Shown one piece after another: positions 1 to 64,000 of a stretch of DNA of 64,000 nucleotides; within the stretch, counting starts at the first letter, position 1, and the number at the start of each line of letters is the position of its first letter. The translations under genes and the position numbers were made by a program. The notes under the pieces are model-generated. The model was given only the letters and a program-made list of their open reading frames with translations. It did not search any database and was not told where the DNA came from. This DNA comes from an uncultured bacterium (lineage in GTDB: Bacteria; DUMJ01): contig CALGNK010000002.1 in assembly GCA_937958695.1 (NCBI GenBank), forward strand, positions 585 to 64,584. The letters run 5' to 3'.

Positions 1-1
1 G

Positions 2-589
2 TATAAAGATTTAGGGTGTAAAGGTGTTGGAGAGATAACTGCCAATCTATATATAGACGATCCTATGGTGTTAAATCTCTTTGCCCAGTGTGGAGAACTA
101 GATATGCCAGTGTTATTTCATTTAGTAGACCGGATAGGGGCACCATATGGTCTTGTAGATGACATCTATCTACCCAGGTTAGAAAAAGCTCTAAAAGAAT
201 TACCTAAGACTATCTTCATAGGACATGCTATGTCTTTCTGGGCAGAGATAAGTGCAGATGTCTCTGAAGAGACTAGAGGAGGATATCCAAAGGGACCAAT
301 TACAAAGCCTGGTAGACTTCAGGAATTATTAAGAAAATACGATAATCTCTATGGAGACCTTTCTGCAGGAAGTGGTTTTAACGCTATCACTAGAGACCCT
401 GAATATGGATATAAGTTCTTGGAAGAATTTCAAGATAAGCTTTTATTTGGAACGGATTTTTGTCATCATAACCAAGAAGTCCCTATTGTAGACTACATAA
501 AGAATGCATTAAAAAAGGGGAGGATATCTCAGACCGCATATAAAAAGATAACCCGTCTAAATGCAGAAAAGTTGTTAGGATTAAGGTAA
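2..589 (+). CDS. Amidohydrolase-2 (TIM-barrel metal-dependent hydrolase) family protein, 5'-truncated by the window edge
   Basis: The frame is open from nt 2 with no stop before the first ATG at 65. It resembles the 52850..53959 amidohydrolase and the C-terminal FGTDF region. Confidence 0.55.
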   Translation, partial: YKDLGCKGVGEITANLYIDDPMVLNLFAQCGELDMPVLFHLVDRIGAPYGLVDDIYLPRLEKALKELPKTIFIGHAMSFWAEISADVSEETRGGYPKGPITKPGRLQELLRKYDNLYGDLSAGSGFNAITRDPEYGYKFLEEFQDKLLFGTDFCHHNQEVPIVDYIKNALKKGRISQTAYKKITRLNAEKLLGLR

Positions 590-692
590 AACTTTCCAAT
601 TTTTAAATTTTATACAATTATCCCTTATAGATAGAATTAACTGAATTTTATAGATGGACTAATAAAAATAATTATGGTTGTAAAAGATAAGC

Positions 693-720
693 TTGACATT
701 TTATAAATAATTTATATAAT
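693..720 (+). promoter_or_regulatory. Sigma-70-like promoter for gdh: TTGACA (693-698), 16-nt spacer, TATAAT (715-720)
   Basis: Consensus -35 and -10 hexamers read directly. An AAGGGAGG RBS lies at about 744-751 and the ATG at 758. Confidence 0.5.
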
Positions 721-757
721 TGAAATGGAATTTATAATCTTATAAGGGAGGCATAAT

Positions 758-2035
758 ATGAATTTTTACTATAACCTGAATATACATAATACTAGATCTG
801 TCTACTACATAAAAAGCGGAGGTAAGAGACTAGGGTTAAGAGAGGAAGAGATAGAAGCAATAATTTCTCCTCAAGAGATAAGGATTTTTAGACTCTCCTG
901 TAAAATTCTTGGCAAGACGTTAAATTTTCCTGGAATTATGTGTCTCCATAATGATGCTAGAGGACCTTATAAAGGTGGGATAAGGATATCCAATGACGTA
1001 GATATAGCCGAGACTGTAGAATTGGCAAGACTTATGACTCTAAAGACAGCCATTTCAGATATAGAATTTGGTGGTGGGAAAACAGGGATAACTGTTGACT
1101 GGAATTATTTGTATAAATTATACGATAGAAGGCCGATAGATATTCAGTTTGAAAAGATAGTGCGTTTAGATATAGTAGAGTACCTTGCCCAGATGTATAG
1201 AGATACATTTAAGAATCATATCTATGTTCCAGCTCCTGATTTAGGTACAGGACCAGAAGAGATGGCTTTTATATATAATGAAACGCTAGACCCTGCATCT
1301 GTTACAGGTAAGCCAGAAGGAGTTCACGGATGGCTTCCAGGTAGAAGAGAGAGTACAGGTTATGGATGTGCTTTTATTACTAAAAAGTTTTTACAGGAAT
1401 GCCTAGATAGGGATGTTCAGGGGTCTACAATTGCTATACAGGGTTTTGGTAATGTAGGAAGCCATTTAGCTAAATATCTACATGAAGATGGAGCTAAGAT
1501 TGTAGGCATCACCGATTTATACGGTGGGGTCTATAATGAGAATGGGATAGATATACCTGCCTTGATAGAGTACGCAAAGAAAAATGGTACAATCTTGGGC
1601 TTTGGCTCAAGTAATCTTACGAATGAAGAACTTTTCTCTCTATCGGTTGATGTTCTTATCCCTGCTGCTACCGGAAACGTAATAAATTCAGAGGTAGCTA
1701 AGAATATAAAAGCTAAAGGTATAGTGGAAGCAGCAAATAATCCAATCACATTAGATGGGATGCATGTAATAGAAGAGAGAGGAATTCCTGTTGTCCCAGA
1801 TATTATAGCAAACTCTGGAGGAGTAATAGCATCTATGGAGGAGTACTCTAGATCTTTGAGCGCTTTAAAGGTGAAAAAAGAGGATGTCTTTTCTATAATC
1901 GAAGAGAAATTACAACAAGGATTTATGGACTCTTTAAAACTTAGTAAAGAGTTAAATATAAATATGTGTGAATCTGCAATCCAAATAGCGGTAGAAAGAG
2001 TATATATGGCTATGAAAAATAGAAGATATATATAA
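758..2035 (+). CDS. gdh: NAD(P)-dependent glutamate dehydrogenase (Glu/Leu/Phe/Val dehydrogenase family)
   Basis: GGGK active-site lysine motif and a GFGNVG Rossmann dinucleotide motif; 425 aa; strong RBS. Confidence 0.85.
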   Translation: MNFYYNLNIHNTRSVYYIKSGGKRLGLREEEIEAIISPQEIRIFRLSCKILGKTLNFPGIMCLHNDARGPYKGGIRISNDVDIAETVELARLMTLKTAISDIEFGGGKTGITVDWNYLYKLYDRRPIDIQFEKIVRLDIVEYLAQMYRDTFKNHIYVPAPDLGTGPEEMAFIYNETLDPASVTGKPEGVHGWLPGRRESTGYGCAFITKKFLQECLDRDVQGSTIAIQGFGNVGSHLAKYLHEDGAKIVGITDLYGGVYNENGIDIPALIEYAKKNGTILGFGSSNLTNEELFSLSVDVLIPAATGNVINSEVAKNIKAKGIVEAANNPITLDGMHVIEERGIPVVPDIIANSGGVIASMEEYSRSLSALKVKKEDVFSIIEEKLQQGFMDSLKLSKELNINMCESAIQIAVERVYMAMKNRRYI

Positions 2036-2059
2036 TTTTGAAAGAGGAGGTGTTTTTCA

Positions 2060-4003
2060 GTGAAGCCTTTATTAAAGATTTTAGTGGTTTTGGGTTTGGT
2101 TATATCAATAGTGATGAGCAATCTTACTGTAGCTTTCTCTCAACAGAAGAATCCTTTAGGGCAGTATGCAACGATAAAGGATTATGAGAAAGCCACAGGG
2201 AAGAAGATTACCAAGTTTAGTGAAGCTCCAATGTTATCAGAGCTGGTAAAACAGGGGAAGCTTCCACCTGTAGAAAAGAGACTTCCTGAAGAGCCTGCGG
2301 TGGTAGAACCAATAGAGGAGATAGGTCAGTATGGAGGAACCTGGAGAAGGGGGTTGCTTGGTGTTGCAGATAGTATGGGATATAGATATTTAGTATATGA
2401 TCCTATAGTTAGATGGAGTAGAGAAGGGATTAAGGTTATACCTAATTTAGCGAAATCTTGGAAGATTATTGACGAGGGGAGAACATATATTTTTTCTATT
2501 AGGAAAGGTGTTAAATGGTCTGACGGACAAACATTTACTGCTGATGACATAATATTTTGGTATGAAGATATAGTCCTTAATAAGGAACTTACGCCGGCAT
2601 TTCCAGCTTGGCTTACAGTTGCTGGTGAACCGTGTAAGATAGAAAAAGTTGATACCTATACGGTAAAAATTTCTTTTAAAGAGCCATATCCTTTATTTTT
2701 AGAGTATCTTGCATTTCAGGGAGAAATTTTTGCTCCAGCACACTACCTTAAGCAATTTCATCCTAAATATACATCTAAAGATTCTGTTGATGCAGAAACA
2801 AAAAAGGCTGGTTTTCAATACTGGTATCAGTTCTTTGCTCAGAGGAATAATTATTTCTTGAATCCTGACCGTCCTGTTCTCTCAGCATGGAAAGTAACAA
2901 GAAGTTTCCCTAATGATCCGATGATAGCTGAAAGAAATCCTTACTATTGGAAAGTAGATACGGTAGGAAATCAGCTACCATACATAGATCGAATTACCTG
3001 TGCGCTATTATCAAATACAGAAATGGTCCTAATGAAGGCTTTAAGTGGTGAAATAGATATGCAATTTAGGCATCTTAGTCCGGCTAATTTTACTCTTCTT
3101 ATGGAAAATAGAGAAAAAGGAAATTATAGAGTAATACCAGCAGTTTCTGTAGGAATAAGTGCTGCTATATACTTTAATATGAACTGTAAGGATCCTATTT
3201 TAAGAAAAATTTTTGAGGATAGAAGATTTAGAATCGCCCTATCTGTTGCTATTGATAGAGATACCATTAATCAGCTATGTTATTCTGGTTTACTCAAACC
3301 AATACAGGCTACTAGCACTTCTTATGATCCTATGTGGACTAAGGAGATAGGGGAGTCTTACATTAAATATGATCCGAATCAAGCTAATAAGTTATTAGAT
3401 GCTATGGGGCTTAATAAAAGAGATAAGGATGGGTATCGATTAAGGCCAGATGGAAAAGTTTTAGAGTTAGTAATTGAAAATTATGATGCTCCAGATGTGT
3501 ATGAGCTAGTTGCTTCTTTTTGGAATAAAGTAGGGATAAAAACAGCAGTTAAAACATTAGAAAGATCTCTTTGGACCACCAGAGTAACTGCTGGAGAACA
3601 TCAGATAGCTGGATATGCCGTTGGAGGTCTTTTGTGGCAGATAGACCCATTATGGTATATTCCAGTATCCAGATATACTTATTGGGCTCCTCTGTATGGA
3701 CTTTGGTATGAAAGCGGTGGTAAGTCTGGGGAAAAACCACCAAATGAGATATTTAGATTAATAGAGTTATATGAAAAATTTAAGATTACATTAAGCGAGA
3801 ATAGGAGGATATTAATAGGTAGGGAAATATTGAGGATACATTCTAAAAATCTCTGGATGATAGGAATATTAGGGGAAATGAAAAGACCGACAGTAGTAAA
3901 GAATAATTTCCGCAATTTCCCTGCCTCATTATTTGATGATTATAGGATGCAGTGCGAAGGAAAGCTAAATCCAGAACAGTTCTTTATTAAAGAATCCAAG
4001 TAG
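2060..4003 (+). CDS. ABC transporter substrate-binding protein, family 5 (peptide/oligosaccharide-binding), orphan with no adjacent permeases
   Basis: GTG start after a GAGGAGGTG RBS; N-terminal signal peptide; 647 aa, the typical SBP_bac_5 size and composition. Confidence 0.75.
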   Translation: MKPLLKILVVLGLVISIVMSNLTVAFSQQKNPLGQYATIKDYEKATGKKITKFSEAPMLSELVKQGKLPPVEKRLPEEPAVVEPIEEIGQYGGTWRRGLLGVADSMGYRYLVYDPIVRWSREGIKVIPNLAKSWKIIDEGRTYIFSIRKGVKWSDGQTFTADDIIFWYEDIVLNKELTPAFPAWLTVAGEPCKIEKVDTYTVKISFKEPYPLFLEYLAFQGEIFAPAHYLKQFHPKYTSKDSVDAETKKAGFQYWYQFFAQRNNYFLNPDRPVLSAWKVTRSFPNDPMIAERNPYYWKVDTVGNQLPYIDRITCALLSNTEMVLMKALSGEIDMQFRHLSPANFTLLMENREKGNYRVIPAVSVGISAAIYFNMNCKDPILRKIFEDRRFRIALSVAIDRDTINQLCYSGLLKPIQATSTSYDPMWTKEIGESYIKYDPNQANKLLDAMGLNKRDKDGYRLRPDGKVLELVIENYDAPDVYELVASFWNKVGIKTAVKTLERSLWTTRVTAGEHQIAGYAVGGLLWQIDPLWYIPVSRYTYWAPLYGLWYESGGKSGEKPPNEIFRLIELYEKFKITLSENRRILIGREILRIHSKNLWMIGILGEMKRPTVVKNNFRNFPASLFDDYRMQCEGKLNPEQFFIKESK

Positions 4004-4014
4004 CTTTTATATAA

Positions 4015-4050
4015 GGGGATGGCATTGCCATCCCCAAAAGTTTTAATTTT
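4015..4050 (+). terminator. Intrinsic terminator-like hairpin GGGGATGGC-att-GCCATCCCC followed by a T-rich tract
   Basis: Perfect 9-10 bp GC-rich inverted repeat at 4015-4035, then AAAAGTTTTAATTTT. It sits immediately 3' of the SBP stop. Confidence 0.5.
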
Positions 4051-4063
4051 GGAGGTATACGAA

Positions 4064-4960
4064 GTGATAATGATGTATTATGATCCAGATTATAAAATTA
4101 CTAGGGATCCTGCAGTAGTAAAATTTAAAGGTGAATATTTTCTTTACTACACAACTATGAAAGATAAAGAATATTTAATTGGAATAGCCAAGAGTAAAGA
4201 CCTTATAAATTGGTATAAGATTGGGGAACTTGAAGCAACAGAAGAATTCGAAGGTAAAGGGATTTGTGCACCATTTGCTAGTATAGATAAAGATGAGAAT
4301 ATATTTCTTTTGTATCAGACTAATTATTTCTCTTTAGAGGAGAATATAGCCTATGCATTTTCTAGTGATGGGATAAACTTTATTAAACCAAAAGATATAA
4401 ATCCAGTATTAAGAATTCAGAGTGGTTGGTCTTTACCTAGAGCTATAGATGCAGATTTATTAGAAGTGAAAGGGAAGAGATTTTTATATTTCGCTACAAG
4501 ACTTAAAGATAATCCTAGTGAACAAGTGATTGGGGTAGCATTAGCAGATGATAAAGATTTATTTAAATTTACTGTTGTAGATAGACCTATCTTAAAGGGT
4601 GAATATGAATGGGAGAAGAATTTTGTTGAAGCGCCTAGTGTTTGTTATAAGAATGGGAGCTTCTTTATGTTTTATGGAGGGGGAACTAATCCTCAATATG
4701 TAGGATTAGCTGTCTCTAATGACGGATTAAATTGGAATAAATTATATAAAGACCCCTTCGTAAAGCCTAATAGGATTATAAAAGTAAATAATTTTGACTG
4801 GCACCAGAAAGATGCTACTCATCCATTCTTTTTTTCAGACGAAGATAAGGCTTATATCTTCTTTCACAGCGATTACGAACATAATGTGGATTGGCCAAGA
4901 CCTTCTGCTATTACTTGGGTTGAAATAGTATGGAATAACAATGAATTAGGATTGGCATAA
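4064..4960 (+). CDS. Beta-propeller glycosidase-like protein (GH43/GH130-like fold, DUF377-like)
   Basis: The track ORF begins at 4019 but overlaps the hairpin. A GGAGGT RBS at 4051-4056 favours the in-frame GTG at 4064 (or ATG at 4070). The family call is from general sequence character and is low-specificity. Confidence 0.45.
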   Translation: MIMMYYDPDYKITRDPAVVKFKGEYFLYYTTMKDKEYLIGIAKSKDLINWYKIGELEATEEFEGKGICAPFASIDKDENIFLLYQTNYFSLEENIAYAFSSDGINFIKPKDINPVLRIQSGWSLPRAIDADLLEVKGKRFLYFATRLKDNPSEQVIGVALADDKDLFKFTVVDRPILKGEYEWEKNFVEAPSVCYKNGSFFMFYGGGTNPQYVGLAVSNDGLNWNKLYKDPFVKPNRIIKVNNFDWHQKDATHPFFFSDEDKAYIFFHSDYEHNVDWPRPSAITWVEIVWNNNELGLA

Positions 4961-4987
4961 TTATTATAGTATTATAAACAACACTTT

Positions 4988-5002
4988 TTGATAAATTATC
5001 AA
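4988..5002. promoter_or_regulatory. Perfect 15-bp palindrome TTGATAA-A-TTATCAA flanked by T runs; candidate operator
   Basis: Read directly. It lies in the 310-nt intergenic region upstream of the 5271 gene. Confidence 0.3.
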
Positions 5003-5270
5003 ATTTTTTATTTGATGCTTTATAATTCTCCAATAAGGTAGCGAAAGACTTAGATTTAAAGAGTATATACTTAGGTAGTGATTTCAGGTACAAGTGAGTG
5101 GATAAGTAAAATAAGGAACTAGGACCTAATCTTAACTGAATTATTGATTCAATTTGAAGCCAGAGTAATCTGCAGAAATTATCTCGATAATTTTAGCCTA
5201 CTTTGCTATTCAGTGTCTAGAAATATTGGTATTATTTTAAAGGATAACTTTGTTCACATAGGGGTGATTT

Positions 5271-6578
5271 ATGATGATCTCTGAGAGGTTTGATGTTGTT
5301 GTAATAGGCGGGGGAACAGCAGGCAGTGTTGCTGGAATTGCATCGGCAAGAGAAGGTGTAAAGACTTTAATTATAGAACAGTACGGATTTTTAGGGGGAA
5401 GCGCTACCGGGGCTCTTGTTACACCTCTTATGAAATGGAATGAAAGTGATTGTTCTATTGGAGGTATAAGTGATGAGATAAATAGGAGAATGGAATTATT
5501 GGGTTATCAGGAAGGTCCATTTTTTGACCCCGAGATGCTAAAGTACGTTCTAGAGGAGATGGCGGTAGAAAGTGGAGTAGATTTGCTCTACCATACCTAT
5601 GTTAGAGATGTTATTATGGAAGGACAATCACTTAAAGGATTAATAGTTCAAAATAAGTCTGGTATTCAAGAGATATATGGTGATATCTTTATAGATGCTA
5701 CTGGGGATGGGGACATAGCTGTAATGGCAGGAGCTCCATTTAAGCAAGGGAGAGAAGAAGATGGACTAAATCAGGCAATGTCATTAAGATTTGTAGTAGG
5801 ACATATAGACTTAGTAAGATTTAGGATGTTTTTGAAGGATTTAGGCTATGAGGAGAAACAACTGTATCCATTTTTAGAAGGTTCGATGCTTTGGGGAAGA
5901 CAGGATAAACTTGAACCTATATTCAGAAAGGCTGTAGAAGATGGAATACTTTTGGAAGAGGATGGAGATTATTTTCAATTCTTCTTTATACCAGGGAAAC
6001 CTGATCAACTTTCGTTTAATTGTCCGAGGATTTCTGGAAGATATAGTACTGATATCAAAGATTTGACCTTTGCCCAAGTCTATGGGAAAAAGGCTATAAT
6101 GAGACTCATTACCTTCTTTAGAAAGTACTTTCCAGGTTTTGAAGAAAGCTATATAGTTTCAACTGCTGTAATGGTTGGTGTAAGAGAATCAAGAAGGATA
6201 GTTGGAGAATATATATTAACATACGAGGACGTTATAGGAGGAAGAAAATTTCCAGATGGGGTAGCAAGAAATGCCTATCCAGTAGATATTCATAAACCTA
6301 AGCCAGATAGAATAAAGCCATCTACATTGCTTGTAGGAGTAAAGTCCGGAGATTACTATGAGATTCCTTATAGATGTCTCATACCTAAGAAGGTAGATAA
6401 TCTTATTGTTACAGGAAGATGCATATCTGCAACCTTTGAGGCTCAGGCTTCTCTTAGGATACAAGTAATATGTAGAAAATTAGGAGAGGCAGCTGGTATA
6501 GCTGGTAGCTTGTGTGTAAAGGAAAAGAAATCTCCTAGAGAGATTAATGGAGAAAGTCTTAAGGAAAGGTTATTATGA
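5271..6578 (+). CDS. FAD-dependent oxidoreductase (pfam FAD_oxidored-like)
   Basis: N-terminal VVVIGGGTAGSVAG dinucleotide-binding motif; 435 aa. Confidence 0.7.
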   Translation: MMISERFDVVVIGGGTAGSVAGIASAREGVKTLIIEQYGFLGGSATGALVTPLMKWNESDCSIGGISDEINRRMELLGYQEGPFFDPEMLKYVLEEMAVESGVDLLYHTYVRDVIMEGQSLKGLIVQNKSGIQEIYGDIFIDATGDGDIAVMAGAPFKQGREEDGLNQAMSLRFVVGHIDLVRFRMFLKDLGYEEKQLYPFLEGSMLWGRQDKLEPIFRKAVEDGILLEEDGDYFQFFFIPGKPDQLSFNCPRISGRYSTDIKDLTFAQVYGKKAIMRLITFFRKYFPGFEESYIVSTAVMVGVRESRRIVGEYILTYEDVIGGRKFPDGVARNAYPVDIHKPKPDRIKPSTLLVGVKSGDYYEIPYRCLIPKKVDNLIVTGRCISATFEAQASLRIQVICRKLGEAAGIAGSLCVKEKKSPREINGESLKERLL

Positions 6579-6589
6579 GGTGAATAAAT

Positions 6590-7378
6590 ATGAAGATCTA
6601 CATTTCGACTGATTTAGAAGGGGTTTGCTGCGTTGTTGGCGAAGCGGGTAAGCCTCTAATGCCTGGTAGTAAACAGTATGAATTTGCCAGGAAAGAACTC
6701 ACCCAAGAGGTTAACAGTGCAATAGAGGGACTTAAAGAATGTGGAGTTGATGAGATAGTCGTTGATGATGGACATGATGGGGGAATAGAGATTCTAATCT
6801 ATGAGGAATTACTTCCAGGGGTTAAGGTATTCCTTGGGAATCCTAGACCTAGGCGTTTCCCTGCTCTTGATAGTTCTTTTGATGGGATGATTTTTATAGG
6901 ATATCACCCTATGGCTGGGGTAGAAAGCGGTATCCTATCACATAGTTATTCCTCTGTGGGAATCCAGAGAATGTGGCTCAACGGAATAGAGATAGGAGAG
7001 ATAGGGCTAGATTCTAGTTTGGCAGGAGCCCTAGGTGTACCTGTTATATTTGTCTCAAGTTGTACAAAAGGTGTAGAGGAAGCCAAAAGACTTTTAGGAG
7101 ATATAGAGACCGTTGCTGTAAAGGAAGGTTTTGGTAGAAACTGTGCACTTTCTCTACATCCAAAAGATGCTCAAAGGTTAATAAAGGAGGGGGTAAAAAG
7201 GGCAATATATCGTATAGATAAGTTTAAGCCTCTGAAAATCTCTCCTCCTTTTGAACTTAAGATTGAGTATAAACTTGAATCTCTGGCAGAAGGAGAAATT
7301 AGAAAGATAGGAGTAGAGAGAATCGACCCTAGGACTATTGTAAGGAGGTCAGATAATATATTTGATTTAATTAGTTAA
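6590..7378 (+). CDS. Peptidase M55, D-aminopeptidase DppA-like
   Basis: N-terminal MKIYISTDLEGV motif typical of the DppA family; 262 aa. Confidence 0.6.
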   Translation: MKIYISTDLEGVCCVVGEAGKPLMPGSKQYEFARKELTQEVNSAIEGLKECGVDEIVVDDGHDGGIEILIYEELLPGVKVFLGNPRPRRFPALDSSFDGMIFIGYHPMAGVESGILSHSYSSVGIQRMWLNGIEIGEIGLDSSLAGALGVPVIFVSSCTKGVEEAKRLLGDIETVAVKEGFGRNCALSLHPKDAQRLIKEGVKRAIYRIDKFKPLKISPPFELKIEYKLESLAEGEIRKIGVERIDPRTIVRRSDNIFDLIS

Positions 7379-7421
7379 ATGTGGCATAATTATTGATGTA
7401 AAAGTATTCGAGGAGGTAGGT

Positions 7422-8144
7422 ATGAAGATTGAACGTATTTTATGGTCAGTAATACTAGGTATAAGCTTGATTATTAGTGCTATTGTAGGATCTTATACTT
7501 TTTATAGGGTAAAGTCATTAGAGAATACCCTTAGTGTAACTGGCTCAGCTAGGGTAAAGGTAAAATCAGATATAGTAAAGTGGGTGGGAGAATTTAGTAG
7601 AAACATCCCAGAGGACTCTTTAAAGAAAGGTTATCAGCAGATGAATAGAGATTTAAATAAGGTCTTAGAGTTCTATAAGGAAAATGGGATTGATATTAAA
7701 GACCTAATAATATCTCCAGTATCTGTTGAGAAACCTTGGATATATAACCAGAATCTTCCAAGAGAATACATCCTAAGTCAGACTGTGGAGATTCAATCTA
7801 ATGATATTGAAAAGATAACTCATTTGGCAAAGAATTTTCAGAGACTTCTAGATGAAGGAGTGTTATTCTCTACTCAATCTCTTGAATATTATTATTCCAA
7901 ACTTCCAGAACTGAGGGTAACTTTACTTACAGAAGCTATGAGTGATGCTAGAGCTAGAGCTGAAAGGATTGCTCAAAGCACAGGGCAGAAAGTGGGGAGT
8001 TTGAAGTCTGCGAGTATGGGAGTAGTTCAGGTACTAGCACCAAATTCAACAGAAGTAAGTGATTATGGAACTTACGATACGTCTACTATCGATAAAGAAG
8101 TAATGGTGGCGGTTAGAGCAGTGTTTGTATTGGAGACGAAATAG
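7422..8144 (+). CDS. SIMPL/DUF541 (BP26/OMP28-like) secreted protein
   Basis: N-terminal TM or signal peptide, then LSVTGSARVKVKSD, typical of the SIMPL domain; 240 aa. Confidence 0.5.
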   Translation: MKIERILWSVILGISLIISAIVGSYTFYRVKSLENTLSVTGSARVKVKSDIVKWVGEFSRNIPEDSLKKGYQQMNRDLNKVLEFYKENGIDIKDLIISPVSVEKPWIYNQNLPREYILSQTVEIQSNDIEKITHLAKNFQRLLDEGVLFSTQSLEYYYSKLPELRVTLLTEAMSDARARAERIAQSTGQKVGSLKSASMGVVQVLAPNSTEVSDYGTYDTSTIDKEVMVAVRAVFVLETK

Positions 8145-8189
8145 AAAGATATTATAAAGGATTTTTAGAAAACTTAGGAGGTGTTCTAA

Positions 8190-8699
8190 TTGGCGCATAA
8201 AGTTATTTCTCTAGAAAATCTTTTGATTAATCCATTTAATCTTATAGGAAAGGATTGGATGCTCATATCTAGTGGGGATATGAGCTCCTTTAATATGATG
8301 ACTGCAGGTTGGGGCAGTTTAGGGATCTTATGGGGTAGAAAGGTTGCCTTCTGTTTTATAAGGCCAACTAGATATACATATAAATTTGCCAATGAAAATG
8401 AGTATTTTACACTCTCATTTTTCTCTGAAGAGTATAAAGAGGCGCTCAATATATGTGGAAGATATTCAGGGCGAGATGTTGACAAAGTTAAACTTAGTGG
8501 TTTAGTTCCTGTAGAAGATGAGGATTATAGGACAGTCTATTTTGATCAAGCAAGGCTAGTTTTTATCTGCAGAAAGATATATCATCAAGATATAAATCCA
8601 GAGAACTTTTTAGATGATAGTATACATAATAATTATCCAATGAAAGACTATCATAGGATGTTTGTTGGTGAGATTGTAAAAGCTTTGGAGAAGAGATGA
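8190..8699 (+). CDS. Flavin reductase-like (FMN-binding split barrel) protein
   Basis: TTG start after a TAGGAGGTG RBS; flavoredoxin-like composition; 169 aa. Confidence 0.5.
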   Translation: MAHKVISLENLLINPFNLIGKDWMLISSGDMSSFNMMTAGWGSLGILWGRKVAFCFIRPTRYTYKFANENEYFTLSFFSEEYKEALNICGRYSGRDVDKVKLSGLVPVEDEDYRTVYFDQARLVFICRKIYHQDINPENFLDDSIHNNYPMKDYHRMFVGEIVKALEKR

Positions 8700-9676
8700 T
8701 ACTGGGAATCTTTGGCTCGCCAGAGGTTATATGGAATCGGGGTGAATCCCTTAGGGATTATAATATCAACTCTGTATTTGTAAGCTATAAAAATCTTAGT
8801 AAAGACATAATAGATAGAATTCGTAAAGAAGGGGCAAGGGTCTATGCTGAGATAGGTATATTCGTTGGTAAAGATATTGTGGAAGAGTATTCAGATTTAG
8901 CCCCAATCGGTTTAGATGGAAAACCTTTAACTCCTATCAAGTGGTATATGGGTATAAATCCTGCTATAGATTGGTATAGAGAGAAGAAACTGAAAGATAT
9001 TAGAGGGATTTTAGAAGAATTTGATATAGATGGACTATGGCTTGATTTTATAAGATACCCCTGCCATTGGGAGGTTTTAAGCCCAAAACTTGAACAATCT
9101 TCTTTTGATGAGGTATCACTAAGAAAGTTTGAAGAGTATATAGGTATCCCTGTGCCTGGAATAACAGCTCAAGACAAAGCTAGGTGGATATTAGATAACA
9201 GATTAGAAGAATGGACTAGATGGAAATGTGAACAGATTACATCTTTCTGTAGAGATACTAGAGAGATAGTAAAAGATATTAACCCCGATGTTATACTTGG
9301 TATCTTCTCTGTTCCTTGGAGAGAAGATCAGTTTGATGGAGCTATCTTTAAGATTATTGCGCAGGACTTTAAGGCTTTATCAAGTTACATAGATGTATTC
9401 TCTCCAATGGTTTACCATCTTATGTGTGGATTTACTGTAGATTGGATAAGGGATTATTCTCTCTATCTAAAAGATAAAACTAAAAAGATTGTAGTACCAA
9501 TTGTACAGGCGGTAGATGAGCCCTCAAGGATAGATAATCTTGAAGATATTATAATGGTATCTCTAGATGGAGGTCTTGATGGAGTTATAGTTTTTACAGC
9601 TCAGGCTGTATTTGAGGATGAGACAAAGATAGAGGCACTTAGAAGATCTTTCTTAAGTATAAAAGGAGCAATATAG
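8696..9676 (+). CDS. Hypothetical TIM-barrel glycoside-hydrolase-like protein (GHL/DUF4015-like)
   Basis: 4-nt ATGA overlap with the upstream gene indicates translational coupling. The family assignment is weak. Confidence 0.4.
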   Translation: MILGIFGSPEVIWNRGESLRDYNINSVFVSYKNLSKDIIDRIRKEGARVYAEIGIFVGKDIVEEYSDLAPIGLDGKPLTPIKWYMGINPAIDWYREKKLKDIRGILEEFDIDGLWLDFIRYPCHWEVLSPKLEQSSFDEVSLRKFEEYIGIPVPGITAQDKARWILDNRLEEWTRWKCEQITSFCRDTREIVKDINPDVILGIFSVPWREDQFDGAIFKIIAQDFKALSSYIDVFSPMVYHLMCGFTVDWIRDYSLYLKDKTKKIVVPIVQAVDEPSRIDNLEDIIMVSLDGGLDGVIVFTAQAVFEDETKIEALRRSFLSIKGAI

Positions 9677-9687
9677 AATATATTTGG

Positions 9688-11457
9688 CTATAAAGCTTTG
9701 AACAGTTCATTTATAGGAAATGGTATTTTGTTTTTATGTCTTAGAAGAAATTCTCTGTTGTTTATATCTCTATACTGTACTAATGCCCTCTGAAGTCTTC
9801 GCTCTTCGTAGGTCTTTGCTACATAGATCTTCTCCTTTCTTAACGTATGATATTCGGTGTAAAAGGCACAGGAAGCTGGCGTAAGCGGAAGTGGTGTATA
9901 GTCTTGTATCTGCTCTAAGTAATGTCCTAACCCTTTTACATACATAGCAAGGTCCCATGCATCCTTTAAAGTGGCTCCTGGATGAGAAGATATAAAGTAT
10001 GGAATAATATATATTTCTTTTCCTAGCTTTCTTATAACTCTTTTAAAAATAGAGGTGAATCTTTCATAGATTTCAAATCTAGGTTTTTTCATAATTTCAA
10101 GGATATGTTCTTTGATATGTTCGGGGGCAACAGATAGATGACCTCCTATATAACCCTCTCTAACTATCTCCTTTATATATTCCTCATCTTTTATTGCTAG
10201 GTCATATCTTATCCCAGAGGCGATAAATATATGTTTTACTCCAGGAATCTCTCTAATCATTTTTAGAAGTTTTAGTTGATATGAGTAGTCTATCTCCAAA
10301 TTTTCACAGATCTCAGGGAATAAACATTCTTTATCCAAGCAGGACCCAGGAACTCCATAAATCTTACATCTCAATTTATACATATTGGCAGTTGGCCCAC
10401 CTACATCACTAATAGTGCCTCTAAAGTCTTTTAGTTTGGTTATGTTATACACTTCTTTTAGTATAGATTCTTCACTCCTAGAAATTACCTGCCAACCTTG
10501 GTGAAGATTTAGAGAGCAGAATGTACAGCTACCAAAACATCCCCTATGAGAAGTGATAGAAGTCATTACCGTTTTTAATGCGGGAATCTCTTCTTTATAA
10601 AAGGGGTGTGATGCCCTTTGAAATGGCAATAAATATATAGAATCTAAGTCTTGAGAGGTATAAATAGGTGGTGGATTTTGAACTATATATCTTCTCCCAT
10701 CCCTTTGAACCAGGATTTTTCTCTTTTTTATCCCCTCTAGAAGTAACATCTGAAAATCGAAATATCTATCCTTGTCTTGGGATACCTCATCAAACGATGG
10801 GAGCATTGTATAATATTTATCTCTGAAGAGTTCATTGAATTCTTTTTCGTTTACTACATAGACGATACCTGGAATTTGATATATCTCATACCAGGGCTTT
10901 CCTAAGGCAAGCTTCTTAGCGATCTCTACTATCTGTTTCTCACCCATACCATAGACGATTATCTTTGCCCTGGAATCTAATATGATAGAGTGTCTAACCT
11001 TATCATCCCAAAAATCGTAATGAGAGAATCTTCTTAGACTTGACTCAAGCCCTCCCAGTATGATTGGAACCTCTGGATAAATTTCGTGAACAATATTGGA
11101 ATAGACTATCGTGGCTCTGTCTGGTCTTTTACCAGGTAATCCCCCCGGAGTATAGGCATCTTCTTTCCTTCTTCTCTTATTAGGAGTGTAATTTGCAACT
11201 AATGAATCGATACTTCCTGCGGTGATGCCAAAGAAGAGTCTAGGTCTTCCTAAAGCCTTAAAAGATTCTTTATCTTTCCAATTGGGCTGTGGGATAATTC
11301 CCACTCTAAATCCATAGCTTTCTAAAACCCTTCCAATTACTGCAGAGCCAAAGGACGGATGATCAACATAGGCATCACCTGTAATTATAACTATATCTAG
11401 CTCATCCCAACCCTTACTCTTAGCCTCCTCTAGAGTGATGGGTAAGAATTTAACCAT
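9688..11457 (-). CDS. ygiQ: YgiQ family radical SAM protein (UPF0313)
   Basis: The characteristic N-terminus (...WDELDIVIITGDAYVDHPSFG...), a CxxxCxxC cluster (CFGSCTFC) and 589 aa. Confidence 0.85.
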   Translation of the reverse strand: MVKFLPITLEEAKSKGWDELDIVIITGDAYVDHPSFGSAVIGRVLESYGFRVGIIPQPNWKDKESFKALGRPRLFFGITAGSIDSLVANYTPNKRRRKEDAYTPGGLPGKRPDRATIVYSNIVHEIYPEVPIILGGLESSLRRFSHYDFWDDKVRHSIILDSRAKIIVYGMGEKQIVEIAKKLALGKPWYEIYQIPGIVYVVNEKEFNELFRDKYYTMLPSFDEVSQDKDRYFDFQMLLLEGIKKRKILVQRDGRRYIVQNPPPIYTSQDLDSIYLLPFQRASHPFYKEEIPALKTVMTSITSHRGCFGSCTFCSLNLHQGWQVISRSEESILKEVYNITKLKDFRGTISDVGGPTANMYKLRCKIYGVPGSCLDKECLFPEICENLEIDYSYQLKLLKMIREIPGVKHIFIASGIRYDLAIKDEEYIKEIVREGYIGGHLSVAPEHIKEHILEIMKKPRFEIYERFTSIFKRVIRKLGKEIYIIPYFISSHPGATLKDAWDLAMYVKGLGHYLEQIQDYTPLPLTPASCAFYTEYHTLRKEKIYVAKTYEERRLQRALVQYRDINNREFLLRHKNKIPFPINELFKAL

Positions 11458-11714
11458 AGTGTCTATAGATACTCCTCTATTTAAAATTATTAACTTTCAT
11501 CTTTCCCCCTTATTTTAACACTAACGCTAGGAAACAATCTAATTTCTGGTAGATTATTTTGAGGAAGATCTGATCGATTGCAGCCTTAAGTTTTGTTTTT
11601 TGAATTATTGTGATAATATTATACTTATTAGTAGATAGGAATGCCTTTATGAACCCTCTTAAGTATAAAGAAGACTTGCATATATACAATGATATAAAAA
11701 AAGAGGTGCGCAGT

Positions 11715-12620
11715 ATGCGAATAATTACTGCGCTTTTCTTTGCAGTGCCTTATATTTTGCTAGCAAAGGATAATAGATATTTCTATTTAACCCTTCTTTT
11801 TGGATTTATCTTTTTATTGGTTCAGGTATTAAAGGTTAAATCTCCGTGGATACCAGTAGTATTAACCTTATTGCTTAATGTTTCTATAGTAGCTACTACA
11901 GGTATTCAGAGAAGCCCATTTATGTTTTTATTTCTTCTTCCTGTTATAACCCATGGAATAGAAAGAGAGCTTAATTGGGCTTTAAGAGTAGCTTTTATAA
12001 ATGTGGTATTTCTGGTTATCTTTGAGATATACTCTGCTATTACTGGAGATTTCTTTGGTGTAGGATACATAAGTAGTGTCATAGTTCTTATGTATTATTT
12101 ATCAAAAATTATAGTGGAGGCTCAAGGATCTATACTTTCCTACGCTACAGATATGAAAGAGAAAGCTTATCTAGATCCTCTTACAGGTCTTTATAATAGG
12201 AGAGCTCTTGAGGAATATATCAATAGTATGATTCTTAATAAAGTTCCTTTTACTTTAGTAATGTGTGATCTGGATGAATTTAAAAGATATAACGATACCT
12301 ATGGACATCAAGCAGGAGATATGATGCTTAAGAAGTTCGCAGATATTTTGAAGACTTCTATTAGGTCTTCAGATTTAAGTTTTAGATACGGAGGAGATGA
12401 ATTTGTTATACTTCTACTAGGAGAACTGGAGAATTTAACTCCTTTATATGACAGGATAAAGAATAAACTAAAGGAACAGTCAAACGATATAGGCGTATCT
12501 TTTGGGGTAGCTATCTTTCCAAAAGATGGAAAATCTCTAGATAGAATAATTTCTATTGCTGATAACTCTTTGTATGAAAAGAAGAAGAGTTTGAACAATA
12601 GAAACATCAGTTCCTTTTAA
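11715..12620 (+). CDS. Membrane-anchored diguanylate cyclase (multi-TM N-domain + GGDEF with intact RxxD I-site)
   Basis: RSSDLSFRYGGDEF read directly. The AAGAGGTG RBS favours the ATG at 11715 over the track start at 11610. Confidence 0.75.
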   Translation: MRIITALFFAVPYILLAKDNRYFYLTLLFGFIFLLVQVLKVKSPWIPVVLTLLLNVSIVATTGIQRSPFMFLFLLPVITHGIERELNWALRVAFINVVFLVIFEIYSAITGDFFGVGYISSVIVLMYYLSKIIVEAQGSILSYATDMKEKAYLDPLTGLYNRRALEEYINSMILNKVPFTLVMCDLDEFKRYNDTYGHQAGDMMLKKFADILKTSIRSSDLSFRYGGDEFVILLLGELENLTPLYDRIKNKLKEQSNDIGVSFGVAIFPKDGKSLDRIISIADNSLYEKKKSLNNRNISSF

Positions 12621-12629
12621 AGAAAACTA

Positions 12630-12658
12630 TTGCATCTCTTGACCTTACCTTGTATAAT
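12630..12658 (+). promoter_or_regulatory. Sigma-70-like promoter of the arg array: TTGCAT (12630-12635), 17-nt spacer, TATAAT (12653-12658)
   Basis: Read directly, 30 nt upstream of the argG RBS. Confidence 0.45.
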
Positions 12659-12687
12659 TAATCAGAATATAAACTTGGAGGGAAAAG

Positions 12688-13887
12688 ATGGCAAAGAGAG
12701 TAGTTTTAGCCTATTCAGGAGGTCTTGATACTTCTGTTGCCATAAGGTGGATTCAAGAAAGATATAATGCAGAAGTTATTACTCTTACCCTAGATATGGG
12801 TCAGCCAATAGACCTTGAGGCTGTAAGAAAGAAAGCTCTAGATATTGGTGCAAAAGATGCGGTAGTTGTTGATGCTAAAGAGGTATTTGTAAACCACTAT
12901 GTAAAAAGGGTAATAAAGGCAAATGCGCTCTATGAGGGTAAATACCCCCTTTCTACTTCAATAACTAGACCGTTAATAGCAAGAGAACTGGTAAAGACAG
13001 CTAGGATGTACGGAGCAGATGCGGTGGCACATGGTTGTACTGGTAAAGGGAATGACCAGGTAAGGATTGAGGTATCTGTAAGGGCTTTAGACCCAAATTT
13101 AGAGATCATAGCTCCTATAAGAGAGTGGGGATTTTCAAGAGAGGAAGAGATAGATTACGCTGAGAAACATGGCATTCCTGTTCCCGTTACTAAAAAGTCT
13201 CCTTACAGTATAGATGAAAACCTTTGGGGTAGGAGCATAGAATCTGGTATCTTAGAAGATTTGAAGGTAGAACCACCGGAGGATCCATTTGTTTGGACTA
13301 GATCTCCTATGTCTGCTCCGGATGAGCCTGAATATGTAGAGATAGGATTTGAAAGAGGCATACCTGTCTCTTTAAATGGGAAAGATCTTCCTCTAATAGA
13401 GATTATTACCGCCCTTAATTCTCTAGCTGGCCTTCATGGAGTTGGGAGAATAGATATGATAGAGGACCGTCTTGTTGGTATAAAGTCTAGGGAGGTTTAC
13501 GAAGTTCCTGCTGCTACAGTTATAATATATGCCCATAGGGAATTGGAACATCTAGTAATGGAACGTAATCTCTTATTCTTAAAGAATAGTCTAGAGAATG
13601 AATATGCAAAGCTTATATATGATGGTTTATGGTTCTCTCATATGAGAGAAGCTCTTGAAGCCTTCTTTGACGTGACACAAGAAGTGGTAAATGGGACTAT
13701 TAGGCTAAAGCTTTATAAGGGAAATATTATTGTATCTCAGAGAAGTTCTCCATTCTCTCTATACGAAAGATCTTTGGCTACTTATGAAAAGGGTGATATC
13801 TTTGACCAGAAAAAGGCAGAAGGTTTCATATATATATGGGGATTGCCTCTAAGCTCTTCAGCTAGAAAGCGAGGAAAGAAGCCTTGA
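12688..13887 (+). CDS. argG: Argininosuccinate synthase
   Basis: AYSGGLDTS PP-loop motif; 399 aa. Confidence 0.92.
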   Translation: MAKRVVLAYSGGLDTSVAIRWIQERYNAEVITLTLDMGQPIDLEAVRKKALDIGAKDAVVVDAKEVFVNHYVKRVIKANALYEGKYPLSTSITRPLIARELVKTARMYGADAVAHGCTGKGNDQVRIEVSVRALDPNLEIIAPIREWGFSREEEIDYAEKHGIPVPVTKKSPYSIDENLWGRSIESGILEDLKVEPPEDPFVWTRSPMSAPDEPEYVEIGFERGIPVSLNGKDLPLIEIITALNSLAGLHGVGRIDMIEDRLVGIKSREVYEVPAATVIIYAHRELEHLVMERNLLFLKNSLENEYAKLIYDGLWFSHMREALEAFFDVTQEVVNGTIRLKLYKGNIIVSQRSSPFSLYERSLATYEKGDIFDQKKAEGFIYIWGLPLSSSARKRGKKP

Positions 13888-14924
13888 TAAATGTAGCTAT
13901 ATGGGGAGCAACTGGTTATACAGGGATAGAGTTGTTTAGAGTCCTTTTAAACCATCCAGAGGTAAAGATAAAGTATATATTTAGTCATACATACTCAGGA
14001 GAAAGTTTCAGCACTATATATCCCCATCTAGAAAGATTTGAGCCTATAGCTCTTACTAACGAAGAAGAGTATGAAAGGATTAAGGATAAAGATTTTGATG
14101 TAGCCTTCTTAGCTCTTCCTGCTGGTATTAGTGCTGAGAGAACCAACCTTTTAATTCACTCTGGGAAGCGAGTAATAGACATTGGTTCTGACTTTAGATT
14201 AAAGAATATATCAGATTATAAAAAGTGGTATGACTTTGAACATCGGTATCCAGAGCTTGTCAGTGAAGCAGTTTATGGAATCCCTGAGTTGAATAGAGAA
14301 AAGATAAGGAATGCTAAGATAGTTGCTAATCCCGGATGTTATCCAACAAGTTTTCTGTTAGGTATAGCTCCTATATTAAAGAACAAACTTCTTGAAGGGG
14401 ATTGGCTATATGTGGATTCAAAATCAGGCACTTCTGGAGCTGGAAGAAAAGGTACTATAGATATGAGCTTCTCAGAGATATTTGAGAATGTCAAACCTTA
14501 TAATGTAGGTAAGCATAGACATATACCAGAGATGGAGCAAGAGGCAAGCTTAATGGCTGGAAGAAATATTAAGGTTGCCTTTACACCACAGCTGATACCT
14601 ATCTCTAGGGGAATACTGACTACAATATACGCACCTCTTAATGAAAGGATGAGTATAGAGAATCTCTACGAGACTTATAAAAACTTTTATAGAGATTCTT
14701 ATTTTGTCCGTATAATGCCTATGGGACAGTTTCCCTCTACGAAAGGTGTGAGGGGTTCCAATTTCTGTGATATTGGTATCTCTGTTCAAGAGGGTGTTGC
14801 TATAATAACTTCTGCTATAGATAACCTTGTAAAGGGAGCTAGTGGACAGGCAGTTCAGAATATGAACATTATGTTTGGTTTAGAAGAAAATCTTGGACTT
14901 GATATAGCGCCTTTGTACCCATGA
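13884..14924 (+). CDS. argC: N-acetyl-gamma-glutamyl-phosphate reductase
   Basis: GATGYTG N-terminus with the active-site Cys in NPGCYPT; 4-nt overlap with argG. Confidence 0.9.
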   Translation: MINVAIWGATGYTGIELFRVLLNHPEVKIKYIFSHTYSGESFSTIYPHLERFEPIALTNEEEYERIKDKDFDVAFLALPAGISAERTNLLIHSGKRVIDIGSDFRLKNISDYKKWYDFEHRYPELVSEAVYGIPELNREKIRNAKIVANPGCYPTSFLLGIAPILKNKLLEGDWLYVDSKSGTSGAGRKGTIDMSFSEIFENVKPYNVGKHRHIPEMEQEASLMAGRNIKVAFTPQLIPISRGILTTIYAPLNERMSIENLYETYKNFYRDSYFVRIMPMGQFPSTKGVRGSNFCDIGISVQEGVAIITSAIDNLVKGASGQAVQNMNIMFGLEENLGLDIAPLYP

Positions 14925-16108
14925 GTATAACATTCCCTAAAGGATTTTTCGCTAATGGAATACATTGTGGGATAAAGAAGGAGGGGTTAGATTTAGGTCT
15001 ACTTATAAGTACCTGTGTAGCCAAAGCTAGTGGAATGTTCACTACAAATCAGGTAAAGTCTCCATCAGTAGTGATAACTTCTGAAAGACTAAAGTTAGGC
15101 ATATTAAGGGGCATTATAGCAAATAGTGGATGTGCTAATGCATGTACAGGGAACCAAGGATTTTTAGATGCAGAGGCTATATTAGACGAGCTTGGAAGTC
15201 TTCTAAAGGAAGACTCTAAACTACTAGGTATAGCTTCTACTGGAGTTATAGGTAAAAGGCTTCCTGTGGATAAGATATTAGAAGGCTTACCTCTTCTTAT
15301 AGATGGCTTAAGTAAAGAGGCTGGAACGCTCTTTGAACGGGCAATAATGACAACTGATAGGGTAGTAAAGGAGGTGCAAACCTCCTTTTTTTATAATGGA
15401 GTAACTGTAAGGATAGGCGCCTGCGCTAAGGGCTCAGGTATGATACATCCAAACCTGGCAACTCTACTATGCTTTATTACAACAGATATGGAGATAGATA
15501 AAGAACTACTCAAAATAGCCCTAAAGTCTGCAGTTGATGTTTCTCTAAATGCAATTACCATAGATAAAGATATGAGTACAAATGATAGTGTTATCGCCCT
15601 TGCAAATGGTAAGGCTGATAATATAGAGATAAAGGAGACAAGTGAAAAAGGATTTGTTCTATTCAGAGATGCTCTAAAAGAGATAATGATTGAGCTTGCT
15701 AAGAAGATAGCAAAGGACGGAGAAGGGGCTGAAAAGCTTATAGAGGTGGAGGTTATAGGAGCAGAAACTGAAGAACAGGCAATAAGAATGGCCAGAGCTG
15801 TAGTAGGAAGTAATCTTTTTAAATCAGCTATTTGGGGAAAAGAGATAAATTGGGGAAGAATAATGAGTTCACTAGGAGCTAATCCAGATCCGTTTGACCC
15901 TCAAAAGGTAAGTATATTCTTTGGGGATGTTAAGTTGGTAGAGAATGGTGTTGGTATTGACTTTGATGAGCATAGAGTAATTAAGATATTAGAAGGTAAG
16001 GAGGTGCCGATAAAGATAATCGTTGGAGAAGGGAAAGCCCGAGGAAGAGCTTGGGGATGTGACCTTACTCCAGATTATGTGTTCATAAACGGAAGTTATC
16101 TCTCATGA
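14921..16108 (+). CDS. argJ: Bifunctional ornithine acetyltransferase / N-acetylglutamate synthase
   Basis: ArgJ family with ATLL autoprocessing site context; 395 aa. Confidence 0.88.
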   Translation: MSITFPKGFFANGIHCGIKKEGLDLGLLISTCVAKASGMFTTNQVKSPSVVITSERLKLGILRGIIANSGCANACTGNQGFLDAEAILDELGSLLKEDSKLLGIASTGVIGKRLPVDKILEGLPLLIDGLSKEAGTLFERAIMTTDRVVKEVQTSFFYNGVTVRIGACAKGSGMIHPNLATLLCFITTDMEIDKELLKIALKSAVDVSLNAITIDKDMSTNDSVIALANGKADNIEIKETSEKGFVLFRDALKEIMIELAKKIAKDGEGAEKLIEVEVIGAETEEQAIRMARAVVGSNLFKSAIWGKEINWGRIMSSLGANPDPFDPQKVSIFFGDVKLVENGVGIDFDEHRVIKILEGKEVPIKIIVGEGKARGRAWGCDLTPDYVFINGSYLS

Positions 16109-16848
16109 GTCTGGTAGTTAAGTTAGGCGGAAGTATTGCGGAAAATCCATCAGCTTTAGAAAAGGTAGTAAGAGGTATAAGAGATATTGCAAACGGTAAT
16201 CCGTTTGTTCTTATCCATGGAGGGGGAAAACAGATAACAAGTCTTTTATCTGAACTAGGGATAGAAACTTATTTTGTTGAAGGGGAGAGATATACCGATA
16301 GAAGAACTATGGAAGTTGTAGAAATGGTACTAAGTGGACTAATAAATAAGCAGATTACAAGTGTCTTATGTCATATGGGTATAAAATCTATAGGGATAAG
16401 TGGAAGAGACTTGAGTCTTATAACTACAAGAAGAAAGATAGAACTTGGTTATGTGGGAGAGATAAAGTCTGTAAATGCGGAGCCTATAAAAAAACTCTTA
16501 GGGCTTGGCTTTACATTAGTCCTTTCACCTGTTTCTGAAACAGAGGATGGTCTCCCATGCAATGTAAATGCAGACTTTGTTGCCATAGAGGTAGGAAAAG
16601 CCCTTAAGGCAGATAAACTTTTTCTCTTTACTGATGTTGTAGGCATCTTAGACGGAAATAAGAATCTTATACCAAAGCTTGATATAGATTTGGCAAAGTC
16701 CCTTATAGAAAAGGGGATAATAAAAGAGGGTATGATACCCAAAGTAAAATCAGCTATATCTGCCATAGATGCAGGTGTAAGAGAGGTCTGGATAGGTAAT
16801 AATCTTGCCCAAGGGACTATTATAAGAGGGAAAAGAGATGGACATTAA
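16105..16848 (+). CDS. argB: Acetylglutamate kinase
   Basis: VVKLGGS, the N-terminus of the amino-acid kinase family; 247 aa. Confidence 0.88.
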   Translation: MSLVVKLGGSIAENPSALEKVVRGIRDIANGNPFVLIHGGGKQITSLLSELGIETYFVEGERYTDRRTMEVVEMVLSGLINKQITSVLCHMGIKSIGISGRDLSLITTRRKIELGYVGEIKSVNAEPIKKLLGLGFTLVLSPVSETEDGLPCNVNADFVAIEVGKALKADKLFLFTDVVGILDGNKNLIPKLDIDLAKSLIEKGIIKEGMIPKVKSAISAIDAGVREVWIGNNLAQGTIIRGKRDGH

Positions 16849-18007
16849 AGAAGAAAAGTTATATTTGGCACCACTTTATAATAGATTTCCTCTAAACGTT
16901 GTAAGGGGTGAGGGGGTCTATGTTTTTGATGAAAAAGGTAATAGATATCTAGATTTTGCTAGTGGTATTGCGGTAAATTCACTGGGCTATGCCCATCCTA
17001 AGATTATAGAAACAATTACTTTGCAGGCAAAAAATCTTCTCCATATATCTAACTTATACTATACAGAACCGCAGATAGAGTTAGCTAAAAATTTAGTGAG
17101 ATTATCAGGGTTAGATAAGGTCTTTTTCTGTAATAGCGGGACAGAGGCGGTGGAGGCTAGTCTTAAGTTTGCAAGAAGATGGGGAAAGGAGAAGGGAAAG
17201 TATAAGTTTATATCTACCCTAAACTCTTTTCATGGAAGAACTATGGGAAGTCTTTCAGTAACTGGGCAAAGGAAATATCAAGAGCCATTTGAACCGCTTG
17301 TCGATGGCGTTACCTTTATTGAGTTCAATGATAGTAAAACATTAGAGGAAGAGCTTAAAAAAGGGGATTATTGTGCGGTTATTTTGGAGCCGATACAAGG
17401 TGAAGGGGGTATAAATCTAGCTAGGAGAGAATTTATAGAGACAGCTAGATACCTCTGTGATAAATATGACACACTACTTATATTCGACGAGGTTCAAACA
17501 GGTATTGGAAGAACAGGGAAAATTTTTGGTTTTCAGCATTTTGATATAACTCCGGACATATTAGCCCTTGCTAAAGGATTGGGGGGAGGTTTACCAATTG
17601 GTGCTACTGTAATAAATAATAAGGTAGCTGAGTCTCTCCATTATGGTGATCATGCCTCTACGTTTGGTGGAAACCCTCTAGTAACTAGTGTTGCTAATGT
17701 AGTATTAGAAGAGATAGAAAGACTTCTTCCTCATATAAATAGGGTTGGTAGATTTTTAAACGATCTATTGAAAGAGAAAATAACCCCTCTTGAAGATGTG
17801 TTAGATATAAGAGGAATTGGATTGATGTACGGAATTGATACAAAGAGTAATGCAAGGAGTATATGTGAGAGATGTATTGAAGAGAGCCTTCTTGTAATAA
17901 CTTGTGGGAAAAATACGGTAAGGATAGTTCCTCCTCTTATAATAAACGAACAAGAGATAGAAGAGGGGGTATATATATTAGAAAGAGTCATTAAAGGAGG
18001 GATCTAA
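16838..18007 (+). CDS. argD: Acetylornithine aminotransferase (class III PLP)
   Basis: Class-III aminotransferase with the DEVQTG PLP-lysine context; its position in the arg array. Confidence 0.85.
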   Translation: MDIKEEKLYLAPLYNRFPLNVVRGEGVYVFDEKGNRYLDFASGIAVNSLGYAHPKIIETITLQAKNLLHISNLYYTEPQIELAKNLVRLSGLDKVFFCNSGTEAVEASLKFARRWGKEKGKYKFISTLNSFHGRTMGSLSVTGQRKYQEPFEPLVDGVTFIEFNDSKTLEEELKKGDYCAVILEPIQGEGGINLARREFIETARYLCDKYDTLLIFDEVQTGIGRTGKIFGFQHFDITPDILALAKGLGGGLPIGATVINNKVAESLHYGDHASTFGGNPLVTSVANVVLEEIERLLPHINRVGRFLNDLLKEKITPLEDVLDIRGIGLMYGIDTKSNARSICERCIEESLLVITCGKNTVRIVPPLIINEQEIEEGVYILERVIKGGI

Positions 18008-18011
18008 TTAG

Positions 18012-19100
18012 TTGGGATTTCTTTTATTAGAAGATGGAACCTTATTAGAAGGGATATCTTTTGGGGCAGATGGAGAAGCTATAGGTGAAGTAGTATTCAA
18101 TACCGCTATGGTTGGATATCCTGAATCTATTACTGATCCATCATATAGTGGGCAGATATTAGTATTCACATATCCATTAATAGGGAATTATGGAATACAG
18201 TTTGATGATAGGGAGTCAGATATCCCTTTACTAAGAGGGGTTGTAGTGAGGGAATATTGTAAGACTCCTAGTCATTGGGGTATAGATTTTGATATCGATA
18301 GCTTTTTAAAAAAATTTGGTATAGTTGGGCTTTCGGGGATAGATACGAGGGCTCTTACTAGAAAGCTCAGAATATTTGGAACACTTAGGGGTATAATTTC
18401 GTCCACAGATTTTTCTAAAGATAGAAGAGAAGAGCTTATGGAAAAGATTCTTAATTGGCATATAGAGGATTTTGACTTTGTAAGATCTTCCTGTGTAAAA
18501 GAACCTGTCTATTTTGGAGACGGAAGCGATAGGATTGTCCTTATAGATTGTGGTGTAAAGCAAGGTATAGTTAGGTCACTATTATCTCTTGGTTTTGAAG
18601 TAGTTATGGTTCCTGCCTGGTATACAAAAGAAGAGGTTCTAGAACTCGACCCTGTTGGTGTCTTAATCTCTAATGGACCAGGGGACCCAAAAAGATTATC
18701 CTACGTGGTTGAAACTGTTAGAGGTCTTATAGAAGAGGAAGTTCCCGTCTTTGGTATATGCTTAGGACATCAGATTATAGGTTTAGCTCTTGGCAGTGAT
18801 ACTTATAAGTTGAAGTTTGGTCATAGGGGAGCAAATCAGCCGGTAAAGGATACTATTACTGGAAAGGTCTATATAACTTCACAGAACCACAGCTATGTTG
18901 TAGATCCAAAAGGATTACCAGATGATATAAATGTAAGGTTTATTAACCTTAACGATAAAACGGTGGAAGGATTAAAATCTACTAAAAGACCAATAATGAG
19001 CGTTCAATTTCATCCTGAGGCTTCACCAGGGCCATTAGATACAAAATTCCTATTCGAAGAATTTGCAAAGGGGTGTATAAGAAAGTCCTATGCCACTTAA
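18012..19100 (+). CDS. carA: Carbamoyl-phosphate synthase small (glutaminase) subunit
   Basis: TTG start. The GATase triad context GICLGHQ is present. Confidence 0.9.
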
Positions 19101-22100
19101 AAAGCATATAAAGAAAGTTTTAGTCATAGGTTCTGGTCCTATTGTTATAGGACAGGCTGCAGAGTTTGATTATGCTGGAACACAAGCATGTAGATCTCTA
19201 AGGGAAGAGGGGATTAGTGTAGTCCTTGTAAATAGTAATCCTGCCACAATAATGACCGATACCACAATGGCGGATAGGGTCTATATAGAACCTCTAGAAG
19301 TTGATGCTATTGAAAAGATTATTGCTAAGGAGAAACCTGATGGTCTTCTCCCTACGCTTGGAGGGCAGACAGGACTAAACCTTGCAGTAAAACTTTATGA
19401 AGCAGGTATTCTGGATAGATATGGAGTAGAACTTCTGGGGACACCCTTAACCGCTATAAAGAATGCAGAAGATAGGGAGTTGTTTAAAAATTTTATTTTA
19501 AGCATAGGTGAACCTGTCCCTGAAAGCGAAATAGTAAGAGACTTAGAGTCTGCTAGAGAATTTGCTAAAAAGGTTGGATTGCCACTTGTTGTAAGACCTG
19601 CCTACACACTTGGTGGAACAGGTGGCGGTTTTGTAGAAAGTTGGGAAGAATTAGAGGAGGTTGTCTCTATAGGTCTTAATGCTAGTATGGTAGGAGAAGT
19701 CCTACTTGAAAAAAGTGTAAGAGGATGGAAAGAGATAGAGTATGAAGTAATGAGAGATAGCAGTGGAACCTGCATAACCGTTTGCAATATGGAAAACTTT
19801 GACCCTATGGGGGTGCATACTGGAGATAGTATTGTAGTAGCTCCAAGTCAGACCTTGACAAATAAAGAATATCAACTTTTAAGAACCGCTTCTTTGAAGA
19901 TAATAGATGGATTAAAGATTGAGGGAGGATGTAATATACAGTTTGCCCTAGATCCTAACAGTACAAAATACTATGTGATTGAGGTGAACCCTAGAGTAAG
20001 TAGGTCAAGTGCCTTGGCTTCTAAGGCTACGGGTTATCCAATTGCTAGGATAAGTGCCAAGATAGCGTTGGGACTTCTCTTAGAAGAGATAAAAAATCCT
20101 GTTACCGGTGAGACTGTCGCTGCCTTTGAACCTGCATTAGATTATGTAGTGGTAAAGATCCCTTGCTGGCCATTTGATAAGTTCCCAGTAAAGGATAGGA
20201 AACTTGGAACACAGATGCAGGCTACGGGAGAAGTTATGGCTCTTGGTAGGACATTTGAAGAGGCTCTATTAAAAGCGGTTAGATCTCTTGAGCATCGTAG
20301 GGAGGGCCTTATAAGACCTGAAATATCTCTACTGAGTGACAAAGAGATAGAAGAGAGACTTAAAAGAGGAGATGATGAAAGGTTATTCCTCTTAGCTGAG
20401 GCTTTAAGGAGGAACTGGAAGATAGATACAATATATGAGCTAACTCATATAGACAGATTCTTTTTGCACAAGATAAAGAATATCGTAGAAATTGAGAAAA
20501 GACTTAAAGAGGAGGATGGTTCCCTTTTACCTTTAGCTAAGAGGTTGGGTATGAGCGATGCCTATATTGCAGAGTGTAAAGGAGAAAGCTTTAATGAGAT
20601 ATCTAATAGAAGAGTAGAAAAGAAGATCTTCCCAGTTTATAAGATGGTAGATACATGTGCTGCCGAATTCTCAGCAGTTACGCCATACTATTACTCGACC
20701 TATGAGTCTGAAGATGAAGTTATAGATAAAGATAATAAAGAGAAGGTCTGTGTCATTGGTGCCGGACCTATAAGAATAGGTCAAGGTATAGAATTTGATT
20801 ACTGTACTGTCCATGCGGTATTTGCATTAAAAGAGAAGGATTATACATCAATAATAATAAACAATAATCCGGAAACAGTGAGTACAGATTTTGATACAGC
20901 AGATAAGTTATACTTTGAACCTTTAAGGGCGGAGGATGTTATAAATGTATTAAGAAGAGAAAAGCCTAAGGGAGTAATAGTCCAACTTGGAGGTCAGACC
21001 GCTATAAATCTAGCTAAAAAGATAAAAGACGCTGGTTTTGAGATTCTTGGTAGCTCTGCAGATAGTATTGATATAGCAGAGGATAGAAATAGGTTTGATG
21101 CCCTTCTTGAGAGGTTAAATATCCCTAGACCTAAAGGGCATACCGCTCTTATATTAGATGAGGCTTTGGCTATTGCAGATGAGATTGGTTTTCCATTGTT
21201 AGTTAGGCCTTCCTATGTGCTTGGTGGAAGGGCTATGGAGATTCTCTACAGTAAAGAAGAATTTGTAAGCTTTGTAAAATATGTCTTGGGCATATCTCCA
21301 GATTATCCTATACTCATAGACCAGTACGTGGTAGGTAAAGAGGCGGAGATAGATGCTATCTGTGATGGTGAAGAGGTTTTTATACCTGGAATAATGGAAC
21401 ACATAGAGAGGGCTGGGGTTCACTCAGGTGATAGCACTGCGGTATACCCACCGTTTTCTCTATCACCAGATGTGCAGAGGACTATGTTAGAGTACGCCTA
21501 TAAGATAGCAAAGGCATTAAATGTAAAAGGCTTTATCAATATACAATTTGCAATAGACAGAAATGATAAGGTCTATATAATAGAGGCTAATCCTAGGGCA
21601 AGCAGGACCGTTCCATTTATGAGTAAGGCAACTGGGATACCTCTTGTTCATATAGCAACTAGGATTATGTTGGGTGAAACCCTAAGAGAGTGTGGATTGA
21701 AAGAGGGTATTTTGAGAGATCCTCCTTATTACTCTGTAAAGGTTCCGGTATTTTCTTTTGGTAAACTTAGAGGTGTAGATCCTATAATGGGACCAGAGAT
21801 GAAGTCTACAGGTGAAGTTATGGGAATAGATCCGGTTTTTGAAATGGCGTTGTTGAAGGGGCTTATCTCCGCTGGAATAAAGGTAGGAAAAACCTATGGG
21901 GCTATCCTTTCTTTAAATGAGAGATTTAGAAGCGAGGCTTTAAGTTCGATAGTAAGATTAAAGGCTTGCGGTTATTCATTCTATTCTACCGTTGGAACTT
22001 ATGAGTGGTTGAAGTCAGAGGGGATAGAAACTCAAAAGATTTCTTCTTTAGAAGATGTAGAAGAACTATTTAGGGCTCGAAAGGTAGATCTAGTAGTTAA

Positions 22101-22323
22101 TACCCCTACTAAAGGAAAAGACTCTAATAGATTTGGCTTTAAGTTAAGGAGGATGGCGGTTGAATGGCAGGTACCTATAATAACTGCTATAGACCTTTTG
22201 GATGCAATAAGTATGGCGGTTAGGGTCTATCCAGAGGGGATAGACTATGATGTATATGCTATAACTGATTACCACAAATTACTCCCTCCTATAGAGGATA
22301 GGATCATAAATCCTTGGAGGTAA
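19090..22323 (+). CDS. carB: Carbamoyl-phosphate synthase large subunit
   Basis: 1077 aa with a duplicated ATP-grasp domain and an MGS-like C-terminus. Confidence 0.95.
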
Positions 22324-22324
22324 T

Positions 22325-23752
22325 ATGTCCGCATTTTTATGGTCAGCAGATGAAGATCTTCCTGATATTGTAAAAAATTTTACGTATTCTATAGATGAAG
22401 ATAAGGAATTGTTTTATTATGATATCCTTGGAGGAATAGCCCATACACTGACCTTATACAGAGGTGGCATAATAACTCAAGATGAGGCAAAAGCTATTAT
22501 AGATGGATTGTATAAGTTAAAAGAAAAGAAAGATATAGATTTCTATAAGTATGAAGATGTTCATACCGCTGTTGAGATTGAGTTAACGAATCTTATAGGA
22601 GAACCTGCTAAAAAATTACATACCGCTAGAAGTAGAAACGACCAAGTAGCTCTTGATGAAAGACTTTATATAAGAGATAAATTAAGAGAATATTTGACTC
22701 TACTTAGAGAGATTATAAAGGCATTTGTTGATCTTGCTAGTATATCCTTAGACATAGTATTACCTGGATTTACTCATCTACAGCCAGCTCAGCCAGTGCT
22801 TATTTCTCACCATCTTTTGGCATATGTAGAGATGATGAAGAGAGATTTTTCTTGTTTCTACTCTATGTATCAAAGATTGAATAAATGTCCTCTAGGTTCT
22901 GGTGCATTAGCTGGGTTGGACTTTCCTTACGATAGGTTCTTTATTTCAGAAATTTTAAGATTTGATGGACCTACCAATAACAGCATGGATACTGTAAGCG
23001 ATAGGGATTATCTATTGGAGTATGTGTTTAATATGCTCATTACTTCTATCCATATGAGTAAGTTTGGTGAAGAGATAGTTATCTGGAATAATCCTCTCTT
23101 TGGTTTTGTAAAGATAAGTCCCGGGTATACAACCGGAAGTAGTATGATGCCACAAAAAAGGAATCCAGATATAGCAGAATTGATAAGGGGTTCTGTAGGA
23201 GAGTATCTAGGATATCTAGATACTCTCGTTGTTATGGCAAAGGGTCTACCGCTTACATATAATAGAGATCTGCAGATAGATAAAAGGGTTATCTTTAGAG
23301 CATCTTACTCCTTTATTATTTTACTTAAAGTTTTTAAGGGATTATTAGAAAATATAGAATTTGATAGAGAAAAGATAAGAGAGAATCTCAAGGATGAGTT
23401 TCTGTTGGCAACAGATTTGGCAGACTTTTTAGTAAATAGAGGTATTCCGTTTCGTTCTGCTCATCATATAGTGAGAAATGTGGTGTTTTACTGCCAAGAG
23501 CAGAATAGATCTTTTAGTCAGTTAAGTAAGGATGAATGGAAGAGATTCCATGAAGAATTCTTAAATCTTTCGGAAGACTTCTTCTCTTTTGAAAATTCTG
23601 TGGCTAGGAGAGATACCTATGGGGGAACAAGTAAGAATCAGGTCGAGTATCAGATCCTTCTGAATAGAAAATGGCTAGAAGAGAGTCAAGCTCAGATAGA
23701 AAAGATAGCATCTATAAGTATAGAAGAGTTATTTTCAAGCATAAATTTATAG
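22325..23752 (+). CDS. argH: Argininosuccinate lyase
   Basis: Fumarate-lyase signature GSSMMPQKRNPD. Confidence 0.92.
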   Translation: MSAFLWSADEDLPDIVKNFTYSIDEDKELFYYDILGGIAHTLTLYRGGIITQDEAKAIIDGLYKLKEKKDIDFYKYEDVHTAVEIELTNLIGEPAKKLHTARSRNDQVALDERLYIRDKLREYLTLLREIIKAFVDLASISLDIVLPGFTHLQPAQPVLISHHLLAYVEMMKRDFSCFYSMYQRLNKCPLGSGALAGLDFPYDRFFISEILRFDGPTNNSMDTVSDRDYLLEYVFNMLITSIHMSKFGEEIVIWNNPLFGFVKISPGYTTGSSMMPQKRNPDIAELIRGSVGEYLGYLDTLVVMAKGLPLTYNRDLQIDKRVIFRASYSFIILLKVFKGLLENIEFDREKIRENLKDEFLLATDLADFLVNRGIPFRSAHHIVRNVVFYCQEQNRSFSQLSKDEWKRFHEEFLNLSEDFFSFENSVARRDTYGGTSKNQVEYQILLNRKWLEESQAQIEKIASISIEELFSSINL

Positions 23753-23764
23753 TATAATAAAAAC

Positions 23765-25153
23765 ATGATGGAAAAATTACTAACTATAGAAGAGATATTG
23801 AGTTTTGATAGAGAGACAACGAGAGATTTATATAGAGAGTTTGTAAACTCTGGATTTTCAAGGCTTTTATCTCTTTTAGATTTTGATAAGAATTTTGTAA
23901 AGGCACAGGGTCCATATGTCTGGGATGATAGAGGCAATAAGTATATAGACTTCCTAGGTGGCTATGGTGCTCTTAACCTTGGTCATAATCATCCAGATGT
24001 AATATCCGCTATAGAAAAGATAAAAGATAAGCCCAATATATTACAGGCTTCATTGAATAAACTTTCTGCTGGATTAGCCCATAATTTAGCAATGATATCT
24101 CCTAAAGGATTAAGACATGTGTTCTTCTGTAATAGTGGGGCAGAGGCGGTAGAATCTGCTCTTAAATTGGCAAGAATATCTACAGGTAGAAGGGTCTTTG
24201 TATACTGTTCGAACTCTTTTCATGGTAAAACCTTTGGGGCTTTATCAGTTACGGGAAGAGAAAAGTATCGTAAACCGTTTGAGCCTCTGATACAAGATGT
24301 AAGAGAGATCCCATTTGGAGATGTATCTGCTCTGGAGTCTGCATTAAAGTCTAGAGATGTTGCCGGTTTTATAGTAGAGCCTATTCAGGGTGAAGGTGGA
24401 ATTATTGTTCCTCCCGATGGCTATCTTAGATCTGCAAGAGATATATGCAATAGATACGGAACACTACTTATAGTTGATGAGATACAAACTGGTTTTGGTA
24501 GGACAGGATATATGTTTGCCTGTCAAAAGGAAGATGTAACACCAGACATTATGTGTATGGCTAAGTCTTTAGGTGGAGGTATAATGCCGATAGGAGCCAT
24601 TATTTCTACTAATGAAGTTTGGGATAAAGGCTATGGTGGTTTAGAGAGATGTCTACTCCATACTTCCACCTTTGGTGGAAACTCTTGGGCTATGTCTGCT
24701 GGTATAGCTACTATAGATGTGATAGTAAAGGAAAATCTTCCGGAACAGGCAAAGGAAAAGGGCGATTACTTCTTAAATAAATTATTAACTCTAAAAGAAA
24801 AACATAAGCTAATAAAAGATATTAGAGGTAGAGGACTTATGATTGGTCTAGAATTCTATCAGCCAGAAGGGGGAGTCTTAGATAAGATTACTGGTGGTGG
24901 AGTTAGTAAGATAACTAGTGAGTATTTGGGTTCTCTGGTAGCAGGAGAGCTTCTCAATAGATATAATATTATAACTGCCTATACCCTTAATAATCCCAAT
25001 GTAATTAGACTAGAACCACCTCTTATAATATCTCAAGAGGACTTAGACAGATTTGTTGACGCTATGGATGACCTATTAAGGTCTCATCCAACGATTGCTA
25101 AGATTGCTTTAGCAAGTAGTAGAACTATCTTCGGTTCTATATTCAAAAGGTAG
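23765..25153 (+). CDS. Second class-III PLP aminotransferase (ornithine/acetylornithine/putrescine-type, 462 aa)
   Basis: DEIQTGFGRTG motif. It has a longer N-terminus than ArgD, so specificity is not assignable. Confidence 0.7.
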   Translation: MMEKLLTIEEILSFDRETTRDLYREFVNSGFSRLLSLLDFDKNFVKAQGPYVWDDRGNKYIDFLGGYGALNLGHNHPDVISAIEKIKDKPNILQASLNKLSAGLAHNLAMISPKGLRHVFFCNSGAEAVESALKLARISTGRRVFVYCSNSFHGKTFGALSVTGREKYRKPFEPLIQDVREIPFGDVSALESALKSRDVAGFIVEPIQGEGGIIVPPDGYLRSARDICNRYGTLLIVDEIQTGFGRTGYMFACQKEDVTPDIMCMAKSLGGGIMPIGAIISTNEVWDKGYGGLERCLLHTSTFGGNSWAMSAGIATIDVIVKENLPEQAKEKGDYFLNKLLTLKEKHKLIKDIRGRGLMIGLEFYQPEGGVLDKITGGGVSKITSEYLGSLVAGELLNRYNIITAYTLNNPNVIRLEPPLIISQEDLDRFVDAMDDLLRSHPTIAKIALASSRTIFGSIFKR

Positions 25154-26038
25154 GTGTTCCCTACGAGGTCAGGGTTAGTAACTATTATTGGTAGACCAAA
25201 TGTTGGAAAGTCTACACTCCTAAATGCCCTTATCGGAGAGAAGATAAGCATTGTTTCAGATAGACCACAAACTACTAGGAAGAATATACTCGGTGTCCTT
25301 ACAAAAGACGATGTGCAAATAATGTTTCTAGATACACCTGGAATTCATAAACCAAAGGATAACCTCGGGGAACATATGGTAAAGAATGCCATATCAGCTT
25401 TAGAGGATGATGTGGATCTTGTTCTCTTTCTGATAGATGTTAAAGAGATCACAGACGAAGATGTTTATATAGATAGATATGTATTACCCAAATACAATAC
25501 TAAAAAGATGTTAGTAATAAATAAGTGTGACTTAGTGAATATTGATCCTGTTGAAGCTGTAAGGGATAAGATAAATATTAACAACTATGATGAAGTTATT
25601 CCTATATCTGCTCTTTATGGTACGAATCTAGATAAATTGGAAGAGACCATAAAGAAGCATCTACCTGAAGGTCCGCAGTACTATCCTGAGGATACTAAGA
25701 CTACAGAACCGATAGAGGATAGGATAAGAGAAATCATAAGGGAAAAGGCAATCTTACTTACCTATCAGGAGATACCTTACAGTATAGCGGTAGCCCTTGA
25801 AGAGTTCTATGAAAAAGAAAATATATTCTACATAAGGGCAATAATATTTGTAGAAAAAGATTCCCAAAAGGGTATCATCATAGGAAAGAATGGAAAAAAA
25901 CTTAAAGATATAGGAATCTTAGCTAGAGAAGAGTTAGAGGCTCTCCTTGGTAAAAAGGTATATCTAGACCTTTGGGTAAAAGTGAAGGAGAAGTGGCGAA
26001 AGAAGGCTAGGTGGGTTGAAGAGTTAGTGTACAGTTAA
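25154..26038 (+). CDS. era: GTPase Era
   Basis: GRPNVGKST P-loop, DTPG, and a C-terminal KH domain region. Confidence 0.88.
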   Translation: MFPTRSGLVTIIGRPNVGKSTLLNALIGEKISIVSDRPQTTRKNILGVLTKDDVQIMFLDTPGIHKPKDNLGEHMVKNAISALEDDVDLVLFLIDVKEITDEDVYIDRYVLPKYNTKKMLVINKCDLVNIDPVEAVRDKININNYDEVIPISALYGTNLDKLEETIKKHLPEGPQYYPEDTKTTEPIEDRIREIIREKAILLTYQEIPYSIAVALEEFYEKENIFYIRAIIFVEKDSQKGIIIGKNGKKLKDIGILAREELEALLGKKVYLDLWVKVKEKWRKKARWVEELVYS

Positions 26039-26059
26039 TCACTATGATATAATATCCTT

Positions 26060-26782
26060 ATGAATTCCTATTATATTACTGGTATTATTCTTTCTCGTGA
26101 GAATATCGGAGAAAAGGATAGATTGATTGTTTTTCTTACAAGAGAGAAAGGAAAACTAAGGGCGGTAGCTAGAAGTTCTAGGAGGATATCTAGTAAAATG
26201 GCTGGAAGTTTAGAACCATTTAATTTTGTAAGATGTTGGATACATATTGGGAAGACCTTTGATATTATTAAAGGGGTTGAGCTTATAAGGACATTTCCAA
26301 ATCTCATAAGGGATATAAATAGATATCTTTATGTAAGTAGAATAGTAGAATTTGTCCAATATATAGCTCAGGAAAATGATGAGAGTCCTGAGTTATTTAG
26401 ACTTTTGCTTGGTACTATGAGCGCTATGAATGATTACGAAAATATTAACTCTATATATATATTCTTCTGGATCAATGTATTAACCTTAGCTGGATATAAG
26501 ATGAGATTGGATAGATGTATCTGTGGGAAGGGGGATATCAAAGCCTTTAGCTCCTCTATGGGTGGGGTTTTGTGTAATGATTGCGTTGAGAAAGCTAATG
26601 ATGTCATAAGCGTTTCTGGTTGTGCACTTACATTACTAAGAGAATATGCTCATATAAAATTGAGCGAGGCTATAAAAAGGGAGATCCCGCAATATTTGAT
26701 CGAAGAGGTAGAGAATATAATATCAAACTTTAGAATCCACCATACAAATATAAGACTTAAGTCTGAAGAGGTGAATGTATGA
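26060..26782 (+). CDS. recO: DNA repair protein RecO
   Basis: RecO fold with a C4 zinc finger (CICGK...CNDC); position after era. Confidence 0.8.
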
Positions 26783-27630
26783 CATTTCAAGAGGTAATCT
26801 TAAATCTTCTAAATTTTTGGCAGGATCAAAATTGTATCATAACCCAGCCATACGATATGGAAGTTGGTGCTGGAACTATGAGTCCAGATACGTTCTTTAG
26901 AGCTTTGGGAAAAGAAAGCTGGAATGTTGCCTATGTGCAACCTAGCAGAAGACCAGCAGACGGCAGATTTGGCGAAAATCCAAATAGGCTAGGTAAATAC
27001 TACCAGTTACAAGTTATACTAAAGCCTGCTCCTTTTAATGTCCAGGATGTCTATATAGAGAGTCTAAAAAGCTTAGGGATAGACCCGTTGCTACATGATA
27101 TAAGGTTTGTTGAGGATAACTGGGAATCCCCAACCCTTGGCGCTTGGGGCTTAGGCTGGGAGGTCTGGCTTGATGGTATGGAGATTACTCAATTCACCTA
27201 TTTCCAGCAGATGGGAGGTTTGCCGGTAGATGTAGTATCAGCAGAGATTACCTATGGGTTAGAGAGGATAGCTATGTATGTTCAGGGAAAGGATAACGTA
27301 TTTGACTTACTTTGGAATAATGATATTACTTATGGAGATGTGAGATTTCAAGAAGAGGTTGAATTTTCAAAGTATGCACTTTTGAATGGGGATAATAAGA
27401 CGCTTAGAGAATTTTTTGATGGCTGTGAGAGGGAAGCTAGAAGGTTACTTGAACTTAAGCTTGTCCTGCCAGCCTATGACCATACACTTAAGTGTTCACA
27501 TATATTTAATCTCTTAGATGCCGGAGGAATGCTCTCTTATACAGAAAGGGTATCTTATATTGGTAGGGTAAGGGCATTGGCAAGAGAGTGTGCAAGATTA
27601 TACTTAGAGATGAAAGGAGAGTTGGTATGA
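26779..27630 (+). CDS. glyQ: Glycine--tRNA ligase alpha subunit
   Basis: Highly conserved GlyQ sequence; 283 aa. Confidence 0.93.
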
Positions 27631-29627
27631 AGGATTTTCTTCTTGAGATAGGGACTGAAGAGCTTCCTGCTGGGATCTTTCCAGATATTATAAACCAGAT
27701 AGAAGATAAGACTAAGAATCTTTTAGATAGATACCGTATAGACTATAAAGATATAGAGGTATTTGCAACTCCAAGGAGACTTGTGCTGTTTATTTATGAG
27801 TTGGGAGATATGCAGAGGGATGAGATAAAGAAGGTTAAGGGTCCTCCAAGGAATGTGTCGTTAGACAGCAGTGGAAATCCAACAAAGGCTTTACTTGGTT
27901 TTGTTGAAAGACAGGGATGTAGTATAGAAGATATAAATTTTGAGAGTACTCCTCAGGGAGAATATGCCTTTGCTTATATAAAAATAGGAGGAAAACCTGT
28001 TAAAGACCTAATGGGAGAATTTTCAAAAGAGCTTATAAGCTCTCTTGAATTCCAGAGAAATATGTATTGGGAAGATACAAGGTTTTTGTTCTCTAGACCT
28101 ATAAGATGGTTATTATCTCTCTTAGATGATGAAGTAGTTTCATTTGAATTAGCAGGAATAAAGTCAGATAGATATACATATGGACATAGATTTTTAGCCC
28201 CAGGTCCATTTGAGGTAAAAAATGTAGGAGATTATAAAGATACTGTGAGATCCTCCTTTGTAATGTTTGACCATAAGGAAAGAAGAGACTATATATCAAA
28301 AGAGATAGAAAAGAAAGCTAAAGAGATAGAGGCAAAACCTATATTAAATGAGGAGCTTCTGAATGAGGTAACTTTCTTAGTAGAGCATCCATTTATAATC
28401 CTCGGGGAGTTTTCTAGCGAATTCCTCGAGATACCGAGGGAGATACTCACAACTGTTATGATACACCACCAGAGATATATCCCTTTAGAGAAGGATGGAT
28501 CTTTATACAATGGATTCATTATAGTTAGCAATATAGGAGGCAGAGCGGAAGAGAATATAAAGAAAGGAAACGAAAGAGTTATATCTGCTAGGTTTAGTGA
28601 TGCAAAGTTCTTCTATGAGAGAGATACGATGATACCTCTAAGGGATAGAGTAAAGGATTTAGAAAAGATAAGCCTACCAGGAGAGAAAGGGACATTAAAG
28701 GACAAAGTAGAGAAGATGAGGCTAGTTTTAGATTACTTAATAGAATCACTAAAACTTTATGATATTAAAGATGCACTTAATAATGCTCTTACTCTATGTG
28801 AGACAGATAGAACTACAGAGATGGTAAAAGAATTCCCTGAATTGCATGGTATTATGGGTGGTATATATGCAAGACTTCATGAGGAGGAATATATTTGGAA
28901 GAGTATATACTATCACGAGAGCGAAGATCCTCCAGTTTTTGGTGCTAGACTTTTGGCCATATCTGAAAAGACGTATGATATAATTTCTCACTTTAACGAG
29001 GGGTATATACCTTCTGGTTCTCAGGACCCTTATGGTCTAAGGAAATCTGCTTATGTATTGGTTTCTCTGATAGGAGATGGTAATATTGATATAGAACTTG
29101 GTCCTATTATGGATATACTTGAATGCAGAGACAAAGAAGAGGTATGGAACTTTCTATCTCAGAGGTTATACATTTACCTCTTAAATAGAGGAATAAAAAG
29201 AGATCTGGTTGAATCAGCCCTAGGGCTAGATACTACTTCAATAGCCAGAATTGTTAATACAGCAAACACATTGCAAAGTCTATCTGTTAGAGAGTCTTTT
29301 CCTCTATTTATAACCTCTGCGGTGAGATGCTATAGGATTACAAAAGATATGAAGGATTTACCAATTTGTAATCCCAGTCTCTTTGAAGTAGAGGATGAGA
29401 AGAATCTGTATAGATTTATAGAAGAATTTCCTAAAGATATAACTTTACTAGAAAAAAGATATGAGGCACTCTTACCATTGGTAGAGATGCTGGATAAGTT
29501 CTTCAAGAATGTATTTGTAATGGTAGATGATGAGAAAATAAGAAATAATAGACTTGCCTTACTAAAAGAGACTTATAAGCTATTCTCTCCTTTTGGAGAT
29601 TTAACTAAGGTGGAAGAGAGATTATGA
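27627..29627 (+). CDS. glyS: Glycine--tRNA ligase beta subunit
   Basis: The [15 protein letters not shown]-terminus begins at the ATG at 27627, overlapping glyQ by ATGA. The track start at 27588 is probably too early. Confidence 0.88.
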
Positions 29628-30904
29628 AGTTCTACATATGGACTATTGGATGCCAGATGAATGAGAAACAGAGTGAGGAATTATCTGCTCTATTAAAGAG
29701 ACGTGGAGATATAGAGGTTGATTCCCCAGAACTTGCAGACCTTATAATCTTGAATACTTGCTCTGTTAGAAGGCGTTCCGAGATTCGTATTGAAGGGAGA
29801 ATTGGGGAATTTAAGAGATTAAAAGAGAAGAATAATCCTATCATTGTAGTTGCTGGCTGTTATGCACAGGCTCATAGAGAAAAGATATTAGAGAGATTTC
29901 CATATGTAGATAAGGTTGTTGGGACCTTTGACTTTTTAAATATACCGGAACTCTTAAACGATAATAGAAGACTCTATACAGAAGAAAAGAAAACAGAATG
30001 GGAGATAATTTTGCCTGAGAAAGCAAGGATCTCCTCTTTCATAAGAATTATGGAGGGGTGCAATAACTTCTGTAGTTACTGTATTGTTCCATATGTTAGA
30101 GGAAGAGAGAGGAGTAAACCTAGCAAGCTCATCATAGAAGAGGCAAAGGGACTTGTAGCTAGAGGTGCAAGAGAGATAGTTCTACTTGGACAGAACGTAA
30201 ATTCTTATGGTAAGGATATCCCTGGAGAGATAACATTTGCCCAACTCCTCTATAGGCTCAATGATATAGAAGGACTGGAAAGAATTAGATTTACCACATC
30301 TCATCCAAAAGACGTATCTGATGAACTTATAAAGGCTATGGCAGAACTTCCTAAAGTGTGTGAGCATTTACATCTTCCAGTGCAAGGTGGAAATGATAGG
30401 ATACTTAGGCTTATGAATAGAAACTATACAAAAGATCAGTATAGAAGATTAATAGAAAAGGTCAGGACTGCAATACCCGATATAGCTTTGACTACAGATA
30501 TAATAATTGGTTATCCAACTGAAACAGAGGAAGAGTTTGAAGAACTCTTAGAGTTTATAAAAGAGATAAGGTTCGACCAGGTTTATTCAGCGATTTTTTC
30601 TAAAAGGCCTATGGCTAAAGCTTCTGAACTTCCAGATTTACCGTATGAAGTAAAGCAGAAGAGATACGAGATATTTAATCAGGTTCAGAATGAGATATCA
30701 AGAGAATTAAATGAGAGACTTATAGGTACCATTCAAGAGGTTTTAATAGAAGAGGATAGAACGAAGTTCCCGAATCAGTCTAGAGGAAGAACTAGGACTA
30801 ACAAGGTAGTCGTTATAGATGAGAAGATAAATCCTGGAACGATAATAAAAGTAAAGATAAAAGAGGCAAGTGAGTATACTCTAAAGGGTGAGAGGGTAGA
30901 ATAG
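29624..30904 (+). CDS. miaB: MiaB-family radical SAM methylthiotransferase (tRNA i6A37 methylthiotransferase-like) with C-terminal TRAM
   Basis: N-terminal GCQMNE, radical SAM motif CSYCIVP, and a TRAM C-terminus; 426 aa. Confidence 0.75.
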   Translation: MKFYIWTIGCQMNEKQSEELSALLKRRGDIEVDSPELADLIILNTCSVRRRSEIRIEGRIGEFKRLKEKNNPIIVVAGCYAQAHREKILERFPYVDKVVGTFDFLNIPELLNDNRRLYTEEKKTEWEIILPEKARISSFIRIMEGCNNFCSYCIVPYVRGRERSKPSKLIIEEAKGLVARGAREIVLLGQNVNSYGKDIPGEITFAQLLYRLNDIEGLERIRFTTSHPKDVSDELIKAMAELPKVCEHLHLPVQGGNDRILRLMNRNYTKDQYRRLIEKVRTAIPDIALTTDIIIGYPTETEEEFEELLEFIKEIRFDQVYSAIFSKRPMAKASELPDLPYEVKQKRYEIFNQVQNEISRELNERLIGTIQEVLIEEDRTKFPNQSRGRTRTNKVVVIDEKINPGTIIKVKIKEASEYTLKGERVE

Positions 30905-30918
30905 CCTCTTTTATATTA

Positions 30919-31677
30919 TTATCTCCAGGGAGGCGTAGCAGACCTACGCACGTTAATCTCGTCTATAACAGCATTGCCTCTATGGGTGATTAAAAATAAG
31001 ACTATTTCTGCTATCTCTTCTGGAGATATAAGTGTTTCTGGATCTATATCTGGCCTTGTTAATGCTACCATACTTGTTGCGACTCCACCTGGAGATATTA
31101 CATGAACCCTAATTCCATCTTGGAAGACTTCCTGAGCCAATACCTTTGTAAAGCCCATGAGTGCGTGTTTGGAAGCGGTATATGCACCTTGATTTATGTA
31201 ACCCTTTGTACCTACCACAGAAGAGATATTTATGACGGTAGCAATGTCAGATTTTTTAAGGTATGGAATGGCTTCTCTGGTTAATAAAAAAGGGGCACGG
31301 ACATTTACTGCCATCATTGTATCCCACTCTTCTAGTGTTGTTTCAATAATAGGCTTTGCCAGGGCTATTCCTGCGTTGTTTATAAGTATATCCAATCTAC
31401 CAAAATGACTTATTGTTTTCTTAACTATTATTGATGGTGTTGCTGGATCTTGAAGATCACCTGGGCAGATGAGAACATCTATTCCACAAGAACTTAGATC
31501 TTCTTTTAATATAGAGAGAGAATCTTCTGTCCTTGCATTTACTGCTAGATTTACTCCGTTTTGCCCTAGGAGTAAAGCTATTGCTCTACCTATTCCTCTG
31601 CTTGCTCCGGTAATTAAAGCCACTCTGCCTATTAAATTGACTTTCATTATTCCCTCCTCCTCGAATAATTGTATCAT
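30919..31677 (-). CDS. SDR-family oxidoreductase (3-oxoacyl-ACP reductase-like)
   Basis: TGASRGIGRAIA and YTASK motifs. Confidence 0.8.
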   Translation of the reverse strand: MIQLFEEEGIMKVNLIGRVALITGASRGIGRAIALLLGQNGVNLAVNARTEDSLSILKEDLSSCGIDVLICPGDLQDPATPSIIVKKTISHFGRLDILINNAGIALAKPIIETTLEEWDTMMAVNVRAPFLLTREAIPYLKKSDIATVINISSVVGTKGYINQGAYTASKHALMGFTKVLAQEVFQDGIRVHVISPGGVATSMVALTRPDIDPETLISPEEIAEIVLFLITHRGNAVIDEINVRRSATPPWR

Positions 31678-31763
31678 AATTTTTTAAATTTTTACTATAT
31701 TGACAATACTTATTTTTGATACTATGCTTTATCCTAGATGATTGAAAAGAAAGGAGTGAAGGT

Positions 31764-32537
31764 ATGATTGCACCTTTTAAAGAATTTAAAGTTGATGAAC
31801 TACTAGTAAAGGTATATAACACTCGGGATGAAATGGGAAGAGCGTCTGCTTATGATGTCTCTTCAAAGATAAGAGAGCTTTTAAGGATAAAAGATGTGAT
31901 AAATATTGTCTTTGCAGCTGCACCATCTCAGAATGAATTCTTAGCTTATCTAAATAGTGAAGACCTAGAGTGGAATAGGATAAATGCCTTTCATATGGAT
32001 GAGTATATAGGATTACCTTCAGATGCCCCTCAGTTATTCGCTAACTTTCTTAGAGAAAGGCTATTTTCAAAGAAACCTTTCAAAAATGTATTCTACATAA
32101 ATGGAAATGTGGAAAATCCTGAAGAGGAGTGCAAGAGGCTTACAAGGTTATTAGAAGAAAATCTTTTAGATATAACCTGTATGGGTATAGGAGAGAACGG
32201 TCATATAGCCTTTAATGACCCGCACGTGGCTGATTTTAATGACCCTAAAAAGGTAAAGATAGTAGATTTGGATGAAAGATGTAGGCAACAACAGGTTAAT
32301 GATGGGTGCTTTAAGACCTTAGAAGAAGTCCCTAGATACGCTATAACGATGACCATTCCAACCCTAATCTCATCTCCATATATATTATGTATAGTTCCAG
32401 CAAAGCAGAAGGCGGAGGCTGTTAGGAATGCACTCTTGGGTCCTATAGATGAATCTTGCCCAGCGTCTATACTGAGAAGGCGTAAGAATGCAATTCTCTA
32501 TCTGGACTTAGACTCAGCCTCAAAATTGGATATTTGA
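31764..32537 (+). CDS. nagB: Glucosamine-6-phosphate deaminase
   Basis: MDEYIGLP and GIGENGHIAFNDP motifs; 257 aa. Confidence 0.8.
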   Translation: MIAPFKEFKVDELLVKVYNTRDEMGRASAYDVSSKIRELLRIKDVINIVFAAAPSQNEFLAYLNSEDLEWNRINAFHMDEYIGLPSDAPQLFANFLRERLFSKKPFKNVFYINGNVENPEEECKRLTRLLEENLLDITCMGIGENGHIAFNDPHVADFNDPKKVKIVDLDERCRQQQVNDGCFKTLEEVPRYAITMTIPTLISSPYILCIVPAKQKAEAVRNALLGPIDESCPASILRRRKNAILYLDLDSASKLDI

Positions 32538-32571
32538 CTAAATGTATCTTTAGATTTAGAATATTGTAGGA

Positions 32572-33702
32572 ATGGAAAGCTACAAGAGACTTTTCTTAGC
32601 TAAGAATATTCTTTTTTTATTTAATTTCTTCCTTGGTTTTGGGGGGGGAACCCTAGGTTTTCTTATCTATTTATTCTCCAGGCTTTTTATAGTAAAAACA
32701 TGGAGGTTCAAATTTGACATATTGCCAACACTTATAATCTTGTCCTTTTTTCTCTCTTCTATATTTTCTCTATACAGAAATTTCTCTCTAGGTAATTTTA
32801 CTGTACTTCTTTTCCTCTATATCACTTATCTATTCTTGAGAAAGGAAGAACTTAATAGAGATGATACTGTAAGGATGTTAGATTACTTTATTCTTGGATC
32901 CGCTATGCTTGCATTTGGAAGTATTATCGGATATCTCTACAATGGAACCTATGCAGATACTCCTTTTCTTGGGAAGAACGGGATAGGAACTATTCTTGCT
33001 ACCGCTATACCTATTATCCAGTTAAGCATTATATCTGAGTGTGAAGTCTATCATTATTTATTCTTTGTCCTTATAATATCTGGATTAATACTGAGTATGT
33101 CTCAGGGTGCTTGGGTAGGATTATGTATGGGTGAATTGTTCTTGTTAACCCTTGGCAATAAAAAGATTAGAAAGAGTATAACTATACTTGTATTATCCGC
33201 TCTTCTATCATTAACTATACTTTCTGTTCATTCTGCTATAACAGGTACTAATTTATTATTCTTCTTCTATACGCGATTAGACCCCTACAGCAGTTCCAAA
33301 ATAGAGAGAGTATATATTTGGAAGGCTAGTATAAAAATGTTCTTAGACCATCCTATTTTGGGTATAGGAATTGGAACATTTCCTCTAATATACCCAAGTT
33401 ATAAACTACCTCAGGCTTATGAAACTTCTATGTCATTTGCCCATAACCTTCCGTTAAATATTCTTGCAGAGACAGGTATTCTTGGATTCTTATCATTCTT
33501 TACTTTTATAGTAAGTTTGTATATAAGAGGCATAAGGCTCTATAGAAAGACTCAAGATGATCTTGTCTTAATACTTCTTTCATCTCTTACCGTTTATCTT
33601 GGGCATCAACTTTTTGATGGTACAATGTGGTCTCTACATATAGGGCTAATACTATGGTTTATAGGGGCGATTATATTGAATTTTTATGAGAGGGTGAGAT
33701 AG
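32572..33702 (+). CDS. O-antigen ligase / Wzy-family polymerase-like membrane protein
   Basis: About 10 TM segments and a MSQGAWVG Wzy_C-like motif. Confidence 0.6.
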   Translation: MESYKRLFLAKNILFLFNFFLGFGGGTLGFLIYLFSRLFIVKTWRFKFDILPTLIILSFFLSSIFSLYRNFSLGNFTVLLFLYITYLFLRKEELNRDDTVRMLDYFILGSAMLAFGSIIGYLYNGTYADTPFLGKNGIGTILATAIPIIQLSIISECEVYHYLFFVLIISGLILSMSQGAWVGLCMGELFLLTLGNKKIRKSITILVLSALLSLTILSVHSAITGTNLLFFFYTRLDPYSSSKIERVYIWKASIKMFLDHPILGIGIGTFPLIYPSYKLPQAYETSMSFAHNLPLNILAETGILGFLSFFTFIVSLYIRGIRLYRKTQDDLVLILLSSLTVYLGHQLFDGTMWSLHIGLILWFIGAIILNFYERVR

Positions 33703-33742
33703 TCTAAAAATTCTTTCAAGAGGAGGATGGAAAAATTGGTCT

Positions 33743-34807
33743 ATGGCTCAAAAGATACTTTATATCCTCCCATTTATGAATCTGGGGGGAACGGAGGTTC
33801 ATACTGTTGAACTGATAAAGGGTATCAGATCGGAATACGATGTATTAGTAGCAGGACCGGAAGGTGCAGGACTTTCTCTTCTAGAGGGAAATAAGATACC
33901 ACATACAAAACTGCCAGGGCTTACTCCATTCAATGTGAGGCTATATAAGAATTTATTAACGAGCATAATGAGAGACTATAAACCAGATCTAGTTCATATA
34001 CAGGGAAGATACGAGCCTGCCTTCTTTACCAAGAGGGCTTTCCCTTCTACTCCAGTTATTATTACCTGTCATGGTTATGGAAATTCTATAGCTCTATGGG
34101 ATTATAAACTTACCGCTACAACAGGGAATAGATGGGCAGATAAGATTATTGCGGTATGTAATAATGACAAAGAAGTACTCGTCAAATTAGGTCTGGACCC
34201 TCGAAAGGTTACACTTATATACAATGGGGTATCTTCCATAGAAGATAGGAAATATTTACCCCAATTTGATGGGCTTAAGATTGGAACTATCGCTAGCCTT
34301 ATAAAGAGAAAGGGGATTAACTATCTTATAGAAGCAGTAGAGTTAATCACTAAGAAATTCAGAGATGTGGGTCTCTTTATTATTGGAGAAGGAGAAGAGA
34401 GGAAAAGGTTAGAATCTTTAGTTGAGAAGCTTAAGATAAAAAGGCATATATTTTTCCTTGGAGGTCTTCCATTTGCTAGAAGCTACATAAATAACTTCGA
34501 TATATTTGTTTTACCATCACTTTTTGAATCATTACCAGTATCAATTATAGAGGCTTATGCAGAGAAGAAGCCTGTTATTGCCTCAAAAGTAGGTGGTATT
34601 CCAGAATTGGTGATAGACGAAGAAACAGGAATCCTTGTCCCTCCTAAAGACAGTAAGGCGTTGGCTTCTGCTATTGAGAGACTTATAGAAGATGAACAGC
34701 TTAGGGAGAGGTTAGGAGAAAATGGTTATAATAGATTTATAAGAGAATTTACCTTTAAGGTTATGGTAGAAAAGACCAGAATGGTATATAAAGATATACT
34801 AAAATGA
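33743..34807 (+). CDS. Glycosyltransferase family 4 (GT-B, group 1)
   Basis: E-x7-E C-terminal motif region (ESLPVSIIEA). Paralog of the 55567..56643 gene. Confidence 0.75.
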   Translation: MAQKILYILPFMNLGGTEVHTVELIKGIRSEYDVLVAGPEGAGLSLLEGNKIPHTKLPGLTPFNVRLYKNLLTSIMRDYKPDLVHIQGRYEPAFFTKRAFPSTPVIITCHGYGNSIALWDYKLTATTGNRWADKIIAVCNNDKEVLVKLGLDPRKVTLIYNGVSSIEDRKYLPQFDGLKIGTIASLIKRKGINYLIEAVELITKKFRDVGLFIIGEGEERKRLESLVEKLKIKRHIFFLGGLPFARSYINNFDIFVLPSLFESLPVSIIEAYAEKKPVIASKVGGIPELVIDEETGILVPPKDSKALASAIERLIEDEQLRERLGENGYNRFIREFTFKVMVEKTRMVYKDILK

Positions 34808-35718
34808 AGATACCGGTCATAGTTATTGGTGGTCCAACCGCAAGTGGAAAAACACAACTTGCAATAGAGTGGGCACTTAAGATTAATGGGGAGATAATTT
34901 CCTGTGATTCAAGGCAGATATATAAATATATGGATATAGGAACAGCTAAGCCTACCGCTGAAGAGAGAAACCGCGTTCCACATCATCTTATAGATATCAT
35001 ATATCCAGATGAGGTTATGTCTGCCGGAGAGTTCCAAAAACTTGCTAGAAAAAGTATTGAAGACGTATATAAAAGAGGTAAGATTCCTTTTCTTGTTGGA
35101 GGAACAGGTTTATACATTAGGGCGGTTATAAGGGATATAAATTTCCCTCCTAAGGTGGATGAAAAGATAAGAGAGATGTTAAAAGGAAGGATTAGACAAG
35201 AAGGGCTCCTTAGTTTATATGAGGAATTACAGGGTATAGACCCGAAAACTGCAGATAAGATAAACCCCAACGATGAGATAAGAATTACTAGGGCATTAGA
35301 AGTTTATTATGCTACCGGTAAACCTATTTCGTATTACAGAAGAGGCATAGATGTAGATTATCCAGGATATGATATAACATACTTTGTCTTAAACCCCTCA
35401 AGGGATTTACTATACAAGAGGATTGAAGAGAGGGTAGATAGGATGATACAATTAGGTCTTATAGATGAGACGAAGTATATACTTAGTTTAGGCTATAGTC
35501 CAGAGCTTCCTTCCTTGCAAACTTTAGGATATAGAGAGATAATAAAATATCTACAGGGGATATACAGTTTAGAATCCGCTGTAGAAGAGATAAAAAAAGA
35601 GACAAGACGCTATGCAAAAAGACAACTTACTTGGTTTAGGAACGAGATAAGAGTTAAGCTTATAAGTTATGAGGAGGTAGAAAATGCATTTTGTGAAATC
35701 TCACGGTATAGGAAATGA
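34804..35718 (+). CDS. miaA: tRNA dimethylallyltransferase
   Basis: GPTASGKT P-loop N-terminus; 304 aa. Confidence 0.88.
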   Translation: MKIPVIVIGGPTASGKTQLAIEWALKINGEIISCDSRQIYKYMDIGTAKPTAEERNRVPHHLIDIIYPDEVMSAGEFQKLARKSIEDVYKRGKIPFLVGGTGLYIRAVIRDINFPPKVDEKIREMLKGRIRQEGLLSLYEELQGIDPKTADKINPNDEIRITRALEVYYATGKPISYYRRGIDVDYPGYDITYFVLNPSRDLLYKRIEERVDRMIQLGLIDETKYILSLGYSPELPSLQTLGYREIIKYLQGIYSLESAVEEIKKETRRYAKRQLTWFRNEIRVKLISYEEVENAFCEISRYRK

Positions 35719-36484
35719 CTTTGTTATAATAGAGGATGCAGAAGGACAAGATATTAGTGAATTAGCTAAACTTTTATGTGATAGACACTTTGGGGTAGGT
35801 TCTGATGGCTTGTTGGTATATGAGGAATCATCTATAGCTGACTTTAGAATGCGTATGTTCAATCCCGACGGTACAGAGGCTGAGATGTGTGGAAATGGGA
35901 TACGTTGCATTACTCTTTACGCATATAAAAAGAGTCCTAAAAAGGTCTTTAAGGTAGAGACGAAGATAGGAGTTTTAGACTGTGAAGTAACATCGAATGA
36001 TCCATTTAAGGTCAGAGTAAATATGGGACAACCTAGAGAGATAAGACCGCATTCTTTGATATTAGATAATAAAACATTTGACCTTACACTAGTCTCGATG
36101 GGGAATCCCCATGCGATAAATTTTGTAGAAGATGTGTATAGTATTCCTTTAAGGGATTTGGGGCCAAAGATAGAGAATCATCCTGATTTCCCTAATAGGA
36201 CTAACGTTGAATTCGTCCAAATAATAGATAGAGCTCATGTTATTGTAAAGGTATGGGAGAGGGGGGCAGGAGAGACGCTTGCCTGTGGTAGTGGAGCCTG
36301 CGCAGTAGCGGTGGCGAGTATAGTGAATAATTATACGGATAATTTAGTAGAGGTTACCCTTCCGGGAGGCAAACTCAATATAGAATGGGATAAAGAGTTG
36401 GGAATCTTTATGGAGGGTCCAGCGGAAGAGGTATTTATTGGAGAGATGAATAAGGAATATCTAAATTCTAGATTATGGAGGTAA
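35684..36484 (+). CDS. dapF: Diaminopimelate epimerase
   Basis: Two active-site Cys contexts (MCGNG and ACGSGA). Confidence 0.88.
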
Positions 36485-37659
36485 AGATGATAAAGAAGGC
36501 TAAAAGATTAGATAATATTCCACCTTATCTATTTGCGGAGATTGATAAAAAGAAGGAAGATGCTATAAAAAGAGGTGTAAAGGTTTTAAGTCTAGGTATA
36601 GGAGATCCAGACCTTCCAACTCCACAGCATATAGTCGATGCGCTGTACGAATCTGCCAAGATCGTAAGTAATCAGAAGTATCCACCATATGAAGGAACAA
36701 AGGAGTTTAGAAAAGCAGTAGCAGAATGGTATGAAAAGAGGTTTAATGTTACTCTAGACCCTGAAAAAGAGGTCTTAACACTTATAGGCTCAAAAGAGGG
36801 CATTGCTCATATATTCTTAGCGTTTGTTGATCCAGGGGATATTGCTCTTATACCAGACCCAGGATATCCAGTATATAAGGTTGCTACTATCTTAGCTGGT
36901 GGTATTCCTTATACATTTCCTTTAAAACCTGATACATATCTACCTGATTTCTCTAGTATTCCAGAAGATGTAGCACGTAAGGCAAGGATAATGTTCCTTA
37001 ACTATCCTAACAATCCTACAGCAGCGGTAGCAGATCTATCCGTATTTGAAGAGGCTGTAGAATTTGCAAAAAAGTATGATATTATTCTTTGCCACGATAA
37101 TGCCTATTCTGAGGTTACTTTTGATGGATATATTGCTCCGAGTATTCTTGAGGTTAAAGGGGCCAAGGACATATCGATAGAGTTTCACTCTTTATCTAAG
37201 ACGTACAATATGACAGGCTGGAGGATTGGTTTTGCTGTTGGTAATAGAGATATTATTGATGGCCTTTCTATAGTAAAAACTAATGTTGATTCTGGTGTAT
37301 TTATGGCAATACAATATGCAGGGACAGTTGCCCTTAGAGGTCCTCAAGATGTGATAGAGGAGAATAAAAGGGTTATAGCCAGAAGAAGGGATGTATTTGT
37401 AGATGGCTTAAAGAAACTTGGCTGGAATATAAAACCTCCAAAGGGAACATTCTATCTATGGGCACCAATCCCTAAGAATTTCAAAACCTCTATAGAATTT
37501 GCAAGTTTCTTACTCGAGAAGACAGGGATAGTTGTTCCTCCAGGGATAGGATACGGAGAAAATGGAGAAGGATATTTCCGTATAGCACTTACAGTTGAGG
37601 AGCCTGTATTGAGAGAAGCGCTAGAAAGGATGGAATCTGCAGGGATAAGAGGCGATTGA
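36475..37659 (+). CDS. dapL: LL-diaminopimelate aminotransferase (class I/II aminotransferase)
   Basis: Class-I aminotransferase with [12 protein letters not shown], adjacent to dapF. The specificity is inferred. Confidence 0.6.
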
Positions 37660-38873
37660 TGAATCTAGAAGAGCTATTTAAAGAGGCGGAAGATGTTTGT
37701 AGCTCTAAGATAAGGGAGATACAAGATACAAAAAGGAAAAACGAGTTGAAAGTCCTTTCCGCTTTTAGGTCTGCAGGTATAGATGAATATGTAGTATCCT
37801 TTGTGGGAACAGGTTACGGATATAATGATAAAGGAAGGGAGGCTCTGGAAAGGGTGTTCTCCCTTTCTTTTTCTAGCGAGTCAGCAATAGTTATGCCCCA
37901 AATTATCTCTGGAACTCATGCCATATCTAGTGTCCTTTTTGCTCTTCTAAGACCGAAAGATAAAATAGTTTCTGTTACTGGACCAGTGTATGATACTTTG
38001 AGAAGGGTGATTAATTCTTTAGCTGAGTGGGGTATAGAATATTATGAGATACCCTTTGAATATAGAGAGGATATAGAGTATATAAAGTCTAAAATTAGCA
38101 AATCCCCTAAACTCATTTTTATACAGCGCTCCTGTGGATATGATTGGTCTAGAAGATCACTAACAATTAGTGAGATAGCAAGTATGATATCTAGTATAAG
38201 AGGTATATTTGAAGAAAGTATCTTCCTTGTTGATAACTGCTACGGTGAATTTGTGGAAGACAAAGAGCCTACTGAAATTGGGGCAGATGTTATAGTGGGT
38301 TCTCTGATAAAGGGAGTTGGGGGAAACCTTGCACCTACGGGGGCTTATATAGCAGGGAAGAGAGAAATGATAGAGAAGGTTGGAGCTTTTATTACCGCCC
38401 CAGGTCAGGGAAGAGACATAGGACCAACATTGGGTATCCAGAAAGCTATACTTCAAGGAATTCTCTTTGCCCCCCATTTTATAGGAGAGTCTCTAGAAGG
38501 ACTAACCATAGCTAGTTATGTACTAGAAAAGCTAGGCTTTGAGGTATTACCTAAATGGGACGAACCTAGAGGAGACGGAGTTCAGAGAGTCATTCTGAAA
38601 GATGAAAAGAGACTTATAAAATTTTTGCAGGGCATACAGAGCTTCTGCCCGGTAAATTCTAGGTATATGCCTGAGCCTCAGGATCTTCCTGGTTATTCTG
38701 ATCCTGTAATCTTAGCTGGTGGGGGGTTTGTCCAGGGTTCTACTGGTGAGTTTAGCGCTGATGGAATATTAAGATTCCCTTATGTTGCATTTATTCAAGG
38801 GGGATATTCTCGTAACCAGGTAATATCTGGTATAATTAGTGGCATAGAAAAAATATTTGAGGAGGTAAGATGA
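37656..38873 (+). CDS. PLP-dependent Cys/Met-metabolism family enzyme (YnbB / aluminium-resistance-protein-like)
   Basis: 405 aa; composition typical of the family. 4-nt overlaps on both sides. Confidence 0.5.
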
Positions 38874-39934
38874 GAAGGTTCCTAAGTATATTAATAATAA
38901 CCTTTTTGATTTTTGAATTATACCCATTAAATGCCTTTAGCCAACAGAAAAAGTTAAAGATTGGGGTTGTTGGAGTTTTTGTTGATGAGAAGGAAGATAC
39001 ATCACTGACTAGTGTGGTATCCCCAATATTTTCTACTAGCGACTTTTTTAGTTGGGAGAGGATTGGTAGAGATACTCCTACATCATTATATTGGGGCATT
39101 GCAAGTTTTGATGTAAGGTTCAAACATAACACTTCTAATGTAAGTGCCAGTGTTAAACTTTTAATAAAAGATGCTAAAACCAATACAGATATGTTTATCC
39201 TAGAGACCAATGCCTTAAGTTCTCCCTTTACTGGAACGGTATTAGATTGGAAACCGCTAGAGAAAGAGGCATTTATTAATGCCATAGCTACATTTTCTAA
39301 GAGACTGGATGAAATATGGAAGAGTAATACTGCCATAATATATGCAGAGGGAAATATCTTTGAGAGCGACCTTGGAAAGGATATGGGTATAGTAGAAGGG
39401 ACTATAGTAAGTATATTTAGAGATAATAATCTTATAGCAAAAGGGAAAATAACAAGTCTAAGCCAGAAAACCTGTAGAGGAGATATTATATACAAGGCTG
39501 AGAGTGAATATCCACGTCTTGGGGATATTGTAAGGATTGCTTATATTCCACCGTCTCCAGAGGTCTCATTTATAAATCAGGCAACTCCAATTTTAAATGC
39601 AATTGCAGGGATAGCTATCTTAGCCGGTCTAGTAACCCTCTATAACATAGCCAAGGCAAATATGGCAACCTTGATAAGACTTAAGTTCCCTGAAAATAAT
39701 GCAACTTATAAACCAGGAGATACTATAACATTTATGTGGTTTACTAATGATACTAGTATAAAGAGCTTTGCATTAGTGATCTCAGGAAGTATTTTTGTAA
39801 CCAATAATAATTCTTACAACTATACCGCTCCTTCAGTTTCATCTGAAACTACCTATATCTGGAAAGTTATAGGCTACAGGGAGGATGGCACTTCTGTAGA
39901 AAGCGAAACTAGGACCTTTAAAGTAGTTCCATAG
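38870..39934 (+). CDS. Secreted or membrane-anchored hypothetical protein with a C-terminal Ig/Fn3-like beta domain
   Basis: Signal peptide, an internal hydrophobic helix, and a beta-rich C-terminus. ATGA coupling to the upstream gene. Confidence 0.6.
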   Translation: MRRFLSILIITFLIFELYPLNAFSQQKKLKIGVVGVFVDEKEDTSLTSVVSPIFSTSDFFSWERIGRDTPTSLYWGIASFDVRFKHNTSNVSASVKLLIKDAKTNTDMFILETNALSSPFTGTVLDWKPLEKEAFINAIATFSKRLDEIWKSNTAIIYAEGNIFESDLGKDMGIVEGTIVSIFRDNNLIAKGKITSLSQKTCRGDIIYKAESEYPRLGDIVRIAYIPPSPEVSFINQATPILNAIAGIAILAGLVTLYNIAKANMATLIRLKFPENNATYKPGDTITFMWFTNDTSIKSFALVISGSIFVTNNNSYNYTAPSVSSETTYIWKVIGYREDGTSVESETRTFKVVP

Positions 39935-39935
39935 G

Positions 39936-41024
39936 ATGAAGTTATCCCTTCTCTTAATTATTTTTTTTCTTCTTCCAGCTGTTGTATTTTCGGCTTCTCT
40001 TAAGGGAGATTTTGTGTATTTTTTCCCAACTACTTGGGAGATAAGAGGGGTGGGGAAAGCAGTATGGAAAGAGAGTGACATTTTAATTTCGGCTGATGTA
40101 ATTATTGTAAACCTCCTTACTGGAAATGTTATAGCATTTGGAAATGTAAAGGTCATAAAAGCTGATAAAGAAAATCTCTATGATGTATTCTATACTAATA
40201 GATTGGACTTTAACTTATATGAGACTCAATCGCTACCCTATATAACTGCAAAAGAGATAGGAATAGACTGGCGGACAAAAACGATAACCTTTAAGGACTT
40301 AAGGGTATCTCAAGATATTGTTATTCCTGAATTTTCTATCCCTTTTGGCCCATACAGCTCTAGTATGAAGTTCTCAGTTGGGGAAGAAATTGTTTCTTTA
40401 GATACCAGTGCCCCTTATCTCTCTATAATGTTGCCATACAATGATGGGATATTTACAGAAATATTGACCAAATCTGGGATGGAATTATCCTATGAAAAGG
40501 AAGGTTACTATCTATTAGGTGTAAGGGCTTATATTGATAAAGGGATGTCAATTTTTGGTGAGTATAGCATATATTCTTCAGATAAATCTCTGAGATTTAC
40601 AATCGGTTATAACGAAATACCATATTGTATATTGAGTAAGGAAATACGTAATGGAATCTGGAAATATACTGGGGAGGGGAGGGTCAAATGGGGAAATAAA
40701 CCACAGATAACACTTTCATTGACAGTAGAACAGTGGGATAAGATGATGATAAAGGGAGAATTTGTGTTATATACTGAGGATGGTGCATTAGAATTTAATC
40801 CTTATATAGGTTATAGATTCGACTTATCTTACAATTTAAGTTTAAATATTTATCTTGCTAAGATAGGTTTAGATAGTTTACAATTGACATATAGACTACA
40901 ACCGGCAGTTAATCTTAAGCTTGGATATGTGAACCCTAACAAATACATCCTAGGTGTTGAGTGGGGCTATAGGGGAATAGAATTGATAGATTATAATGGA
41001 ACTGTTAGTCTTATCATAAGATAG
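39936..41024 (+). CDS. Secreted beta-rich hypothetical protein, possibly OstA/LptA-like N-domain
   Basis: Signal peptide. It starts 2 nt after the previous stop. The domain guess is weak. Confidence 0.55.
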   Translation: MKLSLLLIIFFLLPAVVFSASLKGDFVYFFPTTWEIRGVGKAVWKESDILISADVIIVNLLTGNVIAFGNVKVIKADKENLYDVFYTNRLDFNLYETQSLPYITAKEIGIDWRTKTITFKDLRVSQDIVIPEFSIPFGPYSSSMKFSVGEEIVSLDTSAPYLSIMLPYNDGIFTEILTKSGMELSYEKEGYYLLGVRAYIDKGMSIFGEYSIYSSDKSLRFTIGYNEIPYCILSKEIRNGIWKYTGEGRVKWGNKPQITLSLTVEQWDKMMIKGEFVLYTEDGALEFNPYIGYRFDLSYNLSLNIYLAKIGLDSLQLTYRLQPAVNLKLGYVNPNKYILGVEWGYRGIELIDYNGTVSLIIR

Positions 41025-41035
41025 GAGGTGCAATA

Positions 41036-42049
41036 ATGCTTTCAGCATATCTTGATGGAAAAGGTGAACTTGTCCTTGGAGAAAGGGATATACCTAAAGT
41101 AAAGGATGATGAAGTACTTATTAGAGTCATAGCCTGTGGTATCTGTGGGACAGATGTCCATGTATTTAAGGGGATAAATAAAGGAAAGCCTAATATAATA
41201 AGAGGGCATGAGTTTGTTGGGGAGATCGTTGAAGTTGGAAGTAGTGTAAAAGATTTAAAGGTTAAAGACATAGTAATTGTAGACCCCAATATACCATGTA
41301 TGAATTGCTATCAATGTAGAAATGGTAGGATACATCTTTGTAAGAATTTAACAGCTATAGGGGTAGATTTAGATGGTGGTTTTGCAGAATACTGTGTCTT
41401 ACCCTCTAGACAGGCATATAAGCTTCCAAGTAATATAGAGCCAATAATAGGTGCTTTAGCAGAGCCTCTAGCTTGTGCTCTCCACGGAATAGATAGGGTG
41501 GATATAAAAGAAGGAGAAGATATTCTTATAATTGGAGGAGGAGCATTAGGGCTTATAATTACGCAATTAGTTGTAAATGGAGGTGCAGGGAAGGTATTTG
41601 TCAGTGAGCCATATAAAGAAAAAAGAGACCTGGCATTTGGATTTGGAGCAAGTAGAGTTATAGATCCCACTAGCGAAGACCTTCTAGACGTGATTAAAGA
41701 TGAAACAGACGGTAAAGGTGTAGATGTAGTCATAGAAGCTGTTGGCTCTGGAAAGACGATACTACAGGCTATTAGTGCAGTAGGTGATGGAGGTAGGGTC
41801 CTCTTCTTTGGGGTTGCTCCAGAGGATGTAAAGATAGATATTTCACCCTTTGAGATTTATAGAAGAGAACTTACTCTTTTAGGTTCTTTTGTAAACCCAT
41901 TTACAATGGATAGAGCTGTATCTTTAATATCTAGTAGAAGGATAAACCTTTATCCACTTATAAGTGATATTATACCTTTACAGGATATCAATAGAGGTGT
42001 AGATATTGCCAGTACAGGGAGGTCAATAAGGGTTCTAGTAAGACCCTAA
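41036..42049 (+). CDS. Zn-dependent alcohol dehydrogenase (threonine/sorbitol dehydrogenase-like MDR)
   Basis: GICGTDVH and GHEFVGEIVE zinc-ligand motifs, plus GGGALG. Confidence 0.85.
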   Translation: MLSAYLDGKGELVLGERDIPKVKDDEVLIRVIACGICGTDVHVFKGINKGKPNIIRGHEFVGEIVEVGSSVKDLKVKDIVIVDPNIPCMNCYQCRNGRIHLCKNLTAIGVDLDGGFAEYCVLPSRQAYKLPSNIEPIIGALAEPLACALHGIDRVDIKEGEDILIIGGGALGLIITQLVVNGGAGKVFVSEPYKEKRDLAFGFGASRVIDPTSEDLLDVIKDETDGKGVDVVIEAVGSGKTILQAISAVGDGGRVLFFGVAPEDVKIDISPFEIYRRELTLLGSFVNPFTMDRAVSLISSRRINLYPLISDIIPLQDINRGVDIASTGRSIRVLVRP

Positions 42050-42060
42050 AGTTTTCTGAT

Positions 42061-43308
42061 GTGTTGACAACCATACTAAGAATCTTAATAGCCAGAAAAT
42101 TAAGACCTTTTGTCTTTGAAAGAAGAAAAGATGTATCTTTAATCTATAAGTCTTCTGATATAGGTATATACGTTCATATTCCTTTTTGTCGTAGGATTTG
42201 TCCCTTTTGTCCTTATTATAAAGTCCTATATGAAAAGGAATTAGCAGAAAGGTTTAAAAATGCCCTTATTAGTGAGATAGATATTGTAAGTAATCGTTAT
42301 AGGGATAAAACTATAGATTCTGTCTATTTTGGAGGAGGAACTCCTGCATTATTAATAAATTATCTTCCAGAAATAACTTCTAAGTTAAGATCTAATTTTA
42401 ATATAAAGGGAAACTTTGCTATTGAACTTCATCCCTTAGACCTTACAAGAGAGAATCTAGAAAATCTAAGGCAGATAGGCTTTGATATGGTAAGTATAGG
42501 AATCCAATCCTTCTCTAAGAGGTGTCTTGAAGCATTAGATAGGAAAGAAGATGTGCAGATTGTAAAAGAAAACCTATCTCTTATAAAGAGTTTTAATTTT
42601 AAAACGTTGGATATAGATTTAATCTTTGGTATCCCAGGGCAAACCTTAGAATCTTTAGAGGAAGATTTTAAAACAGCAGTAGAATTTGGAGCTAGTCAGA
42701 TATCAACATATCCTTTTATAGATTTTACATTCTTGAAAAATCGGGAAAGACCTCTTGGGAGAAAAGAGAAGCGGATAATGCTTGGACAGCTAACTAAGAT
42801 TGCGGATAGTGTAGGTTTTGAAAGGACATCCATATGGACATTTGCTAAAAAGGGTTCTCAGAGATACTCTTCAGTTACTAGGGATAATTTTATAGGTTTT
42901 GGTCCTTCTTCTTCATCTCTTGCAGACAATGCTTTTAAGATAAACACATTTTCCTTAGAGGAGTATATTGACAGTTTAGAAGAAAGAAGGTTACCTTATA
43001 GTTTAGTCTTAGAATTTGACCTTATCACAAGAGCTTCTTATTGGCTCTTTTGGAACTCATACAATATGGATATAAACAGAGATTCTTTCTATAAGATCTT
43101 TGGGATAGATTTAGAGGATGTATTTTACTGGCAACTAAAACTGGGGAAATCTCTAAGATTAATAATAGAGTACGAAAAAGGTTATAGATTAACAGAGAAA
43201 GGAGCTTATTATTTCCATCTAATTGAACAAGAATATACCCATAGATATATAGACAGAGTTTGGAGTTTGCAAAGGGCAGAATCCTCTCCAGAGAAGATTA
43301 TAATCTAG
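42061..43308 (+). CDS. HemW/HemN-like radical SAM protein (oxygen-independent coproporphyrinogen oxidase family)
   Basis: GTG start. CRRICPFC is a Cx3Cx2C radical SAM cluster and the C-terminal domain is HemN-like. Confidence 0.7.
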   Translation: MLTTILRILIARKLRPFVFERRKDVSLIYKSSDIGIYVHIPFCRRICPFCPYYKVLYEKELAERFKNALISEIDIVSNRYRDKTIDSVYFGGGTPALLINYLPEITSKLRSNFNIKGNFAIELHPLDLTRENLENLRQIGFDMVSIGIQSFSKRCLEALDRKEDVQIVKENLSLIKSFNFKTLDIDLIFGIPGQTLESLEEDFKTAVEFGASQISTYPFIDFTFLKNRERPLGRKEKRIMLGQLTKIADSVGFERTSIWTFAKKGSQRYSSVTRDNFIGFGPSSSSLADNAFKINTFSLEEYIDSLEERRLPYSLVLEFDLITRASYWLFWNSYNMDINRDSFYKIFGIDLEDVFYWQLKLGKSLRLIIEYEKGYRLTEKGAYYFHLIEQEYTHRYIDRVWSLQRAESSPEKIII

Positions 43309-43474
43309 CCCTCTTTAATACGAGCCATATTCCTAGAATTGTTATCCCCATAACTAAAAGATTAAGATAAAACTCAAAAGGGAATCTCTTCTGGAGGAGA
43401 AAATATACAAGGGTAATGATCTCCAATATAAGACCCCAGAATAAAACCAATAAGATAGGTCTATCCTTTTCCAT
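43298..43474 (-). CDS. Candidate 58-aa two-TM small membrane protein (not in the ORF track, below 60 aa)
   Basis: The ATG at 43474-43472 reads MEKDRPILLVLFWGLILEIITLVYFLLQKRFPFEFYLNLLVMGITILGIWLVLKRARL*. No obvious SD. Confidence 0.2.
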   Translation of the reverse strand: MEKDRPILLVLFWGLILEIITLVYFLLQKRFPFEFYLNLLVMGITILGIWLVLKRARL

Positions 43475-43514
43475 ATTTAAATAATACTACATCTGTAAAT
43501 ACACTTTGGAATTT

Positions 43515-44933
43515 TTATCTTTCGTAGGCGCCGATATCAAACCCTTTACCCCTTGGCCTTTGAATCCCGTCTAAGTCATCTTTAGGAGCGTTTATTGAAC
43601 TCCCATTATCAATAGCAGGACTTCCTATCTTTAGATGATAATCCCCTACATTCCCAAAAGCCGGATTAACGAAGAGAGGATCACCATATAAATTCCCAAC
43701 TCCTAGAGAAGCTATATTATTAGCATAGTATGTTTTATCTCCATGTACAAGAATAAATTCGCTATTAGGAGTATAGAAAAGGTTATGCTCAGCAATCAAA
43801 TTTGTTTTAGGGCTAATAAATATTGGAGAGTTTTCTCCTATCCCTCTAAATATAATATTACGTAAGGTTAGATTTATATTTATATCTGGATAATCGTACT
43901 GTGCATGCATTAAGTAATTGCGTCCTACAAAGTCATCTACAGTTACATTTATAATTTTAAAACTGGCATTATTAGTTTCTGTAGATATAACTATTGGTGA
44001 CCAAGGTGTCTCTGAAATGTCCCCATCGCCACGCCCATAGATTAATGTATTCTCCACCCTACTGTTATTACCCCAAAGCTTAATTCCATCACAGGAATTA
44101 TTGGCAACTATACAATGATGAATATATGTATTCTCCGCTTTAGAGTCGAGCCCATCACCTCTATTATGTTCTGCTATTGTATATGCTATTTCTATAGGTC
44201 CAATAGACGTTTCTATCCCAAAGCCATCAGGTCTATCGTATGGCCCTGGACCAGAAGTACCCTGATAGTAATGTCCATTATATGATAGATGGCATTTAAG
44301 TATTAATACATTCCTCCAGCCACCCTGTTCTCCCAACGGTCCTCCTATTGAACCAAACCCACAGTGAGTAATTTGAGAATTGACAATTTGAAGCCCATTT
44401 ACATCCTTTATATTTATACCAAATTCATCTATATGATGTATGTATATATCCTTAATAATTACATTACTAATTGGGCTTTCAAGCGCTTCTATCCCATCTC
44501 TAAATGGAGAACCGTTATAACTAGTTATTTCAAGATTTTCAATCTTGATATAACTTTTACCTGAAATATCTATAGCAGTTAATAGATTATCTCTACCTAC
44601 TAGTAAAGGTCTATTACCATCTTCTCCCTTTATAGTGATCCAGCTGTTAGAATTACCTGAATATTGAGGGATTATTATATCGTCATCATATTGACTTAGT
44701 ATATATTTCCCTCCTAGTATGATTAAAGTGTCACCAGGTTTAACCTGTCTTGAGCCATACCCTGGAGTGGCCCAGGGTTTGTCTAAAGTCCCAGGGTTAC
44801 TGTTATTCCCTTTTGGAGACACATAGTAAATTTTACCAGTGGCAGAGGCTGAAGGTACTTCTCTGATACACTCAGAACAACCTATTTGAATAATAACAAA
44901 TAAGATGAGTAATAGAAATTTAATCTTCCTCAT
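43515..44933 (-). CDS. Secreted right-handed parallel beta-helix repeat protein (pectate-lyase / polysaccharide-depolymerase fold)
   Basis: The internal ATG at 44933 sits directly after GGAGGTGGAG and starts a signal peptide (MRKIKFLLLILFV), so the track start at 45035 is probably upstream of the true start. Gly/Asn-rich repeats. Confidence 0.7.
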   Translation of the reverse strand: MRKIKFLLLILFVIIQIGCSECIREVPSASATGKIYYVSPKGNNSNPGTLDKPWATPGYGSRQVKPGDTLIILGGKYILSQYDDDIIIPQYSGNSNSWITIKGEDGNRPLLVGRDNLLTAIDISGKSYIKIENLEITSYNGSPFRDGIEALESPISNVIIKDIYIHHIDEFGINIKDVNGLQIVNSQITHCGFGSIGGPLGEQGGWRNVLILKCHLSYNGHYYQGTSGPGPYDRPDGFGIETSIGPIEIAYTIAEHNRGDGLDSKAENTYIHHCIVANNSCDGIKLWGNNSRVENTLIYGRGDGDISETPWSPIVISTETNNASFKIINVTVDDFVGRNYLMHAQYDYPDININLTLRNIIFRGIGENSPIFISPKTNLIAEHNLFYTPNSEFILVHGDKTYYANNIASLGVGNLYGDPLFVNPAFGNVGDYHLKIGSPAIDNGSSINAPKDDLDGIQRPRGKGFDIGAYER

Positions 44934-45028
44934 AACTCCACCTCCTAATTTTCTATCAATATTATAAGCTATTTTGAATAATAAAACAATTGACCGACAA
45001 TGCCACCAGTTTTCCGAACTATTTATAC

Positions 45029-45058
45029 TTGACAAAATGAGCTTACTTTTGATATATT
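45029..45058 (+). promoter_or_regulatory. Sigma-70-like promoter for the ABC operon: TTGACA (45029-45034), 17-nt spacer, ATATAT/TATATT
   Basis: Read directly in the divergent intergenic region. Confidence 0.4.
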
Positions 45059-45125
45059 TAAAATCGAGGAGGGTTTAGTGCGTAGCTCTTTTCCAGAAAA
45101 AATAATTATATCTGGAGGTGCTTCG

Positions 45126-46955
45126 ATGAGTAAAGTTTTATCTATTCTTTTAGTTTGCTTAATGATATTGGGAGTTTCCTTCTCCACAGTATCTGCACAG
45201 ATAAGTATACCTAGGGAAGATACTGTCTATTGCATTGGAGCTATTTGGGGCCCACCTACAACTTGGAATCCCTATGCTCCTCAAGCTACTTGGGGTACTG
45301 ATCCTTTTCTTTTTATGCCACTATTCTATTACAGTAATGCTAAAGATGCCTGGCTTCCTGGCGTAGGAGAAACTTATAAGGTTGTGAATAAAACTACCCT
45401 TCAGGTGAAGATTAGGGATTTAGCTAAGTGGAGTGATGGAAAGCCTATCACCGCTGAAGATGTGGAGTTTACATTTAATACTACAAAGAAATTCGGCTTT
45501 GGTCCTGGAGCAGGATGGTATGACTATATAGCTAGTGTCAAAGCGATAAGCGATAAGGTTGTGGAATTCAAGATAAGAACAGATAAACCCAACTATTTCT
45601 CATTTATGGGTTATTCTTTAGGGACAAGGGTTATGCCAAAACATGTCTATGAGGACTTAGAGAAGAAAGGGCAGAACATTAGAGATTGGGCAAATAATGA
45701 CCCCGCAAAACAGGTAGTCTCCGGACCTTATAAATTATTCTTCCAAGATCCTAACAATGTTATATACGAAAGATTGGATAACTGGTGGGGTAAGGATGTA
45801 TTTGGTTTACCTAAGCCTAAGTATATAGCGCATATAGTCTATAAGGATAATGCTAGTGCAAATCTTGCCTTTGAAAAAGGAGATGCAGATTGGGCAGGGA
45901 CATTTATTCCTGAGGTGTATGCATTATGGGAAAAGAAAGGATTGCCTATTAGGACATGGTTTAAATCTAAGCCATACTATATGCCGGACGGTATAGGTTT
46001 CTTGTATATAAGCTACCAGAATCCAATCCTTAAAGACCCTAATATTAGAAAGGCTATAGCTTATGCTATTCCTTATGCTGATATGCTTGAAAAGGCATAC
46101 TTTAATTATGGCTCTCAGGCTCATCCTTCTATGGTTATTGACCTATTTGATGTCTATAAGCAGTGGATAGATTATACCTGGGCGAGAACTACATGGAAGT
46201 CCGAAGATGGGAGAATTAAAACAAACCTTGATACTGCAAATAAGATTTTAGATACCGCAGGATACAAGAGAGGTAGAGATGGAATAAGGGTTACTAAAGA
46301 CGGAAAACGTCTTGGGCCTTACACTATATCTGTTCCATACGGTTGGACTGACTGGATGATGATGTGCGAGATGATTGCTAAGAACCTTCAGACTATTGGA
46401 ATAGATGTAAAAACAGAATTCCCAGATTATAGTGTATGGGCAGATAGGATGACAAAGGGAACATTTGATTTTATTATCTCTTGGAGTGCTGGACCTGGTT
46501 ATGATCATCCATGGAATGTCTATAGATTTGTCCTAGATCATAGATTGTCAAAACCTTTTGGAGAGGAGACTTGGGCTGGAGACTGGGTAAGATATAACAA
46601 TCCAGAAGTTGCTACTATACTTGATAAGGTAGCATCAACATTAAGCCCAGTAGAGAAGAAGTCCCTATATTCTAGGCTTCAGAGGATAGTTTATAGGGAT
46701 TTACCGGCAATTCCAGTCTTTTATGCAGCCCACTGGTATACATTTAATGAGACTAGATGGGTTGGATGGCCCAGAGAGGAAAATCCTTGGTGGTATCCTC
46801 CATCGCCTTGGTCAGCTAACAATTTCCCAGTCCTCTTTGGTATAGCAAAGAAAGGAGAAACGCCAAAGGTTCCAACTTGGCTTGCAACTAGAGATAAGGG
46901 AGGATATCTGATTCCAACCTCACAGATTTGGAATGACTTTATGAGAGCTAAATAG
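45126..46955 (+). CDS. ABC transporter substrate-binding protein, family 5 (Opp/Dpp-type, oligosaccharide or peptide)
   Basis: The ATG at 45126 after GGAGGTG starts a signal peptide (MSKVLSILLVCLMILGVSFSTVSA). The track start at 45078 is probably too early. Confidence 0.8.
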   Translation: MSKVLSILLVCLMILGVSFSTVSAQISIPREDTVYCIGAIWGPPTTWNPYAPQATWGTDPFLFMPLFYYSNAKDAWLPGVGETYKVVNKTTLQVKIRDLAKWSDGKPITAEDVEFTFNTTKKFGFGPGAGWYDYIASVKAISDKVVEFKIRTDKPNYFSFMGYSLGTRVMPKHVYEDLEKKGQNIRDWANNDPAKQVVSGPYKLFFQDPNNVIYERLDNWWGKDVFGLPKPKYIAHIVYKDNASANLAFEKGDADWAGTFIPEVYALWEKKGLPIRTWFKSKPYYMPDGIGFLYISYQNPILKDPNIRKAIAYAIPYADMLEKAYFNYGSQAHPSMVIDLFDVYKQWIDYTWARTTWKSEDGRIKTNLDTANKILDTAGYKRGRDGIRVTKDGKRLGPYTISVPYGWTDWMMMCEMIAKNLQTIGIDVKTEFPDYSVWADRMTKGTFDFIISWSAGPGYDHPWNVYRFVLDHRLSKPFGEETWAGDWVRYNNPEVATILDKVASTLSPVEKKSLYSRLQRIVYRDLPAIPVFYAAHWYTFNETRWVGWPREENPWWYPPSPWSANNFPVLFGIAKKGETPKVPTWLATRDKGGYLIPTSQIWNDFMRAK

Positions 46956-46969
46956 TAAGGAGGTGTGGT

Positions 46970-48001
46970 ATGAAGAGCTACGCACTTAAACCCTTCCTCA
47001 AATATATTAGTAGAAAATTTATCTTCTTGCTAGTTACCTATTTTATTGCTATTACAATAGTCTTTATCCTTCCAAGAGCGATTCCAGGGAATCCACTTTC
47101 TACTCTTCTAAGACAGATATTTCAGCAGGGCCAGGCAAATCCAGAACTAATCAGGAGTGTTCATAAGACACTTATGGAAGAATTCGGTTTGGGAAAGCCT
47201 TGGTATGAGCAGTATATAGATTTTGTAACCCGGGCATTTAGAGGAGATTTTGGGACATCTATATCTTCTTATCCCAAGAAAACTCTAGAGTTGATAATAC
47301 CTGTAATGCCTTGGACACTAATGCTCCTTATCCCATCTATTATTACCGCATGGATTATTGGAAATACATTGGGAGCTATTGCAGGTTACAAAAGAGGGTC
47401 TTTTACTGATAGATTTACTTTGAACTTTTCTCTTATAGTTTCGCAGATACCATACTATTGGCTTGGAATGCTTCTCATCTTTACTCTTTCTGTAAAGTTA
47501 CATATATTCCCCGGACAGGGTGGATACTCTCAAGGTACAATCCCAACATTTACTCTCAAGTTTATTTTGGATATGCTTTATCATTATATACTTCCATTTC
47601 TATCGATCGTCATCTCTGCCTTAGGTGGATGGGCTATAGGGACGAGGGTATTAGTAATATACGAGCTGGATGCGGATTATGTAAATTTTGGAGAATTACT
47701 TGGTCTAAAGGAGAAGACGGTATTTAGATATATATTTAGAAATTCCATACTTCCCCAAGTTACTGGATTGGCTCTAAGCTTAGGCGGAGCTTTAGGGGGA
47801 GCTCTAATAACTGAGATTATTTTTAATTATCCAGGAACAGGATATTTACTCTTTAGGGCTTTGAGTACATTGGATTATCCTTTAATTCAAGGGATATTTA
47901 TCATACTTATAGGTTCTATTTATCTAGCAAATTTCTTTGTTGATTTTCTTTATGCACTTATAGACCCAAGAATTAGACTAGGGCAAAGTGAGGGGAGCTA
48001 A
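46970..48001 (+). CDS. ABC transporter permease (OppB/DppB-like)
   Basis: 6 TM, BPD_transp_1 architecture; 343 aa. Confidence 0.85.
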   Translation: MKSYALKPFLKYISRKFIFLLVTYFIAITIVFILPRAIPGNPLSTLLRQIFQQGQANPELIRSVHKTLMEEFGLGKPWYEQYIDFVTRAFRGDFGTSISSYPKKTLELIIPVMPWTLMLLIPSIITAWIIGNTLGAIAGYKRGSFTDRFTLNFSLIVSQIPYYWLGMLLIFTLSVKLHIFPGQGGYSQGTIPTFTLKFILDMLYHYILPFLSIVISALGGWAIGTRVLVIYELDADYVNFGELLGLKEKTVFRYIFRNSILPQVTGLALSLGGALGGALITEIIFNYPGTGYLLFRALSTLDYPLIQGIFIILIGSIYLANFFVDFLYALIDPRIRLGQSEGS

Positions 48002-48003
48002 CT

Positions 48004-48846
48004 ATGTGGCTTGCAATGTTTAAACCTCTGTTTAAGAGTAAAAAATTTTTGATTTCTATTTTAATATTTATATTTATAGTTCTTCTAGGATTAGTTGGTC
48101 CTATACTTTATCCTGTTGACCCTACAAGTTATGCTGGGCCATTCGAAAGGCCTCCATCTAGAGAATTTCCACTAGGAACTGATACCTATGGTGGAGATCT
48201 ATTAGCTAAGGTTCTAAATGGGACGAAGACTTCTCTATATATTGGATTTCTCACTGCTGTAATCTCAATGAGTATAGGAATTATAATAGGACCTATATCT
48301 GCTATAAAGGGAGGAGTTGTTGACGAGATTCTGATGTCTTTTACCAATATCGTTTTGACTATTCCCAATATCCTTCTTGCTATACTGATAGCAACGTATC
48401 TTAAAGTGAGAAGTGCAGAGGTGATAGCATTTTTACTTGGAGCCTTAGGTTGGCCCTGGTTTGCAAGAGCGGTAAGATCTCAGCTTTTAAGTTTAATAAA
48501 TAGAGAATATGTTAAGCTATCTAGAATGGCAGGCTATAATGACTTAAGGCTTGCCTTTGAGGATTTAATCCCAGGGATAGCTACCTATGCCTTTATGTCC
48601 TTTATACTCTTTATAAATGGTGGTATTCTAGGAGAGGCAGGATTGAGCCTAATAGGATTAGGTCCTACAAAAGGTGTTTCACTCGGATTAGTCCTGCAGT
48701 GGGCGGTATTGATGGAAGCAGTAAGGAGGGGTATATGGTGGTGGTTTGTCCCTCCAGGAGTAATTATAGTAGCTCTAACATCTTCGCTTTTAATGATAAC
48801 TACAGCAATGGATGAAGTCTTCAATCCTAGATTAAGGGAGAAATAA
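48004..48846 (+). CDS. ABC transporter permease (OppC/DppC-like)
   Basis: 6 TM; 280 aa. Confidence 0.85.
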   Translation: MWLAMFKPLFKSKKFLISILIFIFIVLLGLVGPILYPVDPTSYAGPFERPPSREFPLGTDTYGGDLLAKVLNGTKTSLYIGFLTAVISMSIGIIIGPISAIKGGVVDEILMSFTNIVLTIPNILLAILIATYLKVRSAEVIAFLLGALGWPWFARAVRSQLLSLINREYVKLSRMAGYNDLRLAFEDLIPGIATYAFMSFILFINGGILGEAGLSLIGLGPTKGVSLGLVLQWAVLMEAVRRGIWWWFVPPGVIIVALTSSLLMITTAMDEVFNPRLREK

Positions 48847-48847
48847 G

Positions 48848-49828
48848 ATGAATAGGCCAGTACTTCAGATAGAAAATGCTAGAGCGTATTATATTGTAGA
48901 GAATAACTATGTAAGAGCTATAGATGATATCTCTATTGTTATAAGAGAAGGTGAGGTAGTAGGGATTGTTGGAGAGAGCGGGTCTGGGAAAACTACCCTT
49001 TCCAATGTTATGCTTATGAATATTAAAAGACCTTTAAGTCTTATAGATGGTAAAGTAAAACTATATTCTAATGGAAATGTTATTGAATTAAATAAATTAT
49101 CAAGAGAAGAGTTGCAAAAGAATATATGGGGAAAGGAAACATCTATAATACCACAGTCTGCTATGAATGCGCTTATGCCTACAAAGAAGATAAAGGATTC
49201 TATATTAGATGTTATGAAGACACATTTTGAGGAGATTCATGAAAAGGAGATAATTGAGAAAGTTCAAGCTAGGTTTGAAGAGGTAGGAATTTCAAAGGAT
49301 GTTATTTTTCGATATCCCTTTGAACTCTCTGGAGGTATGAAACAAAGGGCGGTTATAGCTATAGCAACATTACTAAATCCGAGATTTCTTATAGCAGATG
49401 AACCAACTTCCGCTCTAGATGTATCTACCCAAAAGATGGTTTTAAAGACGATACAAGATTTGAGAGAAAAAGAAATAGTAAAAAGTATTGCCTTTATTAC
49501 TCATGATATAGCTACCGTAAGACAGATAGCGGAGACATTGGTGGTAATGTATGCTGGTAAGATTGTAGAGATAAGTTCTATAGAAGATATTATTAAAGAG
49601 CCATTACATCCTTATACTAGGGGCTTACTCTTCTCTGTAGTAACCCCAGAACCAGAGGTTAAGAAAAGGGGCATATATTATATACCAGGGACTCCTCCTA
49701 ATTTGATGTATCCACCTCCTGGATGTAGGTTTCATCCGAGATGCGAGTATAAACTAGATATCTGTGATAAAGAAGAACCAAAGCTAAAAGATGTAAATGG
49801 TAGAAAGGTTGCATGTTTTTTGTATTAA
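48848..49828 (+). CDS. ABC transporter ATP-binding protein (OppD-like, with oligopeptide C-terminal domain)
   Basis: GESGSGKTT Walker A, LSGGMKQR signature, and a C-terminal CRFHPRCEY motif. Confidence 0.88.
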   Translation: MNRPVLQIENARAYYIVENNYVRAIDDISIVIREGEVVGIVGESGSGKTTLSNVMLMNIKRPLSLIDGKVKLYSNGNVIELNKLSREELQKNIWGKETSIIPQSAMNALMPTKKIKDSILDVMKTHFEEIHEKEIIEKVQARFEEVGISKDVIFRYPFELSGGMKQRAVIAIATLLNPRFLIADEPTSALDVSTQKMVLKTIQDLREKEIVKSIAFITHDIATVRQIAETLVVMYAGKIVEISSIEDIIKEPLHPYTRGLLFSVVTPEPEVKKRGIYYIPGTPPNLMYPPPGCRFHPRCEYKLDICDKEEPKLKDVNGRKVACFLY

Positions 49829-49840
49829 GGAGAGAGTGCT

Positions 49841-50638
49841 ATGCCAATATTAACGGTCAATAATCTAACTAAGATATATGAGTCTGGAATGATAATAAGG
49901 AGATATATAGAGGCGGTCAAAAATGTCTCTTTTTCGATTGAGGAAGGTGAGATCGTTTCTCTTGTTGGAGAGAGTGGGTCTGGAAAAACAACTACCGCCA
50001 ATATAATCTTGAGATTCCTTAAGCCTACGAGCGGTGAGGTTTTAGTAGATGGAAAAGATATATGGAAGGATATAAATACTTTTGAGGATCTAAAAGAATA
50101 TAGAAGAAAAGTTCATGCAGTTTTCCAGGATCCGTTTTCAAGTTATAATTCCTTTTATCCAGTTGATAGAGTCCTTTATCAAGCCTTAGAACTTTTAGAT
50201 AAGAATCCAAGAACCCAAGAATCAAAGAGTCTAATGGAGGATGCTTTAATAAGAGTTGGATTAGAGCCCAAGCATATCCTTGGTAAATATCCGCATCAGC
50301 TTTCTGGTGGAGAGAAACAAAGGTTAATGATAGCTAGGTGTTGGCTTATTAAACCTAAGCTTATTATAGCAGATGAACCTGTCTCGATGATAGATGCCTC
50401 AACTAGAGGGGGAATTATAAAACTCTTTGAGAAGTTAAAAGAGGAAGAAAATACTTCTATCCTCTTTATAACTCACGATATGGGGCTTGCCTATTACATT
50501 TCTGATAAGATTCTTATAATGTATTTAGGAGAGATTGTAGAGCAGGGGACACCCGATGAAATTATTTCCAGCCCTAGGCATGAATACACAAAGAATCTTA
50601 TAGGAAGTATACCTACTCTATATAGAAAATGGGAATAG
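49841..50638 (+). CDS. ABC transporter ATP-binding protein (OppF-like)
   Basis: GESGSGKTT and LSGGEKQR motifs. Confidence 0.88.
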   Translation: MPILTVNNLTKIYESGMIIRRYIEAVKNVSFSIEEGEIVSLVGESGSGKTTTANIILRFLKPTSGEVLVDGKDIWKDINTFEDLKEYRRKVHAVFQDPFSSYNSFYPVDRVLYQALELLDKNPRTQESKSLMEDALIRVGLEPKHILGKYPHQLSGGEKQRLMIARCWLIKPKLIIADEPVSMIDASTRGGIIKLFEKLKEEENTSILFITHDMGLAYYISDKILIMYLGEIVEQGTPDEIISSPRHEYTKNLIGSIPTLYRKWE

Positions 50639-50868
50639 GATAACGTTTGGACCTTGTAATAGCTCAGTTAAAATCAATAAAGGGATAAGCTCTGCCTCTA
50701 ATAATATATTCTTATTCCTCTGTTTAGGTATTATTAATCATCTTGATGAGAGTTTTAAAATCTCATTAAGGTATAATGTCAATTATTGTCAGATCGGAGT
50801 AAAATGTAAAAAATTTTTGTTATATTGTTATTATTTCTCCAGCAAAATAAAATTGAGGAGGTCATAAT

Positions 50869-50946
50869 ATGAAAAAGGATCTAAGTAAAGAGTTCCTGTG
50901 TATAATAGTGGCAGGACAGGATTCTTACGAGTTAGAGAAATATTAG
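50869..50946 (+). CDS. Candidate 25-aa small ORF / leader peptide (MKKDLSKEFLCIIVAGQDSYELEKY)
   Basis: GAGGAGG at 50855-50861 lies exactly 7 nt before the ATG. It is 20 nt upstream of the transketolase start. Confidence 0.3.
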   Translation: MKKDLSKEFLCIIVAGQDSYELEKY

Positions 50947-50965
50947 AGGCTATGTAGGGATTGAG

Positions 50966-51808
50966 ATGGTTTCTGAAGAAACTATAAGAAGACTAGAAAA
51001 AATTGCATTAAAAATGAGATTGGATATACTCGAGATGGTGGGGGTAGGAAAAGCGGGGCATTTAGGTGGTTCTAGTTCCTGTGCAGATATTGTAGCTACT
51101 CTTTATTTTTACAAGATGAGAATCGACCCTGATAACCCAAAGTCGGAGAATAGGGATAGATTTCTTTTAAGTAAAGGGCATGGGGCTTTGGCACAGTATT
51201 CAGCATTAGTTGAATTAGGATACATACCCAGAGAGGAAATGAAAAAAACAAAGACACTTGAAGGTATACTTCAGGGACATCCTGATATGAAGAAGACTCC
51301 TGGTATTGAAGCTAATACGGGTTCTTTAGGGCAGGGCCTATCAATAGCTGTAGGAATGGCTCTTGGATTAAGGTTAGACAAAAAAGATAGTAAGGTCTAT
51401 GTAATTGTTGGAGATGGGGAGCTTGCAGAAGGACAGATATGGGAGACTATTATGTGTGCAAGCTATTATAAGCTCGATAATCTTGTAGCTATAGTTGATA
51501 ACAATAGGCTACAGGCAACTGGACCTATAGAAGAAAGGTTAAACATATTTCCAATAGCTCCAAAATGGGAGGCCTTTGGTTGGTATGTAAGAGAGATCGA
51601 TGGACATAATATAAAAGAGATAGTAGAGACTCTTGACGAGTTAGATAATATTTATGGAAAACCAAAGGTTATTATAGCTAAGACAATAAAAGGAAAGGGA
51701 TTTTCATTTGCCGAGAATAATCCTGCATTTCATAATATCCAGTTAACAGAAGAACAATACCTACAGGCTAAAAGAGAATTAGAAGAACAGATGGCGAGGT
51801 GGAGCTAA
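50966..51808 (+). CDS. Transketolase, N-terminal (TPP-binding) subunit
   Basis: GHLGGSSS and GDGEL(A)EGQ TPP-binding motifs; 280 aa. Confidence 0.88.
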   Translation: MVSEETIRRLEKIALKMRLDILEMVGVGKAGHLGGSSSCADIVATLYFYKMRIDPDNPKSENRDRFLLSKGHGALAQYSALVELGYIPREEMKKTKTLEGILQGHPDMKKTPGIEANTGSLGQGLSIAVGMALGLRLDKKDSKVYVIVGDGELAEGQIWETIMCASYYKLDNLVAIVDNNRLQATGPIEERLNIFPIAPKWEAFGWYVREIDGHNIKEIVETLDELDNIYGKPKVIIAKTIKGKGFSFAENNPAFHNIQLTEEQYLQAKRELEEQMARWS

Positions 51809-52746
51809 TGGTAGCAGAGAATCTTAGAGAAGCATATGGAAAAACATTAGTAGAATTAGGAGCTATATATAAGGATATAGTAGTATTGGATGCAGACCTT
51901 AGTAAATCTACAAGAACTGTACTATTTCAAGAGGCCTACCCTGAAAGATTCTTTGAAATGAGTATTGCCGAACAGAACATGGTAAGTGTAGCAGCGGGGC
52001 TGGCTCTAGTTGGTAAAATTCCCTTTGTCCATTCATTTGCGGTATTTGCAACAGGTAGAACTTATGACCAAATAAGACAGTCTGTATGTATAGCAGGACT
52101 CAATGTCAAGATATGCGGATCAAGCTGTGGTTTATCCGACTTTGGTGATGGTGCAACTCATCAGTCGATAGAAGATGTTGCATTAATGAGGGTTCTTCCT
52201 AATATGGTGGTGTTGGTACCTGCTGATGCTAATGAAACAAAAAAGATGGTAAGGGCCATGGTAAAACACTATGGACCGATGTATATAAGGATAAATAGAA
52301 ATGATCTACCTGTATATACAAGCGAAGATGGCGAATATGAAATAGGTAAGCTTTATCAGCTGAAAGATGGAGAAGATATTACCATATTTGCAAACGGAGT
52401 AATGGTCTCTAAAGCTATGAATGCGAGCGAAGTTTTAGAAAGAAAGGGTATATATACAAGAGTGGTAAATGTAAGTACAGTTAAGCCCTTGGAAAAGGAA
52501 GAGTTACTAAAGTATATAAAGGGAGTAAAAGGGATAATAGTAGCAGAAGAGCATAGTATTATAGGAGGACTTGGAAGTACTATAGTAGAACAACTTAGTG
52601 ATGTAAAACATCCTCCAGTTAAGTTTATAGGGATAAGAGATAAATTTGGTACCTCTGCTAGCAACTATGAAGAATTATTGGCGCATTATGGGTTGACCTC
52701 TGAGAGTATAGTAGATACTGCTATTAATCTATTAGATGGAGGATGA
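51799..52746 (+). CDS. Transketolase, C-terminal (pyrimidine-binding) subunit
   Basis: 10-nt overlap with the N-subunit; 315 aa. Confidence 0.88.
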   Translation: MELMVAENLREAYGKTLVELGAIYKDIVVLDADLSKSTRTVLFQEAYPERFFEMSIAEQNMVSVAAGLALVGKIPFVHSFAVFATGRTYDQIRQSVCIAGLNVKICGSSCGLSDFGDGATHQSIEDVALMRVLPNMVVLVPADANETKKMVRAMVKHYGPMYIRINRNDLPVYTSEDGEYEIGKLYQLKDGEDITIFANGVMVSKAMNASEVLERKGIYTRVVNVSTVKPLEKEELLKYIKGVKGIIVAEEHSIIGGLGSTIVEQLSDVKHPPVKFIGIRDKFGTSASNYEELLAHYGLTSESIVDTAINLLDGG

Positions 52747-52849
52747 TATGCGATTTGGCTGTTGCGGGAATATGGTTGCAGTAGAGCCAGATAAGACATA
52801 TCATATTCTAGTGACTTTTATAATGATGCATATAAGTCATTAAAACTTC

Positions 52850-53959
52850 TTAAAAAATACTTTGGCTAATAGATTTTATAAACTCTTCTGCTTGATAGCC
52901 AAAGTTATCTTCTTTACTACAGTTATACTTACTTTCTAACACTTCCCCTATTCTATGGCATTCCTCTTTAGCTAGAGATGTGTTTAATTTTCTAGGCTTC
53001 TCTCCTACTATCCTTAAGAAGTTTAACCTGTATATTTTCTCTAATACAGTTTCTGGTAACTTAATGCCCTTTACAATATCTGGCCTTGCTAAGAAATTTT
53101 TATCTGTACGCCCAACAGAAAATTCTTTATCTGTTTCTAAAAAGTCCTTCATAAACTTTATCCTGTTAGTTATAAGTTCTTTTGCTATACCATTTTTCGT
53201 TACAGCAGTATCATCGCCAAATACTATCCTATCCTGATACTTTATAAAAAATTCTCTAGTCTTTTCAGGATATGCAGAAAAGTTGTAATACATCTCAGAA
53301 CCTGGAGTAATATCTAAGTTAACATTAGGGAAATTCTGGAGCAAATTTTCAGCTCTTTCTAAGTTGGCTGATAGAAAGTAAAAATGAGCAAACACAATCT
53401 TTAACTTAGGAAATCTTTCTAATATGTTTTCTACCCTCCTATAAAGCTCTTCTTTTGTTGGGTATGATCCATCTGTATAATCCCATCCTCTTTCTTTAGC
53501 TACAGATGGAATCCTATCCTCATCCCAAAACTCCTCTGGATCTGCTACATGCCAGAAAATAGGCATCTGTAATGATTCTATGTTGGCAAAGAAGGAATTA
53601 TAAACAGGACTGTCTATAGGGAATGGCATTCTTTTAGCATAATTTGGCTTTGTTTCTAAGATTTTAATTCCATCAAACCCTATCTCTTTCAGCTTGATAA
53701 CCTGTTCTCCAAGGATCTTTCCTATGTCTTTATCTGTTTTTCCTTCTATAACTGAATAGTCAAGTCCTCCAGAGATATAAACTTCGTTAGGATACATAGC
53801 TTTGAAGCATATAGCTTGGGGATTACTATTTACCCTATCTAATCTTGCTGGACTAACTATATTTAATCTTGTAATTTCAAGCCCTTCGAAAAACCTTTTG
53901 GTCTCATCTATAAGAGGTATATATTCGAAATGAACGTGGGCATTGATAATCTTATTCAT
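52850..53959 (-). CDS. Amidohydrolase-2 family TIM-barrel metal-dependent hydrolase
   Basis: N-terminal INAHVHF metal-binding His motif; 369 aa. Confidence 0.6.
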   Translation of the reverse strand: MNKIINAHVHFEYIPLIDETKRFFEGLEITRLNIVSPARLDRVNSNPQAICFKAMYPNEVYISGGLDYSVIEGKTDKDIGKILGEQVIKLKEIGFDGIKILETKPNYAKRMPFPIDSPVYNSFFANIESLQMPIFWHVADPEEFWDEDRIPSVAKERGWDYTDGSYPTKEELYRRVENILERFPKLKIVFAHFYFLSANLERAENLLQNFPNVNLDITPGSEMYYNFSAYPEKTREFFIKYQDRIVFGDDTAVTKNGIAKELITNRIKFMKDFLETDKEFSVGRTDKNFLARPDIVKGIKLPETVLEKIYRLNFLRIVGEKPRKLNTSLAKEECHRIGEVLESKYNCSKEDNFGYQAEEFIKSISQSIF

Positions 53960-53974
53960 TGTAATTAACCCTCC

Positions 53975-54979
53975 TCATAATCGTTTCTTCTTTAGTGCAT
54001 CTTCTAATGCCATAATGGCATACTCAGTTGCTTTTATTCCATCTTCTCCACTTGCAAGTTCATCTACCAACTTTCCCTCTTTTATGCTCCTAATAATATC
54101 GTTATACATAGTAATAAATGGTTTTTCCTCTTCCTCTGACTTTTCTACTATTGTCTCGTTTGGCCCATAATACTTAAATTCTACCTCTCTAGGAGCTGGG
54201 CCCATCTGATAACTTATTATTCCTTTTTCACATTCTATATCTATCCTTAAAAGATATGTTCCATCTTTACTGTTGTGAGTATAAACCCAGCTTGCATCTA
54301 TAACAACAAGTGTTCCTGATTTTAATCTGCATAGTGCTACTGCATGGTCTGGGTTTTCATATCCTTCCATAAAGATGCCATCTGCGGTAATGGTATCAAA
54401 TTCGTCTTCAGAAAGCCATCTGACTAAATCGAAATAGTGAACACCACAGTCTACAATTGGTCCCATACCTTCTTTCATTAGTCTTTCATATCTATCTTTA
54501 CCTGCCCATCTCCCTCCAGCCCAGTTATATATAAATCTCATCATCATAGGACGCCCCAACTCTTGTGATCTTATTATATTCTTTATCCTTCTCATATAGG
54601 GCTTCGCCCTATTCTCGAAATTGACAGCAAAAATCTTTCCAGCAGATTTCATAGCATTTACCATCTGCCAGCCCTTTTCTGCATTCTCTGCTAATGGCTT
54701 TTCACAGAAAACATTAATACCTTTTTTAGCGCATTCCATAACCACTTCATAGTGTGCATTTAAAGATGTAGAGACAGTAACTAAGTCTAACTCTACAGAG
54801 TCCAGCATATCTCTGTAATCTGTGAATAGCCCTTTTACCCCAAATCTTTCTCCGTATTCTTTTAACCTCATCTCATTAATATCGGAAAGGGCTATAAGCT
54901 CTAGCTCTTTAATACTTTTTATTGCTGGAAGATGCCCATATCCGGCTACAGTACCACAACCAACAAGCCCTACTTTCAA
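53975..54979 (-). CDS. Gfo/Idh/MocA-family NAD(P)-dependent oxidoreductase
   Basis: N-terminal KVGLVGCGTVA Rossmann and the EKPLA motif. Confidence 0.85.
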   Translation of the reverse strand: MKVGLVGCGTVAGYGHLPAIKSIKELELIALSDINEMRLKEYGERFGVKGLFTDYRDMLDSVELDLVTVSTSLNAHYEVVMECAKKGINVFCEKPLAENAEKGWQMVNAMKSAGKIFAVNFENRAKPYMRRIKNIIRSQELGRPMMMRFIYNWAGGRWAGKDRYERLMKEGMGPIVDCGVHYFDLVRWLSEDEFDTITADGIFMEGYENPDHAVALCRLKSGTLVVIDASWVYTHNSKDGTYLLRIDIECEKGIISYQMGPAPREVEFKYYGPNETIVEKSEEEEKPFITMYNDIIRSIKEGKLVDELASGEDGIKATEYAIMALEDALKKKRL

Positions 54980-55111
54980 GATTCTCTCTCCTTTCTAATA
55001 AAGTTTGTACCTGGAAGAGATTCTATAACAATATTGAGGATATTGTCAATTTATATAGTGTTAAGAAGATTTTAGTGATATAATATTCACAAAAATTATG
55101 GAGGTGGAATT

Positions 55112-55564
55112 ATGTCATACCCCTATAAGATCTTTATTTTAGTTGCCTTAGTAGTATTTCTAATCCCTGCTTCGGCCTTAGCCAGAGAAAGGTTTAGAGT
55201 AAATGTTAGGGCAGACTTAGAAGATGAGAATGTAGGAGCAGAGTTTGAGTATAATCTTAGTTACAGACTTTGTGTTTATGGAGGAATTACTCTTAGTATA
55301 GGAACTATTGATAGGGGAAGGATATCAGCTGGTTTTAAGTATTATCTTTGGGAACCGGATGAGAAACTGTACTTTAAGATACGTGGTATAACCAATTTTG
55401 AAGACTCAACTATTACAAGGTTTAAAGTAGATATAGGTATAGGTTATACTACATATCTTAATCATACAAGAAGTTCTATAGAATTGGGAGTTTTAATAGG
55501 TACTTATAACAATGCACTAAATATTGAGCCATCGTTTGGGGTATTGGTATCAGTAAGTAGATAA
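55112..55564 (+). CDS. Small secreted beta-rich protein (possible small outer-membrane beta-barrel), hypothetical
   Basis: Signal peptide ending ASALA; alternating hydrophobic pattern; 150 aa. Confidence 0.5.
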   Translation: MSYPYKIFILVALVVFLIPASALARERFRVNVRADLEDENVGAEFEYNLSYRLCVYGGITLSIGTIDRGRISAGFKYYLWEPDEKLYFKIRGITNFEDSTITRFKVDIGIGYTTYLNHTRSSIELGVLIGTYNNALNIEPSFGVLVSVSR

Positions 55565-55566
55565 GG

Positions 55567-56643
55567 CTAACCAGAGCGATTTAATAGGTTTTGATAGACC
55601 TCTTTAGTTTTTATAATCATACCTTCTAAGGTGAATCTTTCTCTATATCTTCTATATCCTTCTTCTTTTAAGTATTCTATTAACTTCTTATCACTTAATA
55701 GTTTCTCTATAGCCTGAGCAAGCGCTAAGGAATCTTGAGGAGGTACTAGAAGTCCGGCTTTACCATTTTCTATAATTTCTGGAATGCCTCCTACATTTGT
55801 AGCTATAACCGGAACTTTCTGAGATATCGCCTCTAAAATTGATATTGGTAATGCTTCAATAAGCGAAGGTAAAACAAATATATGAAAGTTACTAAAATAG
55901 AGTTTTGCATTAGGAAGAGCTCCTAAGAAAAAGACTCTATCCTCTATATTTAGTCTCTTAGTTAATTCTTCTAAAATATTTCTCTCTTCACCATCTCCTA
56001 TTATTACAAGATTTACTTCCCTATGTTTATTATACAAATAGCTGAAAGCTTCTATAAGATATCTGACCCCCTTAGATTTAGTAAGTCTTACTGCTGTTCC
56101 TATAATAACTCCTTCTATATTTATTGGAAGTTCTCTTCTCTCTTTACTCTCAGATACCCCATTGTAGATAAGTGTGATCTTATCTACAGGTAATCCAGCT
56201 TTGATAAGCTTTTCTCTATCATAGTTTGAGACTGCTATAACACTATCTCCCCATTTCCTATTTATAAGAGTAGCTATCTTATAGTCGATGAATGGAAGAA
56301 AAGTGTTATATCCATGACAGGTAAATATTACTGGTATACTAGAAGCTACGCTTTTAGATATATAGACTAGTTCATGCGCTCCATGAACATGGATTATACT
56401 AGGACTGAATTCTTCTATTATGTATTTCAATTCCCTTTTGTAATTTTTAGTATTTGTGAATGTAAGCGGTATAATTTCTCTATATGTAATATTACCTTCT
56501 TTTAGAAGGGTAATGCCTTTCCCGTACGGTGCAACAACCAATATTTTATACTCATCCTTAAAAGATTTGACTAGTTCTATCACATGGACTTCTGTCCCTG
56601 CAATCTCAAAGTAAGGCAAAAGATATAAAATCTTATGTTTCAT
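55567..56643 (-). CDS. Glycosyltransferase family 4, last gene of the EPS operon
   Basis: Its N-terminus is very similar to the 33743..34807 GT4 (KILYxLP...GTEVHxxELxK). It starts 8 nt downstream of the BcsB-like stop. Confidence 0.75.
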   Translation of the reverse strand: MKHKILYLLPYFEIAGTEVHVIELVKSFKDEYKILVVAPYGKGITLLKEGNITYREIIPLTFTNTKNYKRELKYIIEEFSPSIIHVHGAHELVYISKSVASSIPVIFTCHGYNTFLPFIDYKIATLINRKWGDSVIAVSNYDREKLIKAGLPVDKITLIYNGVSESKERRELPINIEGVIIGTAVRLTKSKGVRYLIEAFSYLYNKHREVNLVIIGDGEERNILEELTKRLNIEDRVFFLGALPNAKLYFSNFHIFVLPSLIEALPISILEAISQKVPVIATNVGGIPEIIENGKAGLLVPPQDSLALAQAIEKLLSDKKLIEYLKEEGYRRYRERFTLEGMIIKTKEVYQNLLNRSG

Positions 56644-56651
56644 AGATTAAT

Positions 56652-58670
56652 TTAAGAGCCTCTCTGTCTCTTCCTAATAAATATAATAGTAACAAGGGTA
56701 ATTAAGACCGCTATCAATAACACTATGAGATAACTTAATAGTGGTTGCCTAGCAAATATGGTGAATAATGCCCTCTTTTCTCTTATAAGGATACTTGAGA
56801 CAATCTCTCCTAAGCCAGTTATAACACTGACTTGTCCATAGATTTTATTTCGGGTATCCGAATTCCCTACAATTCTCTTTAATCTAGATAATGTATCTTG
56901 GTCTTTATAGATGACTGAATACATAGCCTTGTCTTTATTCCAAGGAGAAGAATTTGCTTGTAAGAGTGCCTTAATGATAAATCCATCGAGAGAAAATCCT
57001 AAGTCTTTTTTTATAGAGAATCCAATCTCTTGGGGGACTACCCATAGTATATCAGAGATTCTCTTTAGCCTTTTGTCCTCCATATCTCCTATAAATATCA
57101 CATTCTTATCTTTTAGATAATCTTCATCTATCTTTTCCCCTAAGAATGTCTTCCATCTAAATATCTTTCCCAGCGTCTGTCCTAAGGTGGCAGATAAGGT
57201 AACAGACAGTGAAAGCTCTTCTTCAGATGGGCTTTCGGGGAGCCATAGAACGATCTCTCTATCAGTCTTGAAACTCCAGATGTCTCTAAGGTCGGGATAA
57301 AATCCTCGCCATTCTTTTACTAGATATATGAAAGAATCTCCTTCAATCTTAGTCCAAGCTATTTCATCATACCTCTTATTACAGTCCACCTCTATCAGAT
57401 TATGATATGTTTTTATCTCTACAAACCATTCTCTCTTATCAAGCTCTTCTTTTGGAAATGGAATTCTTAAAACTCCTCTTTCAGCATTCCCTGCATCCAA
57501 TCTTTCACTCTTTACCGGAATCCCATTTATGTAAACAGTTATCGAAGATTTTTTGGTTTCTAAAACCTTGGAGTGGCTAAATTGAAGCTCTATAAATGAA
57601 CCGTTTCCTATCCCTTCAAAACCTGCCGGTAACCTTAGGAGAAAAGACGCGTTCTGATGAAATACACCTGAAAGAACTATATTTTTGTAGCCAAGGTCTT
57701 TTAGCCTTATCAAGCCTTCTTTTCCTATCTCTTCTCCCTCTTTAGCTGGGATTGAAGTTACAATTATTGGATTCTTCTCCGTAATAGATGTCTGCAATGG
57801 ATCATTAATATAAGAAACAGCCTTTGATAAACCTTCTCTTTTGCCTGATATATATAATTGTACTCTATCTTTTGAGGAAAGAAGATATATTAGTCCATCA
57901 CTTTCTTTTAGATTTTTAAATGCACTGTCTGAAGATAGTACATTCCATCTTGATAACTCTCCTACAAGAATCTGTGACTCTTTACTATATCTATAGGGAT
58001 CTTCTGTAGAAACCTTTAGATAGAGATTCTTGTATCTTTCTCTAATACCTAAACCATTTGCTACCTCTAACATAGCTTCTAACTCTTCTGGGGAAAAGTT
58101 TTTAGGGAGATAAAATGTAAAATTGATCGGCTCTTTATCAAGATAATCCAAAAATGGATAGGGATAATCAGAAATTTTATAAATTTTATTTTCTAGAATC
58201 TCTAGGTGTAGAAACGAATCTTTATGTATTAGCACCCAGTTGGCATCGTTATCTATATCCTTACATAGACCTTCTACACTCCTATGTCTAGTAATTATAG
58301 AGATCTCATTGAACCCTTTCTTAATTAATCCTTTAGGGATACTTATTCTCCAGTATACAGGTCTCTTTTCTTTCTGACTTATGCTTTTACTGCTTAAAGG
58401 CCTCCCATTGATTGATGCAGTTATAAAAGATTCTCTATCTATAATGGTGGGAGAAAACGAGTATCTGATTTCTAAGAAATTATTATCCCCAGGTTGAATT
58501 CCCGACTTTATCTCAAACCAAAAGACCGCTTTGCCAATGGGTAGATTTAAAAGCCTATCGTCTTTAAATAACTGTATATTGTAACCTCTAGTTTCTAAAG
58601 AACAGTAAGAAACATTGGGAATTAGGTGAAATATAAAGATAAACATTAACAAAAGAATTCTTCTTTTCAT
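56652..58670 (-). CDS. BcsB-like (YdaN-like) exopolysaccharide synthase periplasmic subunit
   Basis: 672 aa with a signal peptide, a large extracytoplasmic domain and a single C-terminal TM anchor. 1-nt overlap with the GT2. The assignment is by architecture and synteny. Confidence 0.55.
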   Translation of the reverse strand: MKRRILLLMFIFIFHLIPNVSYCSLETRGYNIQLFKDDRLLNLPIGKAVFWFEIKSGIQPGDNNFLEIRYSFSPTIIDRESFITASINGRPLSSKSISQKEKRPVYWRISIPKGLIKKGFNEISIITRHRSVEGLCKDIDNDANWVLIHKDSFLHLEILENKIYKISDYPYPFLDYLDKEPINFTFYLPKNFSPEELEAMLEVANGLGIRERYKNLYLKVSTEDPYRYSKESQILVGELSRWNVLSSDSAFKNLKESDGLIYLLSSKDRVQLYISGKREGLSKAVSYINDPLQTSITEKNPIIVTSIPAKEGEEIGKEGLIRLKDLGYKNIVLSGVFHQNASFLLRLPAGFEGIGNGSFIELQFSHSKVLETKKSSITVYINGIPVKSERLDAGNAERGVLRIPFPKEELDKREWFVEIKTYHNLIEVDCNKRYDEIAWTKIEGDSFIYLVKEWRGFYPDLRDIWSFKTDREIVLWLPESPSEEELSLSVTLSATLGQTLGKIFRWKTFLGEKIDEDYLKDKNVIFIGDMEDKRLKRISDILWVVPQEIGFSIKKDLGFSLDGFIIKALLQANSSPWNKDKAMYSVIYKDQDTLSRLKRIVGNSDTRNKIYGQVSVITGLGEIVSSILIREKRALFTIFARQPLLSYLIVLLIAVLITLVTIIFIRKRQRGS

Positions 58671-59932
58671 TACGAAACACTCCTTTCCGTTTTATACCAT
58701 CTTAATGCTTTACCTGTAATCTTTTCTCTAATAGAGAAATATATCGCTCTTATAACAACTATAAGCCAAAGCTGGCAGTATGTAAAATACATTAAACATA
58801 TCAATAAAAGGTTTTCTAAATTACCTTCGCCTCTTTCAAAACTTAGAGATATAAATGTCTCTGTGATATAAAGGGCATAAGCTAAGAACCATATGAGAAA
58901 TAGTGGGCCTCCAATGTTTAGTTTTATTATGCGTAGTAAGCCCAGAATAAATATTACATCTGACACAACTATACCAGAAAAAGCCAGTAGATATATATAG
59001 GCGAAATAGAGTATATCAAACATAATCTTTTTATCTCTTAACGAGAAGAAATTTTTAAGATATGTAAATATTACTGCAAGATTCCCCCTTGCCCATCTTG
59101 TCCTTTGCTTGAACCAAACCTTAAGTTTTTCTGGTTCTTGTTCCCATGTTACTGCGTATGGTATCCAGAGTATCCTATAGCCAGATTGGTATATCCTTAT
59201 TGTAAGTTCTGTATCCTCTGTAAGGCTCTTAGTTTTCCAGCCGCCAATCTTGTTCAGAAGCTCCTTTCTTATGATAAAATTAGTACCTGGTATTGTAGCA
59301 AGACCCCACAAGTAATTTCTAGCTGCCTGGACAAGCCACTGAAAACTCAGGGTCTCTATATTTATAAAACGAGTAAGTATACTTCTATCCCTATTCCTAG
59401 TCCTAAACTTTCCTACTACTGCCCCAAGGTTGGGATTATTGATTATAAATCTTACAAGATTTAATATTGCTCTCCTTTCAGGGGTATTATCAGCATCATA
59501 GACTACTATGTAATCCCCACTAGCTAACTTTAATCCCTGATTCAGTGCGTTAGCCTTGCCTTTAGCACCTAAGGGTGGTTGTATCTCTAATATCATAAGG
59601 TTTTTGTACTTTTTAGCCCTCTCTCTTAAAATTTCTCCTGTTCTATCTGTAGAACTATCATTGATAACGATGACCTCTAATTTATCTTTAGGGTAAATAG
59701 ATCTCATTATTGCATCTACAGTATTACCAATCACCTTTTCCTCATTGTGAGCTGGGATTAATACTGTTATCTTTGGATATTCTGAGAGTTCCTCTGAGGT
59801 TATCTCAAATTTTTGTGTCTCTAAAAAGTATCTATACCCAAAGAACGTTAAAAAGATATGATACAGTAGAATAAACCAGACGATTGCCATAGATATAACA
59901 AAGGCATAGTCCCAGAATGTTAATATATTCAT
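58670..59932 (-). CDS. Processive family-2 glycosyltransferase (YdaM/PgaC/BcsA-catalytic-core-like) with no PilZ domain
   Basis: QRTRW (QxxRW) at nt 59093-59107, DAD and DSSTD motifs, 2 N-terminal and about 3 C-terminal TM; 420 aa. Confidence 0.8.
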   Translation of the reverse strand: MNILTFWDYAFVISMAIVWFILLYHIFLTFFGYRYFLETQKFEITSEELSEYPKITVLIPAHNEEKVIGNTVDAIMRSIYPKDKLEVIVINDSSTDRTGEILRERAKKYKNLMILEIQPPLGAKGKANALNQGLKLASGDYIVVYDADNTPERRAILNLVRFIINNPNLGAVVGKFRTRNRDRSILTRFINIETLSFQWLVQAARNYLWGLATIPGTNFIIRKELLNKIGGWKTKSLTEDTELTIRIYQSGYRILWIPYAVTWEQEPEKLKVWFKQRTRWARGNLAVIFTYLKNFFSLRDKKIMFDILYFAYIYLLAFSGIVVSDVIFILGLLRIIKLNIGGPLFLIWFLAYALYITETFISLSFERGEGNLENLLLICLMYFTYCQLWLIVVIRAIYFSIREKITGKALRWYKTERSVS

Positions 59933-61407
59933 ACTTTATCACCCATCTCGTATAGTTTTCTCTTATTTCTTATCAGATAGAAAATAATTATGGCAAAGAT
60001 ACTGATTGTAATTATTAATATGGTTCTCAGATAATTAATGAACGTCTTAAAGACTTTTTGCAAAAATGTCTCCTCCAGAGGAGGAATACTACTATTGATT
60101 ACCTTTTCCCCATCGATATTTACAATTTTCATATATTTGCTTTCTACTTTGAAAGGTTCTTTTCTTAGTTCTAAGAAGTTGTACCCTAACGCACGCATCT
60201 CACCTATCAATTCTCTTAGTTTATCTGTTGTAGCGTAAGATGGAACCGTAATACCTATAATAGCATCTCTTAAAATTCTAAATTCCCTTGCCCTTTTCAA
60301 TAGATAGTTATATTGTGTAGGATCATTAGGATTATATCCATTCATATTTATCGGATATGCTATAGCTTTTGGGGAGCTGATGCTTAAAAGCCCCTCGTAT
60401 AGGAGAAGATTGAAAATTTTACTTGCCTTTTCGTAAGTTTCAAGTGAAGTATCGGGCAACTTAAACGCTATGGGAAATATCTCTAATCTCCCTAATATTA
60501 GTAAGTCCTCTTCTATTATACTATTAATGTCTCTCTTATTAGGATAATTCCCCAATATAATAGCTCCGTTATGTTCTTCTACAAGTTTTAATACCTCTAT
60601 AAGGTCCATATTTTCTCCCAAGTAGTAAGTATTCCCAGAATGATTTACTTTAGGGTATATTATAAGATTAATAGAGACATCTTCACAGCAGTAAGATATT
60701 AATAATTCTCTAAGTTTTTCAGCAGAGGTTAAAGGGGTTACCTCATCTAGCAAGAGTAAAATTTTTCTATCATTTTTGTGATTCTCATTAAGTATATCAT
60801 GGAGAAGATCGAAGAATACCAAAAATGAGTTATCCCTAAAGTCTAATCTTCCAAAATACCAAAGATTCTCCTTTTCCCAGACAAAGGGGGTCTTTTCAGT
60901 ATAATTATCTAAAAGGGCAAGATCTTTCCTATCTCTAGGATAGGCAATATAGACTGGAGATTCTAGTTCAAAGCTTATCGATTCTCCTTTATAGAAGATA
61001 GACATATATCCAGTTTTATAACCATAATATTCAAGATCTTTCCAGTTAGCATAGTAAGCATACTGTTCTATATTTCCTTCTATCCATATAAGCCTTTTAG
61101 CTTTAGAGATATTTCTTAACAAATCTACAGTAAATCTTCTATCTTGTAGCCCAAGATAGAAGACATAGTCGTAAGAAGAAACATTACTAGGGAGATCTTC
61201 TATATAGCTACTATCTATAGATACATTAAAGTGTCTTAGGTACCTTTTTAGCAATTCTAACATAGGATAATTTTCACCTAATCTTGTCTTACCCTCATAC
61301 AATATAAGAATACGTTTACTTTCTTTAGAGTAAAGGATTTTGGGAAATATAAAGTTTAATAAAGTTAAGATAATAAGACTTATTAGTAAGATCTTACCCA
61401 ACATCAT
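59929..61407 (-). CDS. YdaL-like bitopic protein of unknown function (possibly a DUF2334 deacetylase-like fold)
   Basis: N-terminal and C-terminal TM helices with a 430-aa extracytoplasmic domain; 492 aa. The position matches ydaL. Confidence 0.5.
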   Translation of the reverse strand: MMLGKILLISLIILTLLNFIFPKILYSKESKRILILYEGKTRLGENYPMLELLKRYLRHFNVSIDSSYIEDLPSNVSSYDYVFYLGLQDRRFTVDLLRNISKAKRLIWIEGNIEQYAYYANWKDLEYYGYKTGYMSIFYKGESISFELESPVYIAYPRDRKDLALLDNYTEKTPFVWEKENLWYFGRLDFRDNSFLVFFDLLHDILNENHKNDRKILLLLDEVTPLTSAEKLRELLISYCCEDVSINLIIYPKVNHSGNTYYLGENMDLIEVLKLVEEHNGAIILGNYPNKRDINSIIEEDLLILGRLEIFPIAFKLPDTSLETYEKASKIFNLLLYEGLLSISSPKAIAYPINMNGYNPNDPTQYNYLLKRAREFRILRDAIIGITVPSYATTDKLRELIGEMRALGYNFLELRKEPFKVESKYMKIVNIDGEKVINSSIPPLEETFLQKVFKTFINYLRTILIITISIFAIIIFYLIRNKRKLYEMGDKV

Positions 61408-62248
61408 ATCTACTAGTATCTTTTGCCCTCTCCCAAAGGACTAATGCATCTTCTCCCTGTTGATATTCTGCCTCTCCTACTTTTAGTCTTATAGAGATCG
61501 ACCTCTTACGACCCTTAACCTCTACAACAATTCTATCTAAGAGATTATGGAGTTTTTCTTTTACGATCTTAGCTGAATCTAGATTTATACCAGGTAATAT
61601 TATGCCTATAGTTGCCTCATCTATTAGCCCCTTTATATCAACGACCCTTGTATTAGTCATTATCGTTTGTGCTATGGTTTTTACTATCTCTCTATAGCCA
61701 TCCTCTCCATAGACACCCCTTAACTCACTTGCGTCAGAAACATTTACATATAGAACAGATAATTTCTCTTTAAACCTGTTAGCCCTACCTACTTCTTCTT
61801 CCAATCTCTGAAAAAAGCCCTGAGTATTTAAGAAACCTGTCAACTCGTCTAGAAGTATTAATCTTTCCGCTATTCTATACTTTTCTATGTTACTTAGGAG
61901 ATTACTTACCTCTCTTTCTAATCTTCCAGAAAGATAAGCTCCAAAGGGCATAGCAAAAAGCCAAAGTACATATTCAATTCTAAATTCTGTTATAGTACCC
62001 AATACTAAGACAGAGTATAGTAGATAGGATCCATATACAAATATAATGATAAGAGAAGTAATTAAGCCGGGGATTAGACCTAAGTTATAACCTATTACCA
62101 TATTTATTACTAATGCCCCAGCTAGTATGTAGTTTATGAAGTTTACATTTTGACTTGTACCAAAGACTAGAATAAATATACAGAGCCAGAAAATCATTAA
62201 TAGATCAAAGATCACAACATCTAGTCTTAGATTTATACTTGTCTTCAT
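61394..62248 (-). CDS. YdaK-like membrane protein with a degenerate GGDEF domain retaining an RxxD I-site (putative c-di-GMP receptor)
   Basis: 4 TM, then DELTGFLN, the start of a GGDEF domain. The GG(D/E)EF position reads LIDEAT, while RVVD is preserved five residues upstream. Confidence 0.65.
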   Translation of the reverse strand: MKTSINLRLDVVIFDLLMIFWLCIFILVFGTSQNVNFINYILAGALVINMVIGYNLGLIPGLITSLIIIFVYGSYLLYSVLVLGTITEFRIEYVLWLFAMPFGAYLSGRLEREVSNLLSNIEKYRIAERLILLDELTGFLNTQGFFQRLEEEVGRANRFKEKLSVLYVNVSDASELRGVYGEDGYREIVKTIAQTIMTNTRVVDIKGLIDEATIGIILPGINLDSAKIVKEKLHNLLDRIVVEVKGRKRSISIRLKVGEAEYQQGEDALVLWERAKDTSRYDVG

Positions 62249-62282
62249 ACATATCCTCCCTCGAATAACGATTATTTTTTAA

Positions 62283-63380
62283 TTATATACCATAATTTCC
62301 CATTTTAGCTAGTAGTATTAAGGTCTCAAATTGGTCAAATACATAGAGGTCTTTAGATTTGTAGTCTCCAAGCTTAGTAATATTTATTTTACTCAGAAAG
62401 ATATCTGATTCTCCTCTTTTATTCAAATTTAAAAGGAGTAGTGATAGAGTTGCATATACTCCATAAGACTCATCTGTTGTAGCAGATTTGCCATTCCAGT
62501 AATAAGAAGTATAGATTTTACCATCTTCTCTCATCTTTGTATTTATAAAGTTAATAAACCGCTTGATAAGATTATAATCGCCGATATTTATGCCTATATA
62601 AGCCTGCTCAATCATATTTACCTTTGAAGGTGTATGATATGTGGATGATGGAATATCATAGTAATCTGGGAAGAAGATCTCGGAAAATTTTAGAGATTCT
62701 TCTAAGATCTTCTTGGAACTCTCATAGAAAACTTTGAATTTAGGTATATACTGAGATAATTTTGAAATCATCTCCAGATTTAGATAGAACAGTGGAACTC
62801 TCTTATTAGCCTTTTCTGTCCTCCCATCAAAGTAGTCAATAAGATATTTGTCATAGCTATTGAATTTTATTATATTTTCCCCGATATAGATCCCATCTCT
62901 TAAAAATCTTTCCTCTTTAAAAGTCTCATAGGCTTTTATCAAGGAGTATGAGATCCTTAAAGAGTCTAATAATGATGTAGCATCGTCTGGCAAGAGTGTC
63001 CTTCTATTTATCCTCCAGAATAAATAACCCCTAGGGGATAGAAAGTATCTCTTTGTTACCTTCCAAGTAGTATCGAAAAGAATAAGGTTATTGGTATTTA
63101 CTGCATATTCCATCAATTGTCCCATAGATTCTAGGAGAGAATACTCTATAGGCATATCATTTTGAATTTTAGAAGCGATTAATCCTCTTCTATCCATAAA
63201 TCTTTCTTTGATATGATTTAATATACCTCTTTCTAAATCTCTAGAGTTGGATATAGTCTCTTCTATAGCCTTTTGTATCCTGTAACCTAAAAGATAATCT
63301 CTAACAAGAGAGAAAGAAAAAATAGATGCCAATATTAACAATATCGTAATAATCGTGTAACTCAACTTCTTAATAGTCAC
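62283..63380 (-). CDS. YdaJ-like secreted or anchored glycoside hydrolase (GH8-like by synteny and size)
   Basis: 365 aa with an N-terminal signal anchor. LLESMGQ loosely resembles the GH8 catalytic Glu region. The assignment is weak without an HMM. Confidence 0.4.
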   Translation of the reverse strand: MTIKKLSYTIITILLILASIFSFSLVRDYLLGYRIQKAIEETISNSRDLERGILNHIKERFMDRRGLIASKIQNDMPIEYSLLESMGQLMEYAVNTNNLILFDTTWKVTKRYFLSPRGYLFWRINRRTLLPDDATSLLDSLRISYSLIKAYETFKEERFLRDGIYIGENIIKFNSYDKYLIDYFDGRTEKANKRVPLFYLNLEMISKLSQYIPKFKVFYESSKKILEESLKFSEIFFPDYYDIPSSTYHTPSKVNMIEQAYIGINIGDYNLIKRFINFINTKMREDGKIYTSYYWNGKSATTDESYGVYATLSLLLLNLNKRGESDIFLSKINITKLGDYKSKDLYVFDQFETLILLAKMGNYGI

Positions 63381-63385
63381 TTATA

Positions 63386-64000
63386 CTATTTATTGCCAGG
63401 TTCAGCTAACCTACCCATAAAAAGTATACTTCCAGAACGATTATCCCTTATAAAAAAGATAAATGGTCTATCAGCGAGAAATACAATAGGCATAACAGCC
63501 ATCTTAGTTCCCATTATGACCGCAGTAGCAGCTGCTGCCTCTGTTCCTTCCTCGTTTACTTCAACAAAAGATTGATGGATAACGCTATTTATATATAGAT
63601 CTGGTTTTGGTGTCATTCCGGAGAAATCAGCCTTTATCATATCGAACGCATCAACCATACCTAGTCTTTTTAGGATATCATTAAGGATGTACCTTTTTTC
63701 TATCTTGAATCTTGGGATATAGACTTCAACCTCTCTTTCTGATAGTGATGATAACCAAGTCTTTAGTTTTTTCGTTGAGAGAATCTTTTCTATCTTAGAG
63801 AGCATAATATTAATTTTAGGTAGAACAATAATCATAGATAAATCCTTTCCAGCATATAGTATCTCTAAGACTTGAACCTCATTGTCCTCTCCATAGTTAA
63901 ATCTTCCTTTTTGATACATCATTGGCATATCCAATTTGACATTCTCAGATACATAGAAAGGCATATTTTTAGTATTTTTAGGATCAAACTGTAATTCCCA
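63386..64000 (-). CDS. Serpin (serine protease inhibitor), C-terminal ~200 aa; the 5' end lies beyond the window
   Basis: Hinge and reactive-centre loop EEGTEAAAATAV (nt about 63521-63553) and C-terminal signature FLADRPFIFFIRD. The frame stays open to nt 64000 (…WELQFDPKNTKNMPFY…). Confidence 0.85.
   Translation of the reverse strand, partial: WELQFDPKNTKNMPFYVSENVKLDMPMMYQKGRFNYGEDNEVQVLEILYAGKDLSMIIVLPKINIMLSKIEKILSTKKLKTWLSSLSEREVEVYIPRFKIEKRYILNDILKRLGMVDAFDMIKADFSGMTPKPDLYINSVIHQSFVEVNEEGTEAAAATAVIMGTKMAVMPIVFLADRPFIFFIRDNRSGSILFMGRLAEPGNK

Follow-up and report, generated by a model that had tools for sequence, protein, structure and literature searches.

A probable c-di-GMP-type exopolysaccharide operon of the Pss/YdaJKLMN family, with serpin and GT4 genes at its ends, in an uncultured relative of Dictyoglomota

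What would a compact run of seven minus-strand genes produce, how might it be controlled, and what place do a protease inhibitor gene at its head and an extra glycosyltransferase gene at its tail have in it? These questions are raised by a 64,000-nucleotide stretch of DNA (the window) from an uncultured, thermophile-like bacterium that is closest, among named groups, to Dictyoglomota. An earlier note described positions 55567-64000 as a c-di-GMP-type exopolysaccharide (EPS) operon matching Bacillus subtilis ydaJKLMN, extended by a serpin and a GT4, and all seven open reading frames (ORFs) were recovered there with the coordinates and sizes that it gave:

63386 to beyond 64000, minus strand: serpin (3' part), first gene of the unit (Pfam Serpin, 218.8 bits for the part inside the window)
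62283-63380, minus strand: 365-aa GH126-type glycosidase, YdaJ/PssZ ortholog (PDB and HMM matches)
61394-62248, minus strand: 284-aa degenerate GGDEF protein, YdaK/PssE ortholog (Pfam GGDEF, 55.1 bits)
59929-61407, minus strand: 492-aa bitopic YdaL/PssB-like protein (CE4 fold; no Pfam match above threshold)
58670-59932, minus strand: 420-aa GT2 synthase, YdaM/PssC ortholog (Pfam Glyco_tranf_2_3, 111.9 bits)
56652-58670, minus strand: 672-aa BcsB-like protein, YdaN/PssD ortholog (Pfam BcsB, 123.2 bits against a cut-off of 21)
55567-56643, minus strand: 358-aa GT4, last gene (Pfam Glycos_transf_1, 145.2 bits)

The Serpin, GGDEF, Glyco_tranf_2_3 and BcsB scores bear out the family calls made from the letters alone, including that of a degenerate GGDEF protein. 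In transcription order from serpin to GT4, the junctions measure +5, +34, -14, -4, -1 and +8 nt; the statement that all genes overlap or lie within 8 nt of one another therefore holds for five junctions and fails between the glycosidase and GGDEF genes, where the 34-nt gap contains a strong ribosome-binding site, GAGGGAGGA. Upstream of the serpin, a sigma-70-like promoter with an extended -10 (TTTAC[AT]-N17-TGnTATAA[CT]) is conserved in four genomes. Given the small or overlapping junctions, this conserved promoter and the retention of the block in four genomes, we infer that the seven genes, including the serpin and GT4, are co-transcribed as one unit of ~9 kb. The same gene order was found again in dozens of genomes, and the arrangement is therefore not due to chance.

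The general type of operon is already known: a c-di-GMP-switched sugar-polymer (biofilm matrix) operon, of which Listeria (pss) and B. subtilis (ydaJKLMN) provide the best-studied examples. Comparison with B. subtilis was made via L079, a positional ortholog in another Bacillus species, flanked by topB and by a Nudix gene, pyruvate oxidase and mntH, as published for ydaJKLMN; sequence comparison with Listeria was made via the PssZ PDB entry only. All five core proteins and their L079 counterparts are reciprocal best matches, the gene order is identical to that of B. subtilis, and the sizes, compared via L079, are near-identical (365/284/492/420/672 aa in the window vs 364/283/576/420/707 aa), although identity is low (19-27%) for all but the GT2. 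When family HMMs were built from mostly Bacillota sequences, leaving out five recognised Dictyoglomota-type loci, the core proteins still matched end to end (E 3e-66 to 3e-191). Together with the agreement of I-site positions described below, these comparisons sustain the reading of the core as ydaJKLMN-type and c-di-GMP-type, and by them the five core genes are orthologs of B. subtilis ydaJKLMN and Listeria pss. Similar modules were detected in most of 80 genomes, mostly Bacillota, whose loci were fetched using the GT2; the commonest arrangements among these loci keep the same gene order and either include the GH126 gene (24 loci) or lack it (25 loci). The known systems nonetheless differ in detail. 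The B. subtilis operon has a SigB promoter rather than the sigma-70-like element seen here. In Listeria monocytogenes, which shares the GT2 (PssC), the BcsB-like protein (PssD), the degenerate GGDEF I-site receptor (PssE) and the GH126 enzyme (PssZ, 6R2M), the receptor gene comes last, as in Paenibacillus-type loci, and pssZ is found at a separate genomic site, whereas the window places its GGDEF gene ahead of the YdaL-like gene. Neither B. subtilis nor Listeria has a serpin or GT4 in its system.

The first core protein had been called GH8-like, and this assignment was not upheld: its Pfam Glyco_hydro_8 score of 22.1 bits falls under the cut-off of 24, and it groups with PssZ (6R2M) and CPF_2247 (3REN), both GH126 in CAZy. 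Its nearly full-length PDB matches are to these same structures (6r2m_A, E 1.5e-16; 3ren_A, E 6.9e-15), and it matches the family HMM end to end at E 3.2e-66. Residues E84, D139, R142, Y309 and D349 are invariant in 49 of 49 family members, and a hydrophobic N-terminal anchor spans residues 8-26.

The synthase, the processive catalytic subunit of the machine, is a QxxRW GT2, as first proposed, with a Glyco_tranf_2_3 match and the motif Q276-R-T-R-W280, which is invariant along with D92, D146-A-D148 and E239-D240. Its identity is 48% to the Bacillus YdaM type (E 1e-141/1e-142) and 75% to Dictyoglomus, and its AF2 model (pLDDT 88.5) most closely matches PcManGT, BcsA and hyaluronan synthases. 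Its partner matches the BcsB-like family HMM end to end (E 9.8e-134) and carries a signal-like segment at its N-terminus, with a TM helix spanning residues 647-665. A BcsB domain, weak matches of the GT2 to CelA (115 bits) and to BcsA structures (sequence E 1.6e-21; Foldseek E 4e-16), and the weak GH8 match of the glycosidase could suggest a bacterial cellulose synthase (Bcs) operon, in which a BcsA-like GT2, BcsB and a BcsZ-like endoglucanase make β-1,4-glucan. Indeed, BcsA-BcsB-BcsZ likewise combines a processive membrane GT2, a BcsB partner and a clan GH-M-like glycosidase under c-di-GMP activation. However, the sensor there is a PilZ domain fused to the synthase, whereas the window's 420-aa GT2 is about half the size of the Bcs synthase, has no PilZ domain by Pfam and is accompanied by a separate GGDEF I-site protein. 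Its CelA score is far under the equivalog cut-off of 699 bits, its best NCBIfam match is PgaC_IcaA instead, and the glycosidase is of the GH126 PssZ group rather than BcsZ. Orthology of the whole module to Pss, which makes a ManNAc-Gal polymer and not cellulose, also counts against this reading, and a cellulose operon is thus highly improbable.

That best NCBIfam match (192 bits), taken with the CE4 deacetylase fold of the 492-aa protein, might instead point to a PNAG-type system, where an IcaA/PgaC-like synthase and a CE4 deacetylase yield partially deacetylated poly-β-1,6-GlcNAc. We consider this just as far-fetched: the score lies under the PgaC/IcaA equivalog cut-off of 422 bits, genes for PgaD/IcaD and PgaA/PgaB are absent, PNAG systems lack the BcsB-like partner present here, and the CE4-fold protein is without the His motifs kept by its canonical relatives. 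We therefore return to the Pss/YdaJKLMN type, for which the description of an uncharacterised machine making an unknown polymer proved overstated. The homologous Listeria Pss polymer has been solved, with a β-1,4-ManNAc backbone and α-1,6-Gal branches, and the B. subtilis yda product binds an α-Gal/GalNAc lectin. By orthology with Listeria, where the polymer is known directly, the backbone made here is most likely a β-1,4-linked hexosamine, for example ManNAc; among the window ORFs tested, none was a UDP-GlcNAc 2-epimerase gene, so the locus itself gives no pointer to ManNAc.

The 492-aa protein is bitopic, with an extracytoplasmic N-terminal α/β domain and a CE4 deacetylase-fold domain (model of moderate confidence, pLDDT 69), but the suggested Pfam DUF2334 search gave no direct match, and the conserved His motifs of DUF2334 are absent. 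The Bacillus YdaL type keeps RLEDxxP, HGYTH, GEGFEFW and FEAPHY; the window protein has lost all four and is ~80 aa shorter. A CE4 fold without the conserved His motifs suggests a probable pseudoenzyme, that is, a pseudo-deacetylase or scaffold. We take PssB to be the YdaL-like component of the Listeria system, from the gene order of related loci. The literature gives PssB as the Pss-system deacetylase, and all Listeria Pss genes are reported necessary for cell-bound EPS. A known CE4 pseudoenzyme, Bacillus anthracis BA3943 (7BKF), sits outside any EPS synthase operon, and the parallel with it would lie in pseudoenzyme status rather than in a demonstrated sequence relationship.

How might such a machine be switched? 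The GGDEF protein features three to four hydrophobic helices in residues 11-84, comparable to the four TM helices of YdaK, and in place of the catalytic signature it has DEATI (residues 210-214); R201-V-V-D204 precedes this motif by five residues, and R155-x-x-R158 lies still closer to the N-terminus. YdaK has SDERI, R202xxD205 and R157xxR160, so that the I-site pair R201/D204 occupies almost the same position, and PssE, which binds c-di-GMP with a Kd of 0.79 uM, has DKDDA with an RxxD again five residues upstream. In B. subtilis, EPS production from ydaJKLMN depends on c-di-GMP, and mutation of the corresponding I-site residues of YdaK abolishes it. Since binding by the window protein is deduced, and only one candidate cyclase (an intact-GGDEF membrane protein at 11610-12620) was seen on the contig, with no phosphodiesterase identified, the protein could be a purely structural subunit of a machine that c-di-GMP does not control in this organism. 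This is unlikely, however, given that R158, R201 and D204 are invariant in 75 of 75 operon-type homologs while the GG(D/E)EF position is degenerate throughout, a pattern that only selection for ligand binding would be expected to produce, and that YdaK needs these residues for its function. The candidate cyclase on the same contig likewise speaks for gating by c-di-GMP. We thus predict an I-site c-di-GMP receptor. The Pel receptor PelD works alike, in that an inactive membrane GGDEF domain binds c-di-GMP at an RxxD and thereby permits the polysaccharide to be made. Its domain context, which includes a GAF domain, and its machinery differ from those of the window protein, and the two are not orthologous. 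The Listeria authors cite PelD as the nearest mechanistic parallel to their own system.

The two outer genes are of narrower distribution. The window holds the C-terminal 204 codons of the serpin, whose gene runs ~606 nt past the window end, with its promoter likewise outside the window; the complete 406-aa protein was read from contig L001 (positions 112-1332, placing the start at ~64606 in window coordinates), which differs from the window by 1 mismatch in 5096 nt of overlap. It carries an N-terminal signal peptide, its best PDB match is 4ga7 (E 7.6e-93), and the hinge reads EEGTEAAAATAVIMGTK|M, where both a count along the hinge and an alignment to SERPINB1 put Lys at P1. By these features it is a secreted, inhibitory-type serpin. 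The GT4 (Pfam Glyco_transf_4, 73.1 bits, besides Glycos_transf_1) reaches no NCBIfam equivalog cut-off, and in the PDB it is closest to 2jjm/3mbo and to 5d00, a BshA entry (E about 1e-23 to 1e-20). Its single hydrophobic window (residues 255-273) falls within the Glycos_transf_1 domain core, so no TM helix is expected, and we regard the protein as a predicted cytoplasmic, retaining-type enzyme and a lineage-specific addition that may add a side chain.

A serpin first and a GT4 last are found only in four related uncultured genomes, namely the window and L086, L087 and L089; the proposed extension is thus kept in three further genomes, yet it belongs to a narrow clade and is not general to the family. 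In all four, the GT4 gene lies 7-24 nt downstream of the BcsB-like gene; in L087, these two genes are each broken into two ORFs. Both additions are absent from the closer operon relatives, L088 (GT2 83% identical to that of the window) and the Dictyoglomus-type loci L002 and L005-L007, as well as from all 80 genome loci, none of which has a GT4 adjoining the module. Moreover, serpin homologs of at most 63% identity, with the same P1 Lys, occur in unrelated contexts at 76 metagenome loci, often as tandem pairs. It follows from these distributions that the core machine can do without both genes, and the B. subtilis and Listeria systems function in their absence. These observations also lend some credence to a reading in which the serpin, the GT4 or both are mere neighbors, captured in one lineage and co-transcribed or adjacent, with no role in polysaccharide production or protection. 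We hold this to be possible but doubtful, as the seven-gene block persists in four genomes with dissimilar flanks on either side and synonymous divergence near saturation (dS 0.7-1.9), and the serpin-glycosidase spacing keeps to 5-12 nt across them. Every gene of the block is under purifying selection (dN/dS 0.04-0.18), including the serpin (0.08-0.09) and GT4 (0.15-0.18), and the sole conserved promoter-like element is the one upstream of the serpin.

Overall, the region is quite probably a synthase-dependent exopolysaccharide machine of the Listeria Pss/YdaJKLMN type, encoded in a single unit with its serpin and GT4. While the homology was computed here, the steps proposed for its working are drawn from characterised relatives. 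The membrane-bound GGDEF protein, predicted to be incapable of making c-di-GMP, would bind it via the intact I-site (R201xxD204 and R158) and switch on the synthase, which would polymerise a nucleotide-donated sugar at the inner membrane face and thread the chain through its own transmembrane channel. Outside, the chain would be taken over by the BcsB-like protein, held by one C-terminal helix, with the bitopic YdaL-like protein as a putative non-catalytic CE4-fold scaffold or chain-handling module, and the anchored GH126 glycosidase would trim or release the polymer. The GT4 probably adds or primes a second sugar in the cytoplasm, and the serpin is probably exported alongside the machine, where it would shield exposed proteins or the matrix from trypsin-/subtilisin-like proteases. 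A comparable role has been proposed for the cellulosome-associated serpins of Clostridium thermocellum, in shielding the cellulosome from endogenous and foreign proteases; these are likewise secreted by a thermophile and tied physically or genetically to an extracellular carbohydrate-handling assembly, but they carry dockerins within a degradative complex, whereas the window serpin bears no more than a signal peptide, and its gene opens an operon for biosynthesis. What sets this otherwise familiar operon apart is a pair of terminal genes retained in one small lineage, the first for a secreted protease inhibitor and the last for an additional glycosyltransferase.

The operon opens with a serpin gene and closes with a GT4 glycosyltransferase gene, with the five-gene Pss/Yda-type core between them. 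In transcription order, it comprises:

63386 to beyond 64000, minus strand: serpin, first gene
62283-63380, minus strand: glycosidase, 365 aa, second gene
61394-62248, minus strand: GGDEF protein, 284 aa, third gene
59929-61407, minus strand: YdaL-like protein, 492 aa, fourth gene
58670-59932, minus strand: GT2, 420 aa, fifth gene
56652-58670, minus strand: BcsB-like protein, 672 aa, sixth gene
55567-56643, minus strand: GT4, 358 aa, seventh gene

The six junctions measure +5, +34, -14, -4, -1 and +8 nt in the same order. An earlier note described every junction as overlapping or no wider than 8 nt, which is accurate for five of them; the exception is the glycosidase-GGDEF junction, where a 34-nt spacer carries a strong GAGGGAGGA ribosome-binding site. 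The BcsB-like gene lies directly 3' of the GT2 gene, with a 1-nt overlap between the GT2 stop and its own start. A contig that overlaps the window end (L001; 1 mismatch in 5096 nt) adds 717 nt past that end and contains an intact 406-aa serpin gene, ruling out a pseudogene cut off by the window. The IVYWREL fraction of 0.449, a rough amino-acid index, is compatible with a thermophilic host and would fit one.

Pfam models recognize Serpin (PF00079; 218.8 bits), GGDEF (55.1 bits), GT2-family (111.9 bits), BcsB (PF03170; 123.2 bits, cut-off 21) and GT4 (145.2 bits) domains in the window proteins, and an NCBIfam search of the operon proteins returned no equivalog-level assignment. To place the operon among its relatives, a GT2 alignment was searched against one genome per species; at least 600 stretches matched, and the best 80 loci were retained, their ORFs called and then classed by iterated HMMs. 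The order glycosidase-GGDEF-YdaL-GT2-BcsB, which is the J-K-L-M-N order of the window, occurs in 24 of these best 80 loci, and the same order minus the glycosidase in 25; these are the commonest arrangements in the set. A variant with the GGDEF gene last accounts for 11 of the 80, mostly from Paenibacillus. Three loci from Oceanobacillus and Halobacillus (L056, L077 and L082) feature YdaL-GT2-GH126 with neither a BcsB-like nor an operon-type GGDEF gene nearby, and may represent a reduced module able to function with neither a BcsB partner nor the c-di-GMP receptor.

The J-K-L-M-N order is shared by a locus of Bacillus sp. N13C7 (L079), whose genes encode proteins of 364, 283, 576, 420 and 707 aa. 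The operon of this locus is flanked by topB on one side and by a 616-aa protein, a Nudix hydrolase, pyruvate oxidase and mntH on the other. Because this equals the published neighborhood of B. subtilis ydaJKLMN (topB to Nudix, pyruvate oxidase and mntH), the locus was taken as its positional ortholog, and together with PssZ from the PDB it stands in here for the B. subtilis 168 and Listeria operons. When the window proteins were queried by BLASTP against this locus and a second Bacillus locus (L073), GT2 showed 48% identity (E 1e-141 and 1e-142, respectively), the GGDEF protein 25-27% (E 6e-16 to 6e-23), the glycosidase 24% (E 3e-12 to 2e-19) and the BcsB-like protein 23% (E 5e-12), while the YdaL-like protein matched the Bacillus loci at 22% identity across its N-terminal 290 residues (E 5.5e-6). 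Reverse searches from the Bacillus proteins return the corresponding window genes, making these pairs reciprocal best hits. Moreover, family HMMs built mostly from Bacillota sequences, with five recognized Dictyoglomota-type loci left out, align with the window proteins over their full length (E 3.2e-66, 9.5e-74, 2.6e-76, 3.3e-191 and 9.8e-134 for J, K, L, M and N). Because BLASTP, reverse searches and HMMs all match the core genes, the similarity of the five genes to ydaJ-N, as proposed in the earlier note, is not overturned: the reciprocal best hits with the N13C7 locus and the end-to-end HMM matches bear it out. The identity of the system is thus upheld, while the degree to which it was called unknown was overstated.

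GT2 retains the invariant residues D92, D146/D148, E239-D240 and Q276RTRW280, with hydrophobic helices at both ends. Its relatives number in the thousands; the one from Dictyoglomus is 75% identical, those from several Bacillota ~60% and that from Clostridium botulinum 52%. The confident predicted model (pLDDT 88.5), whose nearest structures are PcManGT, BcsA and hyaluronan synthases, has a synthase-like fold. Two specific synthase identities were rejected. Against the cellulose synthase (Bcs) model TIGR03030 the 420-aa protein scores 114.7 bits (cut-off 699), and it has no PilZ match; against the PNAG synthase model TIGR03937 (PgaC/IcaA) it scores 192.4 bits (cut-off 422.3). Its partners are BcsB-like and GGDEF proteins instead of PgaD/IcaD types, the BcsB-like protein having a signal-like N-terminus and one C-terminal TM helix.

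The GGDEF protein comprises three to four hydrophobic helices (residues 11-84), then a GGDEF domain with the motif R201VVD204-IKGLI-DEATI, in which DEATI (residues 210-214) occupies the signature position, RxxD lies five residues upstream of it, and R155-x-x-R158 lies upstream of R201VVD204. R158, R201 and D204 are invariant in 75/75 operon-type homologs, and the signature position is degenerate in all. These features agree with those published for YdaK (4 TM helices, SDERI, R202xxD205 and R157xxR160), in which R202A or D205A leaves B. subtilis without EPS production, and for Listeria PssE (DKDDA), whose Kd for c-di-GMP is 0.79 uM. The protein combines a degenerate active site with an intact I-site, and it is a predicted c-di-GMP receptor. 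Neither the window nor the sequences 5' of the serpin gene gave any Rfam match, to a riboswitch or to another RNA; therefore, a c-di-GMP riboswitch is not part of the control. On the same contig, ~50 kb from the operon, a gene at 11610-12620 (plus strand) encodes a 336-aa membrane protein (Pfam GGDEF 134.8 bits) whose GGDEF motif (SFRYGGDEFVILL) is intact and is preceded, five residues upstream, by an RSSD I-site. This candidate is plausibly an active diguanylate cyclase, and could supply c-di-GMP to the operon.

A Pfam search of the 492-aa YdaL-like protein found nothing above threshold, and profile searching from a YdaL alignment, Firmicute sequences among them, recovered the same 12 close relatives only, reaching neither B. 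subtilis YdaL nor Listeria PssB. The family HMM, by comparison, identifies it as an end-to-end homolog of Bacillota orthologs that carry PF10096 (DUF2334). The protein is bitopic, with N- and C-terminal hydrophobic helices, its gene lies between those of the receptor and the synthase, and a CE4 fold was found. About two-thirds of the non-Dictyoglomota orthologs, including those of both Bacillus loci, feature the motifs R[IL]EDVHP, HGYTHQ, GEGFEFW and FEAPHY, of which HGYTH and APHY are the His motifs common to canonical YdaL proteins and the metal and catalytic sites of CE4. At those positions the window protein and all Dictyoglomota-type orthologs instead feature LLDEVTP, LGNYPN, a deletion of the GEGFEFW loop, and FKLPDT; the motifs are also lost from the YdaL-like proteins of the GGDEF-last, Paenibacillus-type loci. 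We read the window protein as a putative CE4-fold pseudoenzyme that would retain a structural role, possibly marking a shift from chain modification to pure chain handling. Listeria PssB is listed in the literature as the "deacetylase" of its system, and its deletion reportedly leads to loss of cell-bound EPS.

The glycosidase, which has an N-terminal membrane anchor, finds its best solved relatives in 6R2M (6r2m_A, E 1.5e-16) and 3REN (3ren_A, E 6.9e-15), and the Bacillus YdaJ-type protein matches both as well. These structures are Listeria PssZ and C. perfringens CPF_2247, respectively, of CAZy family GH126, which is a structural neighbor of GH8 and GH48, yet a distinct family. The earlier label of "GH8-like" did not survive the family HMM: GH8 (PF01270) matches residues 57-169 only, at 22.1 bits, below the Pfam gathering threshold of 24; GH126 fits better, and the protein is placed there. 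E84, D139, R142, Y309 and D349 are invariant in 49/49 family members, and E84 aligns to the Glu of the PssZ "LAES" segment. Given an assumed construct offset, E84 probably corresponds to the reported catalytic E72 of PssZ. Loci of the C. botulinum type (L003, L016 and related Clostridium) lack a GH126 gene; L003 has instead, 3' of the BcsB-like gene, one for GH113 (Pfam PF22612). GH113 is a β-mannanase family. In every comparison made at the level of sequence, the operon core groups with the Pss/Yda systems and is a predicted member of them; it does not belong with Bcs cellulose synthases, PNAG synthases, Pfam GH8 or active CE4 enzymes.

This analysis shows orthology, conserved motifs and linkage, and a predicted topology. 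By extension from characterized relatives, GT2 would polymerize and translocate the chain, the BcsB-like protein would guide it outside, c-di-GMP at the I-site of the GGDEF protein would turn synthesis on, the GH126 enzyme would trim or release the polymer, and the CE4-fold protein would contribute non-catalytic chain handling. The Listeria Pss polymer is -4)-beta-ManNAc-(1-4)-[alpha-Gal-(1-6)]-beta-ManNAc-(1-, and the B. subtilis product is bound by the alpha-Gal/GalNAc lectin GSL-1. By analogy, this polymer, the GSL-1 binding and the Clostridium GH113 gene would fit a manno-configured backbone. However, no UDP-GlcNAc 2-epimerase, which would have lent local support to a ManNAc polymer, was found among the 20 other window ORFs tested. 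A 2026 B. subtilis paper describes ydaJKLMN-dependent GSL-1 binding and never mentions Listeria, yet the Listeria Pss structure bears just such a sugar, a terminal alpha-1,6-Gal (PMC13274460 compared with PMC13492145); the two literatures appear unconnected in that paper. Elsewhere in the window (32572-34807, plus strand), a gene for an O-antigen ligase/polymerase-like protein (Wzy_C) and, behind it, a second GT4 gene (286 bits against the operon-GT4 HMM) form a separate surface-glycan locus. At 43515-45035 (minus strand), among neighbors nearly all on the plus strand, lies a gene for a 506-aa right-handed β-helix protein (Pfam Beta_helix 39.5 bits), possibly secreted and similar to polysaccharide lyases or hydrolases.

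Among the best 80 genome loci, none carries a serpin (0/80) and none a GT4 gene adjoining the module (0/80). Three more contigs carry the full seven-gene block: L086, an NCBI MAG labeled "bacterium" with a GT2 92% identical to that of the window; L087, with a GT2 89% identical; and L089, with a GT2 89% and a serpin 75% identical. The next relatives, L088 (GT2 83% identical) and the Dictyoglomus-type loci, are without serpin and GT4. Upstream flanks of the four block-carrying contigs all differ where known; downstream, the window resembles L086, and L087 differs. Several features hint at selection and co-transcription. For every block gene dS is 0.7-1.9 and dN/dS 0.04-0.18 (0.08-0.09 for the serpin, 0.15-0.18 for GT4), and the gap between serpin and glycosidase keeps within 5-12 nt. 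Moreover, a predicted promoter of the form TTTAC[AT]-N17-TGnTATAA[CT] precedes the serpin in 4/4 contigs, with a GGAGAGTG ribosome-binding site after it, and in L086 a terminator-like hairpin lies behind the preceding gene, ahead of this promoter. A scan of the window for promoters and terminators found sites no commoner than in shuffled sequence, and a promoter-like site just 5' of the GGDEF gene was accordingly left out as evidence. The BcsB-like and GT4 genes of L087 (11263-14369) are each in two ORFs within an otherwise complete block, which could reflect true decay or assembly and frameshift errors in this Logan contig. Downstream of the window GT4 gene, a 150-aa ORF (55112-55564, plus strand) converges on it, the stop codons lying 2 nt apart. 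It features a signal peptide, alternates in hydrophobicity, has no Pfam or NCBIfam match, and may encode a small envelope β-barrel protein; a 149-aa counterpart occupies the same position in L086, with none seen in L087 or L089.

The serpin has a signal peptide, the inhibitory-type hinge E-E-G-T-E-A-A-A-A-T and a reactive-centre loop predicted to be exposed. It aligns with SERPINB1 (E 7.6e-93) through the hinge, and both this alignment and hinge counting place Lys at P1, which is kept in the orthologs; the protein is thus a predicted serpin of the inhibitory type. Serpins of up to 63% identity with the same P1 occur at 76 metagenome loci where EPS genes are absent nearby. Related secreted serpins also stand as tandem pairs on five metagenome contigs from other uncultured organisms, with no EPS genes nearby (L092, L093, L141, L147 and L160). 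The operon serpin looks like a free-standing secreted serpin that was recruited. A rather unlikely reading makes the secreted P1-Lys serpin a functional component of the EPS machine and not a passenger: exported alongside the extracytoplasmic BcsB-like, YdaL-like and GH126 proteins, it would either shield them and the matrix from proteases at high temperature or control some protease by which the machine is regulated. In that case, as far as we could tell from general searches, it would be the first protease inhibitor to serve as a subunit in an EPS system of the synthase-dependent kind. The closest precedent comes from C. thermocellum, whose cellulosome-associated serpins are proposed to guard the cellulosome against proteases; a literature search found no link between serpins and Dictyoglomus.

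The lone hydrophobic window of GT4 sits in the core of the Glycos_transf_1 domain, and the protein is expected to be cytoplasmic. An ExxxxxxxE motif can be read from its sequence, and its nearest PDB entries are BshA (5D00) and kindred GT4 enzymes; it may add a side chain or act in priming. Other lineages also feature extra glycosyltransferase genes near the module, such as a 326-338-aa GT2 upstream in several Paenibacillus loci.

The five-gene core is an already known machine and opens no new category. What is new is the host lineage, the loss of His motifs from the YdaL-like protein (common also to some Bacillota), the serpin-first and GT4-last extension kept in four uncultured genomes, and a predicted sigma-70-type promoter in place of the SigB control of the B. 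subtilis operon. The Pss/Yda module reaches far beyond Bacillota, into Dictyoglomota-like thermophiles, with its I-site intact, and a thermostable version of each subunit becomes available for structural work on a complex whose structure is yet unsolved. Its YdaL/PssB component exists in two forms, with and without CE4-like His motifs, which bears on whether the polymers are deacetylated. Little is known about what serpins do physiologically in prokaryotes; here, a bacterial serpin has a conserved genetic link to an extracellular polysaccharide machine, which gives it a testable role.

Follow-up and report, generated by a model that had tools for sequence, protein, structure and literature searches.

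What does a 284-aa protein with a GGDEF domain do in this genome: does it make c-di-GMP, or does it respond to it, and on what would it then act? The question was addressed in the window, the whole 64,000-nucleotide stretch of DNA that was analysed. The host lineage is an uncultured member of the Dictyoglomota, represented by a MAG, deep-branching and presumably thermophilic. The gene carries a GGAGG Shine-Dalgarno sequence ~6 nt 5' of its ATG, and its main parts are the following.

61394-62248, minus strand: YdaK-like gene of the putative receptor, 284 aa, with four TM helices, a stalk helix and a degenerate GGDEF domain.
61934-62233, minus strand: N-terminal membrane module, residues ~6-105, four helices, delimited by AF2 secondary structure and hydropathy.

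The AF2 model of the protein (pLDDT 74.5) placed helices at residues 6-31, 37-55, 62-83 and 91-137, followed by the GGDEF fold. Residues 133-276 matched Pfam GGDEF with an E of 9.7e-15, and PleD, 3ign and TM1788 were matched by the model in Foldseek with an rmsd of 1.5-2 Å over ~147 residues. No Pfam family was matched by the membrane module, in which Y72, G73, W96 and P101 are conserved across the family; G108 is likewise conserved. The layout known from YdaK and PssE, a multi-pass TM module followed by a single GGDEF domain, was thus present according to AF2, hydropathy and Pfam, at 284 aa against the ~283 aa expected.

The motif positions within the domain were read from HMMER alignments against the solved cyclases 3ign, WspR (3i5c), TM1788 (4urs) and SiaD (7e6g). 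A second check was made with a MAFFT alignment, in which these cyclases were joined by the intact GGDEF protein that the window encodes at 11610-12620, and the two methods were concordant.

61607-61621, minus strand: degenerate GG(D/E)EF position, D210-E-A-T-I214, from the HMMER and MAFFT alignments.
61637-61648, minus strand: primary I-site RxxD, R201-V-V-D204, aligned on the RxxD of 3ign, WspR, TM1788 and SiaD.
61775-61786, minus strand: RxxR or secondary I-site candidate, R155-A-N-R158, from conservation and the alignment with WspR.

The preliminary description had read the active-site position as LIDEAT; the place was right (residues 208-213), but the register was two residues off, the true motif being DEATI at 210-214. 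The other catalytic positions were also replaced in the MAFFT alignment: N169 stands in place of the metal Asp, S174 of the Lys in FK, R177 and R186 of the base-binding Asn and Asp, respectively, and L208 of the Arg before GG. All the catalytic residues missing here are retained by the four solved cyclases and by the window protein at 11610-12620. The 284-aa protein therefore lacks what defines an active cyclase, GG(D/E)EF together with the metal- and GTP-binding residues. A GGDEF fold recovered by both Pfam and Foldseek, and a D134-x-LTG-x-N141 stretch kept at the start of the domain (MAFFT), would suit a diguanylate cyclase that is still active but whose active site is unconventional. However, GGEEF has become DEATI, N169, R177, R186 and L208 occupy catalytic positions, GG[DE]EF occurs in no family member (0/107), and YdaK itself makes no c-di-GMP, as stated in the part of PMC5422440 that cites Gao et al. 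2013. We give this reading practically no credence, and it was dropped once the MAFFT alignment had shown the A-site residues to be replaced. Catalysis, which had earlier been called most unlikely, is excluded because DEATI stands at the A-site and neither the metal Asp nor the base-binding pair nor the Arg preceding GG is kept. The protein is small, sits in the inner membrane and carries a GGDEF domain that is catalytically dead.

The allosteric I-site, by contrast with the A-site, is retained, with R201xxD204 as the primary and R155xxR158 as the secondary element. RVVD is separated from DEATI by five residues, IKGLI, which is the canonical distance; the earlier observation of an intact inhibitory site was borne out, and the alignment to WspR that had been proposed as a check, extended to other solved cyclases, gave the anticipated outcome of a lost A-site beside a kept I-site. 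R158 lies opposite the last Arg of the WspR 'RRSLR' (R198 in the numbering counted in this analysis) in HMMER and MAFFT, and it is invariant in family alignments A1-A4. Conservation was scored over 107 full-length, ~280-aa family representatives of 50%-identity clusters. R158 was kept in 105 of the 107 (98%), R201 in 104 (97%) and D204 in 103 (96%), with the R..D pair present in 103; these were the top three conserved residues of the whole protein. The position of the GG[DE]EF signature, by comparison, varied across the family. Judged by these alignments, the I-site is under the strongest selection within the protein.

The preliminary description had invoked the YdaK paradigm. B. subtilis YdaK has four TM helices and a degenerate GGDEF domain in ~283 aa; its RxxD precedes the dead motif by five residues, and an RxxR lies at 157-160, ~45 residues upstream of the RxxD. 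YdaK binds c-di-GMP in vitro, and no EPS is produced once R202A or D205A has been introduced (PMC5422440). The window protein shares the size (284 vs 283 aa), the four TM helices with a degenerate GGDEF, the RxxD at the same spacing (R201-D204 vs R202-D205) and the upstream RxxR, its R155-R158 corresponding to the published 157-160 (PMC5422440). It differs in the dead motif, which is DEATI here and SDERI in YdaK, and in its host, a Dictyoglomota MAG rather than a member of the Bacillota. The link to YdaK was drawn through Aeribacillus kexueae WP_243388493.1, taken here to be the YdaK orthologue of that species in a table of PMC13274460, which states 35% identity to the B. subtilis protein and names the species but no accession. 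BLASTP matched the 284-aa protein to this sequence with an E of 2e-19 over 265 aa. When the clade of the Dictyoglomota protein was compared with the Bacillaceae clade in hhalign, the match ran over the full length, TM2-4 included, with a probability of 100% and an E of 1.3e-43, at an identity of only ~20-27%. In the Bacillaceae clade R157 and R160 are invariant, under the same numbering as in published YdaK (PMC5422440). Beyond the clade of Dictyoglomota and Clostridia, word-indexed protein searches yielded just a few Bacilli and generic cyclases; the exact strings SDERI and DKDDA were absent from the representatives of the exhaustive family search, and the genome scan reached Gordoniibacillus and no Bacillus or Listeria locus. 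The same architecture, the same place in a five-gene order and the full-length homology to the Bacillaceae clade agree with the earlier proposal, and at the sequence level they support a likeness to YdaK that is more than analogy, on stronger grounds than had first been argued.

The conserved residues also bear on an unlikely alternative, namely that the protein is a structural or scaffolding subunit of a synthase, independent of c-di-GMP, in which the dead GGDEF domain does no more than mediate protein-protein contacts, as reported for S. aureus GdpS, whose GGDEF domain is said to recruit DgkB. Degenerate GGDEF proteins that work without c-di-GMP exist (PMC11962490; Holland et al. 2008, as referenced in PMC4125290). 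The A-site is dead (HMMER, MAFFT), and the conserved residues of the membrane module are consistent with complex formation. However, the three most conserved residues of the family are those of the I-site that contact c-di-GMP, a preservation that is unexpected in a pure scaffold, and YdaK loses function when its I-site is changed by point mutation (PMC5422440).

The gene is the second of a tightly packed operon that comprises GH8-like, degenerate GGDEF, DUF2334-related, GT2 and BcsB-like genes plus a GT4 gene. Its neighbours are given in the order of transcription.

62283-63380, minus strand: GH8-like protein in the YdaJ position, 365 aa; Pfam Glyco_hydro_8 at an E of 9e-5, below the curated cut-off.
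59929-61407, minus strand: membrane-anchored 492-aa protein in the YdaL position, a distant DUF2334 relative by homology, with no Pfam match of its own.
58670-59932, minus strand: GT2 processive-type glycosyltransferase in the YdaM position, 420 aa, no PilZ, from matches to Pfam GT2 families.
56652-58670, minus strand: BcsB-like protein in the YdaN position, 672 aa; Pfam BcsB at an E of 1.4e-35, with collinear homologues.
55567-56643, minus strand: GT4 glycosyltransferase at the 3' end of the operon; Pfam Glycos_transf_1 and Glyco_transf_4.

The five-gene order recurs in 11 loci of Dictyoglomota, Clostridia and Bacilli, consisting of ten genome loci, L002-L011 (Dictyoglomota, Desulfosporosinus, a Clostridia MAG and Gordoniibacillus), and the Paraliobacillus locus L017. 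The GH8-like gene has collinear homologues in L002-L011 and in L017, whose counterpart bears a faint GH8 mark. The 492-aa gene overlaps the GGDEF gene by 14 bp; its product is 23% identical to the DUF2334 protein of L017 (E 1e-19) and homologous to an L011 protein that itself matches DUF2334 with an E of 7e-57. The GT2 shares 50% identity with its Paraliobacillus counterpart and 60-76% with those of Clostridia and Dictyoglomota, and its best NCBIfam match was PgaC_IcaA at 192 bits, below the cut-off of that model. No PilZ domain was found by Pfam in the GT2, where GT2 families were the only matches at E <= 0.01, in the BcsB-like protein or in the 492-aa protein. Without a fused PilZ (Pfam), the window GT2 falls outside the PilZ-gated BcsA type. 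The preliminary description had spoken of an adjacent GT2 without PilZ; the absence of PilZ stood, but the two genes are not adjacent, the 492-aa gene lying between them. The gene set of the YdaK/PssE type is thus present as GH8-type, YdaL/DUF2334-type, PilZ-less GT2 and BcsB-like genes, with the GH8 match sub-threshold. Both the order, with the degenerate GGDEF gene second, and the PilZ-less GT2 are shared with B. subtilis ydaJKLMN. In contrast to ydaJKLMN, the window operon has an extra GT4 gene at its 3' end, separated by an 8-bp gap, and a serpin gene 5 bp upstream, which is probably co-transcribed with it. Among the compared loci, a GT4 gene 3' of the BcsB-like gene was seen only in the close relative L002 and is lineage-specific. 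The Bacillus yda operon is under SigB. Promoter and terminator scans of 54900-64000 performed no better than on shuffles, and no riboswitch or other RNA element had an Rfam match in the window at gathering thresholds.

We consider it likely that the gene encodes a c-di-GMP receptor of the YdaK/PssE type that switches on the GT2/BcsB-like synthase in trans. Binding of c-di-GMP by the 284-aa protein is what we infer by analogy: as in YdaK and PssE, c-di-GMP, probably as an intercalated dimer, would occupy the I-site of the dead GGDEF domain. Binding would then be relayed by way of the stalk helix and the module of four membrane helices and turn on the co-encoded synthase, which would consist of the PilZ-less GT2 polymerase, its BcsB-like partner and the DUF2334-type protein. 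The putative exopolysaccharide may be trimmed or decorated by the GH8-like enzyme and the additional GT4.

As to the ligand, c-di-GMP is plausibly made in this organism because the window encodes the intact GGDEF protein at 11610-12620, which carries RSSD-x5-GGDEF. A scan of the window for EAL and HD-GYP motifs gave only uninformative short-motif matches and identified no phosphodiesterase, and a literature search for c-di-GMP in Dictyoglomus found nothing relevant. It is quite improbable that the Arg/Asp site binds another nucleotide, such as a different cyclic dinucleotide or (p)ppGpp, or that GTP is held at the remnant A-site, so that the operon answers another signal. GGDEF domains can accommodate other guanine nucleotides, since the PDB contains PleD structures in which c-di-GMP is accompanied by ppGpp or pppGpp (9g85, 9g86). 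However, the constellation of RxxD and Arg is the canonical c-di-GMP I-site, the A-site residues that bind GTP are all replaced (MAFFT), the window encodes a candidate cyclase with an intact GGDEF, and c-di-GMP is the ligand of both relatives that have been characterised (PMC5422440, PMC4125290).

The proposed receptor can be set beside other known systems. In P. aeruginosa, the inner-membrane protein PelD captures c-di-GMP through the RxxD I-site of its degenerate GGDEF domain, and the Pel exopolysaccharide is not produced without this protein. PelD has a GAF domain between its membrane part and the GGDEF domain, and works with a GT4 (PelF) and different export machinery. PelD shares with the window protein the logic of a trans-acting I-site receptor, but the two sequences showed no relationship outside the GGDEF fold. 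It is cited as a precedent in PMC4125290. Listeria PssE takes up 2 c-di-GMP per protein with a Kd of 0.79 μM, and EPS cannot be made without it (PMC4125290). Compared by description, L. monocytogenes PssE (Lmo0531) has in common with the window protein a degenerate GGDEF (DKDDA in PssE) with an RxxD five residues upstream; in the Listeria pssA-E operon, too, EPS is made by a GT2, PssC, with PssD as the BcsB-like protein, and a GH8-type glycosidase is associated with the system. The two differ in gene order: in Listeria, pssE closes the operon and the glycosidase gene (lmo1913) lies at another locus, whereas the putative receptor gene is second here. A literature search for recent structural work on Pss returned unrelated rhizobial Pss papers only. 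In the BcsA-PilZ cellulose synthase, a GT2 with a BcsB partner is gated post-translationally by c-di-GMP, as is proposed here. However, the receptor of BcsA is its own C-terminal PilZ, acting in cis, while here it would be a separate protein with a degenerate GGDEF domain, beside a 420-aa GT2 without PilZ.

The proposed receptor adds one more ordinary case to a kind of switch already known and leaves current understanding unchanged. Some homologues are automatically annotated as 'diguanylate cyclase', and that label should therefore be corrected. The chances seem to us evenly balanced that this is the first YdaK-type, I-site-gated EPS system recognised outside Bacillota, in presumably thermophilic Dictyoglomota, accompanied by a GT4 specific to the lineage and by a serpin that is probably co-transcribed. 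The control mode of YdaK and PssE, a dead cyclase serving as a trans receptor for a PilZ-less GT2/BcsB-like synthase, would thereby extend to a deep-branching uncultured lineage. The conservation of the I-site over more than 100 sequence clusters gives comparative support to a receptor model that has so far had two Firmicute examples. The operon of this presumed thermophile is a reasonable candidate for structural work: if the proposal is true, its complete, compact and presumably thermostable set of receptor, DUF2334-type, GT2 and BcsB-like proteins would lend itself to a structural study of how a trans-acting I-site switch operates on a GT2/BcsB synthase.

The predicted receptor gene occupied the second place in a compact cluster on the minus strand; the genes of this cluster, and one further gene of the window, were as follows.

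62283-63380 (-): GH8-like, sub-threshold match; 34-bp gap to the degenerate GGDEF gene downstream
61394-62248 (-): degenerate GGDEF protein (predicted receptor), 284 aa; 14-bp overlap with the 492-aa protein gene downstream
59929-61407 (-): 492-aa protein; 4-bp overlap with the GT2 gene downstream
58670-59932 (-): GT2, best match PgaC/IcaA, without PilZ; 1-bp overlap with the BcsB-like gene downstream
56652-58670 (-): BcsB-like; 8-bp gap to the GT4 gene downstream
55567-56643 (-): GT4; end of the cluster
11610-12620 (+): intact GGDEF protein, 336 aa; Pfam E 3.1e-39; RSSD-x5-GGDEF with all catalytic positions kept

A GGAGG ribosome-binding site was found about 6 nt 5' of the receptor ATG. Residues 133-276 of the product matched the GGDEF domain (Pfam, E 9.7e-15), and named cyclases matched at a sub-threshold level only (NCBIfam). 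The AlphaFold2 model, made with 16 homologues as input, had a mean pLDDT of 74.5 (80-88 in the GGDEF part) and contained four N-terminal helices (6-31, 37-55, 62-83 and 91-137), the last of which was extended into a long stalk on the cytoplasmic side that joined an alpha/beta domain. This domain superimposed on the solved GGDEF domains of PleD, WspR, TM1788, 3ign and DosC with an rmsd of 1.5-2 Å over about 147 residues (Foldseek).

The motif register was the same in HMMER alignments to solved structures, WspR among them, and in a MAFFT alignment of four of these cyclases with the window's own intact GGDEF protein; both placed D210-E-A-T-I214 on the GG(D/E)EF columns. The preliminary description had located this site correctly as LIDEAT, but that string covers residues 208-213 and was read two residues early. 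In the MAFFT alignment, N169 stood at the first Asp of the DxD metal site, S174 replaced the Lys of FK, R177 and R186 occupied the positions of the guanine-base-reading Asn and Asp, and L208 that of the Arg preceding GG; the functional roles of these columns are those of PleD and WspR. With the catalytic columns replaced, an active cyclase was excluded, and catalysis, already considered most unlikely, can be ruled out from the alignments with high confidence. The comparison with PleD/WspR-type cyclases thus revealed loss of the A-site together with retention of the I-site.

Both methods placed R201-V-V-D204 on the RxxD columns, and the spacer to the signature position, IKGLI, had the canonical five residues, as proposed earlier for an intact RVVD. 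An exhaustive search of 1.84 billion representative proteins with the family profile gave 169 clusters at E ≤ 1e-30, mostly proteins of about 280 aa aligned end to end. Among 107 single-domain full-length representatives realigned to the profile, each standing for one 50%-identity cluster, none had GG[DE]EF and 103 kept R..D. Conservation over the whole protein was highest at R158 (98%), R201 (97%) and D204 (96%), indicating that selection has acted hardest on the residues predicted to contact c-di-GMP and has left the former active site free to drift. R158 lies in R155-A-N-R158 and aligned with the last Arg of the WspR 'RRSLR' (HMMER), R198 by our count, the secondary I-site arginine. The same motif corresponds to the YdaK RxxR at 157-160, a putative secondary I-site (Bedrunka and Graumann, PMC5422440). 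Preservation of the predicted I-site is the strongest result of the analysis; it makes a GdpS-type scaffold that works independently of c-di-GMP unlikely. Binding of a nucleotide ligand other than c-di-GMP appears unlikely.

Many longer matches (430-1270 aa; P0089, P0148, P0162, P0180-P0183 and others), unrelated to the operon, carried tandem GGDEF domains, one intact (GGEEF) and the other degenerate yet with RxxD kept; P0089 had approximately six GGDEF-like repeats.

The cluster represented by P0191 includes Aeribacillus (Bacillus) kexueae WP_243388493.1. An A. kexueae YdaK, here taken to be this protein, is listed as sharing 34.98% identity with its B. subtilis counterpart (PMC13274460). Alignment of the window protein with WP_243388493.1 spanned 265 residues including the membrane part (24% identity, E 2e-19), and the Dictyoglomota/Clostridia clade profile matched the Bacillaceae clade profile over 246 columns (probability 100%, E 1.3e-43). 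R157, R160, R203 and D206 (A. kexueae numbering) were invariant in the Bacillaceae alignment, at most one residue off the published YdaK numbers. Membership of the predicted receptor in the YdaK family is regarded as well supported, the link to B. subtilis YdaK running through the presumed A. kexueae orthologue.

The window cluster has the same gene order as B. subtilis ydaJKLMN, which encodes a glycosyl hydrolase, the c-di-GMP receptor, YdaL, and then YdaM and YdaN, putative EPS synthase components (PMC13274460, PMC7064775). The order GH8 (faint), GGDEF, DUF2334, GT2 and BcsB was found in Paraliobacillus, a Bacillaceae genome. YdaM belongs to the GT2 family and YdaN is BcsB-like, and the Paraliobacillus locus has these domains at the matching positions. 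The genome scan detected full-length receptor relatives in 10 loci (five Dictyoglomota or unclassified MAGs, a Bacillota MAG, two Desulfosporosinus, a Clostridia MAG and Gordoniibacillus); at least four module genes (degenerate GGDEF, YdaL-like, GT2, BcsB-like) were collinear in all 10, and a GH8-like gene was detected in eight, being missed in L004 and L006. The 492-aa protein had no Pfam match of its own but showed homology to the DUF2334 proteins that take its place in other loci. Its gene separates the receptor from the GT2, so the GT2 lacks PilZ as described but is not adjacent. With these small corrections, the YdaK interpretation is supported by the dead A-site, the selected I-site, the ydaJKLMN gene order and full-length homology to the Bacillaceae clade.

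In Gordoniibacillus kamchatkensis (L011), a YcgR-like PilZ protein (7110-7763, +; PilZ E 1.8e-16 plus PilZNR) was encoded directly upstream of the cluster, placing two different c-di-GMP receptor kinds side by side. The GT2 there was split into ORFs of 159 and 236 aa (11434-11913 and 11976-12686, +), which may reflect a frameshift, pseudogene or assembly error. Among the yda-type loci compared, L002, the closest relative, was the only one with a GT4 after the cluster; this GT4 may add a side-chain sugar. A serpin gene (63386-64000, -; Pfam E 1.7e-64; 406 aa in L001), cut by the window end, lay on the same strand as the GH8-like gene and stopped 5 bp short of it; L001 and L002 also have a serpin gene upstream of the cluster, and none was detected in the remaining loci. 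For a bacterial serpin, apparent co-transcription with an EPS operon is unusual. A 150-aa ORF (55112-55564, +), a candidate gene only, converged on the operon end; it had an N-terminal signal-like hydrophobic stretch and matched no Pfam family. Within about 52000-64000, GC and AT skew flipped sign at about 52-54 kb, where the genes change from lying mostly on the plus strand to lying on the minus strand; gene orientation, not a replication landmark, is therefore the probable cause.

The YdaK soluble domain bound c-di-GMP and made none, R202A and D205A abolished EPS production, and YdaK co-clustered with YdaM and YdaN, with the cyclase DgcK as interaction partner (PMC5422440, PMC7064775). The GGDEF domain of PssE, essential for Listeria EPS, bound 2 c-di-GMP per protein with a Kd of 0.79 μM (PMC4125290). 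The dead A-site, the I-site under strong selection, the conserved operon and the PilZ-less GT2 are direct results. In the mechanism we propose, c-di-GMP, probably as an intercalated dimer, would bind R201/D204 and R158; the signal would pass through the stalk and the four-helix module and switch on polymerization and export by the GT2/BcsB-like complex, and the GH8-like, DUF2334-type and GT4 proteins would process or decorate the polymer. Because the window encodes the intact RSSD-x5-GGDEF protein (11610-12620), this candidate active diguanylate cyclase is a plausible source of c-di-GMP; its N-terminal approximately 185 residues matched no Pfam family.

The window's argininosuccinate synthase shared a 90%-identity cluster with Dictyoglomota MAG proteins, the nearest named receptor homologues were from Dictyoglomus and Dictyoglomaceae, and the G+C content was 32-39%. 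A literature search gave nothing on c-di-GMP signalling in Dictyoglomus. The receptor is a fresh example of an already known kind and will not surprise a specialist. Since some homologues carry the label 'diguanylate cyclase', the main value lies in correct annotation, and the receptor-synthase complex of this thermophile lineage may be a target for structural study.

Follow-up and report, generated by a model that had tools for sequence, protein, structure and literature searches.

The serpin gene at the edge of the window, i.e. the whole 64,000-nucleotide stretch of DNA that was analysed, and the exopolysaccharide (EPS) cassette behind it form an unusual operon variant rather than a new machine whose parts must go together. 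Taken singly, serpin and cassette belong to known families and are ordinary representatives of them; what is new is their conserved joining in one operon. We favour, with somewhat better than even confidence, the explanation that the serpin acts outside the cytoplasm as a Lys-directed suicide inhibitor, which would be co-expressed with the EPS machine as a protective accessory for the envelope or matrix and would be useful without the cassette as well. The features on which this explanation is built are collected in Table 1.

Table 1. Serpin, junction and EPS cassette features, with positions counted from the first letter of the window.
Feature	Position	Strand	Details and basis
Serpin, C-terminal part	63386..64000	minus	Residues 203-406 and TAG stop (63388-63386); translation, Pfam
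Reactive-centre loop	63500..63553	minus	P17 E352 (codon 63553-63551) to P1' Met369 (63502-63500), with P1 Lys368 (63505-63503); sequence EEGTEAAAATAVIMGTK followed by M
Serpin-GH126 junction	63378..63385	minus	5-nt spacer TATAA (63385-63381) and GTG start (63380-63378) of the GH126-like gene
GH126 PssZ/YdaJ-like EPS hydrolase	62283..63380	minus	365 aa, N-terminal membrane anchor; family profile versus PDB
YdaK/PssE-like candidate c-di-GMP receptor	61394..62248	minus	Hydrophobic N-terminal region and degenerate GGDEF; Pfam GGDEF E=9.7e-15
YdaL-position membrane protein	59929..61407	minus	492 aa
GT2 processive synthase, PgaC/IcaA-like, YdaM/PssC position	58670..59932	minus	Pfam Glyco_tranf_2_3 E=6e-32
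BcsB-like subunit, YdaN/PssD position	56652..58670	minus	C-terminal transmembrane helix; Pfam BcsB E=1.4e-35
GT4 glycosyltransferase	55567..56643	minus	Last co-directional gene; Pfam Glycos_transf_1 E=1.8e-42
150-aa protein	55112..55564	plus	Signal-peptide-like N-terminus; convergent with GT4

The open frame at this end of the window runs for 204 codons to its stop, and its product matches the Pfam Serpin family (PF00079) with E=4.7e-70 and 237 bits over profile positions 166-370 of 370. The window therefore encodes the C-terminal half of a serpin, whose gene continues past the window end. The first-pass annotation had proposed extending the gene upstream, and this yielded both the N-terminus with its signal peptide and an intact protein. 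The N-terminal 202 codons, which lie outside the window, were obtained from contigs that encode the neighbouring genes exactly, by exact-sequence look-ups of the neighbour proteins. Contigs L002 and L003 are nearly identical to the window, with 1 difference in 5096 bases and 28 in 8682 bases, respectively, and the full-length serpin read from them is an uninterrupted protein of 406 aa. The identical 406-aa serpin (P0134) is also recorded on a 65,508-bp NCBI contig, which carries the window's GH126 protein as well; the window lineage thus possesses an intact serpin gene.

The serpin is under strong purifying selection: pairwise dN/dS lies at 0.05-0.20 throughout the 28 pairs whose dS is not saturated. 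A stop in the N-terminal part, which had been named earlier as the sign of a pseudogene, is absent from the window lineage, where the pseudogene reading is rejected on the intact 406-aa ORF and purifying selection. A stop does occur in a metagenomic allele (L004), in which a G to T change turns E352 (P17) into a stop codon, and the serpin gene can be lost, given this natural allele. The L004 allele would also speak for the serpin being a decaying or non-inhibitory remnant, a reading that is scarcely credible against the full-length ORFs in all other lineages, the low dN/dS, the invariant P1 and the conserved hinge.

The N-terminus of the serpin reads MRSMYLFIALFLLVTFLGQLSILSNALA and continues with IKD, before which the signal peptide is predicted to be cut. 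By inspection, the signal peptide starts with a region of positive charge, which is followed by a hydrophobic core of 20 residues and by the residues A-L-A before the predicted cut, and hydrophobic N-termini are found in all serpin orthologues. The protein contains zero cysteines, and hence no lipobox Cys, and is therefore not a lipoprotein. The signal peptide appears to be of the Sec/SPase-I type, and an extracytoplasmic site is predicted for the mature protein.

Residues 34-403 of the full 406-aa serpin align with SERPINB1 and chloropin, which are also the closest solved structures: human SERPINB1 (4ga7) ranks first with E=7.6e-93 and chloropin of Chlorobium (8gxv) second with E=1.7e-92. The part of the serpin encoded in the window holds the diagnostic hinge and loop, EVNEEGTEAAAATAVIMGTKMAVMPIVFLADRPF. 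Its hinge, E352-EGTEAAAAT, follows the inhibitory consensus E-x-G-T-E-A-A-A-x-T (P17-P8), with small residues at P12-P9, which permit loop insertion in serpins. Among 12 orthologues (61-100% identical), the hinge is either unchanged or carries single A to G/S/T substitutions, while the P1 Lys is invariant and P1' is Met or Ala. The P1 residue, which the first-pass annotation had suggested identifying from a loop alignment, was assigned as Lys368 by the length rule together with the alignment: the loop from P17 to P1 has the canonical length of 17 residues, so that the count from the hinge gives K368 as P1 and M369 as P1', and K368 aligns with the reactive-centre-loop Cys of SERPINB1, which we take to be the P1 of that protein. 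The hinge of SERPINB1 (4ga7; EEGTEAAAATA) and its loop length are identical to those of the window serpin; however, SERPINB1 is an intracellular leukocyte elastase inhibitor without a signal peptide and with Cys/Phe at P1, whereas the window serpin possesses a signal peptide and Lys at P1. In line with the discussion in a previous study, this similarity is no evidence of recent transfer (PMC8233489). In its sequence, the window serpin has what is expected of a functional inhibitor that is exported, and its target would be a protease cleaving after Lys. A simple and crude search of the 64-kb window for serine- and metalloprotease active-site motifs gave no candidate target protease; a motif match in a 315-aa ORF (51799-52746) was rejected as false, this ORF resembling a (putative) transketolase subunit.

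According to previous studies, most prokaryotic serpins carry transport peptides, and three large groups of them have been described (PMC8233489). With characterised members such as chloropin (8GXV), tengpin, thermopin, miropin, Tk-serpin and Pnserpin the window serpin shares a full serpin domain, a consensus inhibitory hinge and, in common with most prokaryotic serpins, an N-terminal export signal, and a thermophile origin is common to several characterised prokaryotic serpins and, probably, to the window serpin. The latter stands apart from the characterised proteins by Lys at P1, Met or Ala at P1' and the lack of cysteines, and its activity is a prediction only. The cellulosomal serpins of Clostridium thermocellum are tied to their machine physically, through a dockerin module, whereas the tie of the window serpin is a genomic one only, i.e. 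its operon position, and its machine makes a polymer while that of C. thermocellum degrades it. What the two have in common is a link between a serpin and a machine that handles carbohydrate outside the cell of a thermophile (a probable one in the case of the window); the cellulosome-associated serpins were proposed to act as a shield against proteases (preprint 10.1101/2020.04.21.053413). Characterised prokaryotic serpins have likewise been described as shielding cells or extracellular complexes from proteases (PMC10090351). In the literature searched, no characterised prokaryotic serpin was found reported within a polysaccharide-synthesis operon, no report of a serpin in Dictyoglomus was found, and searches that combined serpin with EPS, biofilm or operon returned nothing relevant.

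Seven co-directional genes, from the serpin to the GT4 gene, follow one another on the minus strand with spacings of -14 to +34 nt, and those downstream of the serpin are assigned, from family profiles, motifs and gene order, to a Pss/Yda-type c-di-GMP-dependent EPS cassette in ydaJ-K-L-M-N order plus GT4. The first of them encodes the protein that had been called GH8-like, and this label has to be replaced by GH126. The Pfam GH8 score of the 365-aa protein is 22.1 bits, under the 24-bit cut-off, and its family profile gives only E=0.005-0.3 against true GH8 enzymes (CelA E=0.054), as against E=2e-30 over 300 residues for PssZ (6r2m) and E=1.3e-25 for CPF_2247 (3ren). The family is a small one of 12 protein clusters, in whose alignment residue E84 is invariant; this residue corresponds to PssZ Glu51, which has been named the proton donor (PMC13363691).

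The next gene encodes a GGDEF protein, whose N-terminal ~110 residues are hydrophobic by inspection and in which an RxxD I-site, RVVD, precedes by five residues the motif DEATI that takes the place of GGDEF. The same layout is known from Bacillus subtilis YdaK, with RxxD five residues upstream of SDERI (PMC5422440). The 492-aa protein at the YdaL position gave no significant Pfam or NCBIfam match. PF10096 (DUF2334) was recognised in its orthologues from L068 (51% identical) and L069, and B. subtilis YdaL is presumably a member of this family as well. The GT2 synthase scores 192 bits against NCBIfam PgaC_IcaA, which is under the equivalog cut-off of that model. Beyond the GT4 gene lies the convergent gene for the 150-aa protein, which has no Pfam or NCBIfam match; homologues of this protein always adjoin the serpin/EPS block in relatives (L005, L006, L008, L010 and L068).

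The window cassette has the same parts as B. subtilis ydaJKLMN and the Listeria monocytogenes pss genes (pssA-E and pssZ), and the order is the same as in yda; direct sequence comparison with Pss/Yda proteins covers PssZ only (via PDB), the others being likened by family, motif and order. Unlike yda and pss, the window operon has a secreted serpin as its first cistron and GT4 as its last. The B. subtilis yda operon is SigB-driven and has topB upstream of ydaJ, the position that the serpin takes in the window, and the hosts of yda and pss are Firmicutes, whereas the window host is probably an uncultured Dictyoglomota-related thermophile. No protease inhibitor was found described in the literature for the characterised yda or pss systems, nor for Bcs or Pga, which agrees with the earlier statement that no described Bcs/Pga/Yda operon contains one, within an incomplete coverage of the literature.

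At the junction of the serpin and the GH126 gene, the 5-nt distance between stop and start that had been read at first sight is confirmed: TAG, TATAA and GTG are read in the window, with both genes on the minus strand, and the spacing is exact if GTG is the true start of the GH126-like gene. GTG is invariant, and an AT-rich spacer of 5-11 nt is kept, in nine orthologous junctions, namely those of the window, of L005 and of the loci in which a cassette-side survey (contigs of GH126-like family members plus a metagenome scan) found the same succession of serpin, 5-11 nt and GTG, i.e. L072, L073, L067, L074, L075, L077 and L079. These junctions fall into five lineages, among which the identity of the YdaJ-like proteins declines from 88% to 64% and synonymous divergence is saturated. 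A terminator-like site was not found between the serpin and the GH126 gene, and promoter-like matches within the serpin number 9 versus 13.6 expected in shuffled sequence, i.e. not above chance. The co-transcription of the two genes is likely because there is no terminator and no above-chance promoter between them, the two elements that the first-pass annotation had named as evidence against linkage.

These observations also bear on the alternative that the adjacency is merely inherited gene order, with separate transcription from a cassette start site inside the serpin 3' end and no co-regulation, which we regard as unlikely. Weak promoter-like matches do occur inside the serpin gene (L003 622-651 and 789-817; 9/12), but their number does not exceed the shuffled expectation, there is no terminator, and the short gap and the GTG are kept across lineages whose synonymous sites have saturated. 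Several rearrangements at the locus, considered below, speak for this alternative.

The claim that serpin and GH126 gene are translationally linked stands in part. Stop and start lie within a few nt of each other, a separate ribosome-binding site is lacking and the arrangement is conserved, as in the sequence criteria for coupled pairs, and a stop followed by 5 nt and a GTG without a Shine-Dalgarno motif fits termination-reinitiation. No Shine-Dalgarno motif was found at the GH126 GTG start, while 37 of the 52 long ORFs in the window have one. However, YdaJ-like genes behind other upstream genes (L068, L080) lack one too, so its absence was dropped as specific evidence of serpin coupling and is no proof of dependence on serpin translation. 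An RNA hairpin spanning the stop/start junction in the window lineage (-29.2 kcal/mol, z=-3.35) was also dropped as a coupling mechanism, since RNAalifold gives no consensus structure across eight lineages. Translational coupling from the serpin to the GH126 gene is consequently graded as plausible but unproven.

Upstream of the serpin, eight lineages share the element TTTAC(A/T)-N17-TGnTATAA, with an extended -10, and a conserved Shine-Dalgarno site, GGAGAGTG. This is the sole conserved promoter-like element of the locus, which again argues against mere inherited order, and the genes before it differ among the eight lineages (GH63-like, GH2, binding-protein gene). Hairpin terminators stand immediately before it in L005 and L008. 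The serpin might alternatively serve the upstream genes and shield secreted glycosidases, as proposed for cellulosomal serpins, for GH2 and/or GH63-like genes lie co-directionally upstream of it in L073, L075, L005, L001, L072 and the window lineage. This is very unlikely, as the upstream neighbour is variable (a binding-protein gene on the opposite strand in L008, a LacI-type gene in L007), the hairpin terminators and the conserved promoter part the serpin from the upstream genes, and the gap is 75-170 nt upstream versus 5-11 nt downstream.

To follow the serpin beyond the window, species-representative genomes were scanned with peptide patterns seeded from the window serpin, which returned 62 serpin loci in many phyla. 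The earlier remark that bacterial serpins are rare is not borne out by this single scan, nor by the three large groups in the literature mentioned above. The closest relative (L005, 84% identical) shows full synteny with a 6-nt junction gap. In L006, L007 and L008 (serpin 73-80% identical), the serpin is followed directly by GT4, with no cassette between, and in L011, a Dictyoglomus MAG (serpin 61%), a BcsB-like gene lies tail-to-tail with the serpin. The ~50 remaining loci, from many phyla, have no EPS cassette adjoining the serpin, and three of them show only weak GT2/GT4 matches (23-28% identity). Conversely, distant cassettes in L068 (52%) and in Dictyoglomaceae L069 (39%) have other upstream genes and no serpin.

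The spacers between serpin and GT4 in the cassette-less lineages retain pieces of the cassette. That of L008, 115 nt long, consists of the last ~95 nt of the BcsB gene and the BcsB-GT4 junction; it aligns with L067 over 105 nt, and its reading frame gives SYLIVLVITILITLVTILFIRKRQ. The spacer of L006 keeps ~60 nt of the YdaJ-like 5' end and that of L007 ~24 nt of junction, and for all three spacer alignments the observed score was reached in 0/300 shuffles. The cassette-less lineages, moreover, nest among the cassette-bearing ones, L006 being nearest to L005, and L007 and L008 nearest to L074. On account of these remnants and this nesting, the possibility that the cassette was inserted into a pre-existing serpin-GT4 pair was rejected. 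The deletion end-points differ and the cassette-less lineages are nested, and therefore at least two losses of the cassette occurred, which left the serpin intact and under constraint; purifying selection on the serpin is equally strong in L006, L007 and L008.

Similar changes are seen within one species-level group (L076, L077, L078 and L080), in which the YdaJ-like proteins are 96-100% identical. L077 is complete, L076 and L078 miss the stretch from GGDEF codon ~125 to BcsB codon ~629 and keep the serpin intact, and L080 carries a PAS-GGDEF diguanylate cyclase gene in the serpin's place. In addition, L010 and L068 share one slot, in which a 327-aa gene and a 153-aa gene are followed by a variable position and then by genes for an HpcH aldolase and a 2-hydroxyacid dehydrogenase; the variable position is occupied in L010 by the serpin without a cassette and in L068 by the cassette without a serpin. 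Such a rearrangement hot-spot, with several independent deletions, a gene replacement, an inverted 150-aa gene and a slot that takes either serpin or cassette, speaks for inherited gene order without co-regulation. Judged from these comparisons, the serpin-cassette pair dates from the ancestor of a clade and has repeatedly been broken, and neither of the two depends on the other. Of the initial claim that the serpin belongs to the EPS operon, the linkage stands, being co-directional, free of terminators and kept in five lineages; a functional dependence does not hold, as the cassette has been deleted repeatedly and the serpin is replaceable.

The same evidence was weighed for the alternative that the serpin is a dedicated partner of the EPS system, either by controlling a protease that would process or degrade synthase or matrix, as a proteolytic switch between matrix build-up and dispersal, or by being activated by the polymer as a template cofactor, in the manner of antithrombin with heparin or chloropin with DNA. 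The tight linkage over five lineages, the first place in the operon under a conserved promoter, the position directly upstream of a GT4 glycan gene even after cassette loss, the tail-to-tail arrangement with a BcsB-like gene in L011 and the acceleration of chloropin by polyanions (PMC10090351) would all suit such a partnership. The charge of the protein is a further, weak hint: the mature serpin is basic in the EPS-linked clade (pI 8.8-9.2) and acidic or neutral in distant unlinked orthologues (5.3, 5.4 and 7.2), although only three outgroup sequences enter this correlation, which also follows phylogeny. Against the partnership, the serpin is constrained just as strongly where the cassette has been deleted, the cassette occurs without the serpin in L068, L069 and L080, and the characterised Pss and Yda systems function without a protease inhibitor. 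We therefore hold a dedicated partnership to be rather unlikely.

The nearest named relatives of both serpin and cassette are Dictyoglomus or Dictyoglomaceae MAGs (Dictyoglomota). The GC content of the serpin (0.343), the cassette (0.334) and GT4 (0.326) is near the value of the window (0.360), and gives no signal of horizontal transfer. The IVYWREL fraction of the 52 long ORFs is 0.449, for which the Zeldovich regression gives a temperature of roughly 85 C; this is only a rough estimate. The host is probably thermophilic, and the hot environment assumed in the first-pass annotation is reasonable.

According to the favoured explanation, i.e. a protective accessory inhibitor, the serpin would be the promoter-proximal gene of a seven-gene transcription unit, which comprises serpin, GH126, GGDEF receptor, YdaL-like, GT2, BcsB-like and GT4 genes. 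All seven genes are probably expressed from the conserved promoter in front of the serpin, so that inhibitor and EPS machinery would be made together during matrix building, and ribosomes that have just terminated on the serpin may go on to translate the GH126 cistron. The inhibitor would be exported to the periplasm or cell surface, where the growing polymer, the hydrolase with its membrane anchor and the large extracytoplasmic portion of the BcsB-like subunit are probably located as well, and is presumed to act as a suicide-substrate inhibitor of a protease cutting after Lys. It would be an accessory and not a mechanistic subunit, most likely protecting the proteins of envelope and matrix when cells live in an aggregate or biofilm, and this protective role would be kept after loss of the EPS cassette.

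Little is known of what prokaryotic serpins do, and the handful studied so far were looked at as isolated genes. The window serpin has a conserved and interpretable genomic partner, a c-di-GMP-type exopolysaccharide machine, and natural 'knock-outs' of either partner occur in closely related strains. The hypothesis offered here is that the serpin might guard the envelope or matrix against proteases when cells aggregate at high temperature, and the protein is a candidate heat-stable Lys-directed inhibitor. The window-type cassette, for its part, would extend the Pss/Yda system beyond Firmicutes. Finally, a more speculative and distinctly improbable possibility is that the serpin is a polymer-responsive part of the matrix, in which the EPS would serve as template or anchor for the serpin, basic in the linked clade only, and give rise to a protease-inhibiting matrix or to a proteolytic switch under serpin control, by which the matrix is built and dispersed. 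If this were true, the operon would encode a bacterial analogue of heparin-activated antithrombin together with its polymer machinery, and a serpin regulated by the polymer would be a new kind of matrix component.

The chromosomal slot occupied in two related genomes, L010 and L068, is variable: the same gene set flanks it on both sides (a 327-aa gene and a 153-aa gene on one, HpcH aldolase and 2-hydroxyacid dehydrogenase genes on the other), while its content is a serpin without the EPS cassette in L010 and the five-gene EPS cassette without a serpin in L068. In two other loci, L076 and L078, a deletion of ~5 kb relative to L077 joins codon ~125 of the GGDEF gene to codon ~629 of the BcsB gene. 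The YdaJ-like proteins of the deletion-bearing loci are 99-100% identical to that of L077, so that a single population is polymorphic for the EPS cassette.

Replacement of the serpin was found in the related locus L080, where a 300-aa PAS-like/GGDEF protein takes its place and the YdaJ-like protein is 97% identical to its counterpart in L079. The breakpoint lies in the hydrolase gene, within ~20 codons of its start. The RYGGDEF motif of the incoming protein is intact, and the protein is likely to be an active diguanylate cyclase. The GT4 gene of L080 appears fragmented.

Coordinates of the features discussed
Feature	Position	Strand
Variable slot, serpin-bearing	L010:9433-11212	
Variable slot, cassette-bearing	L068:9512-16722	
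PAS-like/GGDEF gene	L080:376-1278	
Locus of the EPS cassette deletion	L076:11141-11629; L078:5311-5799	
150-aa gene	window 55112-55564	+
GH63/MGH1-like gene	L003:1-147; L073:4463-6157	
Serpin/GH126 junction RNA	window 63370-63450; L003:1380-1500	
E352 stop	L004:553; corresponds to window codon 63553-63551	

In the window lineage, the gene that precedes the serpin encodes a GH63/MGH1-like glycosidase; it is located just past the right end of the window, as read from L003 and L073, and is itself preceded in L073 by a GH2 gene; in L005 and L001, the GH2 gene is directly upstream of the serpin. Thus, the serpin lies between carbohydrate-degrading and carbohydrate-synthesising genes. The block is also always adjoined in relatives by a gene whose 150-aa product begins with a signal-peptide-like region and has no match in Pfam or NCBIfam. 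The arrangement of this gene differs, being convergent after GT4 (window, L005, L006, and L008) or co-directional upstream (L010 and L068). The 150-aa protein may be part of the serpin/EPS module.

Mature serpins of the operon-linked clade are basic (pI 8.8-9.2; L003, L072, L005, L073, L007, and L008), whereas the three unlinked orthologues, which are more distant, are acidic or neutral (pI 5.3, 7.2, and 5.4; L010, L011, and L012). This contrast may reflect polymer binding, or phylogeny alone.

In the window lineage, RNA around the serpin stop and the GTG start of the GH126 gene folds into a more stable structure than shuffled sequences do (-29.2 kcal/mol, z = -3.35), but no consensus structure was found at this junction across eight lineages. 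In L004, which comes from one metagenome assembly of the window lineage (ENA ERZ6863514), a G to T change turns serpin codon 352, E352 at hinge position P17, into a stop. The change is either a naturally occurring null mutation or an artefact of assembly. The allele would provide a natural test case for translational coupling between the serpin and GH126.
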